This document shows positions 1 through 64,000 of a DNA stretch of 64,000 nucleotides, in pieces. Every line of letters begins with the position of its first letter. Within the stretch, counting starts at the first letter, position 1. The stretch lies in the NCBI GenBank assembly GCA_001949185.1, contig BDGG01000001.1, positions 5,073,624 through 5,137,623 on the forward strand. Direction: 5' to 3'. Source of the DNA: Ramazzottius varieornatus (lineage: Eukaryota; Animalia; Tardigrada). Both the position numbers and the translations under genes were made by a program. Under the pieces are notes generated by a model. The model made no database searches, was not told the DNA's origin, and saw only the letters and a list, made by a program, of their open reading frames with translations.

Positions 1-466
1 AAGGAGGAAGAGGTCAACGTATTGAAATAAAAAAAGGAGCTGCTACGATATAATGACATACTTCGCCCTGGCACCGCTTCAAAAAACCATCGGAAACCAA
101 CTCGGCGCCTGTAGGCGTACGTTACATTGGGAAGCTTGCAGGAAATTCGGCGAAAATTTTCAACAGTTTGTTTGGAGGTCTTGGGATACCTTGATGTAGT
201 GTAAACGGTCAGGGCTTACTTCGAATATTCTGCAAATGATCAGAGGATTCGAATATTGCCACCTCAGCAAATTGAATATAGTCCAGGATATTTTCTTCTT
301 CCGGCTCGCACACTTGACTTTTGACTTTATCTGTAAGCTCAATATCTTCATTTTATTCCTTCTGACACGAACACACCTAATCGGAAATTTACGCACCCGG
401 TCCTCGTAATTTTCTTACAGTCCCAGACTGTGACTTCCGAGAAAGCTTACGCATCTCGGTAGCAGT

Positions 467-963
467 CTATATCGGTTTGGCATCTAGAAGTCGGTTTTCT
501 TCGCTGGCTCGGGCGCTGGCACTGTGGTCGGCGATTGGCATCAGATGACTCGCGTCCACTACCTCCTTCCCTCTAGTCAAACAAAAATACTGTTCCCTAT
601 TTGTTCTTCATTAGATTTTTCAGAACGTAATATTTGAGAGTCTACCTGAAAGCTGATCTTGCTGCGTCGTTCTGGAAAATGACAAGATATTCCGTTGCCA
701 GCTCTTTGTGCTGCGCGTCTGGCACATTTGGTGTTTCCCGCTTCATGACGATAGCTCCCTGGTGCCATCTACCATCCTGAGCCCGTACCCATACTCCTTC
801 ACCTAAAGCACAAACGATGATTAGACGCTGCTCGCTCAAGAGAATCCAGACCAAATCAGGAGTATCCGAAACGCGGGAATAGGTATCATGTCAGCACTCA
901 GTACTCACCGATCTTGAAGTCAGTCCTTGAGAAGTCCCGATCCGTTGAGTTCCTGTGGGCCAT
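467..963 (-). CDS. Small stand-alone Tudor-like domain protein (~105 aa, 3 exons: 963-909, 802-646, 572-467)
   Basis: GT-AG splicing with matching phases gives MAHRNSTDRDFSRTDFKIGEGVWVRAQDGRWHQGAIV...EYLVIFQ...RGKEVVDASHLMP...KPI*. The pattern F-x-x-G-x-x-V-W-x-R-x-x-D-G-x-W-x-x-G-x-I...Y-x-V-x-F...E-x-V-x-x-x-x-L is Tudor/Agenet-like. Confidence 0.6.
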
Positions 964-2496
964 GGCTGAAGTGTTCGATCGAGAATGCCAGCTCCTTGTC
1001 GCGACAAACAACGAGCAACTTGTGGTCACATGTTTTGGAGTTCTCGTTCACACCGCATGCAGTCAATGTGGGATAAGTAACCATGCGGCACATGGCACGA
1101 ACCTTCCTGCATGTGACTAATGGCTGTCTCAGCAACACGCGCATATTGCAGCACGTTCCGCTTCTTGCTGACTATATTTAGCCTCATCAGATATAATGTA
1201 GCACCAAGATACAAAAAATACTGTGATATCGACGCCGGCTTTGCTGTTTAATGCCGCGAGCAAGCGTTCAGATGGCAGCACTTCGTCCACGGACTCTGAA
1301 GTAAACTACAGTATAATGAAGTACCCATTCGGAGAGGTGGGCGGCGAACACTGTGAAAGAGGCGCACGCTTCATGATCCACGTACGTGCACAGTGATTCG
1401 GCAGTGAGTGGTCAAGCGATCTCGCGGCAATGGTGGACTACGTAGATCCGGTCGGCTGGTGTCTTTTCGGGCCGAATACTTCGTGTGTTTCTGATAGCTT
1501 TACTAGTCCTCCTCACGAAGGCTGTAAAAGTTGGTGGATTGTGTTGATTTAAAAGTACATGACCAAATTTCGATTTCTAGATAAGCAGCCCTCGAGCAGC
1601 TTACTTAGAAAGCGAAACCTGCTAATCTCCTGCACACGTGATTTGAAATTTCGAATTTCCATCAGTGTTTTACATGGCGGGATACCTGTTCTTGGTCGGG
1701 TTTCTTCATACTATCATCGTCACGCATATTGGGGATACAGATTAGCCAGAAAGAAAGTCTGGAGTGTCGGTCCTGTCTTGAAGCAAAGTAAGCTTACAAA
1801 CTACCCCGCGAAACTCGCGCATTTCCGGCGCGTTAGCCGTTGTTTTCGAGGTTTTCGAAATTTGTTTCACTCACGAGTCACGACCAATTACAGGTGATCA
1901 AGGAAATTAAAATTTCAAATCAACTGGTTTCCAGATGAACAGCCCGTCGTGAGGAGGGCAACTGTTTGAGCCAATGATGATCATTATACGCTGCGAACGG
2001 TTTCATTAATAGGATTTGTTTTCGCCATAAGAAAAACCGTTGACGGCATTGGCCATGAAGCCACGCCTGTGCAAAAACAATCCTCTTGATATTTTCAATG
2101 TTTAAGCTTTTTGATTGGGAATACTGTATCGTACTGACCGAAAACGGGAAAAGATCTATAAACAAGAGTACAGCTCGTACAGTATGACAATCTCTCTTCG
2201 AGAAACCATCGAATCTAGCGGTAAACAACACAGTGAGACAGAATGAATATAAGGACTCTCTAAAATGTCGCTACTGCGTTGTAATACACAAAATCAACCA
2301 TGCATTAGTAATCTTTAACAAACTTTAAATTATTTCCAACTAGAAAACAGAGTACCACGCTTCAACGCGATTCAACCTTTGACCGAGTCGGTCAGTTCCC
2401 CGCACTGGTAACTAACACCTATTCCAATCTTTCGCCCTTCATGTACAAATCCTCCCGCAGTCTGACCCTGAGCATTTCATACAAGGAAGAACAGAG

Positions 2497-4820
<2,324 letters not shown>

Positions 4821-5392
4821 CGCAAACCACCCGCAATCCGTTTTCGCGGCCGAAGCTCAACAAGACCTAGGAGAACCAAAAAAAGCGTTTGAAGATTACG
4901 AAGAGGATGAGGCCAACAAGCGCAACTTACCATAAAGGATCGCAGAAACAGCAGGCGCATATCACAGATCAGGGAAGCTTGATTGATTGAGCCACTGTTG
5001 GATGATACGAAGATGACACTTCATCCCGCTGAGCTTCGCCAGTACGAAACAGCAGACAATGGATGTGCGTTATTCGATTAAGACGCAGGGAAATGTGGGC
5101 TGTCAGTGGCACTCACTGGCACCGAAGAGATCCCAAGGGAATGGATGACTCTAACGGAGAATATCTCCTCGCGCTCCCAAGATGAGGGTTGTGCTCGTAT
5201 CCAGCACCGCGAACGTCAATGAATGATGAAGTGGGAACGTATACGAAGATCAGTCCACAGCCGTACACGGAACGCTGCCGGATTAAGGTCGGACAGAGGA
5301 TGTGGAGGGAAGACAACTTCCAGCACCCGAAGAATAAAATTACAGTTTATGTTAAGTTGATGCGTCGTGATTTCCCGTTTAGCCAGCAGTAA

Positions 5393-5408
5393 ACGTCACG
5401 TGTGACGT
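5393..5408. promoter_or_regulatory. Palindromic ACGTCAC-GT-GTGACGT (overlapping E-box and CRE half-sites) upstream of PTEN
   Basis: Near-perfect palindrome containing CACGTG and TGACGT in the PTEN 5' intergenic region. Motif match only. Confidence 0.25.
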
Positions 5409-5865
5409 AATGGCTCGCGGCACCGCCTTGAATAATAAAAATAATCTTGGTAACAATGGCGTATAGAGTAAAAACTGCGAAAAATGGCGAAACAGTCGAC
5501 GGTGAACCCATGTCTGAAGATACGCGGGCAGATATCCATCATTCTTGTCTACCTCGATGGGTATTTCCGATATTCGATTTACTCACGTGCCCAGAACAGC
5601 GACCAAGGTTTTTATCTCGTGACCGGCATCCACCGGTCGCTATAATTACACGTATGATATTTCTTCCGGGCTGCCTTTTGATATCGATACCATCCAAACA
5701 AGCGGGGTTAATAGGGCTATGATTGAGATTCGAAATACCGAAGACAGTTCACCTTACACTGGTTTCAAAAATTCGTTAATCCGCAAATCCCATACCTTGC
5801 CACAGCGAAATTACTTCCATCACCTCCCGATCGTTCTTTCGTTTCGGACGACTTTAGGTCGTAAG

Positions 5866-8520
5866 ATGGCTGAACTCGTGGACGGCTATAAAGATCCGGT
5901 CTCGGGAGATTTGGATGACAATGATGAAGGCCTTGAGATCGCCGATGAGGAATTATCGACCAGCGATTTTACCCCGGCGGATTTATGGCATCGTCTGCTC
6001 TTACACCCGAAGGAAGATACTTTTGGACACCTCCATATTCAAAGGCTTTCCAGCTGATAAGGTAAGCCTAATCGTACAGTGTCGTTTAGTGAGTAGGGAA
6101 TCAGCTTCGATTTGTGCTGAATATCGAGCCTGGTGCACGTGCTTTCTACAGCTGTATCCCTTTTGACCTATTGCAGGGTATCGGAAAACGTTAAGATGAC
6201 ACGGCTTGCAGAAATCAGCCGGGGCGCCTTTTTGACGTGGTCCGAAGAGAAAGGTTTCGTACAGTTTGTCACCGGAAAGCTTTGAGGAACTCCATTGTCT
6301 GAGAAGGAAAACATCAAAAGACCGCCTGCAGTTGAAACGCAATTCGAGGAAACAACTCATGACCACATGCGCACAGAACGGAGGGAAGTTCCTCGACTGC
6401 TCCGCGGCTTCTGTGGCAAATTTATCGCGCTTGAGTATTCTATCACCACTATCACCTTCTGAAAGATACGATTTGAGATGCAAGAACGTCAGTCAGTACA
6501 TCAAGAACCTCGCCCTCAAGAAAACGCAAGTACTTCGGTTTCCCAAACGTACGAGGAGCGAGACCCAACTTTGTCCGTTTGCCCGAACTGGCGACAACTT
6601 TGTCCGCTGACGATTTCTCACTAATCTTCCGCTATCAAGATCCCAAAATTATTTGCAAGGATTTTCAAACACTTAGCTTCATTTCTCTCCAGTCAGAAGT
6701 GAGAATAAGTGGAAGATCAGGACGGGAGAAATTCCAGAATGGAAGTCGTTCGGAAATTCGTTCGGTATTAGGGAACACGCTCTCTGCAGAGGGCACGTCA
6801 AGGAGGGCCATTTAAACCACATATGCGCCCACCCGAGCAGGAACACGCATTTCCAACGTGTGCCCAAGGCTGATTTAGGCCTAGCACTACCGTTTTCCTC
6901 CCAAATCGGAACGGCTACAACTTTTTCCACTTCCACGCGGAAACGCTTTGCTTTACAAAATTCCTTTAACTGTGAACTACCAATGAAGGCTGCCCTTCTT
7001 TCTGCTCAATCTTGTATGATCTCCCTTGCCTCTTAGTGATCTTTGCGGAAAGGTTTTCCACCGACTTGCGTTCTGCTACTTCTGAAGGGCTAGTGAAGGC
7101 TATCATCCGTTCCAATTCACCCGATACCCATGAAAAAGCCGTGGCGAGAAGTCATGTCACCTTGAATTTGCTCCCTCCTGCTACCTCTGTTCAGAGTGGT
7201 TGGACTGAAACCACCCAGGTATTGAACTGTAAGTCGAAAATACTTCTTGATTCTGAGAGCCAACAGAAGAAAAGGTATGGAGCAGAGGAAAGTTAGGCTG
7301 GTTTAATGACCCGCTGTCTCGTCTTCCGGTGGCGCATGACGTCATCGGAAGTGTAATTGCCAAACCGAAAGCGGTTGTGGGTGATTCGGTGAAAGCGCCT
7401 GTGGAAACTAGTAATCTCATTGATGGCTCTGAAAATCATGAATGAACTTTCGGCTAGGCTTTGAGGGTGGAATTAGCGAAATCTTTCACGCTTCAGGAAG
7501 ATATAGCGATGTGAAGCACAGTCGTCGTGCGCCACTTGGGAAGATAGCCTATCGCAACATCGCTTAATGAGTCATATGTGACTTCGAAAATAGAAACAAG
7601 GTGCTCATGCGGTAGGTGCACATTGGCTTCTACCTTGATTCCTACGGAGAATCGGAAAGTCTAAAACTTCGTCCATTCTTTCCCGGTCGCCTTATGGCGG
7701 TAAACGTGATCAGCTAATCTCAACCCAGCCAGGACGCCAAAATTGCCACCTGCAGAACTTGACTGGACAAAGTATTTCCGTGGTCAAAGTAGGGCCTCGC
7801 TCCTCGTACCTTTCCGACTTCCGTCACTGTCTTCAACTACTTCCCTTTGCATCATAACATCCGGAACTAATATGATCGGGCGCTGGCGTGCAACGCCTGG
7901 ACTCTTGTTGAGCAGCCACATAAGAAAGAACTGAGCAAGAATGAGGCTCAAGCCATCGGATACGGCGCCTTATCAGACGACGCAGATGAGCAAGAGTCGA
8001 GAGTATATTTTGCCTGAGAAGCAACAATACTTGGATGCTGCCGGACAACGCGAATGACTGGGCGGCAATGTTCTGGCCATACCCGGATGAACAGCTGGCA
8101 TGGTTGAGGTCGTCGCCTAGAATGTTGGCCGATTATTGTTCAGTACCTATATTCTTGAGACTGATGGATTCGGCATTCGCGGATTACCGGGCAACAACAG
8201 GCACGAAGAGTCCGCGTTTCGATTTCGTGATTAGTTTGATCAGGCTGGGAATGGGTTTGCATTGATTCGGGCGTGTGGTGTTTGGTGCGGTGACTTATTT
8301 TTGCAGATCCGAATTCCTTGAAGGAGCTGGACCGCCGGCATAGATGGGAGTGCAGTGGAAGGCTGAAGAGCTGGATATCATGGATTGCGCATTCTTCGCC
8401 AGACTTCGGAGGGGATATTCTTTCCTCCTCCCTACGCAGTACCACCTGACCTCGATGACGCGCATGGTAACTGACGCAGATTCGAAGCAAGACAGCCTCA
8501 GAGAATTTCCAGCTCTTTCA
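5866..8520 (+). pseudogene. Orphan gene family member, copy A (frameshifted, internal stops)
   Basis: Translated blocks align with copy B: DLWHRLLLHPKEDTFGHLHI, TRLAEISRG, FCGKF...ITTITF, NVSQYIKNLAL, WMLPDNANDWAAMFWPY, MGVQWKAEELDIMDCAFFAR. Frames switch between blocks. Confidence 0.6.
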
Positions 8521-9290
8521 ATCATTCCTTACAAGCAAAATTTTATAGTGTCAGCTCTTTTAATTACATATTTAGTGTTTTATTTCCAGTGCCCGCTTTG
8601 ATACTTACATTGATACTTCTCCATTTCGTTATTTCCACGCTCGAACTACAGTCTATCGTAACATGTAGTCCCTTTTCGAATTTTAAACGTATAATCATGA
8701 ACAATTTGCATTCTGCTTTACGTGCTGCTGTTTTTGAAACTGCAACAAAAACTGAACTGTTGAACGTGTTGGACCTCGAACCTACGTGCAAGCGTTGTTG
8801 GCAGCTAAAAGACGCCATTTGTTTTGATCCTGCCGTCCTCTCTCATGAAAATGTCCAGTTCTCATCGCCGTGTTGATATTCTAATGTAGCGATTCCCCTT
8901 CTCGTAACTGGCTCGTTTTTGCTTTTTACGAAAACTTTCCATTACCATTACTGGAAAAAACCATCACGGAAAAATTTATCTCGGGAGAGGAGCAATCTCC
9001 GGACCCATCATGTATTTCTGATTACTGGCTGGAACGAGGAAGTAGAATATATTTCATAACAGTCGTAATTTCCTGTCGAAAGTTCTACATGTATATTCCT
9101 CTCATTCGAGTATATATACTTAATTACCATAAATTCACACTCAATTATCATAAACTCCCGCACTGTATTTCCGGGTCTTCCGTTCAAACCACGATATATT
9201 TCAATCAACCGAATGTTGTGTCGCGTTATCGCTCATGTCGGACGCGGTGCATTTCGCACTTTTCTTAATTTACGTGAAGTCATATAGAAG

Positions 9291-9438
9291 TCATTACGAG
9301 AAGCTATCACGGACTTCCGTCAATAGCTCCGAAATGAGTGATTCCACTTCTCCTGTCATAACCGACTCGAAATGATCGAAAGTAGAATCACTCATTACGG
9401 AGCTCCTGACGGAGGTCCGTAATGGTTCTCCGTGATGA
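9291..9438. repeat. ~150-bp imperfect palindrome (MITE-like hairpin)
   Basis: Left arm tcattacgagaagctatcacggacttccgtcaatagctccgaaatgagtgattccacttc pairs imperfectly with right arm gaaagtagaatcactcattacggagctcctgacggaggtccgtaatggttctccgtgatga. Confidence 0.7.
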
Positions 9439-9692
9439 AGTGGAATCGCTGCATGAGGAAGTCATGTTCAGGGTTCCTGCTTGTCCGGTACAATCAAGTT
9501 TCAGCGCATGGAGACCCAGCGCTGGCTTGTGCATGCTTCCTAACTTTATTGCTTTCCCGACGCGAACTCAGTGTAGCCTTGATTTCTCCAGCACCGGATC
9601 ACGTTCTGCGATCTTCCTTTAAACACTCCTGCTTTGTCCAACCATTTGTTTGACAATCCCAGCAAGCCATCATCTGCCCAGGAACCCATCCG

Positions 9693-11038
9693 ATGGATGT
9701 CGATGAACAGCCACTCCCTGAAGATGACATTGCTGAACAGGAGGCACCTCAAGAGGAAGCGCTGACCAGTGATTCCACCGTGGTGGAATTACGGCATCGT
9801 CTTCCCTTACACTTGAAGGAAGATACTTTTGAACATCTTCATATTCGAAAGGGTACTCAACTGATCAGGTAAAGCTGTAGTGTCTAAAATCTGACGGACT
9901 GCACTCTCCAGGGAGAAATTCTACTGTGCTGAACGTTTCCGGATGTTTCCAATCACATATCGTTATTTCTACTTGAATTTGAAATATGGAATGTATTGTA
10001 GGGTATCCAAAAGTTTCCGTACCACCCTTACACGTCTCGCTGAAATCGACCATGGCATCAGCTTCTTATTGTGGCCTAAAAAGACTGACCCATTCTTTTA
10101 CGGGTACCTCCAAAGAGGGCTCGACAGCCTAAAGCGATTATTTGGAAAAACCAACTACTGCTGAAAGAGGGAGCAATCAAACATCACGTCATTACGTGCA
10201 CGGCTACCTTGAGGAACTGCATTGATTGCTCCCAGTTCTGCGGTAAGCTCATCAAGCTCCATCATCCGCTGAGCACGATCACCTTCCATAAAGCTGGACT
10301 TTACACTCACAACGTCAGCACACAAATCAAACGCCTGGCATTGGAGAGGGCGCAGACAGTACGATTTTTAAAATATACCTTTGCGACAACCATGGCTTTC
10401 TTCAAGTTTTTCCCACCACATCACACCAACGGGAATCTTCGCCCTCAGTCGCTGACAATCAACTTCCGGTCGCCTGCTAGATTGTTGGCCGACAAAACAC
10501 TGACGCAAGAGATGGCGAAAGCTGTTGAAGCCAAAGCCAGCGCAGAAGCTGGTGGTCACGCTGAAAACCAGAAGACTGGCGTGGCCAGTAGGTATAACAA
10601 GTGGTTACTGCCGGACAACGCGGAAGACTGGATTAAAATGTTTTGGCCGTACCAGTTGGAGTGTTGGATTGGTTGCAAGCTTCGCTCCAAATATTGGCCG
10701 ACTATCCTCCACCACCCATTCTTCCACGAACAATGGAATCCGAATTCAATCAGTACTGCAACAGCAGGTACAAGGATTTCAAGCGTCAGAATTTCAGATT
10801 TGGATGTTAGTTTGCAGTGGCTTCATCTTGATTTGACCTGTGGTACAAGGCGGTGTGACAATCTATATTCTTCGCAGGCCCGCATTTATGAACGAACTGG
10901 GGGGCTCCCAAGATGGGACTGCACTGGAAGAACCAAGAATTGGACGTCGTGGACTGTGCGTTCTTCGCTAGAATTGTGAGCAACACCCTAATGTCGAGTC
11001 CTCCCCCATACCCACTACCAGATGACATCCGTGTATGA
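9693..11038 (+). pseudogene. Orphan gene family member, copy B (frameshifted, internal stops)
   Basis: Blocks ELRHRLPLHLKEDTFEHLHI, TRLAEIDHG, FCGKLIKLHHPLSTITF, NVSTQIKRLAL, WLLPDNAEDWIKMFWPY, MGLHWKNQELDVVDCAFFAR are colinear with copy A, with introns at equivalent positions. Confidence 0.6.
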
Positions 11039-11807
11039 GAAACTGATACGATTTTTAGTTCCCTAAATTTCCCCTTCACCAGTTACTTTCATATCGCATA
11101 ACTAAGAATCCCTTTTCTCATCGTAATGCTTTTTTTTGGTCCAAGTAATTGACTTATGAGTAGTTCAATCTGGGACCGTGGCGCCCTCTGACTATCGGAA
11201 CTTTCTTCCTACTTCGACAAGCACAGCATTCTTTGCGTTCTTTTCTGTAACTGTCAGAATGAAAGTATCCATTCCACTTTCTAACCTTCCCGCAGATCCA
11301 CATCGGAAAGATACACGGGAGTATTGATTCTGACTTGTAACGTATGCGTTAAGACCTTGCAACTGTTTGAACTGTATGTACCTCGTACGCGTACTTAAAA
11401 ATATGTCACCGTTTCGGACATTTGGTCACTTTGGAACACTCGCTCTTGCTTCTTCGAACTACCTTTCTTCCATAAAAGTACATTTGCGAGGTCGTCGGCT
11501 GAAGTATGGCTACAACCGTACGGTAGGCGCGAAGACTCATCAGCTATTTTCACTGCACGGTTCTTGCTTTCCACCCTGCGGCCACCTTTGATATCACGCC
11601 CCTACCACGGACAGCAGGCTCTTCAACACGTACCTTTATGACACTTTCGATTTTACTGTACCGACCAGCGCAGCTTAGGTATGCATCGTTCCAGTCATGC
11701 GTTACTCTCACTTACTTTTCACTTTCCACTGCTCACAGTTATTTGCTCGACTACGTGTCTATGAGTCGAGCAGCAAAATTTGTCCCAGAAGACAAACCAT
11801 TTGAAAA

Positions 11808-13423
11808 ATGTCACTGCCTCGTAGAGGGGACAGCGCGGCAGGGGATGTTGCCGTGGATCAGCTCGTTCCCATAGCCGGACCTCCACGTCGTATTGTTCAG
11901 TTCAACTACGAATGGCGCATTGGGAATTATCGTCGTGGGGCGATGAAGGAGGAGCTCCTTCGCTCACAGCCTTTTTCTTCCAAGGACCCACAACGATGCA
12001 AGTGGATGTTGGAACTTTTTCCACATGGATCACCTGACGTGTACAACCAAGGCTACGCTTCGGTCTTCCTTATCCTGAAAGAATGTCGACCGGAGGACCA
12101 TATCGTTAGCGCGACCGTACAGTTCGGTATCCGGAAGTTTGGACCGGAAATCAAGGATGTTTACTTTGAGCCGTCGGAGGTGGACTTCGAGAAGGATCGG
12201 CGGTTTGGGCTGGTCAGGTTCATGACTCAGTCGGAGATATTTAACAAAGAGAATAACTTTTTGCATCATGACTCCATGACGGTGTTGTGCGACGTAAAGA
12301 TCCTCAACGCACTGGATATACCGGGTGGTTCTACTCCACCGCCGCCCTTGCAGCACAACTCAACACTGAAAAGGACGTCATCGTTTGGAAACGCTAAGAA
12401 TTTCTTCCTAAGATCCTCGCAAAGACGGACAGCAGAGGATCGACCAATCCTTCATTCAGACGCGGGAAGTCATGTGGTGAGTTCACCTAGCTGCATGTAG
12501 TCGTTTCTCATGATAACGGAAAGACCGTAGAAAAAATTAGGATTGGATGAGAGCTCTGCCGGAAGGATTGTCTCCAGATCGGTCAATCCAGCTTTACTGT
12601 AACTTAACAGCTGACGGTGATTGTGAGGTTCCTTAACATTTCTGAGCGGTCCTTTTTTGTCAGAGAGAAAACGTTTCGTGGAATAATCCACTCTCGATCC
12701 TGTTTCCTTGCTTAAATACTGACTTTTCACAAAACATCCTTCAACATTTTGCAGCGTTCGGATACGAGTAGTGTCACATACGAAAGTCGCTCCACAGCGC
12801 CAGCGCCACCACTACCTCCCATCCCTCACCGAGAAGCTGCCCACCGCGAAAGTGCCACTGGCTCATACAGCCCCGTTCAAGGTCTCTCTCGCACCATCGA
12901 AATCCCCAAAGATACTCTTCTTGAAGACTTGGCCGCCTTACTTAATACCGGACGCTTCTCGGACGTGACACTCGACGTGGGCAAGCGCGAGTTCAACGTC
13001 CACAAGGCCATCTTGGCCGCTCGGTCTCCCGTTTTCGAGAGCATGTTTTCCACCAATCTAACCTCCAACCACTACGCCATATCGGACGTCACTTCCAGAG
13101 CCATGAAGGAACTGCTGTATTTCATTTACACAGGTAACACAGACAAGACTCCGAGCATCGTGGAGGAGGTACTGGAAGCCGCTCAAAAATACAAGGTGGC
13201 GCAGTTACAAGCCATATGCGAGACCTTAGTGCTGAGGGAGTTGCATGTAGAGAACGCAGTCAAAACTCTAATTTTAGCTCATGAACATAAAGCACAACAA
13301 CTAAAAGAAATTGTGCTGGAATATATTGCCCGCAATTTTCAAGCTATAAAACGAACCGATGGGTGGAATATTTTGCGTACCAGCCACACGGACCTCTACG
13401 CTGATATCATCGACTACATGTAG
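11808..13423 (+). CDS. Speckle-type POZ protein-like (MATH-BTB-BACK) Cullin3 adaptor, 2 main exons
   Basis: MATH domain FNYEWRI...KWMLELFPHG...YASVFL...RFGLVRF...MTVLCDV (11808-12500). BTB FSDVTLDVGKREFNVHKAILAARSPVFESMF...ELLYFIYTG and BACK-like LHVENAVKTLILAHEHKAQQLKEIVLEYI (12749-13423). Confidence 0.9.
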
Positions 13424-14015
13424 AGATTATTCGCAGTGGATTAGACGGGTTGTAGCGACGCGATAATTTCGAGAACCACAATGGAAAACATATAGCATTT
13501 AATTAGCTTTAAATATCGACACGATCCTTTCTAATTTTTTTTGTCATAACATTCGTTTTCGAATATTTTTTCTTTGGCACAGTTGATCTGTTTTCTATTT
13601 ACTTTCTGCATTAATATGCAAACCAATTTCGTTGTAACAGTTTGTCGCTCTGAATTGATTTAAAGCGGTTACTCAATAATAAATGGCAAGTCGTTTAGCG
13701 TAACTTTCGCCGGAAGCTCTGTACGAGCAGACAGTTGCGTACAGGTCGATTGCATGGCTATCGCCATGTTTGGCCATACAAAATTCTCTTTACTATTCGG
13801 CGGTATATCACAACTGAATAAAAGAATTTCCGATATTAATATAATTCGAATCAATATCGGAATTTATGTACAGAAAACTCAAATTCGGGCAAGAAAAATC
13901 AGGAACAGCTTTTTTAACACTTCATCAGAATTAGCACAATACTGTAAACGCGACTCAGTACTACCAGTCGGCAAGTTAGAACATCACGGTCAGAAACTTT
14001 TCGTATTAAAGGTCT

Positions 14016-15232
14016 TCAACAAGGAACTTCGTAACTTTGGCATTTATCATTCCACAGAGCATCCATATTGGCATCATTGACATAATGAATGGCCAAGAAG
14101 GCTTTTTTCGCACAGGTGGTTCGTTTCCAGCTCGTCCCTTTCACGTCGTACCCCGCCAGTCCCCAGTGCTGTACACCGGCTTCCTTGGCTGCCATGCCGG
14201 TGATGAAGACGTCATCGTGCCACAGGTACTTGAGCACCGTGACAGCTTCCGCCAACTTCCTCACTACATTCCGACTCACAGCGTAAAGTATTCCCGACAC
14301 GTACGGCGGGAAGTCGTCTTCGGGGAAGTCTGCGTACGGGACGTTCCATTTGTTAGCTGGGTCGCGGATAACCGGCGCCCCTTGAGCCCAGAACAGCCCG
14401 AATATGCCTTCCTTGTCTTGATGCTTTCGCAGAACCTTGACGAACCGCGGGAGGTTCACCCAACAGTCGTCGTCAGCTTTAGCGACGAAGTTTGCTTGAG
14501 GACAATGGAGAAGTGCCCAGTGAAATAGCGCGATACCTTTGCGTGTTGCTTCGGCGTATCCATCAACGAACGCGGCGGACTGTACGACGTCGTCGTAGGT
14601 CTTGGCTTCTCTCTCGATCTCTTCTTGAAGATCTGCGTCTTTCACTTGGCCTGAAACAAAATCATAGGACTGAAACTTTCGATATGCTAACTGGCTCCCT
14701 CGAGAATAAGAAATTAGTATCAAAACAGTTATCAAGAAAAATAGACGAAATATTTTCGAAATAGCCCACCTAGTATGAAAAGAATCCTGATTGACCGCGT
14801 GGAAGAGTTGATGGTCTGAGATGGACAAGAGCTAGCTAGTGAGCCAAAGGTTCTCCGGATACTTTCTCGTCGTGCGAATGCATTGGGACGGGAGAATACG
14901 ATGAGGAGCAGGAAAGGCGCCGCAGCGCTTGAGCATGACGATGGTGTTACTGTGAAGTGGTCGAAGGCGCTGAATGATGATATCGAGGAACTGGAATTTG
15001 AGGAACTTGAGCTGTCATCCATTGTACGTTGTTGTGAAAGGAATGCCGGAGAGTACTGGTCGAGGAAGCTTCCGGAGGAACAGAATGAAGGGGCATTCTC
15101 AGCACGATTGCAGGACAGGGTTATCAGGAACAGACCGGTGGTCGAGATCAGGAGCAGAGCCAGGAAAAAAGCTCCTGGACGTGCACACTTCATCTTTAGA
15201 CTTTGCTTCGGCTCCGAGTCATCTAGTTTCAT
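14016..15232 (-). CDS. Beta-1,3-galactosyltransferase (GT31 family), type II membrane protein, one intron (~14769-14652)
   Basis: N-terminal TM (FFLALLLISTTGLFLITL); LLIVFSRPNAFARRESIRRTFG; FVAKADDDCWVN; FPPYVSGILY; DDVFITG. Confidence 0.9.
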
Positions 15233-16402
15233 GTCAAAGTTCAAGCGGGGCCTCGAGGCTATGAGGAAACTTAACACCTGCGAACCAAGATCAGAATACC
15301 GAAAAAGTAGTTTGGCTTTTGGGAGGGAATATCGCTAATTTTTTCCACACAACTCGACATGGTCGCGGTCAACTTACGATGGAGAAAAGTGCGCTTTGGA
15401 GCAAAGCAATGGACGGAGGTACCTGACCGACGTGACCGTCATTGATACCGGAAAGGTGGTGGTATCAGGTGAACATTGTGGTCCAAGTGGCCTTGTTTAA
15501 CATTTCCGACTGCTGCATCTGCAGGCTTAAAGCAAACAATAGACAATGTCAGGCATAAAGTACTGCATTTAGCAATCGATTTCACGTACCTGTATCAACG
15601 AGCACGGAGGTTGATCTTAAATTTCAACGCATGGTATCGTTGGATCACACTTCACAGCACAAGTTTCAATCCATGATATCAGAGCTAGGATATGAGAGAA
15701 TTCTCGAGAATATTACAGCAGAAATATTCGTCTGGCTTTCTGTATTCTTAGTTGAAACTGATGAATCCGCTGAAGTAAAAATCGGAGCAATCGACATTCT
15801 ACACGGCTAAAAGCGGCTCAACAACGACCGGGATACGACTTACACGATTAGACGGCTGAAGAAACAGAAAAATCAATAGTGTGATACCATTACTTCCCTC
15901 TGCCACAGAGGAACTATGCCGCAATGCGAGTGCCGGAATGCAAAAATGCCAAGTCTCGTATTCGTCAGCTGGAAACCGTCGACGCAAAATCAACCTTCTA
16001 TCGATGATCGTCCGATAAGATCACCACTTGCATTCTTAAGTAACACAGCACAATCCTACCATACCCGCGCTGTACTGCCCAATTTACTCCTTCCCCTACA
16101 GCGCCGCTGACATTTCAAGGATGCTCACGCCCACTTCACCTCTCTCAAGCTCGACTACCAACGATAATAATCGTGTTACCTTCCCAGCCACATGCTGGCG
16201 AAAAACTTGCCTAATAAACACGCACCCACAGCAAGGTGATTTACCAACGTTAAAATTATTTGGGGAAAAGACGGATAAAAATGAAAGGAAAGCAAGCGCC
16301 GTGTCTCGGAGTTCATCAAGCGAAACCAAACCTGTCACGCAGAAACAATAGAACAGTACTCGTTTCCGGATGTAAACTTAACATGAAGATCAACGAGAAC
16401 AG

Positions 16403-17405
16403 CTATTTGGCGGAACGGGCCATTTGGTGCCTCTCAGCGACGTCTTCCCAGTTGATTATGTTGAAAATTTCTTTCACATAATCTGCTCGAACGTTCTTGT
16501 ATTGAAGATAATAGGCGTGCTCCCAAACATCGATGCCCAAAAGAGGTATCAATCCTATTTGCAGAAGGAAAGGCTCTGAGTACTAGCGGCACAACATAAA
16601 CAGTCGGAAAGACCCGGAAGAACAATAGAATGCAAGGAGGGATCACGGCACGTACCTGTCGTAGATTCCAAGGGGTCTTGGTTCTGGCACTGTGCCACCT
16701 GCAGCTTCTTCGCTTGCATGTTGTACCCTAGCCAGCCCCATCCCGATCCTTGGATCGAAGTCGACGTTGTGCTGAGAAGCTTCTTGAAAGCATCGAAGCT
16801 ACCGAAATCCTTCTTGATGGCATCGGCGAGGTCTCCTGTGGAAGGACAGGCGCAAAATCAAATCCGCTGATGTAACCGGAAGTGCGACGATAGCGGATCG
16901 ATGCGCTCACCTTTTGGTTCTTTTCCTCCGTTGGGCGATAAATTGTTCCAGAAAATACTGTGGTTGATGTGGCCACCTCCATTAAACTTCACGACTCCTT
17001 GCAACTCAATGGCAGACTTCAGATCACCTGAAGAACAGAAAAAGAATAAACCGATCTGGTGCGCACAAGTCAGAACAAAAATACAAACCACGTGGTCCTC
17101 CATGATAGGAGGCCGCAGGCCAGTCACGTGGTTTATGTAATACTCTGGAAACGTGGCTAAGAGTTACCGTTCTTCAGAGCAGTCATCATCTTCTCCTCGG
17201 CAGCGTTTAAATTGGTCACATACGTTTGGTGGTGCTTATCATGGTGCAGCTTCATAATGTCCGCAGAAATGACCGGTTCCAGCGCGTTGTACTCGTAAGG
17301 GAGCTCCGGAAGAGTGTACTTTCCCTGAGCACCGGCCATGCTTCGGACTGCATTCTGGATGCCAGTCACGCTGGCTTTCCTACAAGCAAAAGCATGCGCA
17401 CGCAT
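16403..17405 (-). CDS. SOD2: Mitochondrial Mn superoxide dismutase (4 exons)
   Basis: Transit peptide then [35 protein letters not shown]; [14 protein letters not shown]; [10 protein letters not shown]; NQDPL; [23 protein letters not shown]. Confidence 0.96.
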
Positions 17406-17958
17406 CACACTGTGTGGTAGGGGACGCCCTACTTACGTGATGGCTGCCGTGAACTTCGAGAGATACATTTCTGGCGGAATGAGGGAAGAGCATGCACGGA
17501 ATAAAAGACAACTTCGCAGCTGATAAATGTTTTTCGTCGCCTGACTCGTCCTCTTTGAAGAATAAAGCAATGGCGAGCCGAAGGGGCAGCAGAAGTCTAG
17601 TTGATTGGTTAACAAAGAGTGATGTCGTCCACTGCCACAAGACTGCACCATGGTGGACAGTTCGCTCAGGCTCAGCTGATTCATGAATCCCTTCCTCGTT
17701 TCTCACAGATTTCCATCGGCTCTTTTCGCAGATCCCGTTCCAAATTTTAGCCGGGAGCTGCTATCCCTTACAGTGCTCCTGTTTCCTGTCGATCCTCGCC
17801 GTGCTGGATAACAGTTCGCCGCTCGTGAGCGTGGAAGGTCCGGGACATTGCCGAAGAAGCAGAAGAATACAGGGTAGAGTGGTACTGAGTGCTGACGTGG
17901 ACGAATCTTATCCTCCTGGCCAGTCCCCAACTACCGCTCCGCTGTTCGCAGCTCGACC
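17406..17958. promoter_or_regulatory. Probable bidirectional promoter SOD2 / jagunal
   Basis: Divergent start codons ~550 bp apart. Inferred from gene arrangement only. Confidence 0.45.
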
Positions 17959-18659
17959 ATGGCTTCGAAAGGCGTAAGAGTCACGGGGACTGATGGAAGT
18001 GACTTCGAACACCGAGAAACCGTGGCTGGACGGTACAAAAGCAGGTGAAGTACTCGTTTCTGGTTGGCTTGGGTTGTGTCTATGACGTCATGAGAAACGT
18101 GCGCGAACTCCAGTAGTTATACCGTATGATGATACTGCACGATGACGTCCCTTGCGAATCAAATATGGTTCCTGGTTGCAGTATTGCCTTCAAAGGGAAG
18201 CTCCGCTGGGGAATCTACGCTCACATCGCCTTGTACCTGATAATGACTGGAAAAATGTTCAACGATTTTCTCGACCGTTTTGATATCCTAATTCCCGCCG
18301 TAGCGGAATTGGCCATACCGAAACCGTTAACGTGGGAGTATGTCTGGATGGCGTCGTTAGTGCCATCGCTCTTTGGTCTAGCCTCGCTCAACCGGAACCG
18401 CAATGTTTTCCTCCACGTTTTTATCTACGGTACGATTCTCTTAGGAATTTTCCCAGTTTTAGCAGGAACGGCATCGTGGTCCACAGCGCTGCTAGATTAC
18501 TACAATGACCACCGTAGCACCAAAGATCGCTTCATGGGACAACCAACCGTTGTCCTATGGTTTATTTTTTTTGCACTGGCTTTGGAAGTTCATGGATACT
18601 GTTTGTACTGTGCTTTCAATCTGAGAAAAGCTTGGGATAAGACCTTCAAGACCAAGTAA
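17959..18659 (+). CDS. JAGN1: Protein jagunal (ER membrane), 2 exons (17959-18044, 18182-18659)
   Basis: MASKGVRVTGTDGSDFEHRETVAGRYKS signature; IPKPLTWEYVW; four hydrophobic segments; C-terminal dilysine-type KTFKTK. Confidence 0.93.
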
Positions 18660-20051
18660 GGAGATTAAGATGTGTTGGTATTTTTCTTTCTGCATTTTTG
18701 TTTCCTAGTTGGTGTTGGAAGTTATGTTTATCTTGTCCCACTCATAGTGAGAAAACATGCCCCGTTTATGTTTCTGCCAGATTCTCGAATAGAAACTGCC
18801 TCTGATTCCCTTCTCATGCTACCCTGTCGCAAATAGATTGATCAAGATGTCAGTATAGCTTCTGCTCGTAATGTCAAACACGGAGTACCCCGAAATAACC
18901 AGATTTTATTGCGAGTACTCCAGCTAATGGAGCCCGCACGCAAGAAACACAGTCTCTTATGAGACTCTGAGAGGACGCAAGCGCTCACTCGCAAATGACG
19001 AGATAATAGACCTGTTTCGAAAGTCATGTTTCGGCTCTGAATAGAATAAAATCTCATGATTTTATACTGTATACTGTGCCAGTTTCTGTGCAGAAACCGT
19101 TTCGCGGTTTGCTCACTTCCGGCACAGAATATTAGCATAAAGGGATATTAGGCCGCGCCAGTTCAGCAGGGCATCGGAATTCGCGGGGCCTATCATTTAG
19201 CCCTCAACTGGATAAAGACCGGACTTCGTTCGCTTTTTCTGGCGATAGTTTCCGGAAGACAATTATCTCACTTCAATGCTAGTTTCGGTCGAAAACATGA
19301 TGGATTTCGAGAAGGAACGAGAGCGAAAGTCAAGTGGCGCAATGTGGGAGAGGCGTGTAGCTCGGATCACTTGACGCGCCAAGTCCCGTTCGCTGATTGG
19401 TCTGATCACGCTCCACTCCACCAAAACTTCAGATTTCGACGAAAGTGATCAATGGTACAATCAACTCAGCTTGCACAGAATTTCAAATTCTGTGCAGCGA
19501 TATTAGGCAAAACATAAGCCGTGGATAACTGCACAGCATATGTACAGGTTTTACCTGTACATATGCTGTGCAAGCCGAAAACATGACTTGCGAAACAGGT
19601 CCAATACAGTAAAAATAGTGTTATGGTGTACCAAACTGCCTCTTGCTTGACCACTGGCCAATATTTATTCTCATGAGAAGCGTGACGACCTTCTTTTAAG
19701 GCGGACACGCCCAACAGCACCACAAAAAACAGTTTAGTCCTATTGTACAGTCTGAACATGGCTGGTCTAGCTGGGCTAAGGGGTCTCTGTGCTGAGACTC
19801 TTCAAAGCTTTGCCCTGAGCACAATCTGGACAATAAGGCAAGTTACCGAATCCTTTCAGCCAAGCTCCCAGTGAAGTTTATACGTGGCAAATGCGCAACA
19901 GAAAGTCACTGTAGTAGGGTGAGACGCGGTTTTCACGATGGCCGTCTGCGTCATGAAATGATTCCCGATGGCATCCCCGTTCGACAAGAATCAGAAGATT
20001 TCGGGAGGACAACGGAGCCATTTCCGTTACGCCGAATGCCGGTAAGTCCAC

Positions 20052-22191
20052 CTATTCTCGAGTACGTCTCAAGATGTCAGATAACCTTCTCATTTTCGAC
20101 ATCTGATTGGCGGCGTACAGCCTGGTTTCCCACAACGACTCGATTAACTGTAATGAATAACTCAATATAGCATTTTAAAAACAACGTTTTGAAACAAGAT
20201 TGGAGCACGCCAGGATTACCGTCTCATCGTCCGTGCAATCCAGTGGCACGTAGCGACTCAGAAGGGGGCTGAAGCGGAAAAATGGGATACCCATGGAATG
20301 ACACCAGGTCTTCGAGCGATCGACGACCCGACCATCGGTATCCGTTGCCTATAAATGATTTACATTTTCGTATGTCCGGTAGCTCAGAATTTCTACATTC
20401 TGCGCTTGGAGTCAGCATACTTGGGTCACGATCATACGGCCTAGTGTCGAGAACCCTGTCAAAATTCTCGGGGCTTTTTTCAGTTCCGCAAAGGTCTCTG
20501 GTCGGAAAATGTCGAAATGGACGATGGCTTCGGGCGGCGAAATGCCCGTCCCGAGCGAGATGACTGTTCCCAACTCCGGTATCTGTTCCGGGAGGCCCTG
20601 CGACCGTAGAGAGCAAGAATGCAAACCAAGTATTCAAACTTGGGATGAACTTTAGCGGCAACCAGGAAGACGGCACTAACCTCCATTTTTAAATAATTGA
20701 AATAGTCGAATATCTCAGTCAGTGCGTCCAGAGTTGGGTTATTGGCAATGAGTCCGCCGTCCAGATAGCCTCCGTAGCTGCGGAAATAAGTGGGTGCCGC
20801 TCCTGTAGCTCTTCCAGCTTTCCACATCAACTGGGTGTGGCAGTCTGTAGAGCCGAGAAACTAAGTTCAGAACGGAAACAGCCCACTTCTCTCCAAAAAC
20901 TAAATGAAACTCAAACCATCGATGGAATACCTTCTACTTCCTTCTTATGGGAGTTCTGATGCTGGGGCGCAATATTTGCAACACTTTTCCTGCTGCCTTG
21001 AGGATGCGGATAGTTTCTAAAGAAGTGCAGGTTCAGGGGTATTTGGTCCGCCATGCATGCCGGTATTAGGAGCCTAGGTCGCTCTATTGCACTCATGGGC
21101 GTATCTTCACCGAATAGACTCTTCAGCAGATCCTCTAATGGTTCAGACTTGTACGGTCTTTTTCCAAAAAAGACTGTGTCCTTCATACGGAAGTACAAAG
21201 CCAAACACTGGCTGATCGAGTACCCTGAAAACTGATATTTTCTAAGTGCAAAAAACGCTGAACTTTTGCTGGAACACACAGCGAAACAGTCGCATTGAAA
21301 CATCAACGTATTGACACCTTTCGCCAAACATAATGCTAAAATTCCTCCTGTGCTTGTTCCCGAAATCCAGTCGAAATACTCCACAATGGGCCGGTCTAGT
21401 TGTTCCTCAATCGACATTAGCAATTGAATCAGTATCATGCCGCGTATCCCGCCTCCATCTAAACAGAGCACGTTCTCTTTTCTTTTCCGTTTCCGGGGCG
21501 GAATAGGCGGAGGATCAGCGTTCACACCAGTCTCATCATCATCCAGTTTTCCCTGTGCTAAACTATCTTTCCGCAACTGAAGTCTGACATGGGATATGGC
21601 CGAGTTGTTTGGCTTTGCATGAACCGTGGTTCCCGCACCAAGACTCAGCACAGCCAAGAGCTCGTCCTTCCGCTTGGATGGCATTGACTTCTGAACGAGG
21701 CTCAGGGCGGAGTAACCGTTCTTATTTGGATCCGTAGTCTTCGCCCCGAAAACGACGAGGCACTTTACAATGATGGTTTTGGCGTTGTAAAATACGGCAA
21801 AGTGAAGTGGAGTGTTGTCCTTATTATCTTTCGGTTCGGGACTGGCACCACGACTAAGCAAGGCCACGACTACTTCAAAGTTGTTTCTCATAACTTGTGC
21901 ATGTAAGGGGGTTTCTCCGAGAACATTGGAAGCGTTCATATCCATACCGTCCGAAATCAGCTTATGGGCTGCCACACGGTTGGTGACAGTGAATAGCTGA
22001 TTTTCCGTTTGTGCAAGTAGACGAGATGTTCGCTTGCTGTCTTTGGGCTCCTTTGGTTCTCGAGTAGGTGTGGCAGAAGCCGATGCCGCAACAGGAGGCG
22101 CGTTAGATGAAACAGTAGACAACTCATTCTCGGCCAGTTTCTTGTCGGTGTTCGAGTCTGTGTTCGTAGAAGCTCCGGGCTGCGAACTCAT
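20052..22191 (-). CDS. PLA2G6: Calcium-independent phospholipase A2 beta-like (ankyrin + patatin), multi-exon
   Basis: Ankyrin repeats GETPLH and NTPLHFAV; patatin [57 protein letters not shown]...FFRFSP; stop at 20052-20054. Confidence 0.9.
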
Positions 22192-22964
22192 AGTAAATCT
22201 AAAATTGGAAATAGCGACTGGGGTGTAAACCTGTTTTGATGATTCGTCGCAAATTATAACATGAAACACTGGTTAGACAGACCACCGTACCGAACTTTAT
22301 AGGATTGATTGGCACGGAACCATAGTGACAAAAATGTTGAACATGTCGAAGATCAAGACCGGTCATCAGCACAGCTGCGTCCCTGACATTCTCCGAGCGT
22401 GGGCTCTTCGGCAAAGAAATGCTTTAGCGAGCCGGTCGATATAAAGAAAATCGAACGGATGGTGACAGCGACTGATGGGTCGTAGAATGAAGCGACAAAC
22501 GACAGCGTATGCAGTTTTCCGACCTGATGGCTAAGCTCGAAGTAACTCTAGAAACGTTACGATACATGGGTATCTCCATACGAGAATGTGTCCAAAGCAT
22601 GTCTGACCAAATTGTTCACGAGCGCAGTTTAAAGTTTTCGGACCCCAAGGGCAAACTTAAACGGAACTTGTACCAACATCAAACAGAGTTTAAAGAACAC
22701 GAATCTGAAGTCCGAATTGACTTTCGACCACTGGTCAATAAGTTACGAATATTTTACTGGAGGGTGACTAGTACCAGTAACAACGCAAGCTTAAATTGAC
22801 AAACAGAAAATATTCGACCGCGAAGAAATGCGCAGATGCTGGAAAGCTTATCGAGAAAAGGTGGAGAAGATCCCGAGAATAAAAAATGCTAAAGAAAGGA
22901 ACTGATGGTGATGGTTGAGAAGGAAGTAAACAAAGCGTCCGGCTGTTATCTATAGAAAAAGAGA

Positions 22965-23638
22965 TTAGACAGCGTCATCGTCGAACTTTCGGCTTGCTTT
23001 GATGGTGGCCAGGAGATCGTGGTAGGCCTTGCGCTCTCGTGCAACTTTTCGGTGCAGACGGCGGGTGGGGAAGAGGAAGAAGGAGGTGGCGATGATGAGG
23101 CCAACCATCATTCCGCCCAGCGCGATGTACAGCATTCGGATATCGTCGTCCAGGTCTTCGATGGCCTTGTTCGGGGGAACCTCTTCCATGTGGCATTTGT
23201 TCTGAAGATCCTCGTAGAGCTCCGTCGTGACATCAACGAAACGCTGGGACAGGAGGTCTTCGCCCATGTTATGGTCGCGGTAGTATTGCTGGAAAAGCTG
23301 TAAAAAGTGTGGGCGTTTAGACAAAAATAATTAAGATGGGCGTATATCGTCGGAAACATGGTTAGCATAAGTCGGTAAAATGGTAGTATTTCGTCGGTGC
23401 ACTAATCTGAACACTTTAAAGACGTAGTTGAAAGGAGGAAAATATTTAGGAACACTAAATCTAGATAATCTATTAAAGGTAAACTTACTTGAAAGACTTG
23501 CTTGCCGAATGGAGCTATTTCCGTGACCATGGCTGGTGCCAGCTCTTTGGCCGCAATCAAAAATTTGTCCATCATGAGCGCATTCGTGGAGAATGACCTA
23601 AAGGCGAGCAAAAGGATGAACAGCGGGATGAAAACCAT
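22965..23638 (-). CDS. Orphan ~160-aa type I single-pass membrane protein (2 exons: 23638-23489, 23297-22965)
   Basis: Signal-peptide-like MVFIPLFILLLAFRSFSTNA; phase-0 GTAAGT...TTTTACAG intron; TM LYIALGGMMVGLIIATSFFLF followed by basic stop-transfer PTRRLHRK. Confidence 0.6.
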
Positions 23639-23992
23639 TTTGAAGGTCTTTGTTGCGGAAAAGGAGGATAAAATGGGATGATGTGGACTGGAGGAGAATG
23701 CGAGCAGTGAGCAAGGCAAAAGCAAAAGTGATCTGGGCTCGAAATAAAGCTGAAGGTGTAGGAGGCTATGCACAAGGACAAATACAGCTGTAGTGATGGT
23801 CGTAAGCACTATTGTTTTATAGGCAGGTTGTCAGTGTTTGTGTAGCAGAGGAATTTATGATAAGAATTCGCGGACAGTGTCCAGCTTTCCGAAGACTTAA
23901 ACATTCCAATAAAGCGAATCGATTTCAGATTTCGATTTGTCTTGATAGCGCTTGGTGCGAACCATGAACTGTAACCTTTGTTCCGCGCAATA

Positions 23993-26900
23993 ATGGCCAA
24001 TGTCAAAGGTCCAGCATGGAACTATTTTGAATCGTTAAATGTTTCGAGGGGGAACGAGGAAGTGAAGTGCAGGTTTTGTGGCAAACTGTACAAATCGGCC
24101 AAGGAAGACCGTCTGGTGGACCATTTGTTAAAACAATGCCCCGCAGTCAGTAATGAGGCAAAGACCGCGGCAGGCCATCCAGACACTACAACTACATTAC
24201 CACAGCTTGTTGCGCAGGTTGAAGGGGATCAAGACGGAGACGATTCTTCCGACGACGAAAGCGAGATAGGCGACGATGCCGAAGGTTAGCCGACGTGGAC
24301 ATTGTGCTAGAAATTATGATTTGCACTAATTTAATGCAAAAAATGAAACTGAAATTATTTTTCCTGTTCGGACTAAAGTTACTTGAATGATCTGTACGCA
24401 AGTGTGTTTTGTTTATGTACTTCTTCTGCTTAACTATGTTTATCTGGCGCTCATCTGTTGTCGGTTAGACAAGTCCGACGATGAAAAGGAATATATGTCA
24501 GTGGAGGAACAAGAGGCTAGAAAATGTGGTGAAATAACATACTGCTTGCCAGCATTCCCTGATATCGATGTCACTGAACTGAATGATGTTGATGAACAGC
24601 CGGTTCCTGACCGTACCTTTACCGAGGAAGATATTCTGCAAATGGACGTGGATAATAACGATGATGTTGGAGTGTTCAGCAATGATGGACCAGATGCTGG
24701 GTGGTGGCAGGAAATTGAAACTGAATTGTTCGACGAAAACCCGGAAATACCCCAACCTCAACCGCGCCGGCGAACGCAGCCCCGAGTACTGCATCGTTCT
24801 CATCTGAGGTAAATACCGCACTTTCAAACACGATCACGTTTCCCTTTGCCACGTTTAATAACTGAAATGAAATTTGTGCTCGCGTTTGACCAAACATTTG
24901 CGTTGTGGTAATGCTCGCTGTTGACTGACTACTCATTTGAAATAAACGTTCATCGAGTAGTAAAATAACCATCAGATGGGCGTGAAACCGAGTTTGACAG
25001 ATTATCCTATAAAATATTTTTATGTTATCAGGAAAAATCACACGGGAAGCCGTGGATTGAAGCAATCGAGCAAAGTCGCTACACGGACTTCGTCAGTAAA
25101 CACCACGCGTGTACGAAACAGTGCCATGCAATCCTGACGCAGGAACAACTCATGGGTAGACGGAAGTCTATTCGCTCACTTGGTTATCACGCCCGATCGG
25201 TGTTCCTTGTCTCCCAAGTCATGACAGCTTTCCCACTGGACAGACAGCGGAACGCCAAATTCTTTTTTTCCTCCGATCGAAAAATTTGCCGTGAAGCTTT
25301 CGTCTACGCAAACGACATCACGAAATCTCGTCTTTACAGAGCTTGGAAACTTGTGAGCAACGGGTCCTTCAGAAATCTTCAGCATGGTCTAGCAGGAGCC
25401 AAGGGAACTTCCGCGTTGAAGAAACCTCAGATCGAAGGAGTACTGAGGTTCTTGGTGGAATACGGTTCACTTCATGGACTGCCTGTGCCTACCGTTCAAG
25501 GAGCAAGTACCGGTCTTCCAAATGTTTACCTTCCCACCAAGCTCGCGAAGGTGGAATTATGGGAAAAATACGAGGTTAGTTATATCATGTCGAACGCAGG
25601 CTCATTGCAGGCCGTAATCTTCAACCGTAATGTGGTATAGCCGAAGATAAATGCATGACAAAAATGAAGAAGAGTTTGGCCAATTGTTCACTGACTAAAT
25701 TCGGGCAGTAATACAAGAAGCTGCCGCAGTGACGTCACTAAATATCATCGGTCCTTACTGTGAACATTGAGCTCTGTCGGCTAATCAGTTGGTCCGCACT
25801 GCCCTGTGTACGCGTGACGCGTCGATAGCCCCAGTGACGTCACTGCGGCAATCCATCCCTACTACATTGACGTCTCGTATCAAAATGCTTTTTATTGAAG
25901 AGCTGATGGGCCTGCTCTTCGACATGTTTAACTGTCTTTGTTTCAGGAAAGAATGGTCGGTCCCGGGCAAGCCGTGAAGCAGCAGAATTTTTATAATATT
26001 TGGGACAAGTATGCGCGTCACATAAAGATTCGTAGGGCTCACACGGACATGTGCAACGTTTGCGATAAGTTGTTCAGAATCTATCACGGACCTCGAGGTG
26101 ACACAGGGAAGCAGACCGCAAAGGCCCAGTGGGAAGCTCATCTCGAGCACGCAGCTCAGCAGAGAGCCCAGTACAGGGAGAAAGTGCTGATGAGTAAACT
26201 GCAGTATAAAAACCTGGATCCTGAAACGAAGAAGTTTTCAAAAATTGACGGCCGTAAGTAAAAAACGGAAACACAGAAGCTCGAAAACAACAACTGTACC
26301 CGTATCTGCATAATTGATCTATGGTTATAGGTACTGCAGTCCGTGTCGTTTCTTTCGACTTTGCCCAAAGCGTGGGTCTCCCTCACCACACCGACCAGGC
26401 AGGCGCCATATACTTCAAGGTGAGTTCCTTTTCTGCAGACCTCCACCACGTTTGTAAGCATATCCGTTCACGCAATTAATCACGTAGAACCTCAATTCTT
26501 ATCAATTATTATAGTCGCCACTGGGTGTCCACATTTTTGGCCTTGTCGACGAGTCAAACTCCTGGGTGTATTACTTCTTCATGAATAAGTCAAACTGCAT
26601 CGGCCTAGACGGCAAGGACTCACATGGCCCAAACTCCGTGCTGTCCATGCTGGATTTCTTCCTCAAACTGTCCGACAACGGTGAGCGCAATCTCTGCATC
26701 TATGCAGACAACTGTACCGGTCAAAACAAGAATCGGTTTACGATGGGCTACCTTGCCCACTTGATCAAGACAGGCCGCTACGATACCAAAGAGATCCATT
26801 TTCTTCCTCCCGGACACACGAAATTCTCACCGGACGCGTTTTTTGGCCTACTGAAACGTATCTTCCGCCGTTTCTCCATCAACCTTCCGCACCAGATGAA

Positions 26901-27429
26901 AACGGAGATTGCCACTAAGGTAGCTTCTTCCCACACCTTTGACAAGGACGAAGAGCCAGAATGGATTTGGAAAGACATAAAGACCTTCGCCGAGGATCGG
27001 TATGAGTCCGTTCCTGGCATTAACGGTTCGGACCACTTCAAGCTTCATCGTGACGAGGAGCGCGGTGTCATTCTTCGACACTGTGCCAAGGAAGGAGGAC
27101 CAACAACCGAAGTGCTGATGGAGGCGGCAAAGAACAAGACGTCCATCGTGCGGACCCGCAAACTGGTACGACAAGCTCCCGTCCAAGTTCTTAAGACCGG
27201 TGGGTTCTCCGCAACGAGAGCCAAAGAACTGCTGAAACCGGTACTGCAACATGTCACTTACAACAAGCAAGACGAGTGGAAGAAGTTTATTACCACAAAC
27301 GCCCCTGCGCCACCTGCAGTTGCTGTTCCAAAGCGAAGGACTGCTCCGGCTCCTCCAAACCCGCCTACGCCCAGTCCTTCGTTACAGCCTTCTGTTCCTG
27401 CACCACCCAAGCGTCAACGAAAAAAGTGA
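23993..27429 (+). mobile_element. BED-zinc-finger + Sola-like (DUF7869-type) DDD transposase gene, ~6 exons, one apparent frameshift near 24750
   Basis: BED finger AWNYF...VKCRFCGK...RLVDHLLKQC; acidic linker; KICREAF; DMCNVCD; catalytic motifs SFDFAQ, YADNCTGQNKN, FLPPGHTKFSPDAFFG. Splice phases are consistent across 25032-27429. Superfamily assigned from motif recall. Confidence 0.75.
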
Positions 27430-28149
27430 CTCCGATTTTTCTGCATTCTCCCGCTTCAGTTACTTCTCGCAATTACATCGTTTTACTGCACCGCATTTCT
27501 ACTTAAAAATGGGTAGTTTAACATTTGCGTAAGTTTCATTCTTCCATAGAATCTCGCGCGTTTATCCCCAATAGAATCTCCCAGCCTCGCTGAATAACCT
27601 GCCACCTTAAATATTCCCATTCACCTCCTTACGTTTTATCTTCGTTGAATTCAAGGACAATGCTACCGCGAGTTATGCGCAGCAGTTCCCTACCGAATTT
27701 AGTGCCATGCTTCCCATCCAATTTTGCACTAAACTTCATGTGGAAGCGGCATCGGCTTCCCACGGGCAAAAAACAGTGCATACGCCCTTCCTTTTGGGGT
27801 GAATTTCAGCGTAAATTTTCAGCCACCCGTTGTGTGTTCATTACCGCACCAAAGTGCACCAAATTGAACCTTTGATACAGTTCGATATTTCGAACAACTT
27901 CATGTCATAAAAGATCGATTCCCAGCCAAAATACTTTGGACGCATTCTCGCATGGAGATACCCACATCTGCAATCCTAATTTATATATACTGTTATCCAT
28001 TTATTTTCACTGTACGCTCTCGTGTTCGCCCAGTTTCAGTCCGAATCGGTTCAAACTTTGCCCAAAATTCAGGAATGTTGTTTAGCTGTCGCCAACGTGG
28101 TCGGTTTTTCTGTTTTCTATTCTGTAGTTCAGATTTTGATTTTTTCTTG

Positions 28150-28188
28150 CAATTTTCATGGCTCCTGCGTGTTTTCATGATGCGGCTC
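28150..28188. repeat. Candidate right terminus of the Sola-like element
   Basis: Reverse complement reads GAGCCGCATCATGAAAAC, a GAG-starting end as expected for Sola2. No matching left TIR found. Confidence 0.3.
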
Positions 28189-28664
28189 ATTGCCTAGCAA
28201 GTTAGCAAATACTTTAGGCAGCTCCATTCCCCACGTCTATGTGTGCTGCTACATAGATCTTCCTGTGGAACTTTCACCGATAGGCACAAGCGAGGAACTC
28301 AACAGGCCCGTCCCAGTTCCGTCCACTATTTGGACCTTGGTGGTTCAGACCTACTCGAACTTCACCTGTGTTTCGCTGAATTAATGTTTTTGGGGCAAGT
28401 GGTTTCCCAGCGGACCGAACGTTCTCGAAAGCCACATGTAAAGCTGTAGAGAGTGGTCGGTGAGCTAGATCGAAGCGATTCTCGCAGCGGTTGCGGCCGT
28501 GACACTCTTTGGCCTCTGTTAGTTAAGGTAAACGGGGGGAAGGTAAAAGAGATAGTAGAAAGCTGGCCCACTGAAACAATGTGTCATCGGACACAGCGTT
28601 CGCGCTCCCAATTGGATGTCAAGCCTGAGAAGTTTTTCCGAAACAAATGTTTTCACAAACCGTA

Positions 28665-28862
28665 TAAGCATGACGGGAAATTATGGGGCCGGTAAAAATT
28701 ATGGGACCAGGCGGAAAAGACGGCACAATGGAAACCCAAACGTAAAAAAGTGGCCAAACGTGAACCACTGTGAATCGGCCACGTAAGTACGTGCTTCCGT
28801 ACCGCCGTAGTGAGGTCTGGTCCCATAATTTTTCCTGGCCCCATAATTTCCCGTTGTGCGTG
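28665..28862. mobile_element. Tc1/mariner-type MITE (~200 bp)
   Basis: ~38-bp near-perfect inverted repeats acgggaaattatggggccggtaaaaattatgggaccag / ctggtcccataatttttcctggccccataatttcccgt; TA on both flanks. Confidence 0.8.
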
Positions 28863-29779
28863 TACTAGATGGAACTTTCAACTTTGCAAGTTCGAAAGAA
28901 CGAGAAACGTACGACAATCAAGCATTAAGATATGAGAAGAAAACCGCTCGCAGGTCGAAAATCTCTGCTCTCTGGCCCTTCGCAATTCTGGCCGCAACAT
29001 CGACAGTACCGCTAGCACAGTACACTGCTAATTTCTTTTGGTTTTGCGTTTGGTGTTGAACGAGACTCTATTCTTTCGGCTATTTGTTTATCTTCGCCGA
29101 AAATTTCTCGTACGAATTGGTTTGAGTATTTTGTTCAACGAAGTACATTGCAGGATGGTCACTGTTGCCATCTGATCGTCTGAGCGGGAAGTAGAAAGCA
29201 AGGCTCCCTTCTAACTTCGCACTGTCTCTCTGCATGTTTTCTTCTATTTTCTCATGCAGCCGCGGTTCATGTGGTGAGTGAGCGCTACCCTCGCTATTTG
29301 CGATAAATGCAAATTTTGGTACTATAGTTTCATGGCATTAACCAAGTTCACCGCTGCGAGAGTGGAGTTGGTTAGATGTTTCCAGAAATCTTGGTGCCAC
29401 ACTTTGGCGGAATCAGCCTGACCGAACGACCGAGTTCCAGAACTTCCGCGGTACCCGAATAACCATTGGACAGAACATACATACTGCTCGAATTATTCTT
29501 CTAACTTTACGATTTCTCCATTGAATACCTAGCTGGAACGAAATCTCGGGAAATGAATTACATTTTTCTCGGATCCCTATCCGCATTTGTGAAACAGTTT
29601 TATCGGGTGAATCTCGACTTTGAGCTGGCACACCGAATACCTAGTCTTCTAAAAATCTGATTCTAGATCGGTTCACTGAAAGTCTAAGCCGGGAAAGCAG
29701 TACTTTCAGTAACTAGTCGGTCTAGTCGACTGTTTCTGTTTTCTGCTTTTCCGGCTCATATTTCACGAAACACCGAAAA

Positions 29780-30538
29780 TAGTGATGTTGGCGTAAGGGT
29801 TTTCCGACTTAATATAATTTTGATCTAATAAGCTAGGGCTGCCGGATTTCTAACATAATTTAATATAATATGCCACGACCTGGGAGCATCTAATATGATG
29901 TCAATATATTAACTTGTTTCGTGGGGTCCTTACTATTATATATTATAATATTTTTAATTCGTGTACGAACGGAGCAGGGGGGCTTTCTTCCTCAGTCCTA
30001 ACTCTGTTCTGGTGTTACCGAAGCCACGGAACTTTCCTCCGTTCATAATTTCGTGAAAAAAAAGAAACGATAAACATAGCGTTCGGAAACGCAAAACCGG
30101 ACCTAGAGAAGCGGGAACAGGCATTGTTAGTATGTAGGTGGATCGTGAAACTCATATTCCTCCATTGTTTAATCAAACGAAGTGTAACAATCAATCTATC
30201 ACCCTGAACGTTCATCAATGTGCTCTCACGTGCAGGTGCATGATGCGCTGTGATCGAACCTAGCAGCGCACTGTGCACAGTCACGCGATTCAATGGCGCG
30301 AATCAAGCCTTATTCTAATCAAACCGAAGCCGAAATCGCGGTTGATAATTCTAGTATGGAGCGCTCTGCGAGTTAATTTTAATATAATATCTTCAGCTCT
30401 GGCTCCCGTCTAATTTAATACCAATAAATATCCCACCTAGATCGAGGTATTTAATAAATATTAATATGTTATGTTAGATGCAAAAAGCATCTAATAAGTT
30501 CTAATTTAATATAATATTCATATATGCCAGCATCGCTG
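29780..30538. mobile_element. Non-autonomous hAT element (759 bp)
   Basis: TIRs tagtgatgttggcgta / tatgccagcatcgctg; perfect 8-bp TSD accgaaaa (29772-29779, 30539-30546); AT-rich subterminal aatataat repeats. Confidence 0.85.
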
Positions 30539-31320
30539 ACCGAAAAGTGGCTATCATACTGAGCTTGGTTACGGGTCTCGAGACATTGGTCTTCAAGCGC
30601 GAACGTCCAAAGACGCGACAAACTTTCTATTTTCCGGGCATCACTTTATATCTGATGAAAAAATGCGGTTTGAAATCAAACAACATCGCAGTTTTTCTAT
30701 GGTTTGAATTCGCGCAGTCGAACGTTCCCTCGTTAGTCCACTATGTTTTAGAGCGAGCCTACGGGATCTTGTCAGTCCAAACTGACCATAACTTTCAATA
30801 TTTACACTGCCGCTCCTCCGCGCTACCCGTTTCCGTTTTTCTACATTATCGACAAGCTGCGAGCGAGACGAAGGCGAAGCGAACAGCTTGTACATCTTAT
30901 GCTTACCTACTGGTGGTCACACGACTTACTGGATTGATCAATGGTGACAAGTACCACCCGACCACCCATAGGAAAACATACGACGCATTGTGGCGTTATG
31001 CCTCAGAAGTTCTCGTAGTGCGAAATCAGAAGGCTAAGAAACTGGCTTCAGGTTCGTTGTGCTGATGGCCGATGCCGCGCAATACGAACTTCAGATCGAT
31101 ATTTCCCATGAATAACAGCAAAAGACAAAAGAACTATTGATATAAATACTCCAGAAAACCAAATGATCACAACTACAGGTCAAAACAATTGCATTCCATG
31201 TCCATGACATCAATCACATCGACCGGCTTCTTGTTTTGCACAGAATGTAGAAGAAGATTCCCTGACCATATGCATAGCCATCAAAACCCGAATCTCTGAC
31301 TTTTCCGGACGGTTTGCGCA

Positions 31321-33244
31321 TCATTGTGGTTTTGGCGGACCATCGTCAACATCCATGTAGTCGTCTTTTGAGCTCACTGGAAATAAAAAGCCAGATTACT
31401 GGAAGAAGCTCCGTCTTGTCTATTCTTTTAGCAAAGTTCTTACATTCCCTCGTCACAAAACCACAACGTTCATCTGCTAACTACAGCGAAAGCAGAGTTT
31501 CTATAGAGTTTAGACAGATTTCTGCGCTATTCGAACGTCAAAAGTGTACCGTGTATGCTGGGTTCACACAGCGACAGCCGCATAGCATGGGCTAGTTGCT
31601 CTTGCTCGGTCATATTTTCCACATCAGCTCCTTCAGTGGTTGACTTCTGGACGGCAGCGTTATCTGCTTCCTCCGTTAAGACACTTCCAAACACCCCGTT
31701 TCCCCTGGGTGGTTGTGTAGGACCAACTGTGCCACCCATCTGGGCGTTTTCGCGCGCCCGCTGTTCTTCCATGGAAACCCTCAGTGCCTGCAAAAACGTT
31801 ACTGATCGGCGTGAAGGTTTCACAGAAACTTGAAGTAAGCCACACCATGGCTAGTTCAGGGTCCTCATAGTGATCCATGCCGAACGGGTCCGAACCACCT
31901 GCTGCGACAACAGGGGGTCCATCCTCTGTATGGAAGAGAACAGAGCTAGCTAGTGCTTCGACAAGCCCTTGCCCAGGCGGGACAGTCAGGAGATGAGATC
32001 TGGAAAAAAACCCAGAAACCATTGTAAAACGAAAGTTACACATGTGGAGTCCATCATCGAAAAGTATGCTGATGGTACCCTTTCGGTAATAATTCACTTC
32101 ATTTGTGTTTTATGAGCGGTTTTAACGAATTACCCAGCACCTTCCTTCCCATTTAGTGTCGCGATGAACTGCCCCAGTTTGGTGCTGTTGTCACCTTCTT
32201 GGCCAAAGCATATGACGTCGACGCTCACTTTTTCCTTTTTTAGTCGCTTGGCCGTCTTGACCAACTATGACTCAAAACAGTGCTTACAGCAGGAAGTTCG
32301 CACATCAGTACTGAAGAATGCGAGGTTACCGTACCTCCTTCTCATCTTCCGAGATGGGGCTTCCGACGAAAACAATGATGCGCATTCTGTGATTGCGTCC
32401 TTGGCGATGTTTCAGTGCTAACTGTCCGACAGGTGAATCTGTGGTTTTCAGTCTCTGGTTACGTCAAAAATAATAATAATGTCATACGTGAGCGACGCGG
32501 ATCGCGGTTTCAAAGTTGGTAGTTCCCATAGGCTGAACTTTCGACAGGATTCCGTTGATCTTGTGGAGATCTTGTGTAAGGGTAACGACAACTCGACCGC
32601 TGAAACATTCACGTGTTCAGGAGATGGGTCAATCATAAAATGCAGGAAGTGCTTCCCTGCCAGTGGTCACGTGGTATTACTGACCGTTGGGTGACGCATC
32701 AAGTCAAGTGTTCACGCGCACGGATACACCTTTTTCTTTGTACTACAATAGCAAGAATGCTTCCGTGCCGGCAGTCACTTTGTATCGGTGTCACTGAATA
32801 ATGCCACAGCGCCACATGATCACGGGCAGGGAAGCATTTTTTTTATTGTATATCCTCCGATAAACTAGGATTCACGTCTAGCACGCGCTCCCTCTGCGCT
32901 GCAGCCTTGTACAACTCAGGCATACAGGAGTGCAAAAGCATGCATCGAGGATACACAGTACAGTACAGTTACACCGAGACAACAGCCCAAGTTTTCAGCA
33001 AAACGCTTTGTCTTACTTGCTCATTGTGACTAGCCCAACATTGTTTTCCGGATGCATTCGGGTTTTTGTGGAACACACTAAACTGACTGCATCAATCTCT
33101 GCCATCAATCGTGTGGGAAAGTAATCTCCATTCCGCATGTAGTCCGAGTCGTCCACACTGTGAGAAGGTCAGCAATACTACGTAGCAAAGTATTGACAAG
33201 GCTAAAACCCTTGCTTACCAAACAATTGTACTTTCCAGAACCAT
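31321..33244 (-). CDS. PSMD4: 26S proteasome ubiquitin receptor Rpn10/PSMD4 (multi-exon)
   Basis: MVLESTIVC|[17 protein letters not shown]...PENNVGL; LALKHRQ...RIIVFVGSP; [15 protein letters not shown]; SHLLTVPPG; UIM1 [18 protein letters not shown]; UIM2 [15 protein letters not shown]. Confidence 0.93.
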
Positions 33245-33495
33245 ATTCAGCGTAGGGGTCGAAAATGTCGGAAGCTTTCTTCTGGGAAATATTCGGCTAT
33301 CTATTATAAATCAAAAGTAATGCAGCAGCGCGGTAGTCCTATGTCCCTTGGAAGTTTCAATACAATGTTTCTGCGCAACAACCCACTTTAGCTCGCTCGC
33401 TAGGAGGAGCTACAAATCACGGTAACACAAACTAAAAGGAATCAGACAGAAATCCAGTCGGTGAAGGTAATGAGTATGGCTTGTTGGCCCAGGCA
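33245..33495. promoter_or_regulatory. Probable bidirectional promoter PSMD4 / ESYT-like
   Basis: Divergent ATGs only ~250 bp apart. Confidence 0.45.
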
Positions 33496-36400
33496 ATGGG
33501 CGCACTGTTTCACGTTTCTGATCTCATATTTCACTTGAGCGGCATCTACTTCCTCGACTACGGGATTTGGATTTGGTACATCGTTATAGCAGAATTTGTT
33601 TGGTTTTTCATAAAACTGGGTATCCGATTTCGAACCAGTAAGTGTGAGATTCCTCATTTCACCGAGCTTGCACCTCAAGTTCGTGAGGAGCTACTGAGAA
33701 ACTATCCGGGTCTCCCGAGGTACATTTATCACCCTGATGTGGAGAGAGCTGAATGGTTGAACGATGTCGTGAAAAGACTGTGGACGCCGATTAATCGGAC
33801 TATACAGAAACTGTGTCGGGACCAGCTGACCGATCTGTTCAACAAAGAGATTCAGAGGAAGGTCTCGCTGAATTTCCAGTTCTTGACGGTTGACATCGGT
33901 ACTGTGCCATTTGAGGTGGCGGGGGTGAAAAGTTATTCGGACAATAGCATCCGGAATGAGCTTTGCTATGATGTCGATATCGTGTATAACGGCAATGCAA
34001 TCTTTGCATTCAAGCTAGGACCAATTCGTGCAGGGTTGAAGAATTTCAAGCTGAGAGGATCGCTCAGAGTGGTGGCTCGGCCGATTCTTAATGAGCCTCC
34101 GTTCATCGGTAAGTTAGTTTTTCAATTCGGGAGAGCCATGATATCCCAAGACAGCGCAGTTTTGCATTTGCTAACGCTGTAGCCGCGTAGCAGTACGAAA
34201 CGGATTAGAAAGTTTTATCAGATCAACCAAAGACTGCCGAGGAAATGTTTGAGATGTTGGTATGATGAGAGATTGTGAGTCGCACCTAGAGACTTTTTTT
34301 TCTTTCACAGCTCAACTGGTGTTCTATTTTTTAACTCGACCAACCATAACGTACGAATTTACCAACTTCCTCAACTTCCTCAATTACCACACGGTCGCCA
34401 ACGTTATTGATGAAACACTTCACCAGGTCCTGAATAAATTGATGGTTGCACCCAATTCCTTCAAGGTTGATCTTGTCAACAACCCTGCACAGTACGACGC
34501 GGAAGTAGACCTGCCTATTGGATACATTCGAATTCATTTGATCTCGGCTGAAGAGCTTCAGTCGACTGACCTGCAAGGCACGTGTTACCCGATAGTCCGC
34601 TTTTCCCAAGGGCAAAATATTTTGTACTCCAAGCCGGCCACGGATTCAGCGAAACCTACTTGGGACGAGTATCTGCAGCTCCCTGTTTACAGGATTGATG
34701 AGAAGCACCCACTGGAATTTCACGTGGAGGACCAAGACCCTGAGGTTAAGGTCAGTTTTGAACAGAAATAACTCGCCCCTCCACTTTGAGTTATACGAGC
34801 ACATAAGTAGAAACGAAATTACTTACGTCATCGACAGTCAGATAACAACGATGCAAGAAGACTTCACCGACCGCATTTCTACTTGTCCGTGTATATGACT
34901 CAAAAAGGGCGGGGCGAAAAGTTCAAAATGACGCGTATTTTCACGCCGAAGTTTTCCGCTATACGAATTCTCGCCAGAGTTCCAAAATTCCACGCAAAGC
35001 GCGAGATGAAAAAGTGCAGAAACGGAAACTCTGGCACGACTTTTGGGTAAAATGAGTCGGACATAGCTATAGGCACCCCTAAAAACCCTGTCTGGCCACA
35101 GGTACCCCTATCGCACCCCTCATTTATTGTTACTCTGCTATAGACACCCCTATTCAACTAAATAATTAGTAAACCCTTAACCCGGCGAATATTACGGAAT
35201 GTGTTCCTTAAAACGAGCATAGTGTTTGCTATATCGTTTGTAGCCGGCATGATTACATCTTTGTATCCTTCGTCATATGTGGGGCTGTATGCCGTCGTTC
35301 GGCATAATTGTATCCGCCACGGGCATAACATGTCTTCGAACCGAGTGCGCCGAGTCTGTTTTCAGTAACGTTTCTTCGACGGATGAGAAACACGCAGTGG
35401 AGAAATCAGCGCGTGAGGATGGAACGGAGCGTCAAGTTGTACCGGTAGTTCGGTGAAGTGCTCAAACTTATGTGATAAAGCAGCAAGCACATTACGAACA
35501 CGATAGTTATGTTGCTCATGATTATAGTACAGTCGTACTATCTGCTGGTCCAGATTTGACCTGGTTATAGAGGGTTTCCGCTGGTGACTGTCCGACTGCC
35601 AGTTTGAGTGGCGCACTCCGCCGTGAGGAGTGCGTGTACAAGTGCGCTACTTGGTACGACATCAAACTTTAGTTCGACGACCGAAACTCTGATGTTTACA
35701 CTCTCACGATCCGATGTGCGCATGTTAAGCTGCAGAAAGCATGGCAGGTGCGCCAAATCGCAGATACGGCTGACCGAAAGTGTGATGCTCACACATGGCA
35801 GTTTCGGGATTGAGTAACTTAACATGCGCCATCGGATCGTGAAAGTTCGAACATCAGAGTTTCGGTCATTGACCTAAAGTACAATGTCGTATTAAGTGGC
35901 GCACTGATGGCTCACTGATGGCTCACTGATGGCTCACTGATATACTGATACACGCACATAGTCATGCCGACTACAAACGTTACTTTGCTTAGCGTATAAT
36001 TTTGCTTACCATACGTCACGAGCTATGCGCAGACACTTAGACTTCTTGACGTGGGCGTGAGGTACATGAGCAAAGTTGCACAGTGTTGAAGCTGCACCCC
36101 TTCCGGTGCAAATATTTAATTAGTTTATCGGTTCATGAGTGAAATACATGTACTGTAGTCTTGTAGACGCAACTGTAAATCAAAATTTGCACCGGAAGGC
36201 ATGCGCCTTCGACACTGTACGCTGAGAAAAGTAAGACCTCGCTCCTCGTTCGCCATACGTTATCGACTGGCACTGGCGTTCTCGAGGTGAAATCTGGCGT
36301 GCGACTACAGCGACAACTTGTCGTGGAACCCTTCCAACATACAAGTCGAAGTTTACGACGTCATCTGGTATTATTCCAACGCGGGACAACTGGTCTGGTC

Positions 36401-39246
36401 ACTCAAAATGACCCGATGATGAGCAGCCTGGTAGCACTTGGAAGATTGCGTCGCTGAATTACGGTCCAAGCTGACTATGATTGATTATCTTTTACTGTAT
36501 TGCTACCAAATTATCGCGCACTTGACCACGTGAACAGTAAACGATGCCCGGATGAGAACCGGGAAAACCAGACTGATAACATCTAAGTAGATGCCAACAG
36601 AAAATGGCTACTTGGTAGGCGAATGGCTACAAAGGTGCAAAGGGCGGAGTTCGGTGCCAATAGAAAATGGCGATTTGCAGCCACGCCCCCATTCGCAGCG
36701 CGTTTTGTTTTCAATTTCAGATTTGATTTTGTTGACTCGGGCAGAAAGTTTTGAAATGTTTCTTTCTCTCTCACTAGAATTCATTGCCTCACCTAGGTTA
36801 GGGCTTTTCGTCTGCTGTCTAGTGCTCCCGCTAGGATGGAACTACGAAGAGTAGCCGACTACTACACAGAAGAGGCTGTGGCTGACCTGCTGGACGAGCT
36901 TGGTTTAGACCCAAACCTAGACGACCCACCGCATCGTCAGACTTTTTCGGCTGAGGTTTTTTACTGTCACTTGTCTTTGGTCAGTACGCTGTTCCTTGTT
37001 GTTCAGCAAGGGAGAACATGCTTCTACGATTCCACTTTTGGTTATAGGAAACTAAAGTTGGAAAACACCTGGTTTCAGCTTCATCGTGCCCATACTGACG
37101 TAATATAATGGCCGCCACGGCCTGCCAAGTCGCTATTTTCTATTGGCATCCACTCATCTGATCAAAGAAGACAAAGATAATTTATCACGAGGTTCAGTGC
37201 GCGATAATTTGTTTGCACTACAGTAGCTTCAGAAAATTGTCAATAGAGTCTTGCTCGCTCAAAATGAGTCCAGGTCCTCAGCTTTCGTACAATGTCACTG
37301 GTCGGCGTATGCTACTGTATGAGTGAATATACCTTGTTAGTCTCTGCCTGTGGCAACTGTAGCCATCTACGCCAAACACGTAGCGTTTGACATCGGAAAA
37401 ATTATAATACCGACACCGTGACTTCGTCAGGCGCGTCCCATAGGCAAATTTTCGTCGTTGAAATTTGCCGTTGAAATTTGCCCAATAAGAAACTGTGAAA
37501 CTGACGTCACAACTCGCGTCGGCGGCTCCGATCGATTCGAACAGCTCGTTCCGGTACCTGGATAAAACATTCTCAAGTTTTTAGTCAAAAAGAGCGGGGA
37601 GTAAGCCTGGTGCAGACAGATTAATACCGCACGACTAGTCAAGAGCATCTGAACACATTTTACCATATTTGGCGGACGAAAAACCTTTCAGTTTCAGATA
37701 TTTGCCGACCAAGTATGGTAAAAGTACTCGAACGGTTTTAACCAATCGTCTAGTGTTAATCTGTTTGCGCTAGGCTTGCTCCCTGTCATTTCTGAGTGAA
37801 AACCTCTTCGGCGCTTTTTGTGCAGGTACCGAGACGAGCCGTTCGTACCGACCGGAGCCGACGATTCAAGTGTAACATCCAAGTTCAAGTTCGACTACTT
37901 TTCTATTAGGCAAATTTTGTACGAAAAAGGTTTGCCTATGGAATGGGCCTGAACGTCGTAGGTCAAGAGCAGCCATACCGCGCAACAATACGAATCGCGC
38001 ACGAGAGAAAAGTCGTTTAACATCACAAAAACCTCCGCCATTCTTGATTTCGTACGCTGAAACGCTGGAAATGATGGACCAGTCAAAAATCTGCTTGTTA
38101 CAGGTCAGTTTGGGTCGTGGGAGGATAGACTTGTCACGGATACAAGTCAGCGGTATGCTAGAAGTTTTCCACAAACTCGACGGTGTAACCAACGGCTTTC
38201 TATACATGCAATTGGAATGGATAGAGTTATCAACTAACAAGTCCGATTTTGAGTACCAGAAAGACATCAGCCAAAAAATTAGACAGAATTCCAAAAGCCT
38301 ACTGCCCGCCGCAATTTGCTTTGTCACCGTCCAGACGGCTTCGAACCTTCCTGCTCGTAAAGACTTCTCTGACCCTAGTGCAAAGGCAATAGTAAAGTAC
38401 GGAACTTTCCAAGAGGAGACCAAAGTTGAGAAAAATAAGAAGAATCCCATCTGGCAAAGAACCTTCAACGTACCTGTCTACACGCTGGACGATGATATCA
38501 TCACAATCGATATCGTCGATGCGTTCGACGCCATAACGGCGCTTCCTATTGGGTCGTTCAGCATCCAGTTGTCCAATGTGCTGAAACAAACCAACGTTAG
38601 ACTGGACGGAATGTTCAACTTCATTCCAACGAGCCCTCTCTCAACCTTGGATATCCGCGTTATTTTTCGCACCTTCAAGTCGGGGGAATTTTCCATGTTC
38701 CCTGACGGTAGGCCGCGGCCTCCCGAACTGACTTCTTCGGCGTCAGCAACTGAATTGACATTCAAAAAGAGAAAGTCGGTACCGTCGGCTAGTACACTAT
38801 CACCGTCGAAGTCTAAACTTGATGTGTCCAAGCCGTCAAAATTCAAGACTGAAAACTCTGTTCTTAAGCCGTTAGTACTGAATGATGATTCCTCTGCATC
38901 TGCTACATCCTCTAACATGATTACTTCCACGAAAGTTGTTAGTGATTCTCCTACCGTAACCGCTGCTAGTGAGAAACCGCCTGAAATCACGAGTGCTGTG
39001 TCAATCATCAAACCTAGTGACAGCGATATTTCTACGCCGTTGGCCACTAAGGTTAGCTCTTCGTTCTGGGGTACTTCATCTACTTCCGCCACTAACACGA
39101 AACAAAAAAAAGATCAATACCTCTTCACTATCTTTGGTCACGACGTCAGGCTACCTAATATCATTCCATGCTCAACCGTGGTCAGGGAACTTAAATATGT
39201 AAAGTTCCTCGAGCTCTTGGTTCCTTACGGCACAACGTACACGTAG
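33496..39246 (+). CDS. Extended synaptotagmin-like protein (TM, SMP, C2 domains); exons ~33496-34108, 34311-34750, 37827-37968, 38104-39246
   Basis: N-terminal hydrophobic segment; LPRYIYHPDVERAEWLN (E-Syt SMP signature); GYIRIHLISAEEL (C2A); FVTVQTASNLP...SDPSAKAIVKYG...TKVEKNKKNPIWQRTF (C2). Confidence 0.85.
35235..35979. mobile_element. MITE-like element in ESYT intron
   Basis: ~21-bp inverted repeats cgtttgtagccggcatgatta / tagtcatgccgactacaaacg; no clear TSD. Confidence 0.55.
35641..35905. repeat. Nested foldback with ~90-bp arms (35641-35729 / 35818-35905), followed by an 11-bp tandem repeat (cactgatggct)x3
   Basis: Arms are reverse complements with scattered mismatches; tandem repeat at 35902-35940. 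Confidence 0.8.
36495..37223. mobile_element. pogo/Tc1-like MITE (TA flanks) containing a nested element
   Basis: TIRs ctgtattgctaccaaattatcgcgcacttgaccacgtga / tcacgaggttcagtgcgcgataatttgtttgcactacag, both flanked by TA. A related single end occurs at 47787-47830. Confidence 0.75.
36585..37155. mobile_element. Nested non-autonomous element with 4-bp TSD (Sola2-like)
   Basis: ~36-bp TIRs aagtagatgccaacagaaaatggctacttggtaggc / gcctgccaagtcgctattttctattggcatccactc (reverse complement starts GAG); ATCT duplicated at 36581-36584 and 37156-37159. Confidence 0.75.
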
Positions 39247-39247
39247 G

Positions 39248-39464
39248 CAGTGTTATTTCACTATGCAATTAAAATTATTAGAAGTCACGTGCTAATGTTA
39301 AGTCCACGTGATTAGCTGACTGTAAGTAAAGTCAATTATCGCTGACGAATTTCAATTATCAAAATTACAATTCGATTTCCCATTATGGATCAATCAATCA
39401 AGCAGAAACCAAAGATTTTAATTATTAAAATCGATTTCCTATTATAATGATTAAAATATCACTG
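39248..39464. mobile_element. hAT MITE (217 bp)
   Basis: TIRs cagtgttattt / aaatatcactg; perfect 8-bp TSD cacgtagg (39240-39247, 39465-39472). Confidence 0.85.
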
Positions 39465-40197
39465 CACGTAGGCGATCGCTAGGTACAGGCTTTTGTAGGG
39501 TTTATTTAGCCAACTGACGGTCCCGAGTCGATGCTGACTGGACTCTTATAAAACAAACACATGAACATACTGTAAGTACTTCGTGCAATACTCTAAGCAG
39601 TGTTCTGGCTAGTGCAATTACACCGGATAACATAGTTGGTAAACGCCCAGGATAAGGCATCAGCCTGGTCTTGTGTACAGGCTAACTGGTTGTGTCGATG
39701 CACCTCCCAAATTTACTATCTCGTCGTGTGGACGACGCATAGAGAATCAGCTGCGGTCCCTATCGATCACTTCTCTCATGGATGACGCCATTTTAGATTT
39801 TCCAGCGGACTATTTTGTGGATGAATTGGTCTTAACAAAAATGTTCGTTAAACGTAGACAAAATAATCTACGTTGACGAAAGCGAAAGTGGCGGATGACT
39901 TTTACAATGCAAAAGCTTGAACAGATATCTGTATATTGAGTGACATCGGCTCATACTAAAGTCATCGTACAGTTTCCCGACAAGGAATGATCATTGCCGG
40001 GAATGATAGTACGCAATGATTATTGTGCTACGAGAGTAATCAACGACAGATGGCACTGCAGAAGCTTGTTGGTGCGCTTTTACTGGCGGTTTGGAACGTA
40101 GCGTTCGCTGGTACACGTGAAATCAACAGGAAGATAATATTGCGCGTAGTGGGCGATTCAACATTAACAAGTTAAACACGACGACGTGGCTCAGAAT

Positions 40198-42430
40198 TTA
40201 CTGGACAGTGCTGCTGGTGTTATTCAGAATGCGATGCACTTTACGATCGAAAGAACTGATGAACTTCCTTCGCATTTCTCCCGCAGTGGTCATCTCACTA
40301 ATCCACAGCCGTCATCGGTGCTGGCCTTTTGGTTCCGATACTTTACTACATGATCTATAAGAAAAAATCACTAGTTAGCTGCGAAGACAGATGAAATCCG
40401 CAGAGAAGTAAAAGAGAGTGAAAAAGGAGTAATTTCATACCGTAGAATGCGTCGAAGTTGCCCGTACCGAACAGCTTTGCGAAACCTACGCCCTTGACTT
40501 TCAGCTTTGCTACTTCGATCAACTCTTCCTCTGAAATCAGAGCCTTCCACATCAAATTCTGTGCGTAGCTGTCCATGTCCTTCGCCTTCTTCACAGTCTC
40601 TTTGAGGAGTGACTGTTTCACCCAGATATCGCATTTCTTTGACCCATGGATATCCAGTCGCTGGAAGACTCTGCGGTCGACGGCTCTGGTATCTTTTGGC
40701 AGGAATGACCAGTTGACAAATGGCACTACGATTATAAACAACTAGTGAATGCTATCAGATGCCATACCATCGCACTTTGAAAACCGACGTTTTCCTTACC
40801 TGCTAACTTCGGCTTCCGTATTGCAGCCATTTCACCAGTTTTCTTGAGTAATGCCTCGAACTCTGTGAATGGTAATTTAACCAGATGAATTGAATATAAA
40901 AATAAGGGAATGCGTAGTAGGTTTTCGTTACTTTGGAGTTCTTTCCGATGTTCATCTCGTTTCGCTCGGAACTCCGCTAGCTCTTCTTCGGAGTAGCTTG
41001 GAGTGTCATCTGCTGATACAGTGCCGCCGCCTGTCAAAATCGTCAAGAAATCTTAGTCCATAGCCTCGCTGTTCTTGTTCGACCGCCTCCCATGCACAAA
41101 CCAAAATAACGCTCGGGATACAGTACCGTGCAACGAGCGTGAGCCATCTATGCTGTCGCCTTCGTCATCGACATCTGCGAAGCCACCACCTGCAGTTTAG
41201 AAAAAAAATCTACCCAGACGCCCAATCCGATTTCTTTTCAGGAGTTTGATTTTGGAATTCCTAAACTTAATTTTTATTAAAATGAACTGAGCAATATAAC
41301 AACTGACTACCACCGTACGTTTACGATTGTCCGGATCCTTATCGATATTGTAAGTGTCGTCGTCAAAGTCAGCCGCATCAATTTGCTCTTCCTCTTCTCC
41401 GGATTCATTCGACTGGGCAGCAGGAAACATGACACGGGTGAGAAGATTTGACATCTGCGATCCTTCTGTCTCACTCTCTTCGTTGACGAAAGATTCCATC
41501 CCTGACTCGTCCCCGCTTTCAAGGGAAACCGCTTTCCGAACCGGCGCTTTCTTTGGTCCTGGAGCATGCTCGTCGGCGGAATCGCTGTCTGGAGCCGTAT
41601 CCTTCTCAGAGTCCGATAGACGAGCTGCGCCTGCTTTATTCAATCGGCTGCGGTTGAGTGCTGACCGCTTCACCCGAACATTTTCCGTCCTTGCCGAATG
41701 CTTCATTCTGTGGCCCGCCTTCGGCTTCACGTTCTTTTTCTGAAAAACATAAGCCGCATCAACTTGCGCACTTGCGCAGGCAACAGCCTATTACGGGTTT
41801 GAGGGTTTACGGGCTGAAAAATTTGGAAGTATTTGCAACTGGGAGCGCACTTGGCACCTTTGGAAAGTACCTTATTCTTTGCCGCCTGTTCTTTTGCGTT
41901 CTGTTCGAGAGTGGTGAATAGCATGTTCATCCTAGCTTGGTCAGTGTCCACAGAAATGACAGTTGCCTTTCCGACAGGGTGAGCAGTGTCCCAGTAGACA
42001 CGAACTTTCATCCCAACGGCCATAATTTCCTTGCTTTTGAAAGCGTCGATGAACCGATACTGCGGCAGAATAATGTCCGCACTGATGCTGGTGGGTGGCA
42101 GAAGGTAGTAACTCCCATCGTCGTAGTGGCAAAGACCCCAGTCTGTAAAATACGAATAGTCAGTAAATAGGTTTGTCGCAAGATGTCATACCGTTTGAAG
42201 GTGACAATGGGAAGAATCATACATCCACCATCTTGCGTGTTTTTGAGCACTGTCTTGAAATAATTCGGTATAACCGCTGAAGATTCCGGATCCGATGTCC
42301 TGTAGTCCCTCCGTTTTCGCTTTCGAGTCTGATTGGAAGAATCTATCGTAGAGTGAGCAGGGGATTACAGGAATGAAATAATTTAAATCCAGGAAAGAAA
42401 ACTTAGCCGTTGGTTCCGACCATCACCATG
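40198..42430 (-). pseudogene. CACTA-associated accessory gene with acidic linker and C-terminal BEN-like domain (multi-exon, frameshifted)
   Basis: Divergent from the transposase. Exons include KVRVYWDTAHPVGKATVISV, an acidic tract, and SYAQNLMWKALISEEEL...NFDAFYDHVVKY...MRRKFISSF, resembling the BEN helical pattern. Confidence 0.5.
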
Positions 42431-42662
42431 TGCAACTTGCAGGTTGTTCTGGCTGAACGCTGCTTTATGGCTGTGCGTAAACTATCCCTCCACACTTGGC
42501 ATTGCCACTCTAGACACACACGTCCAAATACCCGTGACTTCTCGAAACTTCAACGAACGCAAAAAGACAGAATGAACAGAACCACACCCGCATTACGTCA
42601 TTGACCGTATCGACATGGTTTATGGTCATTCTTAAGAAACTGAGTTTCCTTTACCCCCATAG

Positions 42663-45426
42663 ATGGAGTATCAGAAGAATACCCGAATTTCCAGGTTAAA
42701 AGCCAAGTGTGCTGCAGCAGCGAAACGCCAGAAGAACAGACCGGGGCAGCCCAGGTCGCAAGCGACCGCGACCGAGAGAGTGCAATCCTGATCAGCTGTC
42801 ACCAGCCCGTGTCGATCAAGAATTGTCGGAAGAAGGAGAGGAAGAGGAGGGAAATGATGCTGTGAACACAACTATAGACAGCAGCGTGGGACAGCTGGAC
42901 ATGGACAGAACAATTGAGGGTATCAAAAGTGATTAATTGACTTATTTGACACTAAGTCTCATGTTATCGTGACCACTAGCTAACACTTTCTTCCTTCTCT
43001 GTAGATATACCAGAGCTTGTCTCGATGGTATCAGATGATCCGAATGACGGCTGGACGCTGAACCAAGTCTGCAGTATGTTACTGTATGTGGCGAAAAGCA
43101 CCGGAACATCGAACGCTGCGCTTGGCAAGTTTCTCAAAGTGATGGCTGTGGTGATTGATGGGAAACGGAGCCTGACAGACCCAAAGAAACGAAGGAAGTT
43201 TCCCCAGAGCGCGAGATCACTGAAGAGCCTGCTTAACATCAAAAGAAACCATTGTGAGAAGATAGTGTACATCTGCCCCTACCAGCGTCAGGTGAGAAAG
43301 AAGACAAACGAGACGTGGGAGACCGAGCTATGCGGTTACGTCTTGCGGGAAGTTGGTGAAGGAAAACATTGCCTGTACCACTGTGATTTGTGCGGTACTA
43401 ACTGGGAGCGAAAAATAGTGGAGAAGGATGGGAACCATTTTGTAATCAACCCAATCCGGAATATCGCCGGAGAAGCGCTACACAAGTACGGTAAGCTGGT
43501 GGATCCTCGTCAAGAACGTATCCCTAGAATTTTGCGTGACGTCACTGATGGAAGCCGATTTCAGCAAATGGACATCCCAAGGTCAAACATAATTTTTCTG
43601 TTCCACGCGGGTGGTGCAGAATTCAGCAAGAGCACAAAGAAGATGTACCTGATATTCGTCCAGATTCTAAATTTGCCGCTTCGGGTCAGACGCTGTGTGT
43701 GGCACCTCGCGGCTGTGTGGGTGGGGAAGATCTCCCCAAAGATCTTGAGTGTTTCTTGATGAACCTGACCCTCCAGCTGCAAGAACTGGACGAGAACAGT
43801 AACACGTTCCTGTCAATACACTGGATTGATGCTTTCGGCGAAGAACACTACTCTCCGGGGTACGTCCACGGTTTCCTTTCTGATTCACCGGAACGCACTG
43901 CCATAAATGGACATTTGTCTCACTCCGCATGCCAGGGATGTATCTACTGTCTGCAAGTTGGTAACACGACCTGAAGAAATAAAGCACATCATATTCTGAA
44001 CCCAAAAATCTATTCTGCTTCAATATGCTAAATGCATCTTTCTTAGGTGGGCGAAAGCATTGCACACAAGATCTCTTACAAATACGTGAAAAACCCCACG
44101 TTAAAATGCCACCAAGATTTTGTCGACATGACTGCGCAGTGGGATACCCTCTCGACCGAATGCCGAAAGTACCTGCTGGATGAAAGGCGAAGGATTCCGA
44201 AGACCTTCATTGGTTACCGACTGGCCGAAGATGGATGCTGTGAACGCCTTTTTCATCGACGTCATGTACAAGGCTTGTCTCGATGGTTCCTGCGGCAGAT
44301 AGTGGAAGGTGGGGAGGTGTTGAATCTAACAAAAAGTGAGATAAAACAGATTGACACATTATGGCTCACTATTGCGGTTCCGGGTCACGAGTCAAGAAAA
44401 ACAAGAAGCATCGCCCAGTATAAGAACATGAAAGCCCACGAGCTAAGATTTTTCATCCAGCATGGCGCACCTTACGTCACGAAAGACATAGTCCCGGAAG
44501 ACTTCCACACTATCCTCTGTCTGGCCAGTAGAATAGCATGGCTATCCACGCAAGACTCAATTTCCGAAAAAGATATCAGTATCGTTGACAGACTAAGCAA
44601 CATGTTTTTGGGGAAATTCGAACGGTATTTCGGAGAACAGGAAATATAATTTTCGGTTCATCTGGTTCAACACCTGGCTCTTTCCCTCAGAATTCATGGA
44701 CCTCTCCAGAACGTTTTCTGCTATGGACCTGAGAACGAGATTGGGGTAATTGGTCAGCGCATTCGTGCCCTAAATAACACCACGAAGAGCATAATCAACG
44801 ACTTCCGCATTCTAGCAGAATGCGCTGTGATGGTCGAAGAACTAGTCAGCAATGAATCCGTTCCTCAACCGGTCACACATACCGCCAGATCTATTATGGG
44901 GATGACGGAATCCATTTTCTACGCAAGAGTACCTTCGGGAATATGTCGGCTGATTGGTAATGCAGAAAAGATTCCATCCAAGCGGATATCCCAAGCCGTT
45001 ATGGCATACGCGGACCACCACGGCTTCATATGGGTGGATGATAAAATTCATCTATTTAAACGAGCTGTGGTTGAGGCAGGAATTTCGGTAAGAACAAGGA
45101 AACACAACGAGGCCTCCTGCCGAAATGGAAGCATCGTCTTTGAAAGGACAGGGAAAGTCATTGCCGTCAAGCACATAGTGGCCATACTATCAGTCGACAC
45201 CGGATCCGTCCTGCAAACCTTAGTGTTTGGTAATTTAATGCTTCGCAATGAAAAAGATTTCTGCGAAAATAGATGTGTGAAAGTCAAGCACGTTTACGAA
45301 GTACAATTATCGCGAGATTATGTTTTGGTGGAGACTGCCAGCATCACAAAGCAGATGGTCATACTCGGTGGTAGCGATTCATTGTTCGTTGTGAGTCCGC
45401 CGGCTAACATTTTCCCAACAACGTAA
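42663..45426 (+). mobile_element. CACTA/EnSpm (Tnp2/Transposase_21-type) transposase pseudogene
   Basis: LRDVTDGSRF; FHAGGAEFSKS...ILNLPLRVR...WVG; SDSPER...SACQGCIYC; MKAHELRFF; SVHLVQHL...HGPLQNVFCYGPENEIG. Frameshift near 43740, premature TAA at 44647-44649, and the expected first catalytic Asp reads Gly. Confidence 0.85.
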
Positions 45427-46201
45427 TTAGATTAATTCCTTCGGTACCTGATTAAAATTTTGCGTCTAGACTTCGCCGTAGGTACCGTAATATTACAATA
45501 CTTTGGCCGTTTGTCCGTTATTTGAGTGTCCGACCGTCTTATGTACATGGCGATCACTGTATGAGTCAAATCGAGAAATTAAATTGATCTTAACCGTATC
45601 CACATACAGATACGCTCAAGCATCACGCACTACCAAACGTCAACTACAGTACTTATAGCAGTAAGAGCTACCCAAGTTCATGCAATAATAGCGCTCAACT
45701 TGACCCCATCTTGTAGCCATTACCTGTGCCTTACACGAGCAAAACACTGGAGAACCGCACAGCAACACTCAGCACTATGCCTACTGGAACTTCTACCAGA
45801 CAGACCTCTAGTTGTAGGAGACAGTCATACACCATGGCTAGTTCAACCGCGACGGCATCAGAGATATATGCGTGATGCGCATATCCCGTTAGAAGAAAGG
45901 CCATAGCTAGCTATAGACGCAAGACGGTGGCCTTACGAAAGACAATAGCCGTCTTGGCCGCAAGAAGGGAGAAGCTTTGTTTTGATAAGAGTTGATACAC
46001 GACCATAAATCATTCTTCGAACTCGCTTTGCATTTCGAACGGACAGACTAACATCTGTTGCTAGTGCACTCATATGAGTTTTCATCTGTCACTGAATTTG
46101 GTAAGGTTTCAGCGCTAGATATTATTGTATCACTTCTGACCATTACGAAATATTGTTCGAGTATTGTATGTACACCAGGAAGATTTTAATTACTGTTGGA
46201 A

Positions 46202-48231
46202 ATGGGAGAAAAACCTGAATGCTCCATATGTTTGAGGGAGTATCTCCCAATTCCGGCGCACAGACCTGCTGCTTCACTGTGTGGCCATTTCCTGCATCAT
46301 TTGTGTCTGGAGAAATTACTGGCTAACGAGGATAAAAGTACTTGGAAATGTCCATCTTGTCGTGGTTCTATTATAGCTTCGGACGTTCGGTTATTGTATG
46401 GAGATATGCCCAATTCCAAGCGGAATTCAGACGTGATGTCTTTTCAAAGGATGAAGTTGAAAGATTTATCCAGTTTGCTGTAGATCAACGTGTCAGGTTG
46501 CGTTTGGAAGAACTGGACGTGAAAAGGAGTAACAAGTGTACCCGTTCCCGTAATATCTCTCTTCCTGTGCCAGATGAACTTTTTGAGGTCGAAGAAATTA
46601 CGTTTTCTAAATTCCACGGCGGAATACGTCATTATTCCGTCAAGTGGAAAAACTGCCTCGGAGAAGACTCGTGGGAGCCAGCCTATGGTCTTCGGCACTG
46701 TATGAAATTGGTTCGTCGGTTTAACCGAAAGAAAATACGCGTTGCACCCTCGGACCTTCCACTATTTCCCTTATGGTGCGTAGCCTATCACCTTATTTTT
46801 GCAGAATATTTCGGGTGTCGGCGAATGATTCTACCCAGGTAGTTATCTTGAGTGGCGCACCTTTGCATTGTCACCATGCGTGGGGTTGCGCGACGTGGGG
46901 AAAACAATACTGCCGGACTGCCAAGTGGCGCACGTTTACTTGGCTATTGGCCGAAAGCCTACGCCACTTGGCATAACAATTCCACGCGGATTCATTTGTC
47001 GACATTCCATTTTGTCCGAAACAATCTCAACTACAGTTCGATTATACCCGATGTTGCTGACATTAGTATTTTTTCGTAAGCGACCCTGAAACTTTTACAG
47101 AGGAACTGGCCACACGCACTGAGGAACCTGAGGTTTCTTTTCCGACCACCGACCACATCACTCCCGTTCTTCCTCCTGTTCCGCACCCCGAAGCATCCTC
47201 CTCGTACGCTCAATCTGCCAGTCCTTCTACCTATGGTCGTTCTCCAGAGCCTGTTGAACCTTCTCCTACGGACTTGACCGGACATCAACCTTCGAACTTG
47301 CGTCTCGGTGCGCTCGATGTCCCTTCGCACTCCTTCCCAACGCCGCAGAACGTGACAGCTTTTGGACCGGTACTGCTGGACGTCGGCCAAGAATATAACT
47401 CCACACCACTGATTATGCAGGCCAGCACAGGTTTGTACACTCCAAGCAGAATATGTGTTTGTGTCTACCGTTATCAAATATCGTTTTCGGTTATAATGAG
47501 TAATTTACAACCTATATGGGCTATTAGTCGCTTTGGCGCCGGGTGAGCGCTGGTCATGATCGGANNNNNNNNNNNNNNNNNNNNNNNNNNNNNNNNNNNN
47601 NNNNNNNNNNNNNNAGAGCTTACCCGGCCACAAAGACTCCAAAATGCCACGCTGTGACACTGTGTACTTTGACCACTCCCTTGGAAGCGTGGTTATTTGT
47701 GGTGCTTCTCACGCTGGCTGCAGATAAGCTCGAGTTCGAAACCCGACCTTCATTAATTTTTTAACATATGTTGTGGCAATACAACACTATAACGCTACCG
47801 AATTATCGCGCACTCAACCACGTGATCAGTGATCATCAGAAACATTGTTGTTTTTATAAACCTGAAAACTGTTTTATTTTATAGACACAACGCCACTGAT
47901 TCCTCTGTCAGCCGTACCCAATGCTGAATCCAAAAGTCACAGAAGGACAAACACAGCTGTTCGGCTGCAGCTCGCAAGTTTCTTACGAAATGCAGTGGTG
48001 GTCGACAAAGCCGGAACTCTGTCCCTTGACGAGGTGAACAGAAGACTGCGAAGCGAATTCCCGGAAGCACTGGTCAATTCGCAAGACAGGAGAACGCTAG
48101 CCCGTTTTCTTGCTGAAATCATGAAGAAAGCCTTTCCCGAATGCAAAAAAGGTCGAGTGAGAACAGGTCCATCAGTCGACCGTAAACAACCAATTTTTTA
48201 CGAAAACTTGCGATTCGTAGCTCCCCCATAA
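46202..48231 (+). pseudogene. RING finger + chromodomain gene, probably continuing through a Pro/Ser-rich exon to an RFX-like winged-helix exon (frameshift near 46440; spans the gap)
   Basis: RING CSIC...CGHFLHHLC...CPSCR; chromo FEVEEI...HYSVKWKN...DSWEPAYGLRHC; exons 47101-47430 and ~47886-48231 join in phase 1 to give LASFLRNAVVVDKAGTLSLDEV...LAEIMKKAFPECKKGRVRTG...IFYENLRF. Confidence 0.55.
47565..47614. other. Assembly gap (50 N)
   Basis: Run of N. Confidence 1.
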
Positions 48232-50879
48232 ACTTTGAACGTGATTGGATCCCATTGGTCCATTACATTCCATATTTTACCGTAGCGTTTGCACTGGCGG
48301 ATAATATTATTTGTTAGCTGTAACGCCACCTGCTGGGCTTTTCTTTTCACTGCCGCGTCTCGCTGTATGGTTAAGGAGGAGACAGCTGGGGAAGAAAATT
48401 AAATATTGATGGAAAGACCGTCGGTTGAGAATTTAAGCTTGCATGACTTTAGATCTCAGCAAAACTCAGACTTGATAAGTATTAACTGAAAATGAGTTCC
48501 ACTACAGTGGTACGTCATTAAGGATTTTGTGGGAATGATTAATCTGTCTCCACTGAGTCATTTAGAGGAAATGTTGTCCGCAATAACTTCAGTAATCCGC
48601 ATTACGGCAAACAGAAGTCGGCTGATTTATCAGCGATGACCGCATTGTTGAGTTCTGCGGGAATGTGATCGATAGGGGGTAATAGGGCGTGTGCTAATAT
48701 TCGGAACCGTTAAATTCTGCGCAACGGGGCTTGGACCCGTGAATGGTAAGACCCATTGCAATCCCTGAGCGTCTTAAACGCTTGAATAGGGAAGTTCACT
48801 TCCAACAGAGGAATTCGATAAACGAACGTTCAAACGAAACGGATGCATTTAGAAATGTTTTTAACCAGGGGTGGTCATGGGGACTGAAGGGTGTAAGTGG
48901 GCGAGATTATGAAGTGGGTCCGAGGTTGGAAGTCTTGGGGCTAAACACTCAACTAGCAGTCAGCACGTGCGCTGATTTTGTTGCCATAAGACCTCCATGT
49001 GGGGCCCACTTCACAATCTCGCTAGAGCTCGGAGCAGCTTGAAAAATCGACGCCGTGGATGGTTTTTGTTTTTGCTACAAACCCATGCTGTCTTCACACT
49101 GTGGAGTTTATGGTTTGGTGCGCGGCTTCACGTTATGACGCCCAAAACTGAGAAACCACGCTATACCACGCGGCGAACGCAATTTTTAAAATTTTTTTCA
49201 GAATTGCATTTCACGAAATGCAGGTCACCAAAAGCATCTTCTTTTGAAGCACGTTCTCGTATTGGTGAACACATTCGCGAAATCGCTGAACATTCTTTCA
49301 GGCGGCGCACTCGAGGCTCGTATACAGACGTCATTGCTAGTCCATGTAGCTTTTAACTACGCGATGGAAAGCTAAGTCTGTTGCCCTGCGCGGTCCGTTG
49401 CGGGCTGAGATTCACGCTATGCTGCGCTGATCCACACCTACTGCCAGTGCGATTCGCCCTGATCCATGCGGAGCGAGCCGCGTGGATCAGCGTGGTACCG
49501 CGTGACCATGCTGCTACGAGCTCTAATTATCTCGCCCACTTACGCACTTCGGTCCCTGTGGCCACCTCTGTTTTTAACATGCTCAAAACATTTTTGAAGG
49601 CAGTCGTTTCGGGTTCGTTTATCGAATTTCTGCTGGAAGCGCAACTTCCTAATGTGTCAAATATAACTAAGATGTGTGTGAAGTTATCAGTGAAATCGGA
49701 AAATTTCATCGTATCGGCCAAATCTGCCTACCATAAGTCCAACTTGTCGTTAGTCATGACTTTGAGCATCGGAAAATGACAGGCTTATGGCATGGATATG
49801 GGTCTCGAGATTGGGAGTGTTGAATGATACTTCATAGGTTAAGACCGGTAATTTTGCGGGCTTTCGTTACAAGGACATCGACACCCCCCGTCGTACATTC
49901 CCGAGTTCGTGTGGATCGTGATAAAACTATTGGTTTATCTTGACCATCATTCTGAACATTAGCAGAAAGATTCCAGCATGAGCTATCACAAATAAACTTG
50001 CGACGACGACACAAGCGGAGTGAAAGCAGAAATCAACTGAGGTTTTACTAAATGTGACAGTATAAATAAACACAGCGGCAGTTCTGCCAGTCGGGAAGAC
50101 TTAATGTGAAGGAATGGTTCTTGACGTCCAGTTTCTAGTCCTTTCGGTCGGCACGGAATTCCTTCTTAGTTGTGGACAGCAAACACGCTCCCTATATTCT
50201 CGCAACTGTCTCAAGTATGGCTTCCTTCTGTCTTCAGTGCGAAGGGTGGACATAGTAGCATGCCAAATAGCACAAGCTCGGTCGGGTTCAAACCGACTTC
50301 GAGCCAGACAAACCTGCTGGGCTTTTGGAGTGTGGAGGTCCAAAGTCCTCTAGTCATAAGACGAACGAGAACGATTCTCGATAACGCTCTTACTCACCAA
50401 ACATTACGGGCCACGGCATATGCTAAAACCAGGACCTGGACTGGATCGGTGGATCCCTGTATCTGGATTCTGTATCTGGATTACGCCTGGATCTGTACTC
50501 TGTATCTGGACTATCATATTTTAAAACGGAGGTGACAGGTGAATGACAAAATTTTTTTTACAAGGATCCACCGGAAAAAATCCTTAAATAAGACAGACAG
50601 AAATTCAGAAAACTGAAAATTCAGAATAAATTTTCAAGCGAGGGGTACGGGTATGATCCATAAAACATTAATGGTAATAGGAAAATAATAATTGATAAAT
50701 TGAAGAGAAAAACTTTACCAGATATTTAAAACTGTCTCAGATGAATTTCAAACCGTTGTAGACAGGGCGTCTGTCGCGTCTTCCCCCTCTCCTTCCCGTC
50801 TTTCTTTTTCCTACCTCTGGGTACGCTTTCACCATAGCATACTTGACCGAGTTCTGGATCGATTTCTGATCAGACAGGC

Positions 50880-51281
50880 TCAGCTCCGCGTAGTTCTTTT
50901 ATTTGAAGAAGGAGACAGCACGGGCGCGGTAAAAGAAGTGGGTGGCGGATTGGACGCAGGAGAATGCGCATACGTAAACATGTCGCAAAGCCGATTATGT
51001 TTTGTCTGCAGTTTCGCCTTCCTAATATTCCTCAGATATCGGTCGACAGTTTCAACTGAGTTTTGCAAATCTTCCGCAATTTGCCAGCTGTTTTCTTCCG
51101 GACCGTAATTCTTCCACTTGACAAGGTACTGCTTTACTCCGTTTTCCGTCCTGTCTGCGATTATTCCGTCCACTTCATATTCCAAAGGACCTTGATCTTC
51201 CACTGGAACAACGAGGAGAGGGGGCGGCGGCAATGAAATTCTTGGTAACTGACGTTCTTTCACTGGCACAACAAAGTCCAA
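50880..51281 (-). CDS. Chromodomain ORF/exon inside the MULE
   Basis: LPPPPLLVV...EYEVDGIIADRTENGVKQYLVKWKNYGPEENSWQIAEDLQNS; aromatic cage Y/W/Y present. Confidence 0.85.
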   Translation of the reverse strand: MDFVVPVKERQLPRISLPPPPLLVVPVEDQGPLEYEVDGIIADRTENGVKQYLVKWKNYGPEENSWQIAEDLQNSVETVDRYLRNIRKAKLQTKHNRLCDMFTYAHSPASNPPPTSFTAPVLSPSSNKRTTRS

Positions 51282-51613
51282 GGGTCACATTTTCAAATGA
51301 CAATATTTTTGATCAAGTTCAGTAAGAAATGCAATTACCGATGTTAAGACCAAACGTAAAATTCGGGCGCAGAGTGAACTTCGACTAAATGAGCGCATTA
51401 AGCGCGATCGGATTTACCAAGGAACGAACAACACGAAATGACAGAATACTGGTCGGTGGTTGACCGTGGCTAATCTCGCCCGGTTAGAAACGACAGTCAC
51501 TACCCTGTTGTCAGTTCGAAATACCGTGGCAACACCTTTTCGCCAAAGTCATACAACGGGTGACTGAAGACGCAGAATTTAGACAAAAAACTTTACTGTG
51601 GCTAATTTCGAAC

Positions 51614-54600
51614 TTAGACCTTCTTTCCGGTGCACTGCTTCAAAAACTTTTTGTGGCTTGGCTCAAACGATTCTTTGTCCTCGGATCGAATCACGATGTC
51701 GAATGGGTTGAATTCTTTGTCGTGCTTCTCAACGCATTTTGCGTTAGCGTGGAAGTAAACCGGAGAAACTTTTCCATTTTGTTCTTGATTGTTCTTCTTG
51801 AAGGATCGTATCATCTGACTGACGACGACGAGGTCTTTCGGGGGACTGGGAGCATTACCGTCCAACCGGAACTCGGTATGACAACCAAAGCACTTTTTCA
51901 CACTTCCGTGACAGCCAGACAGAAAACGAAGCTCGTAAGTGAATGGCTCGACAGCTGCAACGGAATTCTTGGTTCGTTTCTTCGCTGTGTTGTCTGCGGC
52001 TGCTCGATAAGCAAAGGCTTTACCTGAAACCGACCAGCATCACACAATCGTTCCGGTACCATGAGGTCAGAAAAGATGAAATACCTTCAGCAGAAGTTAA
52101 AGTTGAAATTTGCGACGTCTTTTCGGTAGTTCCAAGACGGCGCTGGGTCCGGTTGTGACGTTTTAGTCCAGTGCCTTTTGCAAGCTGGAATGACGCAATC
52201 TTGTCTAACGGGGCCTCGGACTTCTGTTTGTTGTGCCACATTGCGTATGCCGCGCTGACCTTCTTGACGGCAGCGACAGCCAGCGCGTGTTGACATATCT
52301 TCCCAATTCTGTATGGAAGACAAGTCTTTGCGTCGCAGGCTACCTGTCCGGTCTTCGGGTTAATGGTAACGGTATGAAATTGATTTCTGCCGCTGTGACT
52401 GGCCACAATGAAGCACATGTCGTCATCACCCGGCGCATCGGTGATATACTTCTTGTTGTCCATCAAAGCCCGCGCTTTCACTTCGAGCTGAAGACGCTGT
52501 CCACGTTGTATATTCGCAAAGCCATCGAGCAGTGACTCTTCAGAGTCAACAGGGGAAGGTCGAGGGGAGGAAGCTTCGGGCAGAGTCTTCTGAGTGAGCT
52601 CGAAAATTTCGCCCTCCAAAGAATCCTGAACGATAACCACGTCTACTTCCTTCTTCAACACAGGCTGGGTGTGTATCTTTCTCAGAAGCTTCTTTCTGTC
52701 TTTTTCCGATTGCCTAATTAAAGACTTAAAATCATTGACTTTCGAATTTATCAAAGGCTTGAGCTAACGAAAGGGACGAGACTACCGCCTGATCACTTAC
52801 ACCCGAAAAAAATCTGTGGCCCGGACTTTCAGATGGTTGTATTGGTCGAGCAGATCCATTCCAGGTGTTCGGTCGATCAGCGTCTCTTCAATGTCCTTTT
52901 CTTGTTTCTGCACGAGCTTCTGCATTGCCTCAACAAAGGGAGTGAGCTTCATCTTCTATTTGCCTGTCTGCCGCTTTGTTACGGAGTTCATACATTCGTT
53001 TGCGTTCTGAGTATAGACGTCCAAGTCAGCTGACAAGCGATCCGTGTCGACAGCGACATGCAGTTCTGTATCAGGTGTTCTTTCTTCTCCTTGAAGTACG
53101 AGACAAAGTCAGTGCCTTCTTCCATGATCGCAGTCCATTTCTCATACAGAGCACCAGCAGCAGTCTCGAAGTCTCCCCCTGCACAGTCCGCCAAACCAGC
53201 CGTCTTGTCTGTGCCTTGCTTCTTTCCGAAGATGTCTTGAATGACCTGCATAGAGACGTCAGGTTTTTCCCCAAGGGCACGAAGCTTCTTCTCTATGTTA
53301 TCGTGCATGTGTATGTCACAGAGAAGATGGTTCGCCGCTGGAAAGAGATCTTTGGACGGCTGGTACAAAGCCGGATCACCATCAGTGCCATACACCTTCA
53401 AGTCTACCAACTCAGAACAATGGTTCTTCAGCGAAGCTACCATCTGCCAGTACGTCGCCCGCGACTTGTCTTGATGGATGAAGATAGCACCTGAACATGA
53501 ACAGGTTAGCTTCACAAATGTTTTTGATAAGCAGTGGACTATCAATACCGAAACTCCTTTAGTATCATCGTTAATAAAACTTACCGAGCATGACTGGATG
53601 ATCCCCAATATTGGTAGATCTCGACCGAAGAAGCAGATGTCGATACGTCACAGCAGTAACGAAGAACTTTCCCACGTTGAACATGGTGTCGACGCCAAGC
53701 ACAGATAAATTATCAGCATTCGTGCAGAATCGTACCATGTCATCGAGCTGTCTCTTTGTTGCGCAGAAGATGAAGAGCAATGGGACTGCGTGGATTTCGT
53801 TGACGAATCTGAGAGACGGAAAGTCGAATTCTTTCTTGCATTTTTCCTGAAGTCCCATGATGTCATCTACTGGCTGCGCGTCTTGAGTTAAATTTCGGAT
53901 TTGTTTCGTGCCGGTTGGGATACTAGCGAGGCTCATTACTGTGTAGATCTCATCGCGATCCTCTTCAAAGGTCTTCATAGCGATGCCGCGGTCTAGGCTC
54001 TTTAATGACTTCTTCACGCTTTGATAGCTTCGACTGTAAGGCTTTGATCCGTGTCGACGGTTACCATGCTGTGAAAGTTCGAAGGAATGTGCCCCCTCGT
54101 CAAACTGGTAATACAGAAAGGAGTAATCACACTTGGCATGGCTGTCGTCGTGAGCGCGAATGTACACTCGTCTGAAGTCTTTGGACGATTTGCAGATCCA
54201 AGTCTGTCGAGTGAACCAGTATCCCTCTTCATCAGCGTCGTACTCTTCCTTCGTTGCGCTCATCAATTTACCTTCGGTGCGGGTGAAATAGAAGGAGCGC
54301 GGACCGTGTGTTGCAGAATATGCTCCGTTATCGTCGGAGAGAACATCACGCAGATCAGTCAGCGACTTCTCATGCATGATGAACACACAATGATCTTCTG
54401 GTCTAAATGGCGGATCTTTCGGGACAGGATCGATTTCCAAATGGACGTCCAGTAACAGCTGGACAGCATCAAACGTGCCGACTGTCTGGTTCCTTCCTCG
54501 ACTGAAGCAGTCTGTGTTAGCGTACTTGCAAATATCCCAAGCTACGTCTGTAAACAAGTATCAACAGTCACTTGTTAATTTCTGAACGTGGTTTGTCTTG

Positions 54601-54958
54601 TGAATCGGGTAATCGCAATTATCTAATTATAAGTTCGCAATTAAATTTCTGATGCGAAGCTAGTCTTAAACCAGAACCGGCTCACCTGAGCTCATCAACG
54701 TCCTCTGGATCGAGGTTGAACGATTTCTCTGCTTCCGGTGTCTCCTCGTGTTCGGAACTGATGGTCTGGTAATCATCGGTTTCTTTGAATGCTGCCTTCA
54801 AATTCCTCCGCGCACCTTGATCCTCTTCGTCACTGCTGTCGAGCGTGATGACGTCTTTACTTGGCTGCTTATTTCCGGAGATTGAGAGTACGGTTGACTG
54901 TCTTCCCGCACTTCCCGACAAGTACGCGCTCAAGTTTCTTTTGAAGCCCCGATCAATC
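51614..54958 (-). pseudogene. MULE transposase with SWIM finger and C-terminal Cys/His finger (multi-exon; frameshift near 53015)
   Basis: LGVDTMFNVG (D1); YGTDGDPAL (D2); HLLCDIH; YTQNANECMN (E, in a shifted frame); SWIM CDAKTC...ICQHALAV; CFGC...YFHANAKC. Confidence 0.85.
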
Positions 54959-56459
54959 TAGAAGACCATCAGACCATCACATGTTGAAATTGGGACTATG
55001 GAGGTTATCGTGTTCGTATTATGATAACTAATTAATCCCTTACCGCTTCAAACGACGATGGTTTTTTAATGGGGCTGTTTGGCAAACTGCTTTCACTTTC
55101 GGAATTATACGGCACAAGCAAAGGAAATCTGCAACCCAAAAGCGTGATGGTCATTATTCAATTTGTTTTCATGATCTGATATTTTTCTAATGGCTTAATG
55201 GCTAAAACGCGAATGTCCACTTACGATGATTTCTCTCTGCTGTCGTTTTCGGCCTCATTTCCGCTGGATGACTCCTCCATGACCCAAAAGTGGCGACCAA
55301 GAGGCAGAATAACACTCACGAAAATATCGGATTACGTTTCAAATAACAGTATCAAAAAGACGGAAATGAGGAACAAAACGTCGAACGTTATTGCATTTGT
55401 GCATCAGATACTGATGAAGCAATATCGCTATCGTGTGAGCGCCAAAAGATTTCTCATTTAAGGCTGGTCCTTCACTTTGTCTGTAAAAAATTGTCTGTAA
55501 AAAATCACATTGTCTGTAAAAAATCTCCCTGCAGCTTTGTTGTTCTGTTGCAGACTGGCGCCCTTCACGGTCTCAACATTAGGAGCGTGATAAGCCGGTC
55601 GAGTTGCATCGGTGGCCGTTACTGCGTAGTTATGTGAATTCACGTACAGAGACAACATTCCATTTTTGGAGAATATTATTCGGAAAATTTTCGGCTGCAT
55701 ATTGTATTTTTAATTTTTAAAATGTACGTCAGTCCAGATACAGAGTACAGATCCAGAGGAAATCCAGATACAGGGATCCACCGATCCAGTCCAGGCCCTG
55801 GTTTCAGCATATGCCACGGGCCACCGTGTAAAAGGTTTTGCATGAAATATTACACATATGCAGAGTAAGAAGAATACTTTGTGATGACTTTCGAATAACA
55901 ATTCGCTAACAGAGCTGGTACAGAAAACATTGCCTGCTACCGCACAGGCAGTAAACGAGCTGATTACTGTTGTGAAACCCTGCGGTCGCAGTTGGGCACA
56001 GTAACTGGAATAATCTGGCCTGATCAGATTTTAATAAACCTTTTCGCATTATTCCTCGTCCGCACAGTAGAGACACGAAAAAGTCATTAGATTGCCACCA
56101 CATGGTCACAGCCGCCAAACGGTCTTCTGAGAGCTGTAGCACAACACAGATCGAATCTCTCGTACGATGTAACGTTATATGCCCATAATGGGTTAACCCA
56201 CTAGATAAGATAGTGTAGGGTCACTGCAGTCATCTTGCCTTCAATGACGTGAAAACTGTAATGGAAAATTATAAGTCACAATATAAAACTAGTTGTGAAT
56301 GACCGCGAGGAACTTTGGAAACTGATTGTTATCCAATAGGACATGTCCTCGCAGTGAAGCTGCCGGGTGCAAAAAGTGAATTAGCCGATATCAAGATCCA
56401 AAGTTAGAATCGACAGTTAAAGGGCTCCACTAAGGCCGAAAAGACTAAGCGAGAATCAT

Positions 56460-57020
56460 TATTAATCATTGGTCAAGTGGCACCATGTGCGACCCCTTAC
56501 TTTCAGTGAGGCTGGGCTCTCCACGTAAGTCTTTCCATCTGACAACTGTTTCAGTCCCTCTTGGATACGCCGACCTCTATCCCTAGCCACCACCATCCTG
56601 CCTTTGTGTGCGGGCTTGATGACAATCGATGGATCGTTTCGTAATTGTTTCAGTGCAAGTCGTTCCCCGGAAAACAAGCTGTCAGTAGTTTCTTGAGGCA
56701 ACGAAGCCTCGATCCTCGTAAAGAAAGTCTGTTCTTCCACTTCTAGGAACTCTGCTAACTCGGCCCATTTCCGTTAGAATTCGACCGTGTGGTTCTTGGC
56801 CACATTTGGTGTTCGGAATCTGGCTTTGACTCTTTGGTCCACTTCTTGATTCCTTGGGGTTTACGGAACAAGTCATCATGAGCTTGGGTGTTCGCAGGGA
56901 CAAGGGCTTTTGGTACGAAGCTCAGGCCTTTTCCAAGCAATTTCTTCTGACGCCAAGTCTTGCCATGTCCAGCACATTTCCGCACTGCAGACGCTTTAAC
57001 TTTCGCATTCGAATATATCA
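56460..57020 (-). mobile_element. Degenerate Penelope-like retroelement fragment (N-terminal to RT)
   Basis: LLGKGLSFVP and ERLALKQLRNDPSIVIKPAHKGRMVV...LKQLSDGKTY match the PLE LxKGLxFxP and IKPADKG motifs; broken frames. Confidence 0.7.
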
Positions 57021-60000
57021 TGCCTTCTCTGCACTATGGACAAGAGCAGTGTTAGTTTCGTTCGCACGTAATTTAAGACAGATGGATCTGCAGATTCGCT
57101 CGCCCACATTGACGATGTAATTTATAACATTCACGTGGCTGAGGTTTCGCAGGTAAACAAAGTTTAGTTGAGCTGCTTGCGCATGTTGAAGCGACAATCA
57201 ATGGCGTGCTTGTTGTCGTCGATTCTAGTCGCTTGAGTTATCTGTCGTGCAGTGTTACCGACTAGTGAACGAAACATTTGTTGTGAAGTTAAGACTATCA
57301 GATTCGTTTTTGGGGTTGGTGCGCGATACGGCGTGCTGTTTCGTCTACGTTGATATTTAGTATTTCTAAACGGCCGTGTTTGCTGCCGGTAACTGACTAG
57401 GAGCTGGTGTTCGCTGTGCTGACCTGGTTTGTCGGTCTGACTCTTCAGCTATTCGGCGTCGGTAATAAGCAGATGGTAGGAAAACTTCTCCTGGTGAAAG
57501 TGCAGAAACTTGCGGACTAAGCGTGTCATTTGAAGTTCGGTACACTGACGATGGCGTGCGCCGGCCTTTTCCGTTGCGGGCTGTAGTGGCTGGGTAGAGT
57601 GTCAGTTGATCGACACGGACGGGAGATGTCGTTCCTCCAGTATGAACGTTAGAATCCTCCCGGTTGGCTCCAAAATGTCACGGGTTAGAATCGGTGACGG
57701 TACCACGTACGACACAACGTTAGGCAATAGGCATAGGTTTATTGGTAAGTAAGAGGCTAGGACTGAAGTGTAGCACGACAGAACGAGTTGGAGAACGGAA
57801 ATAACAACTGGCGCACTGCGTTGTAAGCAGTCGCTCAAATAGCAAGTGCTAAAGACAACAGCGGTCCAACCGGTGGTGTCAAGCGGTATTGTAGATATGC
57901 ATTACAAGAGATCAGTAATTAACCTCTCCGGTACGAAATCAAATAGCGATACATCATCAAATAGCGAAAGAAACTAGTACACCGTCCCGCTACTTGTCAT
58001 ATGCCGCATGCTAGTACGTGAAGACGTATTTGGGGCGGAACGGCTGCCGGCTAAATTATCTTGGCTTTGATTCCTCACCAGACATACCTGGATAGTCTGA
58101 ATACCATCCCGACTGTCTCTGACCATCATCAGGTGGAAAACATTAGGCTTATTAAGATTAATTGGCTTGTAGCCAGTCTTCCTGGTAGAAGATGGATTTC
58201 GCCAGCGGCTGTCACACGGATCTCTTTATTAAACGTTCAAAACCGAAGGTTCATTATTGTGGTGCTGATTTACGATGATGAGACGGACTTTTGATAAATT
58301 CCAAAGCCCGATATGTCGACAGTAAAATATAATGTGAGTGAACCAAAAGCAAATCAGCTCCGATACTGTTTGGGATATCTTTATAACGTTAGCGCAAATC
58401 GTCTGAGATATCCACAATTAGTTTACTGGATCTCAAACTCCACTAAGTGTAGGTAGTCTCCGTGGGCAACGTGGTTCTTTCAACGGACGAAGTAACAGCT
58501 GAAATGAAGTTTGAAGCGAGCCAAAAAGATCGATCGTTGCTCTGGAGTCTGGAGGCTTCTTAGGGGGAGTGGTGCTTTTGCTGGTAGTGGGCATGGACGC
58601 TGGAAGTTTCGGAGGTGCCGCAGATGTTTCATCGGCGGAGTTAGTCCACAATGCATCACCACCGTCCGCGGCAGCAGTCACAGGCTTAGTTAATCAACCG
58701 ACTTGGTCAAGCCAAACAGCCATGGGGCCGGAAAATTTCAATGTGGAAAAACAGCTGGGGAACAGAAATGTTAAGCCTGACGTCACGGCTCGAACCAGGC
58801 CGTGTGCATGGCAGTGTACATAACCTGCACACATTGAACCGTCAAGTGGGCGAAGCCGGGTTAGACTGAATTGACCAACCCGACTTCCAGTCGATAGTTA
58901 CATGACGAGCACTACATACTGCCACCAATTTTTTTCCACATCGGCTTTTGCGTAGCGGCATGGCTGAAGCCACAATCTCTCCAGATTTTAATCTTCCGTC
59001 CCCGCACCGAGAATACGGAGATTTTCGAGATTTTTCTGTCGTTGAAGAGCCTAAAAGCTCTACTGTGATTCAGCAAGGCAGCACAGAATGTAAAAAAGGA
59101 CCTTTGCTGAGCAATCCAGAATCACGTCTGCCGATATCTCCAGGTAATGAACCGCGCAGCACGGAGAATGATTTCCGGTCAAGTCAATCTCGTTCGGTTC
59201 TGGAAAGTTATGGCAAATGACATCGGTCGGCACATGTGGGATATACTGTAATCGTCCGGTAAGTCCAGAACGGTGATGGTTGGGAAGACGTGGTTGGGAT
59301 GGAAAGGCGAAGTTCGGAAGATCATCTTTGAGCAGCTTTCTCTGACACTCACAGCTGGCCACACAGTCCAGTTCCAGCAGCTGACTTGCAACAGTCACTC
59401 ACCAGCCTAGCTATGAGAAGGTCGAACATTGCTGCATTATTCCAACCGATTCCAGGACGAATAACCTGATCGTAGAAGAAAGAGGAGCAAAGCACGAAAC
59501 GGATATTCCAGATCACCTCAAGCGGATCTTACTTCTAGCCACACACAAGGCACCCACTGCGTCGACGCGAGTAGTATTAATATTTGAGTTGTGAGTCCAC
59601 TCGACCTAGGACGGCGGGGGCAAATAAAATGCCAACCGATCACGTCATGCTTTGATAGGGTATCGATCAACTGATTAAGGTAGTGATGGAATTTTCTCGC
59701 CTTAAAAATATTTACATACACGACGCTAGAGTTATTAGGAAAAACCTGCGACCTATCGGCTTAGGATTATCCACGAAACTTCCAAGCAAGATACCGCAAG
59801 GAAAATTATGTTTCTATTGTTCGATAGTTACAGTAGCGAAATCTAGCGAGCCTGAGAGCCTTCCCAAACTACAACAGAATCTGTTCGCCCTAGTTCAGCA
59901 GACAAAGTGTGTTTGCGCTTGGAGAAATAGACGTCCGGGTGCGGGGGGTCCCCTGGAGGTAACCCCTGGTTACCGTGTTGTAAGAGGGGTGACTCGTCTG

Positions 60001-60490
60001 TGCGAACAAGTTGTGCGAGGGTTGCCGCCTCTTGACCATCACTTCTCCCGGGCCACTCTGTACTCACCGCCCAATGGCGGAACCTTCCATGTCAAACGTA
60101 CGAGGAACCGCGCCGGTTGAAGCGAGCTGGTTTGTCAGGCTTACCCTAATGAAGTGGCGCCAGATCTTACGATGAAATCCGCCTGTTGATATGGCCGGGC
60201 TCTTCAGGGCTGCCCCGCCAAACTCGCGCATTTTCAGAAACAATTTTAATTTCTCGTTTGAGCCTGTAAGTATGCCAATGTCCAGTTTGGGATTTTGGAT
60301 TTTCGAACGAATCTGAAGTTCGTTTTTGAAACGGATGACCTGGGAATTTTTTTATGAATTTATGAAGTATAAGATGGATATTAAAAATTAATCTGAGAAG
60401 ACAGAAGAACTCTTTCATCTTCTGTCTTGTCCATTAACATCATGGCGGTATCTTTAGCTACTACCTACAAAAGAAAAAGTAAAAAATGGT

Positions 60491-61090
60491 TCATGGTTCT
60501 ATGTGGATGAAGATCGTGTAAAGATTCACACCTGGAAAGAGATGGCGGAAAGTGAGTCCTCTTTTGATCCAGTCTAGTTCATCCCTAATCCATTTCCGAA
60601 GGTCTCCGACATTCCCACCCAGCTGCCACTTCTTCTGGAATAATTTGCCGCCCCTTTTCCTTCTGGCATCGGTCGTTTCTCGATCGTCGGCAGTGGACCG
60701 GAGAGTGTATGTGCCGGCAAAGTTATGGTCGTTGTACTTCTTGGTCGCCGTGGTGAGTTGACGCTGAGCCCTCACCAACTCCGCTCGAAATCCCTGTTTT
60801 CGCTTGATATAAAATGCAGCGATCCATTGACGGATGTTTCCCTTTGCCTCCGAGACTGACAGCATCTGAAGCCGTTCCAGCCTGTCGATTTCGGCAAACC
60901 AGCCGACAAGGCCCCAGAATGCTGTATCAGCACGCGATCTTTGGCAATTTCTCTGCAAGAAAAGTAGTTCATCGTTCAGCGTTTCGTATTTTTGAGATTC
61001 AGGTTCGTACGCCCTAGCGATCGGTAATTTGACTAAGCATCTACATAACGCTTTATGGGCAAGTTTCACGACATTGCCAATGGTCTAATA
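60491..61090 (-). CDS. Hypothetical protein exon (orphan)
   Basis: ~190-codon open frame bounded by plausible AG/GT sites; no recognisable family. Confidence 0.35.
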
Positions 61091-61496
61091 TGCAGACAGA
61101 TGACGATAAATACAAATTGAATGTTAATAAGTAAATTTTGAGCAAACTTACTGGTACACCCGAAGCGCAAAAATCCAGTGGAAAAAACAAGAGGTGGAAA
61201 AAACCATAAAATAACCATGGATATCTGCTCAATCATGCCCCACGTGTCGTACTTCAGTTATGAGGGAGTTTTTCTGTGACTTTTGCAGTTGGAGGAATTT
61301 CTGGAAGAGAAATAGAGCACACGCTAATTATATACTGTACAGAGTCAGCATACGTTTTCCCGATGAACACTTAAATCTTAGTATGTATACAGAGCAAACA
61401 ACTCGGCTCTCATTGTTGTCCAAAGTGGCGCATCTTTGCACCCAAAATCGCCAAGAACGTGCGCCAATTAGTAGACCGACCTGGTCAAGCTAGTTT

Positions 61497-64000
61497 CAGG
61501 GATGAGCAGTCATGAGAACTGGAACATTTCGCTTCGCTACCGCTTTGCTTCGATCTTACTTCCCGCTTTTGTTTCGCTATGGATTTTCGAAGGTCGCTTT
61601 CCGCCATGGACCGCTATAGAAATATTTTTGAAAATATTAATTTTTACTGCAAACATTTTGCAGCAATTAGATGCTTGCTCTTCCGGATTAGATCAAGAAG
61701 GTCTTGATTGACATTACAAAATAATAGTCTCTCGAAGTTCAGATCATTGGTACGAAGTCTAATCTCATTAAGAATTCTTCCCGAAATACTGAAAATTCGC
61801 TCGATACCAGCGGTAGTCGCAGGCGCTTATAAGATTTGCTTAGCTATCACACACATCCTCTTGAAAATATCTTGCGTTCAGTCGTTGTTCAGATAGAGCT
61901 CATATTCTGCTTCAACCGTAATCGCTGGACTCTGCTTAGTCTTGGCCAGAGGGACTTCGTCTTCCATAAAGCTGAACAATTCCGATGCTCCTTCGGCTTT
62001 CTTCGACGCACTGAAAGAACAAACCAGCCTAGTGAATATACGCAAATTTCGGTATTGTCTCGTAGTGATATATTTATCTCTTTTTTTAATATTTGAAAAT
62101 CAAAGCATACCTTCTGCTACTGCTTGCGAGAGGAGTGGTATCGCAAGGTCCTGCTAACTTCACTTCTCGCATCATACGCAGAATGACCTCCCGGGTTCTT
62201 TTTTCGGTTTCGACAGCTCTCTTTGATCCTCTGCAAAAACGTAGCTTGAAAGAGGGATCTAAAAACGAAGCCGCCAAGTACAAGTCATCTTCCTCCAGTT
62301 TGTCGAACCGTTCTTCGAGAAGTCCAAGTAGCTCCAAGGTGAAGGCTTCCAGCAACGGGTACTCTCCAGCAGCCACTAAATTGTGCAAATGCACCCGAAG
62401 ACCGTACAAAATAGGCAATACCTGACAGATGGCCGGTATGCTATCACGTTGCAATCCCAGAAAGGCCGTTTGAAACGGCGCAGTCGTTTTAACGAACTTT
62501 TTCAAAATGATTTCGTAATCAGGAGAAAGACGGTACTTCTTCTCAAGACCCGCTTTGTCCCAGTCCATCTGCAACGCGTGCTCGGCCATGATGAAGTTGC
62601 TGTTCCAGCGAGTGGCACAACGCGCTTTCAAGGCTCGTCCGAACTCTTTCTCCACAGCTTCTGTCATGCTCACGGAATGCCGAATGCTCGAAACAACTGA
62701 CGCCAGCGCTTCTACCGCTTTATTGACCCACTGCACAGTTTTTCACGGGCTTTTTGACCACTAGCTGTAGTGAATGTGGCACACATCGAACCTACGAGAA
62801 AACCAAATAATACAAATGGTAACCCAACCGAGCAGAAATATTTGAAAAGTTTCGTGAAGCTCGGAAAAAGTATCGCACCAGAATTTTTCTTTCAGGCAGT
62901 AAACAATATTTTTGGAGGAGAAGTTCCGCTACTTCATTAGCCAAGTTGTTGTCCACGTCGAGTTCCTCAGGATCGACGGGATCGAACTCTTCGTCATCGG
63001 CAGCCGTTTCTTCGAGTTCTTGAATATCTTCCTGATGGCTTTCTTGTTGAAGTGAGTCATCATCTGCAACAAACCGCGAGTAAATGCAAGATACTTTTCC
63101 AGTCAGACAAGTGACTAAACTGTAGGAAAGTTTAGATGGCGGTACCTGAGCTATCGGCAGGGCTGTTGAATCCATAGAACTGCTGAAACCAGTCTTTGAA
63201 CGCGCAAATGATATTGCTCCCATTGTCCGTACCCACGTAGAAGATCTTCCTTGGCAGACCGTAATCCGCAATCACCTCCACTGTCAAGTTGAGTATCGCT
63301 TCAGCTGTGTGTGAGCCTTTGAAGCGAGGACCGGCGAGAAGGAAATTGAGGAAGCGGAAGTTCTCGTCGATGAAATGGACACTGATGCCGAGGTACCCAC
63401 GCTGACGTTTACTGCTCCAAATGTCGATGATCATCGCCACTGCGTCTGCTTTGTCCAGCAGTCTGACTAGCGCAGCTTTGATATTGACGTACTGCGCAGG
63501 TAGAAGCGTTTTGACGATTCGGTGCCTCTTCGACCACTACAAGTACGAAAAAGCTGTCTCGATATGACGTCATGCGCCCATATGGAAAATAATAGGCTTT
63601 AACTCCAAACCACTGTCTGCAACTTTGATAGCTTTATCAAAGGACGAGTGACCGAGCACGGACGGCGCGATCAGAGTTTGCACCTGGATAAGAGCTACGG
63701 CTTCGTCCAGACGGATCTGCTGGGGATGCTTCCGTCCAAGTCGCTTCTTCTTCGCCGAAGGAAAGTAATCGACGAACGTACCATTGTCCGCTTTTCGTTT
63801 CGCTTCTTCCGACGATGCACAGAACGTTACCACCTCCTAGTACCAGCAATAAAATCGAAAACAAGGTTACGGGAATTCAATCCCAGCTATCCGGGTAAAT
63901 ATGATGGCTGTTAAAGTTCCGGAGAGGGGAACATCACCTGGTTTCTGTTGTGGAAAGTCAACACATGGCTTTTGAAGTTACTGTAGCCGTCCCGGGATGA
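61497..64000 (-). mobile_element. hAT element with decayed transposase (61644 to beyond the window end)
   Basis: BED end SNFKSHVLTFH (~63950); IIDIWSS (D1); VGTDNGSNI (D2); RCVPHSLQL; ATRWNS; FLDPSFK; PATTAGIERIFS (E); several frameshifts; candidate terminus CAGGGATG at 61497 followed by short (t)tcgct repeats. Confidence 0.85.

Follow-up and report, generated by a model that had tools for sequence, protein, structure and literature searches.

The MULE and its transposase gene

The window, a 64,000-nucleotide stretch of the Ramazzottius varieornatus genome, contained a MULE at 50415..55815 flanked by identical copies of a 9-bp TSD, ACGGGCCAC, at 50406..50414 and 55816..55824. The left TIR (50415..50512, plus strand) was approximately 98 bp long, the length also listed in Table S1 of PMC11071193, and had internal repeats of the CCAGATACAG type; the right TIR occupied 55731..55815 on the minus strand. 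Both began with GGCATATGCT, at 50415 and, at the opposite end, at 55815, with arms of 62 nt (92%) and 43 nt (93%), and blastn aligned 50415-50526 with 55815-55715 at 79.8% over 114 columns (E 1e-24). Three copies of a subterminal direct repeat, TGTCTGTAAAAAA, were present at 55472..55524 (plus strand), where the other contigs of the run lacked 30 nt, and CCAGATACAG was counted five times in the TIRs and subterminal DNA. The available part of PMC6446971 defines MULEs by a TSD of 8-11 bp. The element had an exact 9-bp TSD, long TIRs (~100 bp) and a DDE transposase with a CxxH motif. The initial annotation of a fully delimited MULE was confirmed by the identical TSDs, the ~100-bp TIRs and the spliced DDE transposase, and the element is indeed an animal MULE.

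The element itself is not new, its consensus having already been curated as ramVar1-655 / ramVar1-664, DNA/MULE-MuDR (Peona et al. 2024, PMC11071193 supplement). By eye, the first 400 nt of both consensus rows matched the two ends of the window copy, and the last codons of its second gene, ORF2, were present in this part of the consensus. The curated family likewise has a 9-bp TSD and its consensus measures 5,555-5,556 bp, whereas the copy in the window falls 154 bp short of it and is broken; by hand arithmetic, 5,401 plus the listed indels, which amount to a net 154 nt with a 133-nt deletion in ORF2 among them and two rows of the list left out, gives 5,555 bp. The two entries had blank comment cells and no ORF annotation. 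As to whether a chromodomain was already routine in the described consensus, the string 'chromo' occurred 0 times in that library file, in which the family is listed.

The transposase pseudogene (51614..54957, minus strand) had five exons, a provisional start and its own stop at 51614. Introns 1 and 2, 54685-54548 and 53584-53491, were skipped by contigs of X17 and X20, two runs tentatively taken as RNA, and the remaining two were placed at 52802-52764 and 52084-52024 by inference. The motifs GVDT (53696), GTDG (53389), CDIH (53320) and NANEC (53006) were found on the minus strand. The Pfam MULE match was weak (E 0.031 for one frame), the gene model of this locus, RvY_01778, matched PF10551 below the cut-off (E 0.004), and 3 of 81 transposase homologs passed that cut-off, many others matching weakly. 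A C-terminal Cys/His domain was located just before the stop at 51614, and the same domain closes the homologs (residues 858-959 of 966 in P0009; 809-916 of 919 in P0019).

Relative to the other contigs of the run, the transposase lacked 5 nt (54530) and 1 nt (53025), and it had a stop at 52958. With two frameshifts and one stop in the transposase the window copy is not autonomous; it is dead, with stops and frameshifts in both genes. Among the coding differences listed, which were drawn from 40 of 160 difference rows, 22 of 27 changed an amino acid and 2 were stops, and the differences look neutral. The family is low-copy. Contig depth, 85-88 across both genes versus 23.5-26.8 in the flanks, is a rough hint that both genes belong to the family. 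Contigs at 50453-50841 had TIR sequence at each end and probably represent a short derivative. A CMC-like element, a MITE-like repeat and retroelement-like remnants were observed around the copy.

ORF2 and its chromodomain

ORF2 (50737..51290, minus strand) was a second pseudogene, encoding a chromodomain and a likely winged helix. A PPPP tract (51230-51219) preceded the chromodomain, the two together occupying 51030..51230 on the minus strand, with a Y-W-Y cage (EYEV at 51182, VKWKNY at 51122). The PF00385 match (E 1.1e-12; 48 bits, cut-off 25.1) was in frame 50883-51284(-), on the transposase's strand, so that the co-oriented downstream chromodomain and preceding PPPP described initially were borne out. 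The cage residues Y, W and Y aligned with Y, W and F of mouse HP1-beta (1ap0), and the same three-residue aromatic cage was found in P0002, P0003 and P0004. The cage had been called intact, which holds, but the gene is broken: ORF2 had a TGA at codon 2, next to its ATG (51290), a frame-shifting 133-nt deletion near 50919 and a second stop, TAA, at ~50900.

The chromodomain was also present beyond this copy. Whole versions of ORF2 have 227-228 aa and are single-exon by alignment; two of them, RvY_12020 (227 aa) and RvY_16855 (228 aa), are gene models on two other contigs and are 96% identical to each other. A relative, P0003, was 62% identical, with an open 224-aa frame, the same start and end and both domains. 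All three presumably lie inside MULE ends. In DNA run X2, one 1,204-nt contig spanned the last transposase exon through to the chromodomain and had a sense codon at the position of the window's stop. Identity to P0003 was 37/52 (71%) in the chromodomain, 58/88 (66%) in the winged helix and 19/52 (37%) in the linker; judged by this comparison, constraint on ORF2 is concentrated in its domains. Two further gene models, RvY_11272 and RvY_10858, had the winged-helix part only.

A chromodomain spliced onto the transposase at a pyrimidine-rich stretch ahead of the domain was considered and rejected, because the homologs end where this transposase stops and the ORF2 models have the ATG at 51290 as their start. 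There was no Chromo match in the 81 longest of 150 transposase homologs and no ORF2-profile match in any of the 150. Of 2,546 candidates in a search for long fused forms, one matched, and this was the model of the locus itself, RvY_01778; the result is weak evidence. On sequence grounds, ORF2 is a separate gene, neither a transposase tail nor a one-off capture, and is probably borne by the family. The Pack-MULE class was likewise set aside, the transposase being full-length though broken and ORF2 being whole in other gene models.

No relative was confirmed among 589 ORF2 and 308 transposase pattern matches in JGI metagenome scans, and the RvY identifiers were absent from two supplement files of PMC9145152 and from 12 of the 27 supplement files of PMC5531438. 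Four runs tentatively taken as RNA gave no contig cover of the chromodomain part of ORF2, which is evidence neither way. Contigs of X11 covered ORF2 but read through the introns, and for this reason X11 looks like DNA.

The aromatic cage is whole, so the chromodomain may be expected to bind methyl-lysine, and H3K9me2/3 is the most likely target because the sequence and fold matches were HP1/Chp1/CDY/CBX-type and Gypsy-tail chromodomains. The chromoshadow domain of HP1 proteins (PF01393) was not found in P0002-P0004. Nor is the chromodomain fused to an integrase C-terminus behind an SH3_Tf2-1 domain, as in chromoviruses: ORF2 starts 36 residues before the chromodomain and has no SH3_Tf2-1. The proposed capture from a retrotransposon was upheld in part. 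The PPPP-to-EYEV layout occurred in 7 of 9 matches with a Gypsy SH3_Tf2-1 tail versus 0 of 7 HP1-type matches, although the profile drawing these matches included the motif. In a tree of 53 columns, covering the chromodomain rows of the homology searches and built without Polycomb, Maverick or tardigrade host chromodomains, ORF2 grouped with six Gypsy-like rows on an unstarred branch (82/84). A Gypsy-tail origin is thus suggested by the motif but not settled by the tree. Another candidate donor is the Maverick integrase (PMC10799480).

The second domain and a neighbouring element

The chromodomain does not seem to be a lone histone-mark reader: ORF2 appears to encode a two-domain product whose second domain, missed initially, is likely a winged helix. 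In the window its C-terminal half (50737..50918, minus strand) is out of frame, and the fold was taken from the relative P0003, whose C-terminal model had three helices and was poor (mean pLDDT 56.5, wing <50). VIA-align gave 50 rows with Z of 4.6-6.8 (best Z 6.8, rmsd 2.8, 69 aligned), a range in which, being below 8, the score can reflect merely a common arrangement. Most of these rows are winged-helix proteins (LYAR, Scc1/Rad21, Fur, Polycomblike, ORC, forkhead and, at Z 4.8, RFX). The tail may resemble the RFX DNA-binding domain and the Pox_D5 C-terminal winged helix in fold class and, judged by the related domain of the neighbouring element, in Atlas features; its identity to RFX is ~10%. 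No Pfam winged-helix family was matched by ORF2 or by the corresponding domain of the neighbouring element, and ESM Atlas gave no usable match for P0002 130-227. Foldseek likewise found nothing at E<=0.001, either with the model of the whole protein, whose best rows were chromodomains, or with that of the C-terminal part, compared with PDB and viral structures. A profile search of solved structures returned two chance-level rows, and hhalign of ORF2 against RvY_16819, which like RvY_02818 is assigned to the CMC-like family, gave a probability of 29.7 (E 6e-4).

The neighbour was a CMC/EnSpm-like DNA transposon at 39758..48677 with a 13-bp TIR, CCCTATCGATCAC, and a 3-bp TSD, GGT; a scan of 2.8 million position pairs would be expected to give ~7e-4 such pairs by chance. 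CMC/EnSpm elements have a short TIR and a 2-3 bp TSD, and the neighbour had both. Its transposase-like frames (42980..45426, plus strand) matched DUF4218 only at E 0.017 and are presumably CMC-type by the DxPxR..H..GCxxC motif. The accessory frames (46202..48231, plus strand) encoded, in this order, a RING finger (46202-), a chromodomain (46582-46731) with an F-W-C cage, a Pro/Ser linker (47079-47429) and a winged helix (47953-48231). In the Atlas, the scores of the winged-helix frame were 0.96 for Pox_D5 clusters and 0.94 for one Pox_D5/RFX cluster, and its comparison with the ORF2 tail beat the shuffles in 2000/2000 cases for P0002 and 1999/2000 for P0003. It is possible, if doubtful, that MULE and CMC/EnSpm elements in tardigrades, although of unrelated superfamilies, share a portable, stand-alone accessory gene, a chromodomain plus an RFX/D5-type winged helix made of retroelement or Maverick parts, which would have passed between superfamilies and would steer insertion or lift silencing.

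Possible functions of ORF2

The preferred reading, held tentatively, is that the window contains a decayed copy of a low-copy MULE whose whole copies encode a separate 227-228 aa adaptor, with a chromodomain and a predicted winged helix, connecting element DNA to methylated histones. Another separate, element-encoded DNA-binding helper is the Harbinger Myb-like ORF2. The chromodomain would bind a methylated histone, most likely H3K9me2/3, the winged helix would bind the TIR or the subterminal repeats, and the adaptor would tether the excised element to silent, repeat-rich chromatin, biasing insertion there. Such tethering would parallel, as a separate protein, the chromodomain that acts in cis on chromovirus integrases, and because the gene is separate it would act in trans on defective copies and internally deleted derivatives. 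ORF2 shares the PPPP-to-EYEV layout with Gypsy tails and the whole cage with both chromovirus (Ty3/Gypsy) and Maverick/Polinton integrase chromodomains, for which a role in target choice is proposed in the available text of PMC6839031, PMC12477314, PMC10799480 and PMC8502044. The Gypsy-type layout and the repeat-rich site of the copy suggest targeting, but a single insertion in a repeat cluster is equally explained by selection against insertions in genes, and MULEs prefer genic regions, the opposite of heterochromatin targeting, in the parts of PMC6446971 and PMC6839031 at hand.

An extra gene inside the TIRs is also found in MULEs with mudrB, Mutyl mutB, VANDAL vanB/vanC and in SET-bearing Phytophthora MULEs, and some of these genes act on chromatin (excerpts of PMC6446971 and PMC12730594). 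Those elements come from plants, yeast and oomycetes, and ORF2 differs in joining a reader with a likely winged helix; the main text of PMC6446971, as far as available, describes no second-ORF MULE with a chromodomain ('chromo' 0 times). En/Spm TnpA, in the available part of bioRxiv 10.64898/2026.08.24.746577, is a separate element-encoded DNA-binding helper, as predicted for ORF2, but it uses tri-helical HTH motifs in tandem that come from the transposase; the survey text of that source contained 'chromodomain' and 'winged' 0 times.

These systems also bear on a second reading, a minority possibility, in which ORF2 would be a VANC- or TnpA-like anti-silencing or regulatory factor: the winged helix would find the element's own copies and the chromodomain would cover the repressive mark, keeping out the HP1/Polycomb readers of the host and thereby allowing transcription of the transposase. 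The domain anatomy suits it equally. VANDAL accessory regulators bind their own element sequence-specifically and silencing is lost (available part of PMC5735166), and Spm/TnpA likewise binds its own element (same preprint, in part). The five CCAGATACAG repeats in the TIRs and subterminal DNA are consistent with such binding, as are the skipped introns 1 and 2 in X17 and X20, guessed to be RNA, with transcription. ORF2, having no chromoshadow domain, could cap the mark without spreading it, and the neighbour's RING finger is easier to reconcile with removal of a host factor than with targeting. Weighing against this reading, no activation or demethylase domain was found in ORF2, and the Gypsy-like tail hints that a targeting role was inherited.

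ORF2 is unlikely to be a passenger of the Pack-MULE kind, in which a fragment captured from a retroelement or the host is copied along with the family and now drifts. The three lesions in the window ORF2 and the survival of the winged-helix part alone in RvY_11272 and RvY_10858 would suit a passenger, and the open frames of the RvY copies prove little because these copies are young (96% identical). Yet P0003, at 62% identity, is still open over 224 aa with both domains and a far more diverged linker, the transposase relatives P0005 and P0155 are equally distant (60% identity), and no host gene of this architecture was among the ORF2 homology-search matches. A self-limiting repressor, binding the element and anchoring it to heterochromatin to damp transposition and host damage, is improbable: the family is low-copy and host silencing adaptors do combine a DNA-binding domain with a repressive-mark reader, but no recruitment domain such as chromoshadow was found in P0002-P0004.

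Chromodomains in mobile DNA are known as Gypsy/Maverick integrase tails, and chromatin-directed accessory genes of cut-and-paste transposons are known in plants, fungi and oomycetes. A separate gene for a reader and DNA binder, carried by an animal MULE next to a CMC-like element with similar domains, would extend both ideas to animals and show that one module can serve different transposases. The whole proteins RvY_12020 and RvY_16855 are small and natural, so histone-mark reading by animal DNA transposons, whether to choose targets or to escape silencing, would be directly testable.

Structure and state of the MULE copy and its second gene

The initial annotation had delimited a MULE at 50415-55815, and these limits were exact; the same 9-bp duplication, ACGGGCCAC, was present on both sides and inverted repeats of about 100 bp formed the termini. 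The transposase, on the minus strand, had the D, D, CxxH and E motifs. A chromodomain frame (ORF2; Pfam E 1.1e-12) started 324 nt beyond its stop codon, also on the minus strand, and the proposed Y-W-Y cage was borne out by alignment of these residues with those of the HP1-beta cage. The family had already been curated as ramVar1-655 and ramVar1-664 (MULE-MuDR, 5,555 and 5,556 bp; PMC11071193), with empty comment cells in these rows of the available part of the library. The sole match in a search for long transposase relatives was RvY_01778, an R. varieornatus gene model that reproduced the frames of the window locus. Its first exon derived from 56462-57033, beyond the MULE TIR, where broken minus-strand frames carried IVIKPAHKG and LLGKGLSFVP, which we take to be Penelope/DIRS-type reverse-transcriptase N-terminal motifs; Pfam gave these frames no support. 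The nearest named transposase relative, P0006 (BV898_18992, Hypsibius exemplaris), was 39% identical, and two protein searches found no Hypsibius relative of ORF2.

Searched against proteins, the chromodomain frame matched two of nine candidates, RvY_12020 (227 aa) and the ENA protein P0003 (224 aa, 62% identical), while RvY_16855 (228 aa) fell in the cluster of RvY_12020. All three began at the residue of the ATG at 51290 and ended at the residue matching 50740. ORF2 is, judged by homologs, a gene separate from the transposase, because the transposase homologs terminated in the same Cys/His domain as the window transposase, the longest 81 of the 150 had no Chromo match (0/81), and nothing in the 150 matched an ORF2 profile. 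It also appears to travel with the MULE family, since a single contig spanned the last transposase exon and the chromodomain with the sense codon intact, contig depth was similar across both genes, and, by hand arithmetic, adding the net 154 nt of the listed indels to the 5,401 bp of the window copy gave the consensus length. The RvY ORF2 models and P0003 presumably lie inside TIRs. Identity to P0003 was 37/52 in the chromodomain, 58/88 in the C-terminal domain and 19/52 in the linker, the pattern predicted for a constrained two-domain protein; transposase relatives, possibly linked to P0003, were 60% identical.

The window copy is dead. Its transposase differed from DNA-run contigs of the same organism by 5 nt at 54530 and 1 nt at 53025, and at 52958 the contigs, unlike the window, had a sense codon. 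Among 40 of 160 rows, 22 of the 27 coding differences examined altered the residue, 2 of these 22 being stops. In ORF2, the ATG was followed directly by a stop; further on came a 133-nt deletion near 50919 and, near 50900, another stop. Two internally deleted derivatives had joints at 50556-55230 and 50900-55508. Transposase introns 1 (54685-54548) and 2 (53584-53491) were skipped by contigs of sequencing runs X17 and X20, respectively, both guessed to be RNA. The intron-skipping X17 contig carried the 5 nt missing from the window, suggesting that the transcripts come from a copy with less damage.

The C-terminal domain and the neighbouring element

The final 85-90 residues of ORF2 form a second domain, absent from the initial annotation. 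The model had three helices and a poorly predicted tail (pLDDT 56.5), and its best rows against 48,161 solved chains had Z scores of 4.6-6.8. Most of these are, we believe, winged-helix proteins, including RFX (Z 4.8, rmsd 3.5, 69 aligned); the structural support for a winged helix is modest, and a Pfam scan of the domain named no family. This reading gains support because a related frame at 47953-48228 resembled Pox_D5 clusters (0.96; family on 14-17% of members) and one Pox_D5/RFX cluster (0.94), and aligned with the ORF2 tail better than shuffles did (2000/2000 and 1999/2000 for the ORF2 proteins P0002 and P0003).

That frame belongs to a second transposon at 39758-48677, with a 13-bp TIR, CCC termini and a 3-bp TSD (GGT), a TIR/TSD pair of which about 7e-4 are expected by chance. 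The transposase looks CMC/EnSpm-like, by a motif that we take to be of this type, and its DUF4218 match was weak. Downstream came first a RING finger (E 6e-8), then a chromodomain with an F-W-C cage (E 2.9e-6, above the cut-off) and, after a Pro/Ser linker, the putative winged helix. The gene models RvY_16819 and RvY_02818 were copies, 90-96% identical, of the RING finger, the linker and the winged helix. Both models skip the chromodomain, and in the window the RING and chromodomain occupy different frames, so that their union with the winged helix in one protein is putative. A 50-N assembly gap lies at 47566-47615, inside the element. The 1,405 window frames held two chromodomains and two such winged-helix frames, those of ORF2 and this neighbour. 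The neighbour's TIR was without match in the listed part of the curated library file (PMC11071193).

The CMC-like element also contained a divergent spliced minus-strand gene (40400-42400). Its last exon, presumably BEN-like from its look and without a Pfam match, shared 49% identity with the C-terminal portion of RvY_11272; the N-terminal portion of this gene model is the winged helix of MULE ORF2, and the MULE copy concerned may lie within or next to a further CMC-like element.

Elsewhere in the window, an inverted-repeat pair between the two transposons (48790-49649; 72% over 132 nt) is probably a MITE, and palindromic stretches found by self-comparison (35641-35905, 28662-28865, 9291-9438) are likely small non-autonomous elements. 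Plus-strand DUF7869 frames at 24969-27429 (E 2.6e-15) are possibly another transposase. Frames at 59659-63271, with RCATRWNS and AASFLDP, resemble a hAT-type transposase and had no Pfam match. Ordinary host genes occupied 11805-22272: MATH-BTB-like and galactosyltransferase-like (both by eye), Jagunal and an ankyrin-patatin phospholipase.

Origin and proposed role of ORF2

A proline run shortly ahead of EYEV, the basis for the earlier suggestion of capture from a retrotransposon, was found in 7/9 Gypsy SH3_Tf2-1-tail matches, 0/7 HP1-type and 3/9 others, all drawn by a profile already containing that motif. In a tree of 38 rows and 53 columns, the ORF2 domains formed a single starred clade that joined six Gypsy-like rows at 82/84, which was not significant; the neighbour's chromodomain was a long branch without a placeable position. 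Capture is plausible but unproven, because the motif layout is Gypsy-like and the branch was not significant. Maverick integrases likewise bear chromodomains (passages of PMC10799480 and PMC8502044), and Mavericks are listed for tardigrades (part of PMC11071193).

The ORF2 chromodomain would recognise methylated lysine, with H3K9me the likeliest mark, and the winged helix would bind the TIR or subterminal repeats of its own element, DNA in which CCAGATACAG occurred in 5 copies; together they would tether the MULE to silent chromatin during insertion. Such an adaptor is our leading, still tentative, proposal, and everything in it beyond the anatomy we infer. Counted against targeting are the single insertion site and the description, in PMC6446971 and PMC6839031, of MULEs as favouring genic regions. 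An anti-silencing factor, VANC- or TnpA-like by analogy, would require the same anatomy and is somewhat unlikely. That ORF2 is a drifting passenger fits the lesions in the window copy but not P0003, and is improbable; a self-repressor, though possible, is the most doubtful.

These features were compared with the accessible parts of PMC6446971, PMC6839031, PMC12477816, PMC12477314, PMC12730594, PMC5751038, PMC8502044, PMC10799480, PMC5735166, PMC13547354 and bioRxiv 10.64898/2026.08.24.746577. Among the titles and abstract starts listed, none described a MULE or a CMC element with a gene for a chromodomain, and Repbase, Dfam and supplements may list such ORFs; 'chromo' had 0 occurrences in the main text of PMC6446971, and the term count in PMC13547354 was 0. 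Already known, from portions of the sources, are MULEs with extra chromatin-acting ORFs (VANC, SET; PMC6446971, PMC12730594, PMC5735166) and integrases carrying chromodomains (PMC10799480, PMC8502044), whereas ORF2 combines both as a separate chromo and likely winged-helix gene. Relative to this literature, what appears to be new is the presence of such a gene in an animal MULE, with both domains also found in the adjacent CMC-like element.
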